From: Macrostomum lignano
Taxonomy: Eukaryota
NCBI GenBank assembly: GCA_002269645.1
Contig: NIVC01000481.1
Coordinates: forward strand, 1-64,000
DNA: 64,000 nucleotides
Reading direction: 5' to 3'
Shown: piece after piece, positions 1 through 64,000 of the stretch
Layout of the letters: every line of letters begins with the position of its first letter
Position numbering within the stretch: position 1 is the stretch's first letter
Position numbers and translations under genes: made by a program
Notes under the pieces: model-generated
What the model was told of the DNA's origin: nothing
The model's input: only the letters and a program-made list of their open reading frames with translations
Database searches by the model: none

Positions 1-480
1 CTGTAGCTACCTTTTGGGGTTCTTCAGTAGCTACCTTCTGGGTTCTTCAGTAGCTACCTTTTGGGGTTCTTTCAGTAGCTATCTTTTGGGTTCTTCAGTA
101 GCTACTTTTGGGGTTCTTCAGTAGCTACCTTTTGGGGTTCTTCAGTAGCTTACCTTCTGGGGTTCTTCAGTAGCTACCTTCTTAGTTCTTCAGTACGCTA
201 CCTTCTGGGGGTTCTTCAGTAGCTTACCTTTCTAGTTCTTCAGTAGCTACCTTCTGGGGTTCTTCAGTAGCTACCTTCTAGTTCTTCAGTAGCTACCTTC
301 TGGGGTTCTTCAGTAGCTACCTTCTAGTTCTTCAGTAGCTACCTTCTGGGTGTTCTTCAGTAGCTACCTTCTAGTTCTTCAGTAGCTACCTTCTGGGGTT
401 TCTCAGTAGCTACCTTCTAGTTCTTTCAGTAGTAGCTACCTTTACTAGTTTCTTCAGTAGCTACCGTCTGGGGTCCTACA
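1..480. repeat. 22-24 bp minisatellite (CAGTAGCTACCTTCT[GGG/A]GTTCTT)n, intronic to the DOCK gene
   Basis: Direct tandem repetition with many single-base indels. Confidence 0.95.
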
Positions 481-588
481 GTAGCTACCCTCAGGAGTCT
501 TCAGTGGCTTGCGTCAGTCAGTTACAATTCGATTTCAGTACGCACTAATTGCCCATGCTCCTAACTCCCGCAATTTCGTTAATCCCAG

Positions 589-3500
589 GTGGCCTGCGCC
601 AGTTTCGAATACCGCGGTCGCCAGCCAAACAGCCGACAATCGAACGGCAGCAGCCTGCTGATGCAGCAGCGCAGCGCTCAGGTCAAGCTGAAACTTGAAG
701 AGAAATTCCTTGGGAGCGCCGGCGACTTTTGCCGATGCCGCCCATGTCGCAACAGCAGCAGCAGCCGCCGCCGCCGCCTCCGCCGGGAAGCGCAGCAACC
801 GACGCAAGAGCATCGGCTCCATCCTGACCATGCCGCACAGCCAGTCAGAGAACGCCCTGGCTGCCGCCGCCGCCAACAACAATGCCTCGCTAGCAATGGC
901 TGGCCAACAGAGTGCCGCTGCTTCGGCTAACAGCAGCAGCTCGAATCGGCTGCGACTCGCTGCTGCTCGTAAGGAAGCCGCCGCCACCATTGCCGCCGCC
1001 AATTCGTCTGTACCGCCTCCGCCGCCTTTGATCTCGCCGCCGCCGCCTCCGCCGCCAACTTTGCCAGTTAATGCGCAGTTGAATTCGGCTAGATTACACT
1101 ACGATCCTGTGCTGGAGGGCAATCTGTCATTAGAAGTGACTTTGACAGCTTTGGATACCGCTGAGCTGATTATGACTACGTTTCAGGTGAGAATCTGCTT
1201 TTTTGAAGGTGGTGTACATCCTTGACGATTAGAAAGTCAAAAAGGCCGCTGCACGCCCAGTAAGTGGCGTTAATTGCTGAGCTCTGTACTAACGCGCGCC
1301 GACTCAGCTTAAATTTGCATTATTATAGTATCTATAGTAAAAATTAAACATACTAGTAGAATAACTAAATGGGCCACCCAGGCACAATACTCAGTAAAAC
1401 AGCTTTCTACGAGTATAAGAATAAAGGCAGCTGAGATGACTGATAAATTTGAAAGCCCAAGCTTGCAGGCGTTAACAACTTGCTAGATAATTGGTTCAGC
1501 AATAATGCACATTGGCCAGTCCCACTGAAATGTACATAGCAGCTTTAGGCTGGAATTCCGATAAAGGCAATATAAATTAGGCGCGGCGGGGACTTGATAA
1601 GTTTAGAAGCCCAAGCTTGCAGCGTAAACAACTTGCTAGATAATTGGTTCAGCAATAATGTACATTGGCCAGTCCCACTGAAATGTACATGGCAGCTTTA
1701 GGCTGGAATACCGAGAAAGGCAATAAAAATTGGGGCGGGCGGGGGTAGTGTGGAAAGGCGCAGCTGGAGGGTTGAAGCCTGGGGGATTAACGGCAAATAA
1801 ATTTGCCTTTGGCTTTAAAAAATACATTAAAATGCTTCTGTTTAACTTACTACTGAACTAAAAGTAGCTTAGACGCAAATGTGCTGAGTGGCCTATCTAG
1901 TTATTCTAGTGGTATCTGGTTACATTATAAACATGTTAAACAAATGATTTAAATTTCGCAGGCACGGAGACTCTGCTTGTCACCTGGGCTTAATACTGCG
2001 CTTGTATCTGCGCTGTTTGAGTCTAAGCCAGTGCTCAACCGCTTTGCACTCTGTGTTCGCCAGTCTGCGCAGCTTCTTGATGAAGTACCCGGAGACAGTG
2101 TTCGAAGAGGAGGCCGACCAGTGCACCTCCCTGTGCTTGCAGTTATTGCGCTATTGCGGTTCTAGATTGACTGAGGTTCGAACTCAGGCCACCGCCACAC
2201 TCTATCTGCTCATGAGGATCAACTATACGAGAAAGTTTCATTTTAGCAAAGTGAAAATGCAATTAACTATGGCTTTGAGTAGCTTTGTCTCGGATAGGGA
2301 AATGTTCAACGAAGATTATCTGCGCAGGTCGCTTAAGGTGAGCGAACCTATGAATTATTGTAATAACTTAAGTATAGCTGCTAAAGACCTCAATGTATTT
2401 TGCCTGGCGTTTAGAAGAAACGGTGTGATCAAAAGGAGGCTAAAATGATGGGGTGTGCAGGTGATTGATAAGCTTTGCAAGTTTATTGATAGGGTGTGCA
2501 AGTTTATTGATAGGTGTGTGCAGGTTTACTGATATGGTGTGCAAGTTTATTGGTAAGGTGTGCAAGTTTATTGATAGGTGTGTGCAGGTTTACTGATATG
2601 TTGTGCAAGTTTATTGGTAAGGTGTGCAAGTTTATTGATAGTGTGTGCAGGTTTATATAGGTGTGTGCAAGTTTATTGATAAGGTGTGCAAGTTTATTGA
2701 TAGGGTGTGCAAGTTTATTGATAGGGTGTGCAAGTTTATTGGTAAGGTGTGCAAGTTTATTGGTAAGGTGTGCAAGTTTATTGGTAAGGTGTGCAAGTTT
2801 ATTGGTAAGGTGTGCAAAGTTTATTGATAGGTGTGCAAGTTTATTGATAGGGTGTGCAAATGAAAAAGGATATCGTGTGACGCGCAAATAATGGAAAGTG
2901 TCATGAGTACCAATCAAGCCAGACGAACGGAGGCAGCACACCCCCGCCCCCAAATCCAGGCTCTCCTGTCCTACACTGACCGAGACGAAGCCGTGTGCGA
3001 GAACTTCAGCGGCCAAGTGCAGGACCTGGTGCTCAATCTGCACACGATCCTGTCTGACACAATCAAAATGAAGGAGTTCGCAGAGGATCCGGAAATGCTA
3101 GTAGATTTGATGTATCGAGTAGCCAAAGGCTATGCTAACAGTCCGGATTTGCGGCTTACCTGGCTGCAGAATATGGCTAGGCAGCATTTGACTCATAAGC
3201 ATTATGCAGAGGCTGGGATGTGCCTGCTGCACTCGGTGTCTCTGGTGGTGGAGTACCTGCACATGATGGACCCGGTACAGTACATGCCTGTTGGCTGTGC
3301 CGCCTTCTCCGCAATCAGTAAGAATGTTCTGGAGGAGAGTGCCGTGTCAGATGACGTCATCAGTCCGGAGGAGGACGGAGTGTGCTGCTCTAATTGGTTC
3401 TTGAGACCAGGTGGGGCCTCCCTCTGTCTGTTGTAAGAAGAGAGAGGGGTGGGTGGCTGATTAGGAGAGTAAAAGAGGCGGAGAGGTCAGCGAAGGGATG

Positions 3501-5930
3501 GGATGAAATTCCAGAGAAGATTAATGGGAGGGAGAGAAGAGATGTGAGGGTGGGGAGAGAAGAGATGTGAGGGTGGGGAGAGAAGAGATGTGAGGGTGGG
3601 GAGAGAAGAGATGTGAGGGTGGGGAGAGAAGAGATGTGAGGGTGGGGAGAGAAGAGATGTGAGGGTGGGGAGAGAAGAGATGTGAGGGTGGGGAGAGAAG
3701 AGATGTGAGGTGGGGAGAGAAGAGATGTGAGGGTGGGGAGAGAAGAGATGTGAGGGTGGGAGAGAAGAGATGTGAGGGTGGGGAGAGAAGAGAGGGTGGG
3801 AAGAGAAGAGATGTGAGGGTGGGAGAGAAGATATGTGAGGGTGGGAAGAGAAGAGAGGGTGGGAAGAGAAGAGATGTGAGGGTGGGAAGAGAAGAGATGT
3901 GAGGGTGGGAGAGAAGAGATGTGAGGGTGGGGAGAGAAGAGATGGAGGGTGGGAGAGAAGAGATGTGAGGGTGTGGTGAGAAGAGATGGGGTGAGTGGTG
4001 AGAAGAGATAGGACATAGGAGGGAGGGGAGAGAAGAGAATAGTTATAAGACACATGAGGTGAGAGTAGGGGAAGGGAAATGGTAGTAGTGAATAGAAGAC
4101 AGACACCAGAAATACTATTGGGTAGCAGTGAGAGATGAGCAAGTGAACTATTGCAAAACGAATCGCCCCCACCCTGGCCGCAGAGCTGCTGGCGCTGGTG
4201 GATCATTCGGCGCAATTCTTCGAACTATCAGGCCTGTACGAGTTCATCGAGCCGCTTTACACTGCCCTGCTGCCGCTGCACCGGCACAACAAAGACTACC
4301 GCCGACTGGCCGCGGTGTACGCCAAGATGCGCGACAGCTGCGACAATATCGCCTTCAACGAGAGTAAGCGGATGTTCGGCACCTACTTTCGGGTCGGCTT
4401 TTACGGTCATCGATTCGGGGATTTAGACGGCGAAGAGTTTGTTTATAAAGAGCCGCCTTTGACTAAACTGCCGGAGATTTCGCATCGACTGGAGCGTTTC
4501 TATGGCGACCGGTTCGGGCCCGACAATCTCGTCATTGTCAAGGACTCTAATGCGGTGAGGTTTTAGTCCCACATGGAGAATTCCCAAGATCCCAGACTCC
4601 CTCCAGAATTCCCTGATGAACAATTCTCAAGATCCCAAACTCCTCCAGAATTACCGATGGAGAATTCTCAGAATCTCAGGATCCCAAACTCCCTCCAGAA
4701 TTCCCCGATGGAGAATTCTCAAGATCCCAAACTCCCTCCAAATCTTAAGATCCCGAACTACCTTTAAATCCCAAGATCCCAAACTACCTTTAAATCCCAA
4801 GATCCCAAACTGCCTCTAAATTCTCAATATCCCAAACTCCCTCCAGAATTCCCCTCCCCGATCGAGAACTTCTAAGATCCAAATTCCTTCCACAATTCCC
4901 CGATGGAGAATTCTCAATATCCCAAACTCCCTCCAGAATTCCCCGATGGAGAATTCTCAGGATCCCAAACTCCCTCCAGAATTCCCCGATGGAGAATTCT
5001 CAGGATCCCAGACTTCCTCCAGAATTCCCCGATGGAGAATTCTCAAGATCCCAAACTCCCTCCAGAGTTCCCGCGATGGTCTACTTGGGATTTCCTTAAT
5101 TACTAGATCTAAGAGTAATTCTCTTAGTAATTCCCCAGTTCTCTGTATTAAAAATCAAATTCCCAGCTCCGCAGTTCATAATCTCTAATTAACTACCCTG
5201 GCCGCAGGTGGAGCGCGAACGGCTGGACCAGAACAAGGCCTACATCCAGATCACCTATGTCGAGCCCTACCTGGAACCCTACGAGCTGCGCGAGCGTCAG
5301 TCGCAATTCGAGCGCAACAACGGCATAGCAACGTTTGTCTACTCGACTCCGTACACTCAGAGCGGCCGGGCGCACGGCGATCTGCAAGATCAGTGCAAGC
5401 GCAAAACCGTGCTTACAACCAGCCACAGCTTCCCCTACATCAAGACACGGCTGCAGGTGATTCACACAAAATCCTTCAACTTGACTCCAATCGAAGTAGC
5501 AATTGAAGATTTGGAGAAGAAAAACGCTGAATTGACCCGAGCTTTGGAGTTGAATCCGCCAGATTTGAAAATTCTACAAATGGTTTTGCAAGGCTCAATT
5601 GGCGCCACAGTTAATCAGGGCCCGGTCGAGATGGCCTCGGTGTTCCTCGCCTCCGTGGCGGAGGGCACCCAGCCCGCCGCACCGGCGCATCACAAACTTC
5701 GTCTGGCCTTCAAGGAGTTCCTGTTGAAGTCGCACGATGCCCTGGCTAAGAATCGCGACCTGATTATGTCGGATCAGGTGGATTATCAGACTGAGATGGA
5801 GAAGAATTATCAATTGATTAAAGACCAGCTGCTGCCGCTGACCAGCTGGGGCAATCCGAGCTTTGATCGTGAGCAGAGAAATGTTGTGGCCGCTAGGAGG
5901 AAGAGCAACTCCTCAATGTCCAGCTGCTGA
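589..5930 (+). CDS. DOCK7: Dock-C family (DOCK6/7/8-like) guanine nucleotide exchange factor, 3' part including DHR-2. Exons approx. 589-1186, 1962-2337, 2960-3410, 4184-4554, 5208-5930; 5' exons lie upstream of the window
   Basis: Motifs FEYRGR...KLEEKFLG, GNLSLEV, VKMQLTMALSS, FNEDYLRRSLK, SPDLRLTWLQNMA, FGTYFRVGFYG, EPPLTKLPEISHRLE, FPYIKTRLQV and GATVNQGP match the Dock-C subfamily. Introns are GT-AG and phases fit from exon 2 onward. Two apparent 1-nt frame breaks (about 727 and 1962). The exact paralog name is uncertain. Confidence 0.93.
1447..1745. repeat. About 155 bp tandem duplication in a DOCK intron
   Basis: GAAGCCCAAGCTTGCAG...ATTGGCCAGTCCCACTGAAATGTACAT...GGCTGGAAT occurs twice in tandem. 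Confidence 0.85.
2450..2860. repeat. 21 bp minisatellite (GTGTGCAAGTTTATTGATAGG)n, intronic
   Basis: Direct tandem units; accounts for ORFs 2504, 2645 and 2661. Confidence 0.95.
3525..4070. repeat. Purine-rich minisatellite of about 25 bp (GAGAAGAGATGTGAGGGTGGGGA)n, intronic
   Basis: Direct tandem units on a G/A-rich strand. Confidence 0.95.
4570..5070. repeat. 43 bp minisatellite (ATGGAGAATTCTCAAGATCCCAAACTCCCTCCAGAATTCCCCG)n, intronic
   Basis: Unit starts at 4903, 4946 and 4989 give a 43 bp period. Confidence 0.9.
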
Positions 5931-6525
5931 CTTGGTGACACTTGTAGCTGAATTGGTGACACTTGCAGCTGAATTGGTGACACTTGCAGCTGAATTGGTG
6001 ACACTTGCAGCTGAATTGGTGACACTTGTAGCTGAATTGGTGACACTTGTAACTAAATTGGTGACACTTGCAGCTGAATTGGTGACACTTGTAGCTGAAT
6101 TGGTGACACTTGTAACTAAATTGGTGACACTTGCAGCTGAATTGGTGACACTTGTAGCTGAATTGGTGACACTTGCAGCTGAATTGGTGACACTTGCAGC
6201 TGAATTGGTGACACTTGTAGCTGAATTGGTGACACTTGTAGCTGAATTGGTGACACTTGTAGCTGAATTGGTGACACTTGCAGCTGAATTGGTGACACTT
6301 GTAGCTGAATTGGTGACACTTGTAGCTGAATTGGTGACACTTGCAGCTGAATTGGTGACACTTGTAGCTGAATTGGTGACACTTGCAGCTGAATTGGTGA
6401 CACTTGTAGCTGAATTGGTGACACTTGTAGCTGAATTGGTGACACTTGTAGCTGAATTGGTGACACTTGTAGCTGAATTGGTGACACTTGTAGCTGAATT
6501 GGTGACACTTGTAGCTGAATTGGTG
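5922..6525. repeat. 21 bp minisatellite (CAGCTGAATTGGTGACACTTG)n beginning at the DOCK stop codon
   Basis: About 28 near-identical units. Confidence 0.97.
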
Positions 6526-7024
6526 AAAATGTTTCAATTTTCTATCAGTGCTAAGCTGCTTAAAATTCGCAAATATCACCTTTAATATTTCAGTCTGAAT
6601 TCACGACTTTATTCCAATAACTGCGTTTCTTATTCAGCTTAGTTTATTCCAAGGATGTCTGTCAATTTTGCAATATTTTCAGCGTTCACACACTATCCGC
6701 TTTTGCAATAGAAATCAGCATATTTTAATAAATAGTTTTTTTTAAATAGATCGTAAATAATTTTAGTTGAATCGCAAATTTCTGTTTAGACGCGTTACAG
6801 ACTACTGCTGCGAAACTATAAGGCTTTTTGCTATCTTTTTCCGGAAATTTTTTCTAAAGTTTCTGACTTTCTGCGAAATGCACTTTTATGCTCAAAACTC
6901 AACTGTTTCCTTTCTTGCTGTTCTATCGATGCTGTTCACAGCTTTCTATTATTCGAGTCACTGCTGTGTTGTGAATATGCAGATATTTTCTCATAAACTG
7001 GGTCTTCTGCCAACTGCTGACAGC

Positions 7025-7825
7025 CTTCCCTGAAGCCCCACTGCTCTTCCTGAGGCCTCACCGCCTTCCCTGAAGCCCCACTGCTTTCCCTAAAGCCTCA
7101 CCGCCTTCACTGAAGCCCCACCGCCTCTTCACTGCTTTCCCTGAGGCCACACTGCCTTCCCTGAAGCTCGACTGCTTTTCCTGAAGCCTCACTGCCTTCC
7201 CTGAAACCCCATCGCCTTTCCTGAAGCCTTCCCTGAAGCTTCACTGCTTTCCCTGAAGCCTCACTACCTTCCTTGAAGCCAAACTGCCTTCTCTGAAGCC
7301 ACACTGCCTTCCCTAAAGCCTCATCGCCTTCACTGAAGCCCCACCGCCTCTTCACTGCTTTTCCTGAAGCCACACTGCCTTCCCTGAAGCTCGACTGCTT
7401 TCCCTGAAGCCTCACTACCTTCCCTGAAGCCTCACTACCTTCCCTGAAGCCTCACTACCTTCCCTGAAGCCACACCGCCTTCCTTGAAGCCACACCGCCT
7501 TCCTTGAAGCCACACTGCCTTCCCTGAAACCTCACCGCCTCCCTTGAAGCCACACTGCCTTCCCTGAAACCTCACCGCCTCCCTTGAAGCCACACTGCCT
7601 TCCCTGAAACCTCACCGCCTCCCTTGAAGCCACACTGCCTTCCCTGAAACCTCACCGCCTCCCTTGAAGCCACACTGCCTTCCCTGAAACCTCACCGCCT
7701 CCCTTGAAGCCACACTGCCTTCCCTGAAACCTCACCGCCTCCCTTGAAGCCACACTGCCTTCCCTGAAACCTCACCGCCTCCCTTGAAGCCTCACTGCCT
7801 TCCCTGAAGCCTCACTGCCTTCTCT
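7025..7825. repeat. About 20 bp minisatellite (CCTGAAGCCTCACTGCCTTC)n with a 40 bp higher-order block
   Basis: Direct tandem units; alternating dimer in 7500-7790. Confidence 0.9.
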
Positions 7826-8584
7826 AAAGTGAATTGCCGTTGCTCAACCAGCAGCTTGTACCAAGTAAATCAATAATTTTTTTTAACCTGAGATTTACAT
7901 TATCCAGTTTTTTTTCTTCAAAAACCTGCAGCTTAAACCCTTGGCGTATCCGTGATTACTAATGCAGCATCTAAGGTAAATTGTTTTTCTCATGTATAGT
8001 ATAAGCCCGCTCTTTTCAATAATTTTGATTAAATTGTTAAACAAAAAGCGACTTGCTAAATAATTATGTACTTTCTGTGACTGCCAGCTCTGTTTGTTTT
8101 TTTCAGAATGTTGAATAAATCCTGTTTGTTATATTCCTGCTCACACTGCCTTTCTAGTTCTCACTATTCTCACCAGCATATTTGTTATTATTGTTATTAT
8201 ATTTCATCATAAAATTTGGTGACTTACTACTTTTCTCTATCCATTTCCAGTAGTATAATCGGGAAATTTTATAATTAGAAGTTAATTTAACGAATCTGCA
8301 CTCTCAAGAGCCCGTGTGCGACTGAATAGAATTTTTATACTGCCATATTATGTGTGCATAATAATAATAATATACATATATATACCGAAATATTACCTAT
8401 ATATTGCTTGTCAATACAGCCAGGCGATCAAAAACAAATTTTAAAGGGTTGTTTGTTAATTTTTTATGATGAAAATTATATTTTATTTGTCGTCAACGTA
8501 CACTGGATTGATTACACTTTGCATGGTTACTTGGTGTTAGACACTTAGCTGGGTGATTTGCAGGCTGGCACTGATATTGGTGTT

Positions 8585-8860
8585 ACTAAAATGGGGTGTT
8601 ACAGACACATAATGGGTGTTACACAGACTAAAATGAGGTGTTACAGACACTTTAATGGACACTTGAATGTTGCAGACACTAAAGGAGTGTTACAGACACT
8701 TTAATGGGTGTTGCAGACAATATCGGGTGTTACAGATTCTTAACTGGGTGTTAAAGACACTAAATGGGTGTTACAGATTGTTAACTGGGTGTTAAAGACA
8801 CTAAAATTGGTGTTACAGATTGTTAACTGGGTGATAAAGACACTAAATGGGTGTTGGACA
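8585..8860. repeat. Degenerate minisatellite of about 20 bp (GGGTGTTACAGACACTAAAT-like)
   Basis: Recurrent GTGTTACAGA core. Confidence 0.7.
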
Positions 8861-9103
8861 CAAATAGGTTTCCCGATCAAGGCCACTGAAGTGAGTTTTA
8901 ATTTGCAGACAGTCTGTGTTGACTAAAGATGCAAGTATGCAGTAGGAACTGTAGTAACCAGCTCGTACATGTACGATGTATTTACTGCATATTTTTACAA
9001 ATTCTCAAAATCCTGTCTGCAGTGAAATCAAACTTTTCTGCCACACTGCAGGCACTTCATAGTTCCGATGTCTGTGGAACTGCGCAATGCTGATAAATAT
9101 ATA

Positions 9104-10024
9104 TAGGATTTTTCGTTTGATTTCATAAAATTGTCATTTGATTTCGTCCATAGAAGTTGGCAGCGCGGCCATAGAGTCTATGGCAATAAAGTGCGCTGTT
9201 TTCCAATCGAATTCATAACTTTGCCACTTCATTTCGACATACCCAGTAGAAAGGCAACAGAAAAGTCGATGCGCTTGTCCAGTACAGAAAGAACTGTTAA
9301 AAACAGAAAGCTGTGTATTTAAGTCACATGAGGAAGTGCGCAGTTGCAACAGTGAAATCAGTTATGTCCGCCAAAGTTAATGCTCGTTCGCTGCAACACG
9401 CTACAAATTTCACATTATCTGCTGCTCATTGATGCACAGGGGCAGAAACCGCATCACATGTCGTTCCCAGGCAAGGCACTTCGCGGCGGAAATTTCCTCT
9501 CGTGCAACGTAGCCGCAGCGGAAAAGCAACCATGAGTCTCGACTGCGTAAGGTTGATGCCATCAGGCGGATAGCTAAGTTCCTGTTGAAGCTCAGGTGTT
9601 GCTAGCTGGCGTTTAAGCGAAGCCTTGAGACAACTGTGTGCCTGCTCCGCGGCGTTAAGAAATGGAGAGTACGGTGGCAGAGTTCGCAGTTGAATACGAT
9701 TGGCCGCGTTTATACGTTTCCAATGGACGCGTATGCAGCCATTTTTAGGCACACAAGGAAGCAGACTGTTGCCCAAGAAGAGGACACGTTCATATAGGCT
9801 TTTCATTTCTATGAGAGGTTTGGCCATAGATATTCACCCACTGATATCCCAGCCCCCTCTGGCAGTGTTTGAGCCACTCCGCGCGTCAAGTCGAAATGAA
9901 GTGGCAAAGCTATGAATTCAATCGGAAAACAGCGCACTTTATTGCCATAGACTCTATGGCCGCGCTGCCAACTTCTATGGACGAAATCAAATGACAATTT
10001 TATGAAATCAAACGAAAAATCCTA
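9104..10024 (-). mobile_element. Internally deleted Tc1/mariner (IS630-Tc1, DDE_3) DNA transposon, about 920 bp
   Basis: 135 bp near-perfect terminal inverted repeats (9104-9238 and 9890-10024) flanked by TA. The internal minus-strand remnant IQLRTLPPYSPFLNAAE matches the PxYSPxLNPIE motif. Confidence 0.92.
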
Positions 10025-11048
10025 TATTATATCAAAAGCAGAATATGCAATCGAATGCACTGCAATAATTACGTATATGATAAGCCATTTAATAAGCATT
10101 CTATGGTCAGAATGTCCGAGGCTGCATTTAATGGTCTCGAGGCGAGCGAAGCGACATTCCGACCAGAGACAGCTTAATTTAATGGCTATTATTTTATATG
10201 AAATCAGATTGCTTATTTTGGGATATTCCATCTGGTCGACCGTGGTTGCGGGCGGGGGTGCGGAGGCAGAGCCCCCCGCTGGGGGTGTGAAGGCGAAGAA
10301 TTTCTTAAAACATCGTAGAATTCTCATACAGTCTTAAATCTTTCTCGCGGGCCATAGACAATATGTTTAGAATGAATTATCTTAAGACAGTCAGCAAGGG
10401 AAAGAAATTCTAAAGAGAAGAGAAGCGATTGCGACAAAATCAGTCTAACTGCTTTACCGAGGATTCGTGCCTTCGATCTTTACCTTCGACAAGCCGTGTG
10501 TAGAGAGTTGCTTGATACGACCGACTTGGAGCGCTAGGATGTCTGAGAATCATCGATCCCTCTGCCAAGGTGGCTAGGATTGCGTCCAGTGCTTCACAAG
10601 GCATCCCTGTTCCAAAAGCAAACCTGAGCAACGGTCCCACCGGTGAGCTTGTCGCTTCTGATGAGTCTTGTGAGTCCTCTAATGCACACGGAGTGAAGTC
10701 TATCGTCATTGACGGTCCTATAAAATTGAAATCCTGTTAAGCGCCTGCAGACTTTTTAAAGCTACACATGTAGCATAGAAAACTATTGAGAAGAAGCATG
10801 AGTTATGCGTTATTCGTATTCTGTTTGTCTCATTTTCTATTTGCGACATCAGATATACACTAATTGTTTATTACTCTATGGTACACCTGGACTTTCCCGA
10901 GACTATTAAATGATTTATTGGTCCCGGTATGAAAGTAGTTGTACCATAGACTACATGTATTGATTCCTTGCTGCGAAGGCGCCCATTAAACGTCAATTAA
11001 ATAAGCAATCGGATTTTATATGTATATGACTCGAAGAAGTACATCGCC

Positions 11049-11420
11049 ATGACTGCAGACGACCATCGGGAATTGACCGACGAAATCTTACTAAGCTCAG
11101 CGGTTGCCATAGCAACTATTGCTGTCCTATTCATAGCTTACAATTTTTTCTATCTACCATTGCAAACTATTGTGCATGAGCGAAACGAACTTGTTGCCAG
11201 CGACCTTGACACCGAGTTCTACCTCAGCCACTACACATTCGCAGACGAGGTGATGAAGTTGCACTATTGTCGTAGTGTCGAGCAGCTGAGAAATCTGCAT
11301 CGTTTGAAGCGATCGGCGAGGACCGAGAACAGACGAAGCGGCCTTCAGATTCTGAACAGTACTTTGCCAACAACGCGCCTGCTGATTAGGGAGACCTTTG
11401 AACTTTTGGTAAAGTGTTAA
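11049..11420 (+). CDS. Unassigned 123 aa ORF with one predicted transmembrane segment; possibly a first exon (donor-like TTG/GTAAAG near 11409)
   Basis: ATG start, non-repetitive, GC-richer than its flanks; hydrophobic ILLSSAVAIATIAVLFIAYNFFYL. No family recognised. Confidence 0.3.
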   Translation: MTADDHRELTDEILLSSAVAIATIAVLFIAYNFFYLPLQTIVHERNELVASDLDTEFYLSHYTFADEVMKLHYCRSVEQLRNLHRLKRSARTENRRSGLQILNSTLPTTRLLIRETFELLVKC

Positions 11421-11776
11421 TTAATCTATAAAGTACGATGGGGCTGCTTTGATGGGGCACTCTCTACAGCATGCTTGACCAATTTTACCAAAGACAACAG
11501 ACAGAACAGTCAGTGACTGTAAAGCTGATAAGTTCACCCATTAAGAAGCATGAAAGTTTCAAACACACTTCAATTGTTCTTATACTGTTTTCAACTGCAT
11601 GATGTACATGCATGCTACTGTTGACTCTGTGTTTTGTTCCTGCTACAACACTCATGTTTTGGAAACGAACCATGATAATATTAAACTCAGACAGCTTGCA
11701 AAATCAGACGTGCGTATTTTTGAAATAGTTCAATTATTTTAGTGCTTCTCAGAGCATTGCTGCATCTAGTTTGGGG

Positions 11777-12730
11777 CAGGCGCGTCGCCACCAGGGGGAC
11801 CGGCAGGGGGAAGGACATGCCCCCGCCCCCCCCCCCCCAGTAAAAGCTATGCAGGGGGACATGCCAATGCTTTGTCCCCCCCCCCCACCCCACCAATGGT
11901 GACACGTTGTGATAATCAATAATTTTTCTTCAGGGCGCCAAAATATAGCGGCTTTGGCGTCAAAATGTGTGCCTGTGGCTCCAAAATGAGTGCCTGTGGC
12001 TCCAAAATGAGTGCCTGCGGCTCCAAAATGAGTGCCTGCGGCTCCAAAATGAGTGCCTGCGGCGCTTAAATGAGTGGCTGCGGCGCCAAAATGAGTGCCT
12101 GCGGCTTCAAAATGAGTGCCTGTGGCGCTAAAATGAGTGCCTGCGGCGCAAAAATGAGTACCTGCGGCGCCAAAATGAGTGCCTGTGGCGTCAAAATGAG
12201 TGCCTGCGGCGCCAAAATGAGTACCTGCGGCGCCAAAATGAGTGCCTGCGGCTCCAAAATGAGTGCCTGCGGCTCCAAAATGAGTGCCTGCGGCGCTTAA
12301 ATGAGTGGCTGCGGCGCCAAAATGAGTGCCTGCGGCTTCAAAATGAGTGCCTGCGGCTTCAAAATGAGTGCCTGCGGCGCAAAAATGAGTACCTGCGGCG
12401 CCAAAATAAGTGCCTGTGGCGTCAAGTACCTGCGGCGTCAAAATGAGTGCCTGTGGCGTCAAAATATGAGTGCCTGTGGCGTCAAAATGAGTACCTGCGG
12501 CGTCAAAATGAGTACCTTCGGCGCCAAAATGAGTACCTGTGGCGTCAAAATATGAGTGCCTGCGGCGCCAAAATGAGTGCCTGCGGCTTCAAAATGAGTG
12601 CCTGCGGCGCCAAAAATCGCTGACAACACGATTCTCAAACTAATCGAAATGTAGGAATTTTTAGTCATGTACATACATTTTGAATTCTTAGTTTTGTCCC
12701 CCCACCATAAAATCCATGGCGACGCCCCTA
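11777..12730. mobile_element. Non-autonomous hAT-like element carrying a 21 bp minisatellite (GGCGCCAAAATGAGTGCCTGC)n
   Basis: TIRs CAGGCGCGTCGCCA / TGGCGACGCCCCTA; degenerate 8 bp TSD GTTTGGGG / GTTGTGGG. Both arms are shared with the copy at 49851-50879. Confidence 0.8.
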
Positions 12731-13255
12731 GTTGTGGGTGCCTGAATTTTTAAATAAAATAGCGATGACGCTTCGCTCTGGGGGACATCATTAGCTTCAC
12801 AGGGATCAAATATTAGCAGCAGAGACCCTGGCGTAACGCCTTCAGTGCTTTTTCGTCGGCTATAAGTCGCCTGCATTCTTAAATTTTTAGCGGGGTTATA
12901 ATTATTTTTTTACAATCAAAGCTTTAAGTCAAGCAGTTTCTTTTAGTCTAAAAATCTTTTGGTAAGTTTGTTAGCTTATTTGTGCTAATTAAAAGGTGTA
13001 AAACGTATAGCAAAATAGAATTTTCACAAGTTTTCTAGAACTGATTGTTGTCAATATGCACTCAATCACATGACATCCTTAATTGTACTTAATTGTGACT
13101 TCATTGTACCTTTTTTTCTAGTGGCAAATTTTATTAAACATAAGCGCATATCAGGTTTTGAGGTGGATTTGTTTCAATAATAACTAAACAAAACGACCCC
13201 AGACAAGCGACGGGCAAAAGTATATAGAGTGCAAGCATATATAAGCCGGTCTTCA

Positions 13256-14124
13256 TCACTGAATGTACTGGTAGAAACCGTATGCCTCGAGCTCGCACAT
13301 GTTTAGGTAATCGTTGACATGACTCAGTACGCGAACTCTGCTTCCAGTCATGCCGCAGGTCACGTTCCTCACTTCGAAATGCTGCGTCACCTTCACGCTG
13401 CCGCAGGTAACGTCGTCCACAAGTATTTTAAAGTCGTTCAACCGCTCCGGAGACATATCCAGCCTGTTGTACACTGTGACGTAAGCCACGACAGCTGTCT
13501 GGACTAGGCTGCCCTCCCACCATTGGTCCGATAATCCGTTGGTGTGAATGCAGTAGCCATTAAAGAAGTTCGTATCCGTGCACACGCCGCTGTAGGCTAC
13601 CGAATGTTGGCTGCAGTTGACGAATTGTAGCATCTGAGGAGCTGAAAGAGATGTTAGACAAATACCGATTAATTAAATGATACTGATCGATATTGGGATC
13701 ATTTTGTTCAGATGTTCAAACCCCTGGAGTTATTGCTTGGACAACACCAAGCAAAATATAATAATTCGTACAAAGAAAAATCACCAGCATTCTTAACGAA
13801 GAAGTCGCACGGCTGGTCCACAGCAGTCCACCACGAGGTTCGCCAGTAGAACGCGGAAGTGTTGAACAGCTGGCACACCATGTGACTGTCAGTCCAATAG
13901 TAAAAGCCGTGACAGTTTGGTCTCTCAAAGCAGCGCATGGAGCACTGGATTGAGCCGCTGCCATCGACTGCCGCGAAAGACGGAGGCAAAGTGCTGTTGC
14001 TGGGGCTGTCCGAGCTGCAGATATAGGTTGACCCGCTGCTTGAGGAGTCAGAGGCCGACACCCAATGATGGCACATCAACAAGACAAAAGCAAATTGGAG
14101 CAGAAACGGGGCCATCATCCGCAT
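13256..14124 (-). CDS. Secreted PAN/apple + F-type lectin (fucolectin) domain protein, about 241 aa; exons 14124-13785 and 13641-13256
   Basis: Signal peptide MRMMAPFLLQFAFVLLMCHHWVSA; PAN pattern CSMRC...NCHGFYY...CQLF; exact H-x26-R-x-D-x4-R fucose-recognition motif; C-terminal LNMCELEAYG. The phase-1 GT-AG intron joins the exons in frame. Confidence 0.88.
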
Positions 14125-16359
14125 TGCTTGAAGAAAGTAGATCTGCATGCAATTGCTACTCTTATGAGCGATTCGACAGTGAAATTCTCATTGGGTGTGT
14201 TACATGTAGCTAGTGATCGTCTAAAGTCTTCATATTCGTGTCTTAATAGCATCAACCCCATGTCAGTAGCTACTGAAAAAGAAAACCCTTCCCAGCTCAT
14301 CCTAACTGTTATTCCTAGGATTCTTGATGAGAAAAACGAGTTTTATGAGTAGCTGTCAAAGTAGAAAAAGTGTCAATCAGCTGGGCTCTTAACACAATAA
14401 AAAGCTGGAGCCATCATCTTCATGCAGATACTCAGCTAGAGTACCCCATTGATTGTTGAATGTCAGGTATGTTTTTGGCATATCTCCACTATGGTGGTGC
14501 ACAAATTTGCACCACCTGGATACACAGAGAAACAATTATCGAGTTTAAATTGAGTATACTCCATTTGCATTTACTGTGTAGTGTACTCGTACACATTGAG
14601 CTGAAGTATAGTACTTATTAGCCGGCAAGCAAGAATTCCATCGCCAGCTAAGCATGCAATGAGTGGGACTACAATTAATAATCAATATTAGCCTTGATTC
14701 TTACAGTTATATTTTATGTCCTCTGCAACTCCAAACCAAAAGACCACGGATCAGCTCTCCTTTTCTTTCTTGAAGACTCGCTATGCTATGCTTATATTAT
14801 GCTTAATTATGTTCAATAATAAAATACATTTTAACTGCAAAATTCAATCCACAACACACATTTTTGCGCTACAGGCACTTATCTTGCATCGGCAGCCACC
14901 ACAGGCACTCATTTTAATTTAACGCCGCAGGCCCTAATTTTGTACTGCAAGCTCCCGGATTATAACTGCCCCTGTACTAAAAAAATCCAGAATTAAGCAT
15001 TTTATAAATTATTTATGAAAGAAGATTGCTGAAATAAATTGTTCCTAATTTTGCTTGAACTTTGTTAAAACAGGAAAACGCGTGTGCACGTTTCGAATTC
15101 GACACCAACACATACGAGCTTGTCAACTACACCCGCGGCCCCGCTCATCAGTTATAGTGCCTGCATTCAGTTCAGTGCCTGCCAGACTCGCAAAGATTCC
15201 TTTGCTATGCAGCATACTATACTAACTATCTATAAGCCCTAGTGAATAATAATCCCTTACTCGGGTTCACTGATGCCCCCTAAAAACTCTTGGATCTGCC
15301 TCTGAGAAAAAAATAAGAAAATTGTCAGTTTATTATTACCTAATTACTACCCATTTCTAGACCTAAATTTGGCCCTGGTGAATCTGTCTTACTGTCTATA
15401 TTCTATAATGATTATAAAAATTATAAATTTATCTTGCGAATTAAATGATAAATTGGAATAGGCCCTATTTTTTATATTTTGTTAGGCAAGGCCTACATTT
15501 TAGAATTTTGTCTTTCAATTTTATGTGAAATTTGCTTTTTTAATTATGTAATTGAAACAAAAAATTAAATAGGTTTATAATTAAAAAGTACATTTATGAA
15601 TTTTATTATTTATTGGGTAACTGGGGTTGTTTGGCCCATAAACTGTTTTGGCCAAAGAAATTTTAGGCAATTTCCTAGATTTGCATGTTTAATTGTTATC
15701 TGTTTGAAATTGTGCATTTACGTGGTGCAAAAACAAATGAGCAACAGAAAAAGTTATAAACTGGTAGTTAAATGTCAATAAAAGTTTATAATGTCAATAG
15801 TTTGTTTTTTAAATGGTATTAAGTGCCATAGTCCAGATCATAACCGGGCTGGGTCACCCCTTGTTACCCCTTGTCACCCCTTGAGCAAGGGGTCACCCCT
15901 TGCTAACCCTATTGGCATACATTGGCATACAACCAAAAAATTGGGCCCTACCTATTGGCGTGAGTGGCGTAGGGATGCTGTTGCTATTGCAACTTGCAAT
16001 GTAATGTACATTTAAACATTGGTATTTTTTAGGAATTTGCACAATAATTTAAAAAATGGAATTTATGTTAGAAAAACATTCACTTTAACAAAATATATTC
16101 CTATCTATTGTTCTATTGAATAATTTTAATATTCTTATAAAACCTGCTACTAGAGGCATAATGTTATTTTACTTGCTTGTAGTAAGATAACATAGGTGTA
16201 ACTGTATTTAAATTGCGATATGCTCCATTTTTCGTGGTATAAAAATGGCGTACAGTTAGAGAAAGCAGAAAAAATTTGGCTACATTGGCATACAAACTGT
16301 GGATCCATCAAGTTTTAGTTTGGCATACACCTTGCCATGATCTGGACTATGGATTAATT

Positions 16360-16784
16360 CAGGGGTCCCCAACCTTATATGGGTGGCAGGCCGCATTGAC
16401 AACTGGCTTAGGGTGTGTGGGCTGCATGCTAATATATAAATATAATGGCCCACCTCCTTTGCCTTGAACCATATTGATATTAGCTAGCATTCCTTCCTAC
16501 TTTTTACTTCAACTCTTGACTGTGTGTACATTTGTGCACTAGGAGTGGCTAAAATAGCAATCCAAATGAATTGAAGCATTGCTTCTAGCAGTGGGGAAGG
16601 TAAGAGATTTCTGGGAATATTTTCAGTATAGCTAGGAAAATTTTAACATTTTCGGGGCTGTAGTGAAATCTAGTGATAGACTTGGCAGGCCGCATGTAAT
16701 GCAAACTACTGGAAAGTGCTGCAGGCCACAAAAAAGGGCTCGCGGGCCACACGTGGCCTACAGGCAGCAGGTTGGGGACCCCTG
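16360..16784. mobile_element. hAT (Charlie-like) MITE, 425 bp
   Basis: 16 bp TIR CAGGGGTCCCCAACCT / AGGTTGGGGACCCCTG; 8 bp TSD GATTAATT / GATTAAGT. Confidence 0.88.
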
Positions 16785-19089
16785 GATTAAGTGGTAATAA
16801 ATGCTGTAGTAATGTTGCACCCAATATAGAAAGTTTCTATTTGTGTAGTCGTGGAACAGTTGGCGCCATAGAAACTCCTCAATGTGCATGTCAAAATCCT
16901 TTCCCTTCGCTATCACCTTCACTCTTATCACCCTCAGACCTTTATTCCATAGACTATAGACTACAAGGACCATAGACTATGTGCCACGTCACTTTAGCAC
17001 GACTGCGCCAAATAAATGCGCAATTTCAAACAGAAAATAATTAGGCTAAATGTGCAAATCTAGGAAATTACCAAAATTTATCCCTAGATCAATTTGCCTT
17101 TGCCTAGGCCTATAGATTGTTTTGCCTTATGGGCCATAGGCTATAGATTCATTTAATAGTTTAGCTAGGCTTCATAGTCAGTAAGTCAGAGAGTGTCCTG
17201 TATGCTAGAATTTTCTGGCATTCATTAGCCTTTCATACTTAATTAGTGTATATATTTGGTATGCTTAAATTTTAAAAGTGTAGGGCCTTTTGGTATAGAA
17301 ATAATAATAGCCCATACAAAGCTATTTGAAAATAGATGCAAATATCTTCTAATTTCTGTAACAAAAAATTGAAAATTTAAAAGAAAAAGGTAAGCAGTTA
17401 AAAGTTAACCAAAGTAGGGGCCTACAAACAAAAAAATGAAAATAGGCCCCTAATAATTAAAATTGAATATGATAATGCTATTTTGAAGAATTTAAGCAAC
17501 AAGACTTTAAAAAATATAAGTTTTTATAAAAAATAGACAAAATTTATTTTGTTATAATCATATAATGTATATGTAAATGTTAAATGTAACAATGGATAAA
17601 TGTCCTTTATTTTTGAAGCAGAAAGTAAGATAGGCCTATTATTTTTGAATTTTGATATATACAAGGATCACATTTCTATTTTTTGGCATATAAATAGGGA
17701 TGCTATAAAATACTAGACTTGCCCAAAACTGGGATCCCAGTATTCATTACTGGAATTTTGCCAATACTGGTTTTGAATACCAGTATTCATTCGCTTTATT
17801 CATATTATGGCTTCCAAATTTGAAAAAAAGTCAGATTTTATTACATTTTTCCTATTATTTTTATATTGCCTATCTTTTGAATGCATTATAAATCATTTAT
17901 TAAATTGTCTTGACTTTTAAATTCAATCAATTTTTAAGTCATAGTAATTGTTTGTATAGTAGTTATCATTTTAATAGCATTTTTACTAGCCTTACCTTAT
18001 TGATTGCCTTATCATGTTTGCCTTAATATAGCTAAGGCATTATATTAAGGCATGAAATAGATTCTTTTAATCTATTTAGTTTGTTAAATAGATTACAAAA
18101 AAGTAAGTATCTTTTTCTATTCATAGTTTCAATTCTATTTTTCCTTATTAAGTAGTTAAATATGCTGCTTTGCTTTATTATGCTTACTATATATGTACTA
18201 TTGATTAAATTTTAATAATAATTGTCTGCCATATTTAGTAAAATTATTTAGTATATTTAGATTATAAATACAAGCAAATATATACATTTAAAAAAAAATT
18301 AGAAAGTGTGCCGGACACTGTCCGCAGTTTTACAACTTTTTCCTATAAGGCTAATGGTTAATAGTAGGCTACTATTAACATTGCAATTTTGAAGAAAAGA
18401 AATAGCTTGAACTAAATAGTGAAATAAAGTCTTACCTTTTCTTTTTAACCATTGAGCTAGACCAATAAGTTCTTGAATCATCCATTTTATTGTTATTGAA
18501 TTTATTAAATACAATATAAACTAGGGGTTGCTTAACTATAGCCTACTATGTGGCCTACAAAACATCTCTGTCTCTCAGTTCCTTTAAAACTTCACAATAA
18601 TAACTTCAATAGAAACTTTTAAGGTTGGGTCTTTTTCAGATCTTTGTCTATTTTTCCCCCTCTCATCTTCTCTTTCATCGTCTATCTTTTTATCTCAATT
18701 CCAACATCCTATCTTATCTTGCTTTCTATTCTTTCTGTTTTCCACTCCCAACTCGCCTGCAGCCATGAGCTGGATTCTTTATCCAGCCCTAGAGGTAAAA
18801 ATCTTTTTAACCCCTGATCTAAAGATAGGTAGTGCAAGTAGTATAATTCACTAGCTCATTGCTAATTTATTTATTAGTTAATTAGTTGCCATTCAAACTA
18901 AGAGCAGGCAAAAATTAATAGGCATTAAGTTCTAAATACTTGGCTAGCCAATAAGCTTGCGAAAAATTGGATAAAAACGTTTGTAATTTTTGCTTGACAA
19001 GGTTTAGTTAAACTGTTTCTACTTTGAGTAGTCTACAAAGTAAATAAAATCACCTTACCACAATTTAAATTACTCTATTCATGTTAGTC

Positions 19090-21623
19090 ATGCCTCTAGC
19101 CAGAGATCTGTTGCACCCATCTCTCAGCCAAGAGAAGCGAAAGCACAAGAAAAAGCGTCTGGTTCAGTCACCAAATTCCTGTTTTATGGATGTGAAGTGT
19201 GCAGGTAAGGACATTCAAGAATCATATAGCAATAATTTCAGTGTGTCCAAAATTTTAAACGCCATTGATAGTTAACTAAATCTTCAGACTGTCTAAAAAT
19301 CACCTCAGACAAATCTTCAGACTGTCTAAAAATCACCTCAGACAAATCTTCAGACTGTCTAAAAATCACCTCAGACAGATCTTCAGGCTGGCTAAAAATC
19401 ACCTCAGACAAATCTTCAGACTGTCTAAAAATCACCTCAGAAAGATCTTCAGGCTGGCTAAAAATCACCTCAGACAAATCTTCAGGCTGGCTAAAAATCA
19501 CCCCAGACAGATCTTCAGGCTGGCTAAAAATCACCCCAGACAGATCTTCAGGCTGGCTAAAAATCACCTCAGACAAATCTTCAGGCTGGCTAAAAATCAC
19601 CCCAGACAGATCTTCAGTCAGACTGTCTAAAAATCACCTCAGACAGATCTTCAGGCTGGCTAAAAATCACCTCAGACAAATCTTCAGACTGTCTAAAAAT
19701 CACCTCAGAAAGATCTTCAGGCTGGCTAAAAATCACCTCAGACAAATCTTCAGGTTGGCTAAAAATCACCCCAGACAGATCTTCAGACTGTCTAAAAATC
19801 ACCTCAGACAAATCTTCAGACTGTCTAAAAATCACCTCCGACAGATCTTCAGTCAGACTGTCTAAAAATCACCTCAGACAAATCTTCAGGCTGGCTAAAA
19901 ATCACCTCAGACAAATTTTCAGGCTGGCTAAAAATCACCTCAGACAAATCTTCAGGCTGTCTAAAAATCACCTCAGACAAATCTTCAGGCTGTCTAAAAA
20001 TCACCTCAGACAAATCTTCAGGCTGTCTAAAAATCACCTCAGACAGATCTTCAGTCAGACTGTCTAAAAATCACCTCAGACAGATCTTCAGGCTGGCTAA
20101 AAATCACCTCCGACAGATCTTCAGGCTGGCTAAAAATCACCTCAGACAAATCTTCAGGCTGGCTAAAAATCACCTCAGACAGATCTTCAGGCTGGCTAAA
20201 AATCACCTCAGACAGATCTTCAGGCTGGCTAAAAATCACCTCAGACAAATCTTCAGGCTGGCTAAAAATCACCTCAGACAGATCTTCAGGCTGGCTAAAA
20301 ATCACCTCAGACAGATCTTCAGGCTGGCTAAAAATCACCTCCGACAGATCTTCAGTCAGACTGTCTAAAAATCACCTCAGACAAATCTTCAGGCTGGCTA
20401 AAAATCACCCCAGACAGATCTTCAGACTGTCTAAAAATCACCTCAGACAAATCTTCAGACTGTCTAAAAATCACCTCCGACAGATCTTCAGTCAGACTGT
20501 CTAAAAATCACCTCAGACAAATCTTCAGGCTGGCTAAAAATCACCTCAGACAAATTTTCAGGCTGGCTAAAAATCACCTCAGACAAATCTTCAGGCTGTC
20601 TAAAAATCACCTCAGACAAATCTTCAGGCTGTCTAAAAATCACCTCAGACAAATCTTCAGGCTGTCTAAAAATCACCTCAGACAGATCTTCAGTCAGACT
20701 GTCTAAAAATCACCTCAGACAGATCTTCAGGCTGGCTAAAAATCACCTCCGACAGATCTTCAGTCAGACTGTCTAAAAATCACCTCAGACAAATCTTCAG
20801 GCTGGCTAAAAATCACCTCAGACAGATCTTCAGGCTGGCTAAAAATCACCTCCGACAGATCTTCAGTCAGACTGTCTAAAAATCACCTCAGACAGATCTT
20901 CAGACTGGCTAAAAATCACCTCAGACAGATCTTCAGACTGTCTAAAAATCACCTCAGACAGATCTTCAGACTGTCTAAAAATCACCTCAGACAGATCTTC
21001 AGACTGTCTAAAAATCACCTCAGACAGATCTTCAGACTGTCTAAAAATCACCTCAGACAGATCTTCAGGCTGGCTAAAAATCACCTCAGACAAATCTTCA
21101 GACTGTCTAAAAATCACCTCAGACAGATCTTCAGGCTGGCTAAAAATCACCTCAGACAAATCTTCAGGCTGGCTAAAAATCACCTCAGACAGATCTTCAG
21201 GCTGGCTAAAAATCACCTCAGACAGATCTTCAGGCTGGCTAAAAATCACCTCAGACAGATCTTCAGGCTGGCTAAAAATCACCTCAGACAGATCTTCAGG
21301 CTGGCTAAAAATCACCTCAGACAGATCTTCAGGCTGGCTAAAAATCACCTCAGACAGATCTTCAGGCTGGCTAAAAATCACCTCAGACAGATCTTCAGGC
21401 TGGCTAAAAATCACCTCAGACAAATCTTTAGACTAAAATTTAACAGTGCAAAATGTTCCCTAATCTGATTCTATAACCCTCAGGCTGCCTGAAGATCACC
21501 ACCGTGTTCTCGCACGCGCAGACTGTTGTGGTGTGTGCCGGATGCAGCACCATCCTCAGCCAGCCTACTGGTGGCAAAGCTCGCCTCACCGAGGGCTGCT
21601 CGTTTCGTAATAAAAGCTACTGA
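19090..21623 (+). CDS. RPS27: 40S ribosomal protein S27 (eS27), 84 aa; exons 19090-19204 and 21484-21623
   Basis: [11 protein letters not shown]...[63 protein letters not shown]; four-Cys finger intact; phase-1 intron; AATAAA near 21674. Confidence 0.98.
19275..21430. repeat. 27 bp minisatellite (TCTTCAGGCTGGCTAAAAATCACCTCAGACAGA-like), with occasional 31 bp variants, filling the RPS27 intron
   Basis: About 78 units; 4 bp GTCA insertions recur. Confidence 0.97.
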
Positions 21624-21804
21624 ATTGCTGAATTTAACCATGCCTGAGTCCTGTAGCTGGTCTGTTTTTTGTGAATAAATAAAATATTTAAACAATTTGT
21701 GGAAAGAAAAGGTAAATAATGAGCTCGTGATAATTCTTTTGATGATCTTTTTTATTTTCATAAAATCTATGTACGCGTAGTGTAAGCGTTACAAGTGAAG
21801 TGAT

Positions 21805-22675
21805 TTCCGGATCTTGTACAAACTGCTGAGATTACTGGATCTTGTACAAACTGCTGAGATTACTGGATCTTGCACAAACTGCTGAGATTACTGGATCTTG
21901 TACAAACTGCTGAGATTACTGGATCTTGTACAAACTTCTGAGATTTCCGGATCTTGTACAAACTGCTGAGATTACTGGATCTTGTACAAACTGCTGAGAT
22001 TACTGGATCTTGTACAAACTGCTGAGATTACTGGATCTTGTACAAACTGCTGAGATTACTGGATCTTGTACAAACTGCTGAGATTACTGGATCTTGTACA
22101 AACTGCTGAGATTACTGGATCTTGTACAAACTGCTGAGATTTCTGGATCTTGTACAAACTGCTGAGATTACTGGATCTTGTACAAACTGCTGAGATTACT
22201 GGATCTTGCACAAACTGCTGAGATTACTGGATCTTGTACAAACTGCTGAGATTACTGGATCTTGTACAAACTTCTGAGATATCTGGATCTTGTACAAACT
22301 GCTGAGATTACTGGATCTTGTACAAACTGCTGAGATTACTGGATCTTGTACAAACTGCTGAGATTACTGGATCTTGTACAAACTGCTGAGATTACTGGAT
22401 CTTGTACAAACTGCTGAGATTACTGGATCTTGCACAAACTGCTGAGATTACTGGATCTTGCACAAACTGCTGAGATTACTGGATCTTGTACAAACTGCTG
22501 AGATTACTGGATCTTGTACAAACTTCTGAGATATCTGGATCTTGTTCAAACTGCTGAGATTACTGGATCTTGTTCAAACTGCTGAGATTACTGGATCTTG
22601 TACAAACTGCTGAGATTACTGGATCTCGTACAAACTGCTGAGATTACTGGATCTTGTACAAACTTCTGAGATTTA
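21805..22675. repeat. 28 bp minisatellite (TGGATCTTGTACAAACTGCTGAGATTAC)n just 3' of RPS27
   Basis: About 31 near-identical units. Confidence 0.97.
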
Positions 22676-23949
22676 AATATCCTTTTTGTTGGACGAACTT
22701 TTTGGCAGTCCAGGTTATATAGGGATCTTGTACGTTACATGTACACCGCTGAGATTTCGGGATGTTTGTACTGCTAAGCCAAGATCTTTGGGGAACCTCG
22801 CATTCCTACAACACAAACTCGTACGTTGTTACTTATTCAGAGATTATTATTATGATGCAAGATACACTTGACTAGAGTATTGGATACTTTTTCCTAAGAG
22901 TATCGAACTGTTGAGCTACAATAGTAAGTTTATTTAATAATAATAAACTAATTATAGTAGTATCTGTTGCATGCACTCAGATCAGCTAGGTAAATCGCCG
23001 GCCATCATATACACTTGAAAGATCTATGATCGTTTACTTGTGCTTACTTTTTCCAATTTGCCTCCGGTATAGCTAGTGAATTCGTACAGACTAAAGTTAG
23101 TATATCAGTTTACTGTTTACTGATACTGCATGTATACAGTAGCCACAGGGAAAATGTTCAAATATTTGCATTACTGTATATACCGTGACCTGTCGGCTCA
23201 GGTCGTGGTAGATGAGAGAGTGATTTGGATTAGGGTCAGGTGTACTTTGAATATAAAGATTCAGATTGTTTCTAGATATATCATTTTGCATAGTTGGCAT
23301 TTCTGCAGGCTATTGCAGACACTGTGGTCTCTAATGAGTCATATAATGGCGCGAGAGTGACTTTAAATGAGCTAAAATGAGTCATATTCGCGCTGAATTG
23401 CTTTGAGTCAGCCAAAATGAATCATAATGGCGTTGAATATGACTTTGAGTGAGCCAAACTGAATCATAATGACGTTGAATGACTTTGAATGAGCCAAACT
23501 GAATCATGTTAACCAAGCGTGCATAAGGCGTTTAGAGTGTACCACTGCGTAACAAATGAGGGATGCTGTACACCCTATGGTGCACTGGTAGCTTGTACAT
23601 GTATTATAACCGGTTGCGGTAACAAGGAATTATAATTTTTTTAAGAAAGCTCAAGTGAATTAATTTTACGCACCTGCATCATGATATGCTTCCTTTCAGT
23701 CTAATTGCGATTCTAAGTAATATACATGTAAGTAAAACACTCGTATGAAGCTCATATCCCTAAAATCTCAGTTAGACATTCAATTGGTTGCAAATGAAAC
23801 AATGCTGATTGGCCAGTGCGTAGAAATGTATGCTAATATATTTTCAGTATAGTGTCTATGTTTGGATCGAATCTGTCTTTTCTACTGCACACTGCTATAT
23901 CTAAACTGTACATCTGCCACTATATGTTCCTGTGCCGATTGTGCTCCAG

Positions 23950-24098
23950 CGTGTACCGGCACAGGGTGCAGTCGGACGAAGCGCAGCGACTTGACAGGGT
24001 TAGTCAGGACCCGATCCCGACGGCCGAACTTGTGAAGGAGTACCGGAAACGCCGCCGGAATAAAGGGCTGCATTATGAGTTCAAGGTGAGGGTTTTTC

Positions 24099-24130
<32 letters not shown>

Positions 24131-24187
24131 CTCTATCTATCTATCTATCTATCTATCTCTCTATCTATCTATCTATCTATCTATCTC

Positions 24188-24235
<48 letters not shown>

Positions 24236-24274
24236 CTATCTATCTATCTCTCTATCTATCTATCCATCTATCTA

Positions 24275-24321
<47 letters not shown>

Positions 24322-24322
24322 G

Positions 24323-24362
<40 letters not shown>

Positions 24363-24363
24363 A

Positions 24364-24414
<51 letters not shown>

Positions 24415-24426
24415 CTATCTATCTAT

Positions 24427-24458
<32 letters not shown>

Positions 24459-24987
24459 CTATCCATCTATCTAGTTGCGCTCTAAAATGAAAATGAAGGT
24501 AAAAATATTTGCTTGTTAAAATTTCAGGCAATCGAGGTGATTTCAGCCGGGGACAACCAGTCAGTGAGTTCAGTGGAATTCTCCTTCCTACATTCGCCTA
24601 TCATTCGAGCTATAAGCAGTTGTTCCTAGCTCTATAAATATTCGAAGCTTAACTACACAAAGATCGTGACTTCGCACACAATGAAGTCAGTAGTATGTTC
24701 ACGTCAGGTATTAGCAATATAATATGCAAGTATAATGCTTACATATTCATGCAACCACACAGACTTTCGCGTAATATTATCCGGACTAAAGCGTGCTATT
24801 GTATATCCCAGCAGTGATTCCTTCTTATCCAACCTTGTCTATACTCTGCAACCCTGCAGTAGATGGACACTGCACAGCTCAATTTTCTTAGAAATGAGCT
24901 GGAGATCGATGAGGAGCGCATGAGGAGACAGACAGACAGACAGACAGACACACAGACAGACACACAGACAGACAGACAGACAGACAC

Positions 24988-25034
<47 letters not shown>

Positions 25035-28000
25035 CACAGACAGACACACAGACAGACACAGACAGACAGACAGACACACAGACACACAGACAGACACACA
25101 GACAGACACACAGACAGACAGACAGACAGACACACAGACACACAGACAGACACACTAACAGACACACAGACACACAGACAGACAGACAGCTGGCCTATTT
25201 AAAGTGCATCAGCAGTGCCAGCTGGATGCCAGCACAGGCGTCAGAGCAGGTCACAGAAGCGCCGCAGATTTCCCTATTCCTGTGTGCTGCGCGCGTGTGA
25301 CAAGATAATTAGTAAGAAAAAATATTGGCCAACAAATGGGCAAAATAATTGCTAGGAATTAGCTGTTTGCATTTGCATTTCGCCTCTTCATCAGTTGGGG
25401 GGCTGTAGTGGGTTGCCGAGTCAGCCTCGCTGCTGACGGTCCCGCATTGAACACTTCCGGGAGGCGGAGTTATATCCGGCTGCCGGTCCCCAGCTCCTGT
25501 TGTCTGACTAAAGCTACCAATTATCCCATTCGAATCCGATCCAGGCAGAATCTTCCCAATTCGAATTTTTCTAGTTAAGCATAGCAAGATTGATTGGGGA
25601 TTTTCGAAAGAGAGAATTCAGGGTGTCCCCCTGTGCATGCTTACAGCATCTGTTGATTGCATCTGGCGCCGAGGCGGTGCCAAGGAGACCCCGAACCAGA
25701 GCCTTGGAGTGACAACTTCTATCCAAAACCCGCTATAGTTTTTAAGACATTTTTTCAATTTGAAAAATTGTGTATTAAAACAACTTCTGTCAACACAACA
25801 TATCGGTCTGCCTATAAAATTGTCACAAAAAGTGAGCTGGGGCAATTCCAGACCCCTTGGTTCCGGACATCTTTGGCTGCGGTCATGCAAACTTTTGTGT
25901 TTGTCAAGGATTAATTGAGGATTTAGGGATGGGGACGCATTCAGCAGCCAGAAATCTGGTCTTGATCCTGCAGGAATGGAAGGGGCTCTGCCTCTTTACA
26001 AAATTTCAGTAGTGCAAAATGCAAATCTTCAATTTTTTAGGACAATTGACTTAAAGTTCAAACTCTTGATATGTTTAAATAAAGTAATCGATAAAATAAA
26101 GTACAAGATGTACTATAAAAGTTAAAGCATATGGTACATAGCATATGGAAGTTTAGACTAAACTGGCACACCTGCTGATGTCAGACTGTGACAATCCCGA
26201 TGTCAGACTGATATTCCAGGCCATTTTGTCGCTTCTATAAAAGAAACTGCCCACAATGATTTCAGGCCAGCATTCGCAGCAAAGGACAGCACAAAGTGGC
26301 CGACAACGCCAAATCGGAGGTGAATCGCGGAAAAAATCTAAGCGATCGAGTTTTGCCATGTATGTTAATTTTATGGTTCATCAATTTCTAAGAAAATTAA
26401 AACATCCTTTAATAAAAAGCTTACTGTTCGTTGATTGGCTGATAACGGGCGTGCTTATAAATCTATCACGAGTCATAGATATAAACGCGTAATTCTAAAA
26501 ATAGAAAGCTGACGTCATTAAATTATATATGCTTCTAAAAATAGAATCAGACGTCACTAATGTGAAGTTAATGATTTTTGTAAATTTTTAATGACTTTTC
26601 TTCTATTTTCAGATGAACGAAATATTGTCCTGCTGGACAATGGAAAGTACATTAATGCTAGTTGGGTAGATGTAGGTGACTCATCCTATTGATTTAATAA
26701 TAATTATCATTATGCAAGCATTAGTGTTTTTGACATGCAAAAAATCGTTTCCATCAAGGGCTACAATCAGCCAAAAAAGTTCATCGCAGCGCAGGGTCCG
26801 CTTTCTAACACGAAAGAAGACTTCTGGCACATGATTTGGCAATATAATTGCCATTGTATTGTCATGGCAACCAATCTGTTTGAGCATGCTAGGGTAAGCG
26901 AAACGGTGAAACTAAGAGCATATTTTATAAACTTGAGTTCGAACTAATCCATTATAAAATTCCTATATAACAGCAACAGTGCGACAAATATTGGCACAAC
27001 GTGCACGCGAAATTCGGAGATATTAGCGTCTGGCTTGACAATGTCTACTCTACTGCCGAGTACGAGACTCGAGTGTTCAGATTATGCAAGGTGAGTACAA
27101 GGCTGATGAAAACTTAAGACAAGTTTAAATAAGTCAATTTTTTTCTGGTTCAAAGAGTAGTAAATGGCGTCATTACTGTTTGTTTTGTATGCATAGAAAC
27201 TGACGTCATTTTAGTGCTGCTTTCTATAAATAGAATCTGACGTCAATTTAATGCTTCTTTCTATAAATAGAAACTGATGTCATTTTTGCTTGTTTCTATA
27301 AATGGAAACTGATACCATTAGTGCTCTATTTATAAATAGTAACTGACGTCATTTTAATGCTTCTTTATATAAATAGAAACTGACGTCACTTTCGTTTGTT
27401 TCTATAAATAGAAGCTTGCATAAATTCATTGCTTACTTTTAAAATAGAAAAGATTACAGTCCATTTGTTGTTAGTCTCTTACACTATAGAGACGAGTATC
27501 ACGTGATTTTATTGCCGAGGTTGGCCTGATCTTTTTCTACCTTTCCAGACCACCGAGCAGCAGAATCCGCGATATGTGCGCCAATATCAGTTCAAAAACT
27601 GGAGCCAGCACGATCCGCCACTGCCGGCGGCTGTCATAGAAATTCGTCGAAAAGTGCACGACTGGGTAGCTGGAAAAACGGAGCCAATTGTGGTGCACTG
27701 CAGGTGAGTCTTTTAAGTAAGGGCCGCTGTACAAACTATGTGAGCGTGTGTATGAGTGCTTGTCTGCGAATGTGCTCAGGAGCCAGCGAAATGGGCCGAA
27801 TTGCCGTCACTCTTGCAATCATTTTTAACACCGACCAGCGACGGCGCCGGCCGCACCGGCACTTACATCTGCATCGACGTCGAGCTCAGCAGAGTCGAAG
27901 CCGGCCGGCCCGTCGATATTCTGCGCCAGACGCTGGCGTTGCGTAAAGCTCGACCGGGATTGGTTGGCAACCTCTGCCAGTACCGGCTGGTGTACGAGAC

Positions 28001-31000
28001 CGTCTGCGCCTGCGTCACCTGCCGACAGACGAGCGTCAGGGTGTTCCAGTTTGTTCGCAGAGCTCGCAATCTAGCCAAACGGGAAACAACTGCCGCCTCC
28101 GCTAGCGGCGGAAAGTCGTCCACGACGACGACGGCGGGTCGCAGCGGATTCGAGGCCGAGTTCGACAGTCTGTCGGCGCTGGCGCGGCCGTTGAGCGTCG
28201 GCGACTGCGCCGGCGGGCATCGAGCGGAGAACCGGTGGAAGAGCCGCGACGTTATGGTGCAGCCGCGTGAGTGGAGGCTGGGGGGGCCTCTAGAGATAAT
28301 CCTACCATATTTATGGATAATCCCATCGAATATATGGATAATCCCATCGAATATATGGATAATCCTACCGAATCTATAGATAATCTTATTAAATCTATAG
28401 ATAATCCTACCGAATCTATAGATAATCTTATTAAATCTATAGATAATCCTACCGAATCTATGGATAATCCTATCGAATCTATAGATAATCCTTTCGAATC
28501 TATAGATAATCCTATCGAATCTATGGATAATCCTTTCGAATCTATAGATAATCCTACCGAATCTATAGATAATCCTACCGAATCTATAGATAATCTTATT
28601 AAATCTATACATAATCCTTTCGAATCTACAGATAATCCTATCGAATATACAGATAATCCTTTCGAATCTATAGATAATCCTTTCGAATCTATAGATAATC
28701 CTATCGAATATACAGATAATCCTTTCGAATCTATAGATAATCCTTTCGAATCTATACATAATCCTATCGAATCTATACATAATCCTACCGAATCTATAGA
28801 TAATCCTATCGAATCTATGGATAATCCTTTCGAATCTATAGATAATCCTATCGAATCTACAGATAATCCTTTCGAATCTATACATAATCCTATCGAATCT
28901 ATACATAATCCTACCGAATCTATAGATAATCCTACCGAATCTATACATAATCCTATCGAATCTATAGATAATCCTATCGAATATACAGATAATCCTTTCG
29001 AATCTATAGATAATCCTTTCGAATCTATACATAATCCTATCGAATCTATACATAATCCTACCGAATCTATAGATAATCCTACCGAATCTATAGATAATCC
29101 TACCGAATCTATAGATAATCCTACCGAATCTATAGATAATCTTATCGAATCTACAGACAATCCCATCGAATCTATAGATAATCCTATCGAATCTATAGAT
29201 AATCCCATCGAATCTATGGATAATCCCATCGAATCTATGGATAATCCTATCGAATCTACAGATAATCCTATCGAATCTATACATAATCCTACCGAATCTA
29301 TAGATAATCCTATCGAATCTATACATAATCCTACCGAATCTATAGATAATCCTTTCGAATCTATAGATAATCCTACCGAATCTATAGATAATCCTACCGA
29401 ATCTATAGATAATCTTATTAAATCTATAGATAATCCTTTCGAATCTATAGATAATCCTATCGAATCTACAGATAATCCTATCGAATCTACAGATAATCCT
29501 TTCGAATCTACAGATAATCCTTTCGAATCTACAGATAATCCTTTCGAATCTATAGATAATCCTTTCGAATCTATAGATAATCTTATCGAATCTACAGACA
29601 ATCCCATCGAATCTACAGATAATCCTATCGAATCTATACATAATCCTACCGAATCTATAGACAATCCTACCAGTAATCCTACAATCCAAAATCTTTGAAT
29701 TTGAATCTCATTTCTTAGGTGACATGCTTGCACATACTTTGACCAAATCAATGATTTTCATGCCGCAACTCAGCCGAGCGAGCCAGGCCCTACCTCATGA
29801 CTCAGGACTCTGGCACCGACTTTATCAATGCTGTTTACGTTGACGTACGTTTATTGACGTCTTTGTTTTATTAATAAATACTTGTTGTCCTTGTTGGCTT
29901 AATGGATACAGAATTTTTTCCATTCCTACAAATCAAACTGCAGGGTCATTGCCGGGCTAATCAGTACATTGTCACCCAGTGGCCTCTGAAAAACACTGTT
30001 GGCGACTTTTGGAAGCTGATTCGAGATCATCAAGTCAGGGTGGCTGTTGTGCTGTCTGAGTTCACTGGCAAGCTCGGAAAGGTGAGATTTGGGTGGGTGA
30101 GATTCGGGAAGGTGAGATTCGGGTGGGTGGAATTTGGGTGGGTGGGATTCGGGAAGGTGGGATTCGGGTGGGTGGGATTCGGGTGGGTGGGATTCGGGTG
30201 GGTGGGATTTGGGTGGGTGGGATTCGGGAAGGTGGGATTCGGGTGGGTGGGATTCGGTTGGGTGGGATTTGGTGGGTGGGATTCGGGAAGGTGGGATTCG
30301 GGTGGGTGGGATTCGGGAAGTTTAGATTGGAGAGGGTGAGATTCGGGAATGTGAGATTCGAGAGCGTGAGATTCGGGAAGGTGGGATTCGGGTGGATGAG
30401 ATTCAGGAAGATGAGATTCGGGAGGGTGAGATTCAGGAGGGTGAGATTCGGTAGGATGAGATTCGGGAGGGGGAGATTCGGGTTGGTGGGATTCGGGAAG
30501 GTGAGGTTGAGATGATTGAGATTGAGATTGAGTCAAGTGAGATTAAGATGGGTGAGTTTGACATAGGGGTGAGATTAGGATGGGGTGAGATTGAGATGGG
30601 TGGATTGAGATAGGTGAGATTGAGATGGGTGAGATTGAGATGGGTGAGATTAAGATGGGTGAGATTAAGATGGTGAGATTGAGATGGGTGGATTAAGATG
30701 GGTGAGATTGATATGGGTGAGATTGAGATGGGTGAGATTGAGATAGGTGAGATCAAGATGGGTGAGATTAAGATGGGTGAGATTGATATGGGTGAGATTG
30801 AGATGGGTGAGATTGATATGGGTGAGATTAAGATGGGTGAGATTAAGATGGGTGAGATTGAGATGGGTGAGATTGAGATGGGTGAGATTGAGATGGGTGA
30901 GATTGAGATGGGTGAGATTGAGATAGGTGAGATTAAGATGGGTGAGATCAAGATGGGTGAGATTGAGATGGGTGGATTGAGATAGGTGAGATTGAGATGG

Positions 31001-34000
31001 GTGAGATTGAGATGGGTGAGATTAAGATGGGTGAGATTAAGATGGTGAGATTGAGATGGGTGGAATAAGATGGGTGAGATTGATATGGGTGAGATTGAGA
31101 TGGGTGAGATTGAGATGGGTGAGATTGAGATGGGTGAGATTAAGATGGTGAGATTAAGATGGGTGAGATTGAGATAGGTGAGATTGAGATGGGTGAGATT
31201 GAGATAGGTGAGATTGAGATGGGTGAGAGTGAGATGGGTGAGATTGAGATGGGTGAGATTGAGATGGGTGAGATTGAGATAGGTGAGATTGAGATGGGTG
31301 AGATTGAGATAGGTGAGATTGAGATGGGTGAGATTGAGATGGGTGAGATTGAGATAGGTGAGATTGAGATGGGTGAGATTGAGATGGGTGAGATTGAGAT
31401 GGGTGAGATTGAGATGGGTGAGATTGAGATGGGTGAGATTGAGATAGGTGAGATTAAGATGGGTGAGATTAAGATGGGTGAGATTGAGATGGGTGGATTG
31501 AGATAGGTGAGATTGAGATGGGTGAGATTGAGATGGGTGAGATTAAGATGGGTGAGATTAAGATGGTGAGATTGAGATGGGTGGAATAAGATGGGTGAGA
31601 TTGATATGGGTGAGATTGAGATGGGTGAGATTGAGATGGGTGAGATTGAGATGGGTGAGATTAAGATGGTGAGATTAAGATGGGTGAGATTGAGATAGGT
31701 GAGATTGAGATGGGTGAGATTGAGATAGGTGAGATTGAGATGGGTGAGAGTGAGATGGGTGAGATTGAGATGGGTGAGATTGAGATGGGTGAGATTGAGA
31801 TAGGTGAGATTGAGATGGGTGAGATTGAGATAGGTGAGATTGAGATAGGTGAGATTGAGATGGGTGAGATTGAGATGGGTGAGATTGAGATAGGTGAGAT
31901 TGAGATGGGTGAGATTGAGATGGGTGAGATTGAGATGGGTGAGATTGAGATGGGTGAGATTGAGATGGGTGAGATTGAGATAGGTGAGATTAAGATGGGT
32001 GAGATTAAGATGGGTGAGATTGAGATGGGTGGATTGAGATAGGTGAGATTGAGATGGGTGAGATTGAGATGGGTGAGATTAAGATGGGTGAGATTAAGAT
32101 GGTGAGATTGAGATGGGTGGAATAAGATGGGTGAGATTGATATGGGTGAGATTGAGATGGGTGAGATTGAGATGGGTTAGATTGAGATGGGTGAGATTAA
32201 GATGGGTGAGATTGAGATAGGTGAGATTGAGATGGGTGAGATTGAGATAGGTGAGATTGAGATGGGTGAGAGTGAGATGGGTGAGATTGAGATGGGTGAG
32301 ATTGAGATGGGTGAGATTGAGATAGGTGAGATTGAGATGGGTGAGATTGAGATAGGTGAGATTGAGATGGGTGAGATTGAGATGGGTGAGATTGAGATAG
32401 GTGAGATTGAGATGGGTGAGATTGAGATGGGTGAGATTGAGATGGGTGAGATTGAGATGGGTGAGATTGAGATGGGTGAGATTGAGGTGAGGTTTCGTGA
32501 AAAATATACAGCCAAGAAAATCTAAAAATGGTGCGATTTACAGACAAAAATAGACAGAAATATCAGAATCTCCCATACTTGAACCCGAGCGTTAATCTGA
32601 AGGACCTCCACTCCGCAGAGCTACCCCAGCTTCTGGCCCTCGGTCAAAGGCCAACCAACTGCATTTGGCGCCGTGTCGGCCGTTCTGCAAGACGAATTCA
32701 ATTGGTCCAATTGCGTCAGGGTGCAGCTGTGCCACCTTATTACAGTGAGTGCAGTCCGTTAGTATGACCTATGACCTATCTGCAGTACTGTCTATGACCT
32801 ATCCACTGACTATGACCTATCCACTGTCTATGACCTATCCACTGTCTATGACCTATCCACTGTCTATGACCTATCCACTGTCTATGACCTATCCACTGTC
32901 TATGACCTATCCACTGTCTATGACCTATCCACTGTCTATGACCTATCCACTGTCTATGACCTATCCACTGACTATGACCTATCCACTGACTATGACCTAT
33001 CCACTGTCTATGACCTATCCACTGTCTATGACCTATCCACTGTCTATGACCTATCCACTGTCTATGACCTATCCACTGACTATGAGCTAGTTACTGTCTA
33101 TGACTTATCTACTGTCTATATGACTTATCTATTGTCTATATGACCTATCCATAGTCTATATGACCTACAGTATCTACTGTATTTATATGACCTATCTACT
33201 GTCTATTACCTATATTACTATATACTGTCTATGACCTATGTACTATCTATACTGCTTTACTGATATACTGCCTATGGCCTATTCACTGTCTATGATCTAG
33301 GCTCGAATCTTCTACGAGCGTATATGACCTCAAAGCAATTTACGATTAGAACCCGAGGCTTCAAAGATGTACTCAAAAGCATCTCTGTAATACTGCATGC
33401 TGTTGGTGTTTTCAAAAGTCGATATCCCCACATGGATAGTAACTCACCCTCACTTCACCTTGTCGGCAATAGTTTACAAACCCACTTTTTCAGCCCCTTC
33501 AGTTTAGAAACTAATCGATAATATTGACTGCTGCCAAAATGATAAATAGGAAAAATTTGAAACCCCCCGCTTTGAACTAGAAGCACAAGTAAAAGAAAGC
33601 TGCGCCTCCCAAATATACATGACAAGCAAATAACACTGCTGTATTCTGAAGCCCGCATAAGCTAGCGAGTGAGACTAGACATTCCTAGACAATTCAAAAT
33701 CAGGGTTGCACTTCTGACAGCAACCCTAGATAATTCAGATCTGGGTTGCACTTCTGACAGCAACCGTAGACAATTCAGATCTGAGTTGCACTTCTGACAG
33801 CAACCCTAGACAATTCAGATCTGGATTGCACTTCTGACAGCAACCCTAGACAATTCAGATCTGGATTGCACATCTGACAGCAACCCTAGACAATTCAGAT
33901 CTGGATTGCACTTCTGACAGCAACCCTAGACAATTCAGATCTGGATTGCACATCTGACAGCAACCCTAGATAATTCAGATCTCGGTTGCACTTCTGACAG

Positions 34001-36019
34001 CAACCCTAGATAATTCAGATCTGGGTTGCACTTCTGACAGCAACCCTAGACAATTCAGATCTGGGTTGCACTTCTGACAGCAACCCTAGACAATTCAGAT
34101 CTGGGTTGCACATGACAGCAACCCTAGACAATTCAGATCTGGGTTGCACATCTGACAGCAACCGTAGACAATTCAGATCTGGATTGCATATCTGACAGCA
34201 ACCCTAGACAATTCAGATCTGGGTTGCACATCTGACAGCAACCGTAGACAATTCAGATCTGGGTTGCACATGACAGCAACACTAGACAATTCAGATCTGG
34301 GTTGCATATCTGACAGCAACCCTAGACAATTCAGATCTGGGTTGCACATCTGACAGCAACCCTAGACAATTCAGATCTGGGTTGCACTTCTGACAGCAAC
34401 CGTAGACAATTCAGATCTGGGTTGCACATCTGACAGCAACCGTAGACAATTCAGATCTGGGTTGCACATCTGACAGCAACCCTAGACAATTCAGATCTGG
34501 GTTGCACTTCTGACAGCAACCCTAGACAATTCAGATCTGGGTTGCACATGACAGCAACACTAGACAATTCAGATCTGGGTTGCACTTCTGACAGCAACCC
34601 TAGACATTAAAGAGAATTACAGTTACACTTGTAATAAACTGTACTGAAAACCATCCACCGATAACAGACGACCTCATCAAGGGTGTCTACCGCAGCCGCC
34701 GCAACCGACATCGCGGAGAATCACCGTCAGGCGCGGCCGCTGCTGCTGCTGTACCTGAAGAGCTGCTGGCAGCGAGGCCACAGATCGCCATCAGCCAACC
34801 ACGGCTTACTGGAGATCGCCTGCATCGCCGAGCTGGCAAATTGTCGCCTGTCAAGCGTCAGCCCGATTCTGGTTGTCAGCGAGTAAGCCATGGCCTAATA
34901 TTGCTACTTATTATAGTAGAAAAGTAGACATTTTTTAATCGGTTTTTTGATAAACGCAATAAAGAACTCTCTGCAGTGTCTGAATGGAAAGACGCGCTGG
35001 GAGAAAATCTCGTACTCCAAATAGTTTTTTTAAAACTACCCTTTCACTACTTATTAGTAGCATAAGGACGTTGAGTTTTTTAGTACTTTTTTACAACGGA
35101 AAGCTCATTCCCATTTTTTAAGCAACGGAGTGTCTCGTTGCGGCGTCTTCTGCGTGCTGCACATGTCAATGGACAAGATGCGGTACGAAGGCGAGATTGA
35201 CATCTTCAGGGCTGTGGAGAAAGTGCGCAGAAACCGGCCGCAGTTGATTGACAGCTTGGTGAGCGCTTAGCAAAGCAAGATGCATTCTGTATGCAGGTAC
35301 TACAGGTGGAAGGGGGGCCGTAGCCCAGCGGTAGCGCAGCTACTCTGGTGTGCCAGCGACCCAGGCTCGATTCCAAGTGCAGTCACATTAATTTGGGGCT
35401 GAATTGGAATCTCGGCTTGGCTCTGCTCGCGCAATTAACGGCCTTGAGAGCCAACCCCCCCAAGGCGCAGTGAAGTGTACATGCCTAACGATAATATAAA
35501 GTTAGGGCCGCTGTACACTCCTGTGTGAGTGTGTGCCTGCGTACGTATCCGCGCTTGTATGCCTGCTCAGGGGAGTCGGCGGAATGGGCAGTAATGCCTC
35601 TCGCCGGTTGTGCCTATGTCGCTTAAAGTGCGCCAGGGTGCACACAACCCCCCTGCCTCTAATAATAATAAACTACAGGTGGAGAAGCGCGAATATGTTG
35701 CATTCTTAAATGGCGCCAAAATTGTCTCAGTGGCGCTAAAATGGACCCAGATGGCGCCAAGTATGTCTCCCTGGCGCTAAAAAGCCCCATGTGGCGCCAA
35801 AATAGTCTAAAAAACCGAAGCAAAGACTATAATGAGCAACTTAAAATCTGATTTGCATTTCAACACACATTGCAGATTGAGTACCAGTTGTGCTATTCAG
35901 TGATGCAATTGCTAGTCGAATATTTTTTCGCTGGCCGAGTTGAAATACTCGAAGACCAGACGATGCGTCTCGTGGATCTCAGCAACTTCCCCGTAACGGT
36001 TAATGGCAACAGCAAGTGA
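23950..36019 (+). CDS. Classical tandem-domain (D1+D2) protein tyrosine phosphatase, predicted pseudophosphatase, at least 650 aa, start exon not found. Exons 23950-24085, 26266-26359, 26613-26671, 26759-26893, 26974-27090, 27549-27703, 27839-28266, 29774-29844, 29944-30081, 32619-32744, 34668-34882, 35123-35258, 35876-36019
   Basis: All 12 introns are GT-AG with compatible phases. PTP motifs [61 protein letters not shown] and RRNRPQLI occur in order. Confidence 0.93.
24098..24472. repeat. (TATC)n/(TGTC)n microsatellite starting just after a PTP splice donor
   Basis: Direct observation. Confidence 0.97.
24925..25190. repeat. (CAGA)n/(CACA)n microsatellite
   Basis: Direct observation. Confidence 0.97.
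26490..27415. promoter_or_regulatory. Degenerate intronic repeat of about 36 bp, with units pairing a MEF2-type site and a CRE
   Basis: Perfect TGACGTCA at 26510, 27201, 27238, 27344 and 27381; YTA(A/T)4TAG at 26495, 26535, 27224, 27261, 27330 and 27402. Function is not shown. Confidence 0.4.
28295..29670. repeat. 21 bp minisatellite (GAATCTATAGATAATCCTATC)n, PTP intron
   Basis: About 65 units; accounts for the 608, 499 and 475 aa ORFs. Confidence 0.97.
30082..32490. repeat. 15 bp G-rich minisatellite grading from GGGTGGGTGGGATTC to ATGGGTGAGATTGAG, with a higher-order block of about 520 bp, filling a PTP intron
   Basis: Direct observation; the block recurs with starts near 31159, 31680 and 32190. 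Confidence 0.97.
32765..33300. repeat. 18 bp minisatellite (TATGACCTATCCACTGTC)n, decaying at its 3' end
   Basis: Direct observation. Confidence 0.93.
33690..34607. repeat. 40 bp minisatellite with an internal hairpin (TAGACAATTCAGATCTGGGTTGCACTTCTGACAGCAACCC)n
   Basis: About 23 units; GGGTTGC...GCAACCC inverted repeat in each. Confidence 0.95.
35311..35671 (+). mobile_element. Full-length tRNA-derived SINE, about 360 bp, in the last PTP intron
   Basis: A box TAGCCCAGCGG, B box GGCTCGATTCC, (AAT)n tail and a perfect 12 bp TSD ACTACAGGTGGA (35299-35310 and 35672-35683). Confidence 0.9.
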
Positions 36020-36159
36020 AGGACGGAATGGATGGACAGTCTTTAACAGAATATTGACTTATTGTTGTGATGCCACTTGCTATGGAAAATTATGTTTCAG
36101 CTTTGGCTCTCCCATTTTGTAAACAAATCTTTTACATGAAGCTTTTAGAAATCGTGCAG

Positions 36160-36810
36160 GTAAGAGGCGAGTCAAGGGGAAGGCAGACGAGGGTTAGGGT
36201 GAGGGAGAGACAGAGGGGAAGGCAGGGGAGAGGGAGAGACAGAGGGGAAGGCAGGGGAGAGTGTGAGACAGAGGGGGAAGGCAGGGGAGAGGGTGAGACA
36301 GAGGGGGAAGGCAGGGGAGAGGGTGAGACAGAGGGGGAAGGCAGGGTAGAGGGTGAGATAGAGGGGAAGGCGAAGAGGGCGAGACAGAGGGGAAGCCAGA
36401 GGAGAGGGTGAGACAGAGGGGAAGGCGGGGGAGAGGGTGAGACAGAGGGTGAAGGCAGGGGAGAGGGTGAAACACAGGGGGAAGGCAGGGGAGAGGGTGA
36501 GACAGACGGGGGAGGCAAGGGAGAGGGTGAGACAGAGGGTGAAGGCAGAGGAGAGGGTGAAACACGGGGAAGGCAGGGGAGAGGGTGAGACAGACGGGGG
36601 AGGCAAGGGAGAGGGTGAGACAGAGTGGAAGGCAGGGGAGAGGGTGAGACAGAGGGGGAGGCAGGGGAGAGGGTGAGACATAGAGGAAGGCAGGGGAGAG
36701 GGTGAGACACATAAAGGAAGGCAGGGAAGAGGGTGAGACAGAGGGGAAGGCAGGGGAAAGGGTGAGACAGAGGGGAGGCGAGGGAGAGGGTAAGACAGAG
36801 GGAAAGCAGA
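36160..36810. repeat. About 30 bp purine-rich minisatellite (GAGGGTGAGACAGAGGGGGAAGGCAGGGGA)n
   Basis: Direct observation, downstream of the PTP stop codon. Confidence 0.93.
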
Positions 36811-37639
36811 AAAGAATGAAGCAGTAAATCAACCTATTTTGCTACACAATATTAATTTAATTAGCACGTACTTACAACAGCCCAATTCTTGTCATATAAA
36901 ATGTAACAACTCCTTCAAATTTGCTTTCTAATTGCTATTTGCCCTACTATCCTACTATCAATAGCAAAGAAGAGCTTTATATTAAAAACAATTTCAAACA
37001 CATGAAATGCATACTGCTTCCATTATGAAAATTTTGATAGATTTTGCTAGAGAAAGAAACTAATTTGAAGCAAGCATTAAAACAAATAAAATTGCAACAA
37101 ACTTCACAGATGTTATTTCATCACTTGATATTACTCATTAGAAACCTTGTATTTTACACACATTTGTACAATAATTTCGATAACATTATATAATGTGCCA
37201 ATTAATTAATATTAGTGATCACAAACTGGAATATTATATGTATATACTACTTATATTCAAATGGAAGGCGTTCATAGAGCAGCATCAGACACACGGCATA
37301 TTTATAATAATTGCAAATATGTACACAGGTACATGGCCAAAGCCAATTCGTAATGGAATGCCATTCAAACAGAAGGAAAAATTTGAGACATATTTTTGCA
37401 CCTAAAATTCTTAACAATGCGAAGAAGTCAAACATTTATAAGTGACGGTCAATAGGTAGACTAGCGCAGTCAGTTGCAAACACAAATTATTTATTTAACC
37501 TGTTTTATACGTTTTTTACCAATTCTAATTTTCAATTGCATTAATTCTGTCTACTGATTGTGTTAACCATTTGAAGTAAAAAAAACCTTACTATTGGTAC
37601 CGAGTGAGTATCAGAATTTACTTAAGAGAAAGACTTCAG

Positions 37640-38222
37640 TGCTAGAGATAGATAGTGAGAATTAGGGTGAGATAACCAATGAGATAGATGGTGAGATAGA
37701 CGGTAAGAATTAGGGTGAGATAACCGGTGAGATAGATGGTGAGATAGACGGTAAGAATTAGGGTGAGATAACCGATGAGATAGATGGTGAGATAGACGGT
37801 GAGAATTAGGGTGAGATAACCGATGAGATAGATGGTGAGATAGACGGTGAGAATTAGGGTGAGATAGATAGTGAGATGGACGGTGAGATAGACGGTGAGA
37901 ATTAGGGTGAGATAGATAGTGAGATGGACGGTGAGATAGACGGTAAGAATTAGGGTGAGATAGATAGTGAGATGGACGGTGAGATAGACGGTGAGAATTA
38001 GGGGAGATTAGGGTGAGATAGACGGTGAGAATTAATGTGAGATAGATAGTGAGATTTGGGTGAGATAGACGGTGAGAATTAGGGTGAGATAACCGGTGAG
38101 ATAGATGGTGAGATAGACGGTGAGAATTAGGGTGAGATAGATAGTGAGATTAGGGTGAGATAGACGGTGAGAATTAGGGTGAGATAGACGGTGAGAATTA
38201 GGGCGAGACAGACGGTGAGAAT
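37640..38222. repeat. 12 bp-based composite minisatellite (GATAGACGGTGAGAATTAGGGTGA...)
   Basis: Direct observation; contains about 14 TTAGGG. Confidence 0.9.
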
Positions 38223-38527
38223 AGCTTAGAACTTCATTAAACGTTGCAAGAAAAAGTAAAAATCAATCAGAGTTAAATCGCATTTTCAGTTCAAAACATT
38301 ATCCTCAGAGGGTTACAAACTTTCAGCAACAGCTTTGCAAACTAAGAATTGCTTCGAGAGAGTTATGATCGCTTCGAAAGAATAAAAAACAGTTTAGTCA
38401 TCCGAAAAAAAATATTTCGACAGGGAAACACGATTTCAATTAAAATCATAAAATTTCATGTCAATTTTTGCAGTTAATTTGTTAAAAATCATGATTTATA
38501 GACGTGGTGTCAAAATTGAGTACCCAA

Positions 38528-38832
38528 GGACAATTTTTGGTTGATTATTTGAAGGCCGATTTGAAAGCTGATTATTTAAAAGCCGAATAGAAAGTTGATT
38601 ATTTGAAGGCCGATTCGAAAGCTGATTATTTGAAGGCCGATTCGACATTTGATTTTTAGAAGGCCGAATAGAAAATTGATTATTTGAATCTGATTCGACT
38701 TTTGATTTTATAAGGCCGATTTGAAAGCTGATTATTTGAAGGCCGATTTGAAAGCTGATTATTTGAAGATTGATTTGAAAGCTCATTATTTGAAGATTGA
38801 TTTGAAAGTTGATAATTTGAAAGCTGATTTGA
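38528..38832. repeat. 27 bp minisatellite (TGATTATTTGAAGGCCGATTTGAAAGC)n, 3' of the Sxl-like gene
   Basis: Direct observation; shares the core TATTTGAAGGCCGATT with the 41378-42290 array. Confidence 0.88.
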
Positions 38833-38972
38833 AAACTTCGTTTTAACCTTGATTCTCCGAAGGCTAGTTTAAAGAAATTTTCGCAAACAATATTTAAAAC
38901 TCTTGGAACTCAGTGACTACTTACAGTAGCTAAAATTAGATATTTATATACGAATTTAAAGCGGCATTAAAA

Positions 38973-41308
38973 TCATGAATAACGAGGCTGACTATAGCCC
39001 CAGGCTCCTTGGTGGCCGGGATGCTGAAACCCGCCATGGAAATGCTGATTATGATGATGAGGCTGCTGCTGAGGCGGCATCGGCGGCTGCTGCTGAACAT
39101 ACTGAGGGTGGTGACCGTAAGGCTGGGGCTGCCGATGATAAGAAGCTGCGGGATGATGATAAAAATTCATTGATTGCTGGTGCATCTGCGGCGGAGGCGG
39201 CGGCTGGTGCTGAGGCTGGTGCTGGTGCTGGTAGTGCCCGGCTTGTGGCGCCCGCACCTTCTTCTCGTTCTGATCGGCGTAGCGAACCTGGGGAGATAAT
39301 TAGATGTGTGTGAATTATTACACATATTGAAGGCCTGGCGGCAGAGTACAGATAGGGAAAGCTAATAGAACAGTCTAGGACTATCTAGAACAGACAGCAG
39401 GATAATCACAAGGAAATATGACAGGCCAGGAAAGGAAGACGAAGAAGAGGCGAGACAGACAATACAGACAGGGAAGGAGAGGCAAGACAGTCAGGGAAAG
39501 ACAGACAAGACAGACGAAAGGATAGACAAGACAGACAGGGAAAAACAGACAAGACAGACGAAAGGATAGACAAGACAGACAGGGAAGGACAGACAAGACA
39601 GACAGGGAAGGACAGACAAGACAGACAGGGAAAAACAGACAAGACAGACAGGGAAGGACAGACAAGACAGACAGGGAAAAACAGACAAGACAGACAGGGA
39701 AGGATAGACAAGACAGACAGGGAAGGACAGACAAGACAGACAGGGAAAAACAGACAGGACAGACAGGGAAGGACAGACAAGACAGACAGAGAAGGACAGG
39801 CAAGACAGACAGGGAAGGACAGACAATACAGACAGGGAAGGACAGACAAGACAGACAGGGAAGGACAGACAAGACAGACAGGGAAGGACAGACAAGACAG
39901 ACAGGGAAGGACAGACAGGGAAAACAGACAAGACAGACAGGGAAGGACAGACAAGACAGACAGAGAAGGACAGGCAAGACAGACAGGGAAAACAGACAAG
40001 ACAGACAGGGAAGGACAGACAAGACAGACAGAGAAGGACAGGCAAGACAGACAGGGAAAACAGACAAGACAGACAGGGAAGGATAGACAAGACAGACAGG
40101 GAAAATAGACAATACAGACAGGGAAGGATAGACAATACAGACAGGGAAGGATAGACAAGCCAGACAGGGAGGGATAGACAAGACAGACAGGGAAGGACAG
40201 ACAAGACAGACAGGGAAGGATAGACAAGACAGACAGGGAAGGACAGACAAGACAGACAGGGAAAAACAGACAAGACAGACAGGGAAAAACAGACAATACA
40301 GACAGGGAAAAACAGACAAGACAGACAGGGAAGGACAGGCAAGACAGACAGGGAAAACAGACAAGACAGACAGGGAAGGATAGACAAGACAGACAGGGAA
40401 AATAGACAATACAGACAGGGAAGGATAGACAATACAGACAGGGAAGGATAGACAATACAGACAGGGAAGGATAGACAATACAGACAGGGAAGGATAGACA
40501 AGCCAGACAGGGAGGGATAGACAAGACAGACAGGGAAGGACAGACAAGACAGACAGGGAAGGATAGACAAGACAGACAGGGAAGGACAGACAAGACAGAC
40601 AGGGAAAAACAGACAAGACAGACAGGGAAAAACAGACAAGACAGACAGGGAAAAACAGACAATACAGATAGGGAAGGACAGAAAAACTCAGAAATAGACC
40701 TCTCCCTAATGGAAAGATGCATATTTAAAAGAGCAACCAGAATCATATTTTCTATGTTTCCGCAGAAAAAAAACGGCTATTAATAAATATTGAACTAGTG
40801 TCACCTGTATTGGCAAAGAGTCCGAGTTAGGCCAGGGTTTCCCATTCATCGAATTCATAGCCTGCTCGGCAGACGACCTGGTCTCGTACAGACAGAATCC
40901 CACACCCCGACAAGCTCCATTGGGATCTAGCAGCGCTTTGCAATTAATAACCGATCCGTATTGATCCAGCACGGATTGCAGCGCTTCCTGAGTCAGCCAA
41001 GACGGCAGATTCGATAAGCGCAGCTTACAATTTCTAGTTTGATCGCTGCGCAATCGAGCAAATGCCACTTTAAGCGTTTTATTGCCAACTTGTCGGCGAT
41101 TGACAGCCGCAATGGCCTGGTTAGCCAGCTCTTGAGTGTCGTATTCGCAAAATCCGTAACCGTAGCTATAGCCTGTGGCGTTGTTGCGACAGATTTTTAC
41201 AGATTTAACTCCGGGTACTTCGCTATCGAATATCTGTCTTAATTGTTCGTCCGTCATGTCTTGGGGTAGATAGTTGACAATTAAGTTTGTGTCGGAGTAT
41301 TGAGCCAT
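38973..41308 (-). CDS. Sxl: Sex-lethal-like (ELAV/Sxl family) two-RRM RNA-binding protein with a His/Gln/Pro-rich tail, about 272 aa; exons 41308-40805 and 39287-38973
   Basis: TNLIVNYLPQDMTD and TGYSYGYGF are Sxl-type (ELAV/Hu has PQNMTQ and GQSLGYGF); linker LKVAFAR; RRM2 RGVGF; the phase-0 splice gives LPIQ/VRYAD; no third RRM. Orthology needs a phylogeny. Confidence 0.8.
39410..40680. repeat. About 26 bp minisatellite (GACAGACAAGACAGACAGGGAAG[G/A]A)n filling the Sxl-like intron
   Basis: Direct observation; accounts for the 411, 446 and 382 aa Cys/Leu/Ser ORFs. Confidence 0.95.
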
Positions 41309-41377
41309 GCTTAACTTTTTGAACACTGTTGTCTTGTTTTTAAGCTATTGCACTGGTATTTGTTGAATCAGAAATGT

Positions 41378-42290
41378 TTGAGGGCCGATGGTTAAGCCCG
41401 ATTATTTGAAGGCCGATTGTTCAGCCTGTTATTTTTAGGCCGAGTGTTCAGCCTGTTTATTTGAAGGCCGATTGTTCAGCCTGTTATTTTAAGGCCGAGT
41501 GTTCAGCCTGTTTATTTTAAGGCCGAGTGTTCAGCCTGTTTATTTGAAGGCCGATTGTTAAGCCTGTTTATTTGAGGGCCGATTGTTCAGCCTGTTTATT
41601 TGAGGGCCGATTGTTCAGCCTGTTTATTTGAAGGCCGATTGTTCAGCCTGTTTTTTGAAGGCCGATTGTTGAGCCCATTCATTTGAGGACTGATTGTACG
41701 GCCTGTTTATTTTAAGGCCGAGTGTTCAGCCTGTTTATTTTAAGGCCGAGTGTTCAGCCTGTTTATTTGAAGGCCGATTGTTAAGCCTGTTTATTTGAGG
41801 GCCGATTGTTAAGCCTGATTATGCGAGGGCCGATTGTTCAGTCTGTTTATTTGAAGGCCGATTGTTAAGCCTGTTTATTTGAAGGCCGATTGTTAAGCCT
41901 GTTTATTTGAAGGCCGATTGTTAAGCCTGTTTATTTGAGGGCCGATTGTTCAGCCTGTTTATTTGAGGGCCGATTGTTCAGCCTGTTTATTTGAAGGCCG
42001 ATTGTTAAGCCTGTTTATTTGAAGGCCGATTGTTCAGTTCGTTTATTTGAAGGCCGATTGTTAAGCTTTTTTATTTGAAGGCAGATTGTTCAGCCTGTTT
42101 ATTTGAAGGCCGAGTGTTCAACCTGTTTATTTGAAGGCCGATTGTTCAGCCTGTTTATTTGAAGGCTGAGTGTTCAGCCTGTTTATTTGAGGGCCGATTG
42201 TTAGGCCTGATTATTTGAGGGCAAATCGTTCAGCCCATTGATTTGAGGGCTGATTGCTAAGCCTGTTTATTTAAGGGCTGATTGTTTTTT
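41378..42290. repeat. 28 bp minisatellite (GAAGGCCGATTGTTAAGCCTGTTTATTT)n, about 70 bp upstream of the Sxl-like ATG
   Basis: About 32 units. Confidence 0.93.
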
Positions 42291-42991
42291 AGTATATTAA
42301 AAAATATTTTTAAAATATCTATATATTTCAGCATATTTCAGAGTCTGCTATGTATAGAGCTAAAGCACAAATTTGTGCACCAAGTCCTACATTTTGTTTA
42401 TTGAAATATTAGCATATAAATATAATAGAGCACTAGTACACAGTAATACTAAGAAATCTAGTAAAATTCAGATTAAATGAAAAATTAAAACAATGAATCA
42501 ATTTTTGTTGCTTTTTAGACCTTTTTAAATTTAAAAATCCATTTTATTTTAGTTCACATTGCAAATTATCAAAAATATAGGCTAAAACTTTGCAATAAAG
42601 TGCTATTTTAAATTTCAGCTATTTGTTTACTTTACTAAGACAAAATTATCTAATTGACATACATTAATCAATTAGCCTATGCCTTGAAAAAATTGTCTAA
42701 AACATATTTCATGTAGGGTATATGTAAATTATACATTTTAGGTAACCTGTTATAAGCTAAATCTTTTTGATCAGCTTTTGCTATGCACTAAATCAAAAAG
42801 TTGAGCACATTTTTTATTTATATGCACTAGAATTATCTGTCATAATGTATACCTTCTTGAATATGACATTGGGTTAAGGACTTGCTGATTCCCACAGCTC
42901 TTGCTGCTATCTAAACTCGCCCCAATGCAACCATGCCTTTTCCTCCCATTTCTTACTCTTTGGCAAAGAAGTTGTATTCCATACTCTAGAT

Positions 42992-43147
42992 TAGTAGTTC
43001 TCAACCTGAGGGTTGCATGACCATTTTCTGTGGGTTGCAACACTAAGAAATATGAGTATATCATACTTAATGATGCATTTTATTGATTATAAAAGGGGTT
43101 GTAAACATTAAAAATTAGGGTTGCCTGAAAAAGGTTGAGAACTACTG
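42992..43147. mobile_element. hAT (Charlie-like) MITE, 156 bp
   Basis: TIR TAGTAGTTCTCAACCT / AGGTTGAGAACTACTG; 8 bp TSD CTCTAGAT / CTCTACAT. Confidence 0.85.
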
Positions 43148-44504
43148 CTCTACATTATGTAGTACATGCCCAAAAATGGGTACGCATTGGCCTTGCATGC
43201 CAAAAGTTAAGCATGCACAATTGACATGCATGACTCAAAAGAAAATAGTGTGCACGCATTCCTGGCATGTACTTGATAGAATCAGGGAGAAAAGTTAGTG
43301 TTAAATAGAAAAATAAGATTAAAAGGTCATTTTCAAGCATTAATTTCAAGCTCTCCAATTTTGAGCTCATAATAAAGTATTTAAATAGTTTTTTGAGTAT
43401 AGCTATTCCCCATATAATTATAAATAGTAATAAGCAAGAAATATAATATAATAAGCAAGAAAGAAAAATGATCAACCAAATTATCTGTTAAAAGGGTCTT
43501 TTATACAATGCAAAAAAGGTCATTAACATTCAAAAAGCAAAAATGTCATTTATTCTTGCAATACTAGTCTAGATTTGAGAGTATGGGTATGCATTTAAAC
43601 TTTTTTAGCATCTATTTATTACTATTCAATTTTGTTCAAGTGTGCACCTAGCATGATCTAGACTATAAGTTATATTGCCCTTAGACATACAAATCCTAAG
43701 TATAATAGAACATGCAAACTATGCCACCTATAGACCTATCACCAAGTATATTGAATGACTAGACAAAGACAATAAATATAAGTATTAACCTTTAAAAAGA
43801 AAAACATTTTTCCAATTTTTCTTTTTTGAAAAAGCTTTACTTGCTTTCAATAGAAAACTATCTTAGTATTAAAATATTTGGTATTGCTATATCTAGCATT
43901 GGAGTGTCTTGCTTTTGACCTAATTAAGTTATTACGGTTTTCAAATTCAAAGCAAATTAAGATTCTTATAGTCTATTTATTTATGTAAGCTCACTTAGTT
44001 TATCTATGTTATGGGGCCTATCTAGGCCTACTAATTAGAAATATCAAACTAGGCCTAAGTATCAAAGAAGGAAAGCCTAGGCCTAGTCTAGTCCTAGCTT
44101 AGGCCTAAAATAATATATATCCATTCCATATAGGCCTAACATGCCTTCATTAAAGATTGAAAGATTGAAATGAAACATTTGAATGCCTAGCCTCTCTCCT
44201 ACTATTTCTTTTAAAAAAACATTATTACAAAGGCTTAGCTAGATTGGCACATGACTAAGACTAAAACAACCATATACCAAGAACACCATAGCTATTACTG
44301 GCTACTGGTATTGAGGGGAGCTACTAATCTTCTAGCACTGCTATTTCTCTCATAGGTTCCTTACTCATAGCCTTGTCTTGCTACTTGCTAGTTCTATCCA
44401 CTTAGGCCTATCTCCTCTCTAGCACTAGGCCTATCTAAGCCTAATAACACATTGAGCCAAATTTCTCTCCTAGTTTTCCTAAATGTGGTGGTCTTGGTAT
44501 ATGG

Positions 44505-45079
44505 ACCTTTTAAACTTTGTCCAACTTGGAATATTCCAACCATTATTTTAAATTGTGATATGGTTAAATTATGAGTCAGAATAAGGGGAATAATGGTTGG
44601 AATATTATGACTCTTAGGCCTAATTCCAACTAATTATTTAATATATTGCAATTAGAGTCTAAACATCATTCTGGCTTTTATTTTGACTGATTATTTAATA
44701 CATTGCAAGAGTCTGAATATTATTCCAACTCTTAATTCTTGCTGATTGTTAAATATATTGCTAGAGTCAAAATATCATTCTGACTCTTATTTTGACTAAT
44801 TATTTATTCATTTTATAGCCTATACTGCAATTATAATTGACTATAAGTATCATTTAATCATTGCAATATATTTAATAATCAGTTGGAATAAGATTCATAA
44901 TGATATTTAGACTCTTACAACATATTAAATTATAAATTAAATTAAATTAAATTATTAAATTAAATCTTTACATAGGCCTACTCGGAATATTCCAACCGTT
45001 ATTCTGACTTGTAACCACATTATGAGTTGGAATAATGGTTGGAACTTGGATTATTATGAGTTGGACAAAGTTTAAAAGG
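44505..45079. mobile_element. Foldback/MITE-like AT-rich element with internal TTGGAATA/TATTCCAA subrepeats
   Basis: 21 bp inverted repeat CCTTTTAAACTTTGTCCAACT / AGTTGGACAAAGTTTAAAAGG; no clear TSD. Confidence 0.6.
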
Positions 45080-46312
45080 TTTGTGTGTGGTGGTCATGGT
45101 CTACACCACTGACTTTTAGGCATATATTTTTATTCCTATTAGGCCCTAATGAGGTATTTTCAGTTTCCAAATAAAATACAATGTTTTGAAGGTTATTATT
45201 TACTAATAAAAATGCTTCAAAGATCAAGTATGCCCAATATTCAATACCTGATGCTATGCTATGCTATGAGTAGGCCTAAGGCAAGCCTAAGTAAGTCTAA
45301 CTGACTCTAACAGTCAGTCTGATTTTGAAAATTGGTAGAAAGTTTCACTTAATATTTTTGAAATGTGGTTGCGAGAAGCAGGCCGGTAGGCCTGGATTGA
45401 TTATTATTTTAATATACATGGTAGTCCCTAATTACCACCACGATTGTCGACCGACTCGTCAGTCGTCATGATGTCTCGACTGGGATCGGGCTCGTCCATC
45501 TTCCATCAGACAATTTCTATCCTCTTTCTAGCAATGACAACTAACTATTTGTTTACTTACAATATATTTTAAAACAATACTGAGTTGTAGTCTAATAAAG
45601 CAAAAAGAATGGTAATGTCTTTCTAAACCAAGTTAAAATCAAGTTACTTTGTTTATTCCAATACAGTTATTTTGCACAAGTAAAAAAGGCCGACTAATTT
45701 CAATTTTTACCAAAACCAAAATAAATTAACTTGGTGTAAATTATATATTGATAGTTAGCTCTAAAGACGTTTGATTGACTTTGTTGCATTATTTTAAATT
45801 GAGTTAGCATCGAGTTAGTATTCACAATTAATACTAATTAATATATTAAAATTCTATAATACTATTAATAATAATTGTAAAGTCTATTTTGATTGATAAA
45901 CAAATTTACCTGATTAAGATTTAAATTAAAATTTATCTAAAGACAGCGCGAGCGTAAATTATATGAGATATGCCTGATTTTACATGTTGTTCTTGCGATC
46001 TCGAATTTCCATATTCATCATTTGGAAAGCAGGCTAGATTTTTAAAGGCATCAATGGAGTAAGTGCTACCACATTTAGTTATAGTATGCTCTATCTGAAC
46101 TGAATGAATCGAATTGAATGACTTTATGACAGCATTATTTAGCAGCACTTTGTTTTAGCCTAATATATCCGCACATACAACTAGAAGCAAAAACAAAACT
46201 GTACAATATATGCCCCATGGCATGGATGGACATTTTTTTTATCGCATTGTGTAAAATTTGGGTCTCTTTGGTGAATGGTTCTTTTTTAACCGTTAGCCTT
46301 GCTAATCGATTG

Positions 46313-46721
46313 CATAGGCGTCGGAAAGGGGGCCAGTGGGGCCATGCCCCCTCACTTTTTAAAATGGGGGGGGGCAGTAATGGTATCTGACCCCCCACAT
46401 ATTAAATGTATAATGTAGACTCCTTGCTGCTTTGCATGAATGCATTTTGCTGCAGGGCGACAAAACATAGCGCCTGCAGCGCCAAAATGAGTGCCTGTAG
46501 CGCCAAGATGAGTGCCTGCAGCGCTAAAATGTGGGTCTGCGGCACTAAAATGAGTGCTGATCGACAAGACGGATTCTGAAAATAATCGGTACATGATAAT
46601 GTGCATTTTCCATCTAAAAAAATCTAACTCGACGGGGGCGTGCACCCTGTGCGCCCCCCCCCCTAAATCCCCCACTAAACCTGCCCCCCACCCCACTTTT
46701 TGAAACGTTCCTACGCCTATG
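46313..46721. mobile_element. hAT MITE, 409 bp, holding about 4 seed copies of the GCGCCAAAATGAGTGCCTG minisatellite
   Basis: TIR CATAGGCGTCGGAA / TTCCTACGCCTATG; perfect 8 bp TSD ATCGATTG (46305-46312 and 46722-46729). Confidence 0.92.
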
Positions 46722-46967
46722 ATCGATTGCTTGGAGCTGTTTTCATGCTTAAGTTTGACTTCTATGCATCATCGAATGGGGATTTTACATGCCTAGCCAC
46801 AGATTTTGTTTCCTCATATCTACTTGGTACTCCATCGAAGTATGCAGGTACATCTATTTCTTCTACATGTATCACATAATAACATAGCTGAGATGATAGT
46901 TGGTAAATTTACTTTGTCTTAGTAACATTACGATTCATTTTAAAGTCAGACTCGTAGCATGCAGATG

Positions 46968-47105
46968 CAGTGGCGTGGCGCAGTCAGTGGACCCGCGGGG
47001 AGACAACCCCCCCCCCCGAAATTCCGAAGAAACCCCTCTCATTACACCCCTCCTCCAGGTGCTGATCATGCCCCCCAGCGAAAAAAATTCCTGGCTGCGC
47101 CACTG
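46968..47105. mobile_element. Small hAT-like MITE, about 138 bp
   Basis: TIR CAGTGGCGTGGC / GCTGCGCCACTG; TSD-like GTAGCATG (offset by 6 nt) / GTAGCATA. Confidence 0.65.
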
Positions 47106-47859
47106 GTAGCATATTGCTACTATTAGTAGAACTAACAAGAATAATTTGTGGTGTTTTTAGCAGAAACCAGAAAAATATTTGCGGAATTATATCCTTTAAA
47201 CTTAAAATGTTATAGCGTTTAATCAAAGTACTCAATTTTATTTTAGACTTCTGGAGGATTGCTATCTTCTCAAGGATCCTGAAACTTCTGAAGGTAGCAG
47301 CTGTATCATGGTCGGTGCAAACTGCTCTGTTTGTAATAGAAGCGTTTGCATGCAAAGTGTAAGGCATAATAAATATACCAATCATTGTGCAATAAAAGTT
47401 CTCAATGTTGCTATTGACTGCTTTTATGATTATTTATGTACTATTTATGCATATAATGTATGAAATTCTCATTTCATCTACATTCAGGGTTGCTCCATTT
47501 TTTATGTTCGACGTTTCTGCCTCAGGTGTTTTGAAGATCGCATTGACGACTTCCCTGCTGAAGTTAAACAGGTACGTGTTTATAATCTGATATTATTTGC
47601 TCAGGTTTTCGCTTGATGACTCGGGTTCCACTGAAACATTTCACTTCAAAACATTGCAGGACTTCAGGAAACGAAAAGACAATTAATAAACACAGGATCT
47701 CATGCAGAATGTACTGTAAGCAATTATGTATTTACGTGGATGTGTAACCACATGATATTACACGTTATTATGGGTAGTCATTTTGCAACGCGATTGTACG
47801 CTCGTATCATTTTTCTCGTATATGAACAATTTGGAAATGTATCATCATAAATTAAAACG

Positions 47860-48365
47860 CAGTATCGAGTTGCCATTCTGGCGGGGGACACAAAGAGGGA
47901 GCGCTGGGATCTCTCCGCGACAGCACTGAGATCGCCAAGCACCACCAGGTTGTCACGCATTGCGACCGACTATAGAGCTGCTCCGACAGGAAATCAAAGA
48001 ACTCCTGTGCCTCGAGCTGATGGGCAGCTGTCGGTGCATACTGTACGCGCAGAAAAGCCGGGCGTTACGGCCTCGCAGCCTCACATCCACACACAGCAGC
48101 CGACGTGACACAGCGACACACCAGACACTCCGCTGCAACCGTGTCCGGCTAGAGCGCCGACTGCTCCACCTCCTCGAATATCCGCAGAGGTGAAAAACAG
48201 GATCCAACCGGCGCCGAGATCCTCACGTTAGAAGCCGTCTTGCGTCAGAACTGACACCTCTAGCATTACAATGTCCAGCTGCAGATCCGATGCCAGCTGC
48301 GCCAGCATTCTCCTCCAAGCAGATTTAAGAGTGCGACAGTTGATCGAGGTGGCAATTCTAAACAC
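47860..48365 (-). pseudogene. Decayed non-LTR retrotransposon (RTE/CR1-like) apurinic endonuclease fragment
   Basis: Ordered APE-like motifs across frameshifts and stops: RIATSINCRTL...LQLDIVMLE; WILFFTS...GGGAVG; RLLCVDVRL...RLFCAYS; NLVVLGDLSA. Confidence 0.75.
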
Positions 48366-49139
48366 GCTCCCTGGTACAGCTACATCAATCACAATCCCTA
48401 GCCTGACTTTGTCTTCATCATTCCCTGGGACAATTAGCTAAATTGTCTTGCTCTTTTCTTGCTGACTTTCAGGCCAAACTTTCTTGAAATTCTGTCCCGT
48501 TTCGTTGTCAGTTCCAGGAACTATTCTTCATCTTTACCAAATGCGTATACATGTATAGCTATGGCCGGCAATTTGAACTTAAGAAAATTGTTGCTTTTTC
48601 CCTCCAGGAGCTGTTTCAGTTAAAATACAGTAGTTATTAAAATACAGTAGTAGCAAACCAGCACGAAACCAAAAAAAACAGCAGCTCCAGACGACGAATC
48701 GAAAGAGAGTTTACGCATTTGTGCACGTTTCGCGCGACACTGCATGCAGTCTGATCATATCTCCAGCTCGAGCTGTCAGTCAAAGATAGGCAAACTGGCT
48801 AAATTCAGAGTTCTGTGCTCTTGTTGCTTCGCAGACAGTTGCTTTTTTAAGCATTATATTTATGCATTACTGGGCCTTGGTGGCGATAAAGACCAGTTCA
48901 TACTGCAGCTACAGAACAAAATGGTGCAGTTGGGGACCCCCAGAATTGCACGGCTGATAAGGAACTAGCTACTTCATGATAGGCTTCATGCATGGCAACT
49001 ATTATTGAGGACAGCTCAACACAACAGTAGCTTCTGTGTGTGTGTGTGTCCAAGCAATGTTTTATAGGCTTTAGCTAATGCAGTCTATTTGCTTTTTTAT
49101 AGACTGCATTTATATAGTAGCTATAAAATAATAGTAAAA

Positions 49140-49445
49140 ATAACAATAATTGATTACACCTTTGGGCCAGATGTGCAACCGACAGCTCAGCCGCAGCTAT
49201 TGCGCAGCGCATCTGAAGGCTGCGTACGGCTGTTCAGTCCAAGGACTGCTGGGGGGTCGCCACACATCCTCAATTACCCCAGCTAATGCTGGCACCCATT
49301 TTACAGCTGGGTGAACTGAAGCAATGCAGAGTTAAGTGTGTCTTGCTCAAGGACACAAATTGTTCCGAATGGGGTCGGGAATCGAACCCCCGATCTTCGA
49401 GTCGTGAATCCGACAAGGCTCTTAACCAACTAGGCTACTACCCCC
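49140..49445 (-). mobile_element. tRNA-derived CORE-type SINE
   Basis: Minus strand: A box TAGCCTAGTTGG, B box GGTTCGATTCC, then TGTGTCCTTGAGCAAGACACACTTAAC...CAGTTCACCCAGCTGTAAAATGGG, resembling the MIR/CORE domain. The 3' end is approximate. Confidence 0.85.
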
Positions 49446-49850
49446 AACCGGTATAAAAGTATATAAAATAGCTAATTTGATTATATAGTGTCAGTATAGT
49501 AATGAATTCTTTTCAGTTTGCAGTATATAGCAAGATAATACCGGCTGGATCAATGAAATAAATTGATTTACACCAGCACAAAATCAACGACTTTATTGTG
49601 CTAATTAATGTTTCAAAGGATATACAAGTATATAAATAAAAGTTTGGCATGACTTATTTAATCGCTTATAAAAAAAGCGACCTAGACATGCAGGAAGAAT
49701 AAATTAAGCAGTACGATAAGTGTTATACTGACTTAGAACAAATCAACAATAAGCTTTTTTCAACGGCGGTTATTAAAACAAACAGAGATGATTCTATTTT
49801 GAAATTTTGTTGACTGCAACTCCGCATATACTGTCTAAATGATATGCAAT

Positions 49851-50879
49851 CGTGGGGCGTCGCCACTGGGGGGGCATGTCCGTCCCCCCCCCTCAGTAAA
49901 AGCTATGGGGGGCATGCCAATGCTCTGTCCCCCCACCCCCACTTTGTGGGAATCAATAGTTAGTATTGCTTCAAGGCGCCAAAATGAGTGCCTGCGGTGC
50001 CGAAATGAGTGTCTGCCTGCGGCGCCAAAATGAGTGTCTGCCTGCGGCGCCAAAATGAGTGTCTGTCTGTGGCGCCAAAATGAGTGTCTGCCTGCGGCGC
50101 CAAAATGAGTGCCTGCCTGCGGCGCCAAAATGAGTGTCTGCCTGCGGCGCCAAAATGAGTGTCTGCCTGCGGCGCCAAACTGAGTGCCTGCCTGCGGCGC
50201 CAAAATGAGTGTCTGCCTGCGGCGCCAAACTGAGTGCCTGCCTGCGGTGCCGAAATGAGTGTCTGCCTGCGGCGCCAAAATGAGTGCCTGCCTGCGGCGC
50301 CAAAATGAGTGCCTGCGGCGCCAAAATTGGTGTCTGCCTGCGGCGCCAAAATTAGTGTCTGCGGCGCCAAAATGAGTGCCTGCGGCGCCAAAATGAGTGC
50401 CTGCCTGCGGCGCTAAAATGAGTGCCTGCGGCGCCAAAATGAGTGCCTGCGGCGCCAAAATGAGTGCCTGCGGCGCCAAAATGAGTGCCTGCGGCGCCAA
50501 AATGAGTGCCTGCCTGCGGCGCCGAAATGAGTGCCTGCGGCGCCAAAATGAGTGCCTGCGGCGCCAAAATGAGTGTCTGCCTGCGGCGCCAAAATGAGTG
50601 CCTGCCTGCGGCGCCAAAATGAGTGTCTGCCTGCGGCGCCAAAATGAGTGCCTGCCTGCGGCGCCAAAATGAGTGTCTGTCTGTGGCGCCAAAATGAGTG
50701 CCTGCGGCGCTAAAATGAGTGCCAGCGGCGCCAAAATGAGTGCCTGCGGCGCTAAAATGAGCGCTAACAACACCGATTCTCAAAATAATGTACATGTAGG
50801 AATTTAGCCCTGTACATTAACCCTGTATATATTCGTTGGCTTTTCGACCCCCACCATAAAATCCATGGCGACGCCCCTG
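49851..50879. mobile_element. Second copy of the minisatellite-carrying hAT-like element (21 and 25 bp units)
   Basis: TIR (C)GTGGGGCGTCGCCA / TGGCGACGCCCCTG; degenerate TSD TATGCAAT / GATGCACT; arms shared with 11777-12730. Confidence 0.82.
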
Positions 50880-51571
50880 GATGCACTTATATCCAAAAGT
50901 AAATTTAATTCACTGTTCTCTTGAATAGCTACGTTGTTTTAGTTACAAAAATCAGTCACGCAGTTCCAAGGCTCGACTTTCTGGCAGTAAACTAAATCGA
51001 CCTGAAAAGGATTAAGGGTTTGCTTTTCATATTTTTGTTAAATACATTAATTTAGCATTTAAATACATTTTAGCCGTTAACAGCATTTTAATGGCTATTA
51101 AAATTATCAAGTAGCTTAAAATAGAATCGGCAACGCGTACATCGCTCTAAAAAGGTTCTTAACTTAACTCAAAGTTGGCCTGGCGCAAACTGCAATTGTA
51201 TACTTAATGTCCATAAACCGAATACAAGCATTAAATAATTTCTGTAATTTATTGACATAAAACCTCGATCTAAATAGCTTCAATTTCGGTTGCAAATAAG
51301 TGCTAATATTATCCCAGCATTCGATCGTCTATTTAATTCAATACAGCAACTTACACCGCCGTCTGCTGTTGCTAACCTTAGTGGTTAAAATTCTCTTTTT
51401 AGCGACGTTTTGGCTATATTCGACCATCAGACTGACCGTGAATGAAATCAGAATTGTGATTGCATCTCCATTCTAAAGTAGTACGCAGTAGGTAATTTAG
51501 TGGCCTCCATTGCCTGCTACCTAATATAGCGCTGCCACCTGCCCTGGTTTAGAATATTTACAGTTGCCACA

Positions 51572-52087
51572 AGTGAGCGGAGAGGCAGATTCTCAATGAC
51601 TGAGTGAGCGGAGAGGCAGATTCTCACTGACTGAGTGAGCGGAGAGGCAGATTCTCAATGACTGAGTGAGCGGAGAGGCAGATTCTCAATGACTGAGTTG
51701 AGCGGAGAGGCAGATTCTCAATGACTGAGTTGAGCGGAGAGGCAGATTCTCAATGACTGAGTGAGCGGAGAGGCAGATTCTCAATGACTGAGTTGAGCGG
51801 AGAGGCAGATTCTCAATGACTGAGTGATCGGAGAGGCAGATTCTCACTGACTGAGTGAGCGGAGAGGCAGATTCTCACTGACTGAGTGAGCGGAGAGGCA
51901 GATTCTCACTGACTGAGTGAGCGGAGAGGCAGATTCTCAATGACTGAGTGAGCGGAGAGGCAGATTCTCACTGACTGAGTGAGCGGAGAGGCAGATTCTC
52001 ACTGACTGAGTGAGCAGAGAGGCAGATTCTCACTGACTGGGTGAGCGGAGAGGCAGATTCTCAATGACTGAGTGAGCGGAGAGGCAG
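51572..52087. repeat. 31 bp minisatellite (GTGAGCGGAGAGGCAGATTCTCAATGACTGA)n, about 90 bp past the odd-like stop codon
   Basis: About 16 units. Confidence 0.95.
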
Positions 52088-52177
52088 TGTTTAAAAGATT
52101 TTAGAAAGTTGCTGTCAAATGTACATGTAAGATTGGGAAACCAATAATTACACAATAGGGCTCAAATTCTGACAAAC

Positions 52178-53536
52178 TCACCCACTAGATAACGACGCCC
52201 CCGCCGCAGCGCAACAGACCGCTGTGTGCACCTTCTGCGTCCTCGACTGGCAGAAGCCTTTGCCGCAGACGGGACAAACGTACGGTTTGTTCTTGCTGTG
52301 CACGTAGCTGTGATCGCGCAGATGGTCGCGACGACGGAACGCTTTGCCGCACACGTCGCAAGGAAATGGCCGTTCGTCTGTGTGAGTGCGCTCGTGAATG
52401 AGCTGGTTGTAGGACTTCGTGAACCGGCGGCTGCAGTGACGGCACACGTATTCTTTGCGGCTTCTGGGAATGGGAATTGACGCATTTATCAGGTTTGATA
52501 ATTGGTTTTGGGTTATGTGTTAGTAGCACTTGTTAACTGCCAAGTTTGAAGATGCAAACCAACCACTAGGCTACGATTCCACAGAAGTCAGCACAAAAAC
52601 CCTGCATTAGTGCCCATCAGAAGTCAGTGAATGACTCATAAATCTTCAGAAGTCATTGGATGATCTCCGATACATCAGAAGTCAATGGATGATCTTCGTT
52701 TCTTTAGAGGCCATTGGATGATCTCCGGTTCTTCAGAACTTATTGGATGACCTCCGGCTCCTCAGAAGTCATTGGATGATCTCCGATACATCAGAAGTCA
52801 ATGGATGATCTTCGTTTCTTTAGAGGCCATTGGATGATCTCCGGTTCTTCAGAACTTATTGGATGACCTCCGGCTCCTCAGAAGTCATTGGATGACCACC
52901 GATTCTTCAGAACTCATTGGATGACCCCAGATTCTTCAGAACTCATTGGATGACCCCAGATTCTTCAGAACTCATTGGATGATCTCTGGTTCTTCGGAAG
53001 TCATTGGATGACCTCCAGTTCTTCGGAAGTCATTGGATGACCTCAGATTCTTCAAAAGTCATTGGATGACCTCCAAATCTTCCAGGGTGGTTTGCTTCTA
53101 TTTAGGTCCTCAGCATATTCACGGTTCCCCTCTTACTTGATCTTCCAAACCCTTCCCACTTGATCCCAGATTTCCCAGACTCAATTTACCTTCCGCGAGG
53201 TTTTTTAACCAAACCGGTGTCCAACAACGGTTGTTGCGGCCGCGGCAGCTGAGCTGATGACGATGTTGAAGACGATGAGCTAGACGTATCGACGCTTTTT
53301 ACAGACTCGCTGCAAGACTGAGCCAGCCGACTAAAATCAAATCGTTTTGAAGGCTGTTGATGCCACTGATGCTGCCGCAATTCTGGCTGCATCAACTGAT
53401 GAAGCTGGGGCATCTGCGCATTGGAACTCATCAGAGGTAAATACTGCTGCCAAAATCTCAGGTAGGTTGACAACAGCTGCATGTCAGTCGACGAGATCAG
53501 TGGCGGTGGAGTCGGGAGCGCTTTTGGATGTTTATC
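52178..53536 (-). CDS. odd: odd-skipped/Osr family three-finger zinc-finger transcription factor; exons 53536-53190 and 52463-52178 (first in-frame ATG at 53482; an upstream exon is possible)
   Basis: [19 protein letters not shown], CGKAFRRxDHLRDH and [10 protein letters not shown] are diagnostic of odd/Osr; upstream RFDFSRLA matches the Osr FDFANLA motif; the phase-2 splice gives [13 protein letters not shown]. Confidence 0.92.
52615..53085. repeat. About 29-30 bp minisatellite (CTTCAGAAGTCATTGGATGATCTCCGGTT-like) in the odd intron
   Basis: Direct observation, with one duplicated block of about 118 bp. Confidence 0.88.
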
Positions 53537-53974
53537 TGCAGAAATTTTATTATAGAATTTTTTTAACTTCAGCAAGTTAATTTTACTACATCCTTCTCTT
53601 GTATCCTTCAGCTACGGCTACCGCCCCCAGCTCTCGCGCTATCTGTCTGACTAATACTCGAAAAATGTTTCTGTTTTTAATCTTGAAGCAATAAAAAACT
53701 GGACAGTATAGTGAGCACAGGAGTGTAATACGGACGAAAATTGTATACAGCGGAATTTTTGCGTCATGAGTCATTGTGGGGGACCACTGGTGTTCATTTC
53801 TAATACGTCGTAATAAGGACAGCATTTAGCTAATTCGTTTTGACAACTCAATATCAAATATTTTAACTGTTTACAGGTGGCCAGCGCTTGCTTGTAAAAA
53901 TTGATGAGAAGATTGTTTATTAAATTAATGTTTTTTACAGTGGCATATGAAGGATAGTAAAGGGCAAGGACGGA

Positions 53975-55405
53975 GTGAGTTTATGAGTGAGTTTATGTGT
54001 GAGTTCATGAATGAGTTCATGGATAAGTCCATGAGCAAGTTCATAAATGAGTCCATGAGCAAGTTCATGAATGAGTCCATGAGCAAGTTCATAAATGAGT
54101 CCATGAGCAAGTTCATGAATGAGTCCATGAGCAAGTTCATGAATGAGTCCATGTGCAGGTTCATGAATGAGTCCATGAGCAGGTTCATGAATGAGTCCAT
54201 GTGCAGGTTCATGAATGAGTCCATGAGCAGGTTCATGAATGAGTCCATGAGCAAGTTCATAAATGAGTCCATGAGCAAGTTCATGAATGAGTCCATGAGC
54301 AGGTTCATGAATGAGTCCATGAGCAAGTTCATAAATGAGTCCATGAGCAAGTTCATGAATGAGTCCATGAGCAAGTTCATGAATGAGTCCATGAGCAAGT
54401 TCATGAATGAGTCCATGAGCAGGTTCATGAATAAGTCCATGAGCAAGTTCATGAATGAGTCCATGAGCAGGTTCATGAATGAGTCCATGAGCAGGTTCAT
54501 GAATGAGTCCATGAGCAAGTTCATGAATGAGTCCATGAGCAGGTTCATGAATGAGTCCATGAGCAGGTTCATGAATGAGTCCATGAGCGAGTTCATGAAT
54601 GAGTCCATGAGCAGGTTCATGAATGAGTCCATGAGCAAGTTCATGAACGAGTGAGTTAGTTCAGGAGTGACTTTATGAGTGAGTTTATGTGTGAGTTTAT
54701 GTGTGAGTTCATGAATGAGTTCATTGATAAGTCCATGAGCAAGTTCATGAATGAGTCCATGAGAAAGTTCATGAATGAGTGAGTTAGTTCACGAGTGACT
54801 TTATGAGTGAGTTTATGAGTGAGTTCATGAATGAGTTTATGAGTGAGTTCATGAGTGAGTTTACAATTGAGTTCATGAGTGAGTTCATGAGTGTGTTCAT
54901 GAGTGAGTTCATAAGTGAGTTCATGAGTGAGTTCATGAGTGATTTCATGAGTTAGTTCATGAGTGAGTTCATGAGTGAGTTCATGAGTGAGTTCATGAGT
55001 GAGTTCATGAGTGAGTTCATGAGTGAGTTCATGAGTGAGTTCATGAGTGAGTTCATGAGTGAGTCCATGAGTGAGTTCATGAGTGAGTTCATGAGTGAGT
55101 TCATGAGTGAGTTCATGAGTGAGTTCATGAGTGAGTTCATGAGTGAGTTCATGAGTGAGTTCATGAGTGAGTTCATGAGTGAGTTCATGAGTGAGTTCAT
55201 GAGTGAGTTCATGAGTGAGTCCATGAGTGAGTTCATGAGTGAGTTCATGAGTAAGTTCATGAGTGAGTTCATGATTGAGTTCATGAGTGAGTTCATGAGT
55301 GAGTTCATGAGTGAGTTCATGAGTGAGTTCATGAGTGAGTTCATGAGTGAGTTCATGAGTGAGTTCATGAGTGAGTTCATGAGTGAGTTCATGAGTGAGT
55401 CCATT
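53975..55405. repeat. 12 bp-based satellite: a 24 bp dimer (ATGAATGAGTCCATGAGCAAGTTC)n grading into (ATGAGTGAGTTC)n
   Basis: Direct observation. Confidence 0.97.
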
Positions 55406-55914
55406 CAAACATATTTTTAATAAGATTCTCTTACCAGCCAATTGATCGACTTCATCGCTAAGATTTTTCCCTCGTTCGGGAGCCATTTTTTGTTTATTTA
55501 TAATCAAATTAGCTTATAATGATTCCTCTCTGGAGGATAACTTGCTAACTTCTCTGCTCCCTTCTCTACAATATAAAATCTTACAAAGTTTTCCTGAAAT
55601 GTTCTCTCTTAAACACTTTGGGGGCAAAGTTAATTTAGCAATTCGAGAATAGTTTGTCTAACCGTATCTGAGTGGTCACCAGCTCCTCGAGCCCAAACAA
55701 CTTCTAGCCAATGAGAATTACGGGTTAATGTTTGGCAATTTTATTCACAACTCCGGGCGTTTTCTAACTGAAGTATTTGTTCAACCATGAAGGAAAGGGT
55801 CCAATTTAGTTAAACCAAGGACCTCTTTCGTTAATTTTTTATTCTGCTAAATATCTCTTTGAAAAAAAACATTTGTTTTTAATCAAATTATTGACAAGTC
55901 ACACACTTAAAATT

Positions 55915-56830
55915 TTGGGTGACACAATTCGGATTCAGAGTGACACAATTGAGATTCAGAGTGACACAATTGAGATTCAGAGTGACACAATTGAGATTCA
56001 CAGTGACACAATTGAGATTCAGAGTGACACAATTGAGATTCAGAGTGACACAATTGAGATTCAGAGTGACACAATTGAGATTCAGAGTGACACAATTGAG
56101 ATTCAGCTACAGTGACACAATTTAGATATAAAGTGACACAAGTCGGAGTCAGAGTGACACAATTCATATTCAGAGTGACACAATTGAGATTCAGAGTGAC
56201 ACAATTCGAAGTCAGAGTGACACAATTCATATTCAGAGTGACACAATTGAGATTCAGAGTGACACAATTGAGATTCAGAGTGACACAATTGAGATTCAGA
56301 GTGACACAATTGAGATTCAGAGTGACACAATTGAGATTCAGAGTGACACAATTGAGATTCAGCTACAGTGACACAATTTAGATATAAAGTGACACAATTC
56401 GGAGTCAGAGTGACACAATTGAGATTCAGAGTGACACAATTGAGATTCAGAGTGACACAATTGAGATTCAGCTACAGTGACACAATTTAGATATAAAGTG
56501 ACACAATTCGGAGTCAGAGTGACACAATTCATATTCAGAGTGACACAATTTAGATTCAGAGTGACACATTTCGGATTAAAAGTGACACAATTCAGATTCA
56601 GAGTGACGCACTTCAAATTTAGAGTGAAACGATTCGGATTCAGAGTAACACATTTCGGATTCAAAGTGACGCAATTCAGATTCAGAATGACACAATTCAG
56701 ATTCAGAATGACACAATTCAGATTCAAAGTGACACATTTCGGATTCAGAGTGACACATTTCAGATTCAGAGTGACACATTTCGGAGTCAGAGTGACAAAA
56801 TTCAGATTCAGAGTGACACACATCAGATTT
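55915..56830. repeat. 21 bp minisatellite (GTGACACAATTGAGATTCAGA)n
   Basis: Direct observation. Confidence 0.96.
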
Positions 56831-57704
56831 GGAGTGAAATTTATCTGCTCCGATGGCAGTTATCCCTCAGATTGATCTTTAAAATTTTGTTTGAATTTGG
56901 CGATTTAAAAACAACTGGGGGGGGGGGAATTTTGCAACTCGGCTGCTGTAAATACATTTATTATACAGGTTACTGAAAGTAGCACCGTTTGATTTCTACG
57001 TGTAAAAAGAGTTGCTGGTCAGCGAAAAGGGCTTTTCAGAAGTTCAGAAGTTGGTGTAAGTCACCTGAGCTCACTTTTAAGCAGAAGAGAGACTCAAAGT
57101 TTTCAATAGGACCTGAGCGTACTGCCTTCTCCTTTTTCTTGGCCTAATTCTGTTAAGCAGGAATTCTTGTTGATAAAATGGTCTCAAACGCGTTCTCGCC
57201 GCACGCGCAACGTTGACAGTTCTCTCCATCAATCAAAATCGCTTGAGTTGGGAATTGGGATGCTGGGTCTCCTCTCCTTTTCTCTCTTCTCTACTCCAAT
57301 CCTATTCTCTGGCCTAGCTCAGAATCGGCTGCATGAGTGCATGTGCTCATGATGGTCTTTGATAAACCACAGTTAGTGGGCTGGACTGACTTCTTGGGGT
57401 GTGTGCATGTGTGTGCGCGTGTGTACAACATTACACTTGATTTAACATGTAGTTATAGAAAGTTAGAAATAAACTAAGATGTGTAAATGTAGAAAATGTA
57501 GATGGCTTAGGTCGTCATAGATAGTTGTGGCCATAAAACATTATGGTCATAGATAGTGGAAGTAACGAATTCTTCGTATGGACTTGTATCGTAGATACCA
57601 TGGTACATGTACTACTGGTAAATTACAGATTAGATCATAGACTATTTTGGTCATAGCTAAAACGAGGTATTGGCAGTTTTGGTCATGGACAGTTCTAGGT
57701 CATC

Positions 57705-58062
57705 ACAGTTCATGGACAGATTTGTTCATGAGGCAGTTTTGGGTCATAGACAGATTTGTTCATGAGGCAGTTTTGGGTCATAGACAGATTTGTTCATGAG
57801 GCAGTTTTGGGTCATAGACAGATATGTTCATGAGGCAGTTTTGGGTCATAGACAGATTTGTTCATGAGGCAGTTTTGGGTCATTAACAGATTTGTTCATG
57901 AGGCAGTTTTGGGTCATAGACAGATTTGTTCATGAGGCAGTTTTGGGTCATAGACAGATTTGTTCATGAGGCAGTTTTGGGTCATAGACAGATTTGTTCA
58001 TGAGGCAGTTTTGGGTCATAGACAGATTTGTTCATGAGGCAGTTTTGGGTCATTGACAGATA
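57705..58062. repeat. 34 bp minisatellite (GACAGATTTGTTCATGAGGCAGTTTTGGGTCATA)n
   Basis: About 10 units. Confidence 0.96.
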
Positions 58063-58924
58063 GAGAATAGTATTCATCAAAATAAGCCAAGGTCCATGGG
58101 GTCATAATCCTACTATATCCTACTATATACATAAACAATAACAGTAAAATGCTGTTGTTATTTTAAAAATTACATCGGGCCACTTTTGCGGGCCTGGCTG
58201 AATAATAAGGTCATAAATCTTGAACGATACTAGTATAGGTACTGCCTGAGTACAGCTCTACCCTGCGCACTACGTTAACACAGACAGGAGTGTACGCCCA
58301 GAGCCACACATACTGTCAGGTTTTTGTCTTTCCGTCCCTCTTGTCGAGTTTTTGAGTTTAGCACTATACTATAAGCTTCTAGTGCAGTCCCCCCCCCACC
58401 AACCCTTGTAACTAGCCAATGGTTAGGCTGCACACTAAGCAAGATTGTTAGCCATGTGAGATCGAAATTATTTGTACATTTTCAGCCTAACCCACCCCCG
58501 CCCCCTCGGCCGGCAGTGAAAAACTACAGCGACTAGGCGAATAGCTGCGGGCTAAATAGCAATATCCAGCACAGAAGCGAAGGCTACAGAGAGAAGAAAA
58601 GGAAAGAGAGGCTTCCAAATTGGTTCATAATCACAGCCACCGCTTTGAAGAGAAAACAGCATAGGCCATACTACTAATCTCATTTCGACAAGCAGCTAGT
58701 CCTGCTTATTGAACGATTCTAAATAATATTAGTTTCATTGGCAATCCATCTAATTAATCAATCTGTTATACCAGCTAATTTTTTTTGTTATTCTGGCTGA
58801 CTGTTGCAGTGGAATTTAGGCTAAGCACATTGTGCACTTCGGAATTCGTTAAGCGGGCAAAGCTTAGAGCAGGTAAGTGTTGTTTCCAGTTGATTTGCGG
58901 AAGTGCTCAGTCACTTGCGTTAAC

Positions 58925-59440
58925 ATTCATGAACTCACTCATGAACTCACTCATGAACTCACTCATAAACTCAGTTATGAATTCACACATGAACTCACTC
59001 ATGAATTCACTCATGAACTCAATCATGAACTCACTCATGAACTCACTCATGAACTCACTCATGAACTCACTCATGAACTCACTCATAAACTCAGTTATGA
59101 ACTCACACATGAACTCACTCATGAATTCACTCATGAACTCAATCATGAACTCACTCATGAACTCACTCATGAACTTACTCATGAACTCACTCATGAACTC
59201 ACTCATAAACTCAGTTATGAATTCACACATGAACTCACTCATGAATTCACTCATGAACTCAATCATGAACTCACTCATGAACTCACTCATGAACTCACTT
59301 TAAACTCACTCATGAACTCACTTTAAACTCACTTACGAGCATGAACTCACTCATGGACTCACTCATGAACTCACCCATGAACTCACTCATAAACTCAGTT
59401 ATGAATTCACTCATAAACTCACTCATGAACTCACCCATCA
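58925..59440. repeat. (GAACTCACTCAT)n, an inverted copy of the 12 bp satellite, with a 120 bp higher-order repeat
   Basis: Reverse complement of ATGAGTGAGTTC; variant units recur every 120 bp. Confidence 0.95.
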
Positions 59441-59822
59441 ACAGTGCTCATATTGTATTGCCCTTACAAGTTCAGTTGATTTAATTGAAAAAATTACCAC
59501 CAAAGGGTCGCAAGAACTGTACTCTCAGCAACCGGCATAGCTGCAGTGTGCGCATCAACCACTGGCTGAGCGGCGCTCCACCACACAGCATCCTCATCCT
59601 CCTTATTTGCTGATGAGGCGCGTACAGATGAGAAACAGACAGAAATATACAGAGATCCCTGAGACGTACTTCACTCCCTATATATATACATAATCCCTCA
59701 ACTCAGCCAGGCACATTACGGACAATAGCCGTGCAACTGAATTAAGATAATGAAGATACTCACCTGCCTCCTTCATCACCATTGAACTAATAATTATAAT
59801 TATACAGAGCGAAGCCGAACTC

Positions 59823-62332
59823 ATGGAGGTGCTACTCGCACTGCTGCCGGCTCCCGTGTACTACGCCGTGATTGCCGGGTTTCTGCTCACCTGCCTGCAG
59901 CTCTTCGGTCCGGACATCTGCTGGGCGCTGAGCTGCCTGTGGGAGCGGGGCGAGAGGCTTGGCATTCGACATCGTGTGCACACTGGGACAGGTGCGAATG
60001 ACGAATGGGAGATTAGGGATGACTGGCGGTGCTGATTAAGGGTAAACATGGGTGATAACAGGGATTACAGGGGATTTTAACCTTGAATGATAAGGGCTGC
60101 AAACTTGGGATGGCAGCGACAACATGAAAAAGGATTTCAACTGAAGTGCTGACATGGCTTCTAACAGGGTAGTAAAAGGGATGCTAACAGGGAATTCTAA
60201 CAGGGGATTCTAACAGTGGATTCTGACAGGGGTGCTAACAGGGGATTTTAACAGGGGATTTTAACAGGGGATTCTAACAGGGGATTCTAACAGGGGATTC
60301 TAACAGGGGATTCTAACAGGTGATTCTAACAGGGGATTCTAACAGGGGATTCTAACAGTGGATTCTGACAGGGGTGCTAACAGGGGATTTTAACAGGGGT
60401 GCTAACAGCGGATTCTAACAGGGGTGCTAACAGGGGATTCTAACAGGGGTGCTAACAGGGGTGCTAACAGGAGATTCTAACAGGGGTGCTAACAGGGGAT
60501 TCTAACAGGGGATTCTAACAGGGGATTTTAACAGGGGTGCTAACAGGGGATTCTAACAGGGGTGCTAACAGGGGATTCTAACAGTGAATTCTAACAGGGG
60601 TGCTAACAGGGGATTCTAACAGTGGAATCTAACAGGGGTGCTAACAGGGGTGCTAACAGGGGATTCTAACAGGGGTGCTAACAGGGGATTCTAACAGGGG
60701 TGCTAACAGGGGATTCTAACAGGGGTGCTAACAGGGGATTCTAACAGGGGATTCTAACAGGGGATTCTAACAGTGGATTCTAACAGGGGTGCTAACAGGG
60801 GATTCTAACAGGGGATTCTAACAGGGGTGCTAACAGGGGATTCTAACAGGGGATTCTAACAGGGGATTCTAACAGTGGATTCTAACAGGGGTGCTAACAG
60901 GGGATTCTAACAGTGGATTCTGACAGGGGTGCTAACAGGGGATTCTAACAGGGGATTCTAACAGGGGATTCTAACAGGGGATTCTAACAGGGGATTCTAA
61001 CAGGGGATTCTAACAGGGGATTCTAACAGGGGATTCTAACAGGGGATTCTAACAGGGGATTCTAACAGGGGTGCTAACAGGGGATTCTAACAGGGGATTC
61101 TGACAGGGGTGCTAACAGGGGATTCTAACAGGGGTGCTAACAGGGGATTCTAACAGGGGATTCTAACAGGGGATTCTAACAGTGGATTCTAACAGGGGTG
61201 CTAACAGGGGATTCTAACAGGGGATTCTAACAGTGGATTCTGACAGGGGTGCTAACAGGGGATTCTAACAGGGGTGCTAACAGTGGATTCTAACAGGGGT
61301 GCTAACAGGGGATTCTAACAGGGGATTCTAACAGGGGATTCTAACAGGGGATTCTGACAGGGGTGCTAACAGGGGATTCTAACAGGGGTGCTAACAGGGG
61401 TGCTAACAGGGGATTCTAACAGGGGTGCTAACAGGGGATTCTAACAGGGGATTCTAACAGGGGATTCTAACAGGGGATTCTAACAGGGGATTCTAACAGG
61501 GGATTCTAACAGGGGATTCTAACAGGGGATTCTGACAGGGGTGCTAACAGGGGATTCTAACAGTGGATTCTAACAGGGGTGCTAACAGGGGTGCTAACAG
61601 GGGATTCTAACAGGGGTGCTAACAGGGGATTCTAACAGGGGTGCTAACAGGGGATTCTAACAGGGGTGCTAACAGGGGATTCTAACAGGGGATTCTAACA
61701 GGGGATTCTAACAGGGGTGCTAACAGGGGATTCTAACAGGGGATTCTAACAGGGGATTCTAACAGGGGATTCTAACAGGGGATTCTAACAGGGGATTCTA
61801 ACAGGGGATTCTAACAGGGGATTCTGACAGGGGTGCTAACAGGGGATTCTAACAGGGGTGCTAACAGGGGATTCTAACAGGGGATTCTAACAGTGAATTC
61901 TAACAGGGTATTCTAACAGGGGTGGTAACAACATAATCCCCAAATTAATCCTAGTACCCTGAAATTTAAAAATAATTGCATTAGTTACCGGAATATAAGT
62001 AGAATATCTAGCAACTATATACAATTTTTAACAACCCGATCAAGCATCAGCAGATCCGTCACCTCTTATCTCCTCACTGACCGCTGGTGTTCCCCCCAGA
62101 ACAGACAAACATAGCGCAAAAAAATTAAATTTATCTTCTTACGAGCTAAATTCCTAATCTTGCTTTTGCAGCCTTTGCAGCGAGGGTCGGAAGGCTAATT
62201 ATAGGTCAAGTGGGCAACCTCTGAGCATAAAGTGCGCACATAAAGAGACGAGAGAGTTTGTCAGTGGGTTGAGCTCGAGCCTAACGCTGCCGCAACAGCA
62301 GCAATCGCAGAGCAATTTCGGACACTGCAGAA

Positions 62333-62379
<47 letters not shown>

Positions 62380-63719
62380 ACTGGCCAAACTTTCGGCACC
62401 AAAAGATAAAAACTGCCCCCCACCCCACTGCAGATAGAAAAGTGCAGTTCAGACTGAGTAGGAACTTGGCGCTGGGGAACACATCGAGCTACCATCGGAT
62501 TTTGGGGTGCCCCATGCGCAACTGTGTGAGGCTCTCTCTGGTGTGCTGTTGGGAATAACATAACTGCATGTGCTTGAGAGGGGTGGCGGCTGATCTTCAT
62601 ATTGGGACATTGGGAATTGGGATTTGGATTTAGCGAATCGGGTCTGGGAATCTGGGGGAGGAAGTTGAAATGGAGGATTTGGGAAATGGGGAATTCGGAT
62701 TGGGGAATTCGGATTGGGGAATTCGGATTGGGGAATTCGGATTGGGGAATTCGGATTGGGGAATTTGGATTGGGGAATTCGGATTGGGGAATTTGGATTG
62801 GGGAATTCGGATTGGGGAATTCGGATTGAGGAATTCGGATTGGGGAATTCGGATTGGGGAATTCGGATTGGGGAATTCGGATTGGGGAATTCGGATTGGG
62901 GAATTCGGATTGGGGAATTCGGATTGGGGAATTCGGATTGGGGAATTCGGATTGGGGAATTCGGATTGGGGAATTCGGATTGGGGAATTCGGATTGGGGA
63001 ATTCGGATTGGGGAATTCAGATTGGGGATCAATTCGGATTGGGGAATTCGGATTCGGGAATTCGGATTCGGGAATTCGGATTCGGGAATTCGGATTCGGG
63101 AATTCGGATTCGGGAATTCGGATTCGGGAATTCGGATTGGGGAATTCGGATTTGGAAATTTGGATTGGGAATCGGGAAATGTTGAATCGGGAAATGTGGA
63201 ATCTGGAGATAGGGTATCGGGCAATTGGTAATTTCGACATATTTAAAATCCCGATATTTTAGCATCTGATTGAGACAATATAGACGAAGACCTGCCTTGA
63301 TCACAACGATCCTCAACTGTCTATAGTCAAATTGTCTCTATTTCAAGCATAAATTACTTAATAAAACCTAAATAAGTATATTTTAAGAATTCTAGTTTCC
63401 TAGATATATTCCAATAACCGTTATACTGCTGCTAAGTGTCCAACCCATAAACTGATCCTTTCACTCTGATGCCCAACAGGACTCGCTGCTCTGACCCATG
63501 CTTTCACCATCTCGACGGAGCCGTCCCTGGTGCCGCTAACCCTGCCGCTTCTATTCGAGATTGGCGAGGACGAGGATGACAGGAAATTTGCTTATCTTGG
63601 CAAGCGAGGCGGCTGGAAACCGGCTTGGATTGAGTTTGAGCAGCACAACAAATCACTAGTGCTCAGAAAGCTGAGGCCGTCTGCGGCTTCCATTGCAAAG
63701 AATAAAACCCGGAAAATTG
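59823..63719 (+). CDS. 5' part of an unassigned gene with N-terminal hydrophobic segment(s) followed by the start of a PH-like domain. Candidate exons 59823-59991, 62172-62204 and 63480-63719; continues beyond the window
   Basis: All three junctions are phase-1 GT-AG and give a continuous frame; AYLGKRGGWKPAWIEFEQHNKSLVLRK resembles PH strands 1-3; TATA-like element near 59680. Exon linkage is inferred. Confidence 0.5.
60180..61925. repeat. 12/13 bp minisatellite (CTAACAGGGGATT / CTAACAGGGGTG)n, intronic
   Basis: About 135 units. Confidence 0.97.
62336..62378. repeat. (CT)n microsatellite
   Basis: About 21 units. Confidence 0.95.
62690..63150. repeat. 14 bp minisatellite (GGGGAATTCGGATT)n
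   Basis: About 32 units. Confidence 0.96.
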
Positions 63720-64000
63720 GTGAGTTCGAGGATTTTTCGGTCCAGCAATTTGGGGCCACTTAAATTAATTTTCGGCGCCTATATTTAGCGCCAATCCTCA
63801 AGGGCTCATTTAAAATAGCAAAATAATTTGGAGCCAAAGTGGCGCCGATTCAAAATTTCCGTGTGAAAAGTTTCTCATTTAAACTAATTTAGGTGCCAAT
63901 TAAGTACCGCTTTTGATACTCTGTAGCAATCAAATTTGCACAAATGTTGCAAAACTATGACTAATAATTACAAATTGCACGGTTTGGAGTAACTTTCGAA

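What the first reader, a model, noticed from the sequence alone, without database searches (positions are those of the whole stretch)
23950..36019. Tandem-domain PTP in which both domains are pseudophosphatases, with an IA-2-like D1 signature
Seen after manual splicing. D1: pTyr loop KNRY is KNLS, WPD is WSQ, the P-loop is [10 protein letters not shown], and the Q-loop MVQT is LVGN. D2: the P-loop is VVSDNGVSRCG (catalytic Cys replaced by Ser) and WPD is WQR. Established: the KNRY Tyr, WPD Asp, P-loop Cys and Q-loop Gln are needed for catalysis; HCSDGAGR is the inactive IA-2/PTPRN signature, but IA-2 has a single domain; tandem-domain PTPs normally keep an active D1. The frame is intact over 13 exons, so it looks maintained rather than decaying, and no ectodomain or TM exon is visible in the 2.3 kb after RPS27. 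Inference: a cytosolic double-dead scaffold, substrate trap or redox sensor (D1 Cys retained). It may relate to the invertebrate Ptp36E-type group; that is recalled, not verified.
Basis: partly seen in the sequence, partly recalled or inferred. Interest (0 to 1): 0.7.

Follow-up and report, generated by a model that had tools for sequence, protein, structure and literature searches.

The report
Conserved double-dead tandem tyrosine-phosphatase homologue
This is an intact flatworm gene for a protein with two tyrosine-phosphatase-like domains that both lack catalytic residues; it belongs to an old, conserved and almost unstudied invertebrate family, so the case is real but not unique.

Summary
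The gene model needs two corrections. Conserved coding sequence starts at ATG 23924, not at an acceptor at 23950. A conserved 36-nt exon (24528-24563) was missed, giving 14 exons and 671 aa.

The gene is not an oddity of this genome. Its best relative is a Macrostomum lignano protein (56% identity) that also lies just downstream of RPS27. About 70 relatives from flatworms, annelids, brachiopods, bryozoans, molluscs, arthropods and nematodes share the pattern: no WPD Asp in D1, D1 Cys kept, and D2 Cys always Ser. They also share an invariant block, G[DE]CAGGHRxENRxK[SN]R. The window protein keeps 95 of the 100 most conserved family positions, so it is maintained rather than decaying.

The IA-2 likeness is local to the P-loop. 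Over the whole domain, D1 is closer to R2B/R2A/R4 D1 domains, and D2 is closest to PTPRE/PTPRA D2. No TM or ectodomain exon is visible.

The most likely role is a non-catalytic phosphotyrosine-binding scaffold, comparable to human PTPRU. The function and the Ptp36E link were not tested.

The parts
23924..24085 (+). Coding exon 1: MFLCRLCSS..., juxtamembrane-like segment and start of D1. An alternative in-frame ATG lies at 23858.
   Evidence: The ORF is open from 23837. DNA similarity to M. lignano starts exactly at this ATG. The donor is GT. The best 19-aa hydropathy upstream was about 1.1 by hand calculation, and no window reached the 1.6 cut-off, so no TM.
24528..24563 (+).
   Evidence: AG/GT flanked and in phase. 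The orthologous exon AIELISVGDKQS lies at L001 10563-10598.
26266..26359 (+). Coding exon 3, holding the D1 pTyr-recognition loop KNLS (26332-26343) in place of KNRY.
26613..26671 (+). Coding exon 4 ([20 protein letters not shown]).
26759..26893 (+). Coding exon 5 ([15 protein letters not shown]...FEHAR).
26974..27090 (+). Coding exon 6 (QQCDKYWHN...RLCK).
27549..27703 (+). Coding exon 7, holding the D1 WPD-loop equivalent WSQHD (27600-27614) and the first part of the P-loop (VVHC).
27839..28266 (+). Coding exon 8. It holds the rest of the D1 P-loop (SDGAGRTG), the D1 Q-loop LVGNLCQY (27960-27983), the Ser/Thr-rich linker, and the family signature [17 protein letters not shown] (28200-28250) at the start of D2.
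29774..29844 (+). Coding exon 9 ([24 protein letters not shown]).
29944..30081 (+). Coding exon 10 ([15 protein letters not shown]...).
32619..32744 (+). Coding exon 11 ([11 protein letters not shown]...).
34668..34882 (+). Coding exon 12, holding the D2 WPD-loop equivalent CWQRGH (34764-34781) and the start of the D2 P-loop (ILVVS; Ser replaces the catalytic Cys).
35123..35258 (+). Coding exon 13: the rest of the D2 P-loop (DNGVSRCG) and the start of the D2 Q-loop.
35876..36019 (+). Coding exon 14, holding the end of D2 and the C-terminal tail. The stop codon TGA is at 36017-36019.
   Evidence: The C-terminal YF[FY][AS]GR..IL.DQ stretch is shared with M. lignano.

Best explanation
The locus is the orthologue, in a macrostomid-like flatworm, of a protostome-wide family of tandem PTP-domain proteins. 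In that family neither domain can carry out canonical tyrosine dephosphorylation.

Shown:
- The gene is intact and conserved.
- D1 keeps the nucleophile Cys and the P-loop Arg. It lacks the pTyr-loop Tyr, the WPD general acid, the first Q-loop Gln, and the P-loop Ala (replaced by Asp, as in IA-2).
- D2 has Ser for the catalytic Cys and no WPD Asp or Q-loop Gln. Its P-loop Ser, Gly, Arg and Gly are invariant across the family, as is the rim block G[DE]CAGGHRxENRxK[SN]R.

Inferred:
- The protein reads or binds phosphotyrosine rather than removing it. D2, which resembles the engineered Cys-to-Ser plus Asp-loss substrate traps, holds a phosphorylated or otherwise anionic ligand.
- D1 adds a second pocket that is catalytically crippled and may be sensitive to oxidation.
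- Together they would sequester or scaffold pTyr proteins and compete with active PTPs, as shown for human PTPRU.
- In this species the protein probably has no TM helix. It may reach membranes through its Cys-rich N-terminus (MFLCRLCSS); that step is speculation.
For: - Gene model and motifs.
- Two Y_phosphatase domains.
- Orthologue in M. lignano: 56% identity over 682 aligned positions, with RPS27 immediately upstream on the same strand in both genomes and collinear exons.
- Family-wide motif table: about 70 sequences from Spiralia and Ecdysozoa all have the degenerate D1 and D2 motifs, whereas the next-best hits (deuterostome PTPRA/PTPRE) have HCSAGxGRTG in both domains.
- Column counts in 40 sequences: D2 Ser566, Gly569, Arg572 and Gly574 are 40/40; D1 His239 is 40/40 and Cys240 is 39/40. 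No member has WPD in D1, and only the molluscs keep an Asp at the acid column, in an F-N-D context.
- Constraint: the window protein keeps 95 of 100 columns that are at least 90% conserved. D2 is more conserved than D1, with mean major-residue frequency 0.66 against 0.58.
- Fold: an AlphaFold model of the M. lignano orthologue has pTM 0.81, with most of both PTP cores at pLDDT 90 or above. It superposes on the PTPRE, LAR, PTPRS and PTPRA tandem structures with target TM 0.87-0.93.
- Precedent: PTPRU has two pseudophosphatase domains, keeps the D1 Cys, is redox sensitive and binds the substrates of its paralogues (PMC7320164).
Against: - No binding, activity or expression data exist for this gene or, in the literature I could search, for any family member.
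- Near-universal retention of the D1 Cys and Arg could equally mean residual or altered catalysis.
- Several spiralian members, this one included, have an acidic residue two positions beyond the lost Asp (WSQHD). It might substitute as the general acid.
- AlphaFold is only moderately confident (pLDDT 54-74) about the most conserved D2 block, so the shape of the D2 pocket is not established.
The structural evidence comes from the orthologue.
- The 5' end has not been mapped.
Confidence: 0.6

Rival explanations
1. D1 is still an enzyme. It would use a displaced acid (Asp223 or His222 in WSQHD) or act on a non-protein substrate such as phosphoinositides, as reported for PTPRN2 and PTPRQ. On this reading the protein is an atypical phosphatase rather than a pseudophosphatase.
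For: - D1 Cys is kept in 39/40 and Arg in 37/40 family members, and a His at W+3 in 25/40.
- Spiralian members carry Asp or Glu at W+4.
- Changed WPD motifs can switch substrate class (PTPRQ), and some 'dead' PTPs have reported activities (PMC7320164).
- PTPRN2 is reported to dephosphorylate inositol phospholipids (PMC11802530).
Against: - Four separate catalytic elements are altered at once.
- The W+4 acid is absent in cestodes, arthropods and nematodes, so it is not a family feature.
- The first Q-loop Gln is lost in 39/40 sequences.
- The P-loop Ala-to-Asp change is one of the two substitutions held responsible for the inactivity of IA-2 (Magistrelli 1996, as cited in PMC11802530 and PMC7320164).
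Confidence: 0.2
2. The protein is a receptor after all. Unseen 5' exons, lying upstream of RPS27 or escaping detection, would encode a signal sequence, a short ectodomain and a TM helix, as in its annelid, brachiopod, bryozoan and molluscan relatives.
For: - Owenia, Lingula, Watersipora, bivalve, octopus and barnacle members have a TM segment (19-aa hydropathy about 1.6 to 2.6) after 25-55 extracellular residues.
- In M. lignano the frame upstream of the conserved Met is open and hydrophobic (FLSLLVCITFVLSTPSMFV; hydropathy about 2.1 by hand calculation on the sequence), and the deposited model is marked 5' partial.
Against: - In the window the equivalent stretch is not TM-like (about 1.1, with Lys and His residues; hand calculation on the sequence), and it is not conserved with M. 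lignano.
- The only hydrophobic window in the 2.3 kb upstream lies in AT-rich sequence about 80 nt after the RPS27 stop and has no start codon.
- Cestode and arthropod members also lack a TM, and bivalves and barnacles have TM-less isoforms.
Confidence: 0.15
3. The locus is a decaying pseudogene, and the motif losses are neutral damage.
For: Many catalytic residues are lost, and the introns are swollen with satellites.
Against: - There is no stop or frameshift in 2016 nt, and all 13 introns are GT-AG.
- 95 of 100 highly conserved family positions are retained.
- The same substitutions are fixed across phyla.
- The orthologue is syntenic.
Confidence: 0.02
4. The gene is an IA-2/PTPRN (R8) orthologue that has acquired a second domain.
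For: The D1 P-loop segment scores best against IA-2 and PTPRN2 among single-domain structures (33.6 and 31.2 bits, against 29 or less for the others; 51.1 bits over 69 aa).
Against: - Over the whole domain IA-2 and PTPRN2 rank below the R2B, R2A, R4, R5 and R3 D1 domains (139 against 168 bits; 242 against 308 bits with the family profile).
- D2 is a genuine D2, closest to PTPRE/PTPRA D2.
- There are no IA-2-type luminal or TM exons.
- IA-2 has a single domain (PMC11802530).
Confidence: 0.03

Closest known systems
Macrostomum lignano BOX15_Mlig005009g1 and the unnamed protostome family it represents. Automatic names include 'receptor-type tyrosine-protein phosphatase kappa / epsilon-like / mu-like'. 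One nematode member is labelled 'Protein T13H5.1 b' after C. elegans T13H5.1.
   Same: Tandem architecture; every degenerate motif in D1 and D2; the CAGGHR...K[SN]R and PP[ED]..RPY blocks; RPS27 microsynteny and exon order with M. lignano.
   Different: - Only 56% identical to M. lignano.
- The D2 loop reads WQ instead of the family's WP (36/40 have Pro).
- There is no TM helix, unlike the annelid, brachiopod, bryozoan, mollusc and barnacle members.
Human PTPRU (R2B), the published receptor PTP with two pseudophosphatase domains (PMC7320164).
   Same: Tandem D1-D2 with both domains predicted or shown to be inactive. D1 keeps the Cys but has a non-canonical pTyr loop and WPD. The proposed role is non-catalytic substrate binding and competition.
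   Different: - PTPRU has a large MAM-Ig-FN3 ectodomain and a TM helix.
- Its D1 changes are WPE, GSRQ and a Thr in the P-loop, which differ from those here.
- It is a vertebrate paralogue of active R2B enzymes, not an orthologue of this family.
IA-2 / PTPRN and PTPRN2 (R8).
   Same: The D1 P-loop segment scores best against IA-2 and PTPRN2 among single-domain structures. That the letters [10 protein letters not shown] are identical to IA-2, and that IA-2 also lacks the WPD Asp, is recalled and not read from an alignment. Both are classed as pseudophosphatases.
   Different: IA-2 has a single PTP domain and is a dense-core-vesicle transmembrane protein. Whole-domain similarity to it is low compared with other receptor PTPs. 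The likeness is most simply explained by convergence at a few positions.
R4 receptor PTPs (PTPRA, PTPRE).
   Same: - They are the next-best full-length database hits after the family.
- D2 is closest to PTPRE/PTPRA D2 (184 and 169 bits).
- The best structural superposition is on PTPRE (target TM 0.93).
- Spiralian family members have a short ectodomain plus a TM helix. Some also have TM-less isoforms, as I recall for PTPRE.
   Different: R4 D1 (and, weakly, D2) are catalytically competent, with canonical motifs. The D1 profile scores slightly higher on R2B and R2A D1 than on R4 D1, so the relationship is unresolved.
Natural pTyr-binding pseudophosphatases such as STYX and C. elegans EGG-4/EGG-5 (recalled from the literature, not examined here).
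   Same: The catalytic Cys is lost while the phosphate-binding loop is kept. They work by binding phosphorylated partners.
   Different: They have single domains from other PTP subfamilies. No sequence relationship beyond the superfamily was tested.

Membership tests
Classical PTP superfamily with tandem D1-D2 architecture | Two Pfam PF00102 (Y_phosphatase) domains in one chain | tested here: met
   E = 2.8e-110, two stretches; both halves align to the D1 and D2 of PTPRS.
Classical PTP superfamily with tandem D1-D2 architecture | Tandem fold and domain packing like the solved RPTP D1-D2 structures | tested here: met
   Tested on the M. lignano orthologue only: pTM 0.81 and target TM 0.87-0.93 to PTPRE, LAR, PTPRS and PTPRA.
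Classical PTP superfamily with tandem D1-D2 architecture | Catalytic motifs KNRY, WPD, HCSAGxGR[ST]G and QTxxQY in D1 | tested here: not met
   D1 has [19 protein letters not shown] and VGNLCQY.
Protostome CAGGHR tandem pseudo-PTP family | D1 P-loop HC-x-[DSNC]-G-x-G-[RK]-[ST]-[GA] combined with no WPD Asp | tested here: met
Protostome CAGGHR tandem pseudo-PTP family | D2 P-loop V-S-x-[DN]-G-x-x-R-x-G, with Ser in place of the catalytic Cys | tested here: met
   The window has VVSDNGVSRCG. Ser, Gly, Arg and Gly are 40/40 in the family alignment.
Protostome CAGGHR tandem pseudo-PTP family | Signature G[DE]CAGGHRx[ED]NRxK[NS]R...PP[ED]xxRPY at the start of D2 | tested here: met
   The window has [29 protein letters not shown]. 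The signature is absent from the PTPRA, PTPRE and PTPRC hits.
Protostome CAGGHR tandem pseudo-PTP family | Orthology supported by gene order | tested here: met
   RPS27 lies directly upstream on the same strand in both the window and M. lignano.
   No Drosophila sequence surfaced. Few papers mention Ptp36E and none describes its sequence. My own recalled gene number was wrong: CG10975 is Ptp69D.
IA-2 / PTPRN (R8) | Single PTP domain | tested here: not met
   Two domains are present. IA-2 has one (PMC11802530).
IA-2 / PTPRN (R8) | P-loop with Asp in place of Ala ([10 protein letters not shown]) | tested here: met
   The window sequence reads [10 protein letters not shown]. IA-2 and PTPRN2 are the top single-domain matches to the 24-aa P-loop segment. 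The IA-2 letters themselves were recalled, not displayed.
IA-2 / PTPRN (R8) | Whole-domain similarity highest to R8 | tested here: not met
   Bit scores with the family D1 profile: IA-2 242 and PTPRN2 240, against PTPRK 308, PTPRT 303, PTPRE D1 285 and PTPRA D1 282.
R4 (PTPRA/PTPRE) | Short ectodomain plus TM helix | tested here: not met
   None in the window, although spiralian family members have one. The 5' end is unmapped.
R4 (PTPRA/PTPRE) | Catalytically competent D1 | tested here: not met
   At motif level only. Enzyme activity cannot be tested with these tools.
R4 (PTPRA/PTPRE) | Phylogenetic placement with R4 | tested here: inconclusive
   The D2 profile is closest to PTPRE/PTPRA D2, and the next full-length hits are R4. 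The D1 profile, however, is slightly closer to R2B and R2A. No tree with all subfamilies could be built from the sequences on hand.
PTPRU-type double pseudophosphatase (functional class) | No catalytic activity in either domain, with substrate binding retained | not testable with these tools
   Motif evidence only. This needs biochemistry.

The most novel reading that the evidence does not exclude
The family would be the protostome counterpart of the R4 receptor PTPs (PTPRA/PTPRE), converted before the split of Spiralia and Ecdysozoa from a pTyr eraser into a dedicated pTyr reader. D2 would be a natural Cys-to-Ser substrate trap, with its pocket rim rebuilt as the invariant CAGGHR...K[SN]R block. 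D1 would be a Cys-retaining regulatory pocket sensitive to oxidation. In lineages such as macrostomids, cestodes and arthropods the protein would have lost its membrane anchor.
Probability: 0.2. Interest if true: 0.65.

Novelty: new member of a known kind. Interest (0 to 1): 0.4.

Why it matters
Pseudophosphatases are increasingly seen as readers and competitors in phosphotyrosine signalling. In humans, PTPRU is described as the only receptor PTP with two dead domains.

This locus shows that a different double-dead tandem PTP is fixed across flatworms, annelids, molluscs, arthropods and nematodes, so it predates the split of those phyla. Its D2 is more conserved than its D1, and its catalytic Cys is invariably Ser.

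The family has members in tractable animals: Macrostomum (RNAi), C. elegans (T13H5.1-like, by annotation) and insects. It has almost no functional literature. It is therefore a reasonable entry point for asking what a non-catalytic PTP pair does. For this particular window the gene is an ordinary orthologue.

Tried and rejected
2. **Source genome record.** The species is inferred only as a relative of Macrostomum.
3. **Ptp36E link.**
   - Literature searches gave only incidental mentions.
   - The exhaustive representative search merges the insects under one Timema representative, so no Drosophila entry could be seen.
4. **Full phylogeny against all classical PTP subfamilies.** Not possible, because reference sequences for most subfamilies could not be fetched. 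I used profile scores against PDB chains as a ranking instead, and these do not amount to a tree.
5. **dN/dS against M. lignano.** Not attempted. At 56% amino-acid identity, synonymous sites are saturated.
6. **Candidate exon at about 24863-24925** (NELEIDEER...). Rejected: it has no donor site and runs into an (AGAC)n array.
7. **tRNA and Rfam scans of the locus.** Both negative.
8. **Pseudogene and IA-2-orthologue readings.** Both rejected (see rivals).

Full report
**What is in the sequence**

The window is eukaryotic DNA, rich in mini- and microsatellites. On the + strand between about 23.9 and 36.0 kb, stop-free segments carry recognisable PTP-domain peptides. Joining them at canonical AG/GT sites gives one open frame ending at TGA 36017-36019. 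Pfam scores the product as two Y_phosphatase domains (E = 2.8e-110). It aligns over both halves to the tandem D1-D2 structures of PTPRS, LAR, PTPRA and PTPRE.

- D1: KNLS for KNRY, WSQHD for [14 protein letters not shown] for VHCSAGxGRTG, and LVGNLCQY for MVQTxxQY.
- D2: KSRD for KNRY, CWQRGH for WPD, VVSDNGVSRCG (Ser for the catalytic Cys), and QLIDSLIEY.

The roles of these four motifs in catalysis are established knowledge and are summarised in PMC7320164.

**Corrections to the gene model**

The best database relative is a Macrostomum lignano protein (P0001). Its locus (L001) allowed two corrections.
1. Nucleotide similarity between the two species begins exactly at ATG 23924 and is absent upstream. 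An in-frame ATG at 23858 cannot be excluded.
2. A 36-nt exon at 24528-24563 ([12 protein letters not shown]) was missed. It has AG/GT flanks and a clear counterpart (AIELISVGDKQS) in M. lignano.

The corrected model has 14 coding exons and 671 aa. It is 56% identical to P0001 over 682 aligned positions, with collinear exon pieces. In both genomes the gene lies directly downstream of RPS27 on the same strand. This supports orthology and suggests the window comes from a relative of Macrostomum.

**It is a family, not a one-off**

After P0001, the homology search returned about 70 clusters. They come from an annelid (Owenia, Capitella), a brachiopod (Lingula), a bryozoan (Watersipora), cestodes, molluscs, chelicerates, crustaceans, insects and nematodes. 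Only after these came the canonical PTPRA/PTPRE proteins of amphioxus, echinoderms and vertebrates.

A motif table and column counts on 40 sequences show that the degenerate state is the rule in this family:
- No member has WPD in D1. Only the molluscs keep an Asp at that column, in an F-N-D context.
- The first D1 Q-loop Gln is lost in 39/40.
- The P-loop Ala is Asp in 28/40.
- The D1 His and Cys are kept in 40/40 and 39/40.
- In D2 the catalytic Cys is Ser in 40/40, and the P-loop Gly, Arg and Gly are also 40/40.
- The best-conserved stretch of the whole protein is G[DE]CAGGHRx[ED]NRxK[NS]R...PP[ED]xxRPY, on the D2 pTyr-loop rim. The PTPRA, PTPRE and PTPRC hits lack it.

An exhaustive HMMER scan of 1.84 billion representatives found further signature-bearing members. 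Those with names were again molluscs, nematodes, crustaceans and ticks. One nematode protein is labelled 'Protein T13H5.1 b' after the C. elegans gene T13H5.1. In the papers I could search, that gene is mentioned only in lists. No deuterostome or cnidarian member appeared among the 120 listed hits or the named representatives. Further unnamed environmental representatives could not be assigned to a taxon.

**Maintained, not decaying**

The window protein keeps 95 of the 100 alignment columns that are at least 90% conserved among 39 relatives. The five differences are D-to-E, Y-to-F, F-to-Y, K-to-T, and P-to-Q in the D2 loop. All 13 introns are GT-AG and there is no frame disruption. D2 is more conserved across the family than D1: 57 against 43 columns at 90% or more, and mean major-residue frequency 0.66 against 0.58.

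**How IA-2-like is D1?**

For the 24-aa P-loop segment, the best single-domain PDB matches are IA-2 (33.6 bits) and PTPRN2 (31.2 bits), against 29 or less for the others. Over the 69 aa from the P-loop to the Q-loop, IA-2 still leads modestly (51 against about 45 bits).

Over the whole domain the order reverses.
- With the single sequence: PTPRK D1 168, PTPRT 167, PTPRS D1 161 and IA-2 139 bits.
- With a family D1 profile: PTPRK 308, PTPRT 303, PTPRM 294, an R2A D1 290, PTPRE D1 285, PTPRA D1 282, IA-2 242 and PTPRN2 240 bits.

The resemblance is therefore a local signature, most simply explained by convergence. IA-2 also has one domain, not two (PMC11802530).

The D2 profile is closest to true D2 domains: PTPRE D2 184, PTPRA D2 169 and PTPRD D2 167 bits, with D1 domains at about 152 or lower. 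The tandem arrangement is therefore inherited. Overall affinity lies with the R4 and R2 types, but it is not resolved, because I could not assemble a reference set for a proper tree.

**Fold**

The tool would not accept the spliced window protein, so I modelled the M. lignano orthologue with a 39-sequence family alignment.
- pTM is 0.81, and most of both PTP cores are at pLDDT 90 or above.
- Foldseek superposes the model on tandem RPTP structures with target TM 0.87-0.93. The best match is PTPRE.
- The CAGGHR...PPERARPY block has only moderate confidence (pLDDT 54-74), so the D2 pocket is not defined.

**Membrane anchor**

Spiralian members have a TM helix after a short ectodomain of 25-55 residues, and so do two of the barnacle sequences. 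Bivalves and barnacles also have TM-less forms. Cestode, insect, tick and nematode members show no TM.

In the window, the stretch upstream of Met 23924 is not TM-like (hydropathy about 1.1 by hand calculation, with Lys and His residues). The 2.3 kb back to RPS27 holds only a 28-mer satellite and one hydrophobic window, which lies in the AT-rich sequence just after the RPS27 stop. In M. lignano the upstream frame is open and hydrophobic, which could be a real TM or a translated pyrimidine tract.

**Mechanism**

Shown: loss of the canonical catalytic apparatus in both domains, strong purifying constraint, and an invariant Ser-Gly-Arg-Gly P-loop and rim block in D2.

Inferred: the protein binds phosphotyrosine rather than hydrolysing it.
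- D2 matches the classical engineered trap (Cys to Ser plus loss of the acid) while keeping the phosphate-binding Arg. It is the most constrained part of the protein.
- D1 keeps Cys and Arg but lacks the acid, the water-activating Gln and the Tyr that stacks on the substrate ring.

The nearest worked example is PTPRU. Its two domains are inactive, its D1 Cys is redox-reactive, and it binds the substrates of its active paralogues (PMC7320164).

The main rival is residual or altered catalysis by D1. This could involve a displaced acid (WSQHD has Asp at W+4, as do several spiralian members but not cestodes, arthropods or nematodes) or lipid substrates, as reported for PTPRN2 and PTPRQ.

**Novelty and verdict**

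I found no functional study of that family in the searchable literature. I could not verify that Drosophila Ptp36E belongs to it. The general idea of a receptor-type PTP with two dead domains is published for PTPRU. I therefore rate the finding as a new member of a known kind, with moderate interest attached to the family rather than to this locus.

Noticed in passing
window 35312-35452 (+), in intron 13; L001 about 6960-7100 (-): An element of about 140 bp with a tRNA-like 5' part is 98-99% identical between the window and the M. lignano locus, although the coding regions are only 56% identical at the protein level. There is one copy in the window. ARAGORN and Rfam find nothing. It is probably a SINE shared among Macrostomum-like genomes.
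   Followed up: partly
window 30081-32486 (intron 10): A 2.4-kb array of a 15-mer (GTGAGATTGAGATGG, about 130 copies) starts exactly at the exon-10 donor. Every unit carries a GTGAG donor-like motif, so the intron begins with more than 100 potential cryptic 5' splice sites.
   Followed up: no
window 21802-22673, 24099-24473, 24926-25189, 28289-29669, 32787-33159, 33684-34606, 36197-36806: The upstream spacer, most larger introns and the 3' flank are filled with satellites: a 28-mer x31, (ATCT)n, (AGAC)n, a 21-mer x66, an 18-mer, a 40-mer x23 and a 29-mer. Similar arrays occur all over the window.
   Followed up: no
window about 21477-21623 (+): The last coding exon of RPS27 (…[45 protein letters not shown]). 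The same neighbour in the same orientation is found in M. lignano.
   Followed up: partly
window about 2000-5930 (+) and 40706-41326 (-): Neighbouring genes, judged by eye from ORF translations: exons that look like a DOCK-like C-terminal (DHR-2-type) region, and an ELAV/Hu-like RRM protein. Neither was checked against a family library.
   Followed up: no
P0123 (XP_077232336.1): A family member with arthropod-type motifs (HCNDGCGRTG, CVVSLNGKSRAG) is deposited as an uncharacterised protein of the plant Tasmannia lanceolata. It is probably arthropod or mite contamination of that assembly.
   Followed up: no
family alignment: Molluscan members have a further-degraded D1: F-N-D in place of W-P-D and a P-loop reading HCRCGGG[KR]T[AS]. 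Their D2 keeps the family signature. This suggests that D2 is the indispensable part.
   Followed up: partly
M. lignano model, residues about 405-445: The most conserved block of the family (CAGGHR...KSRD...PPERARPY) is the least confidently modelled part of the D2 core (pLDDT 54-74). It may be a ligand- or partner-dependent loop.
   Followed up: no
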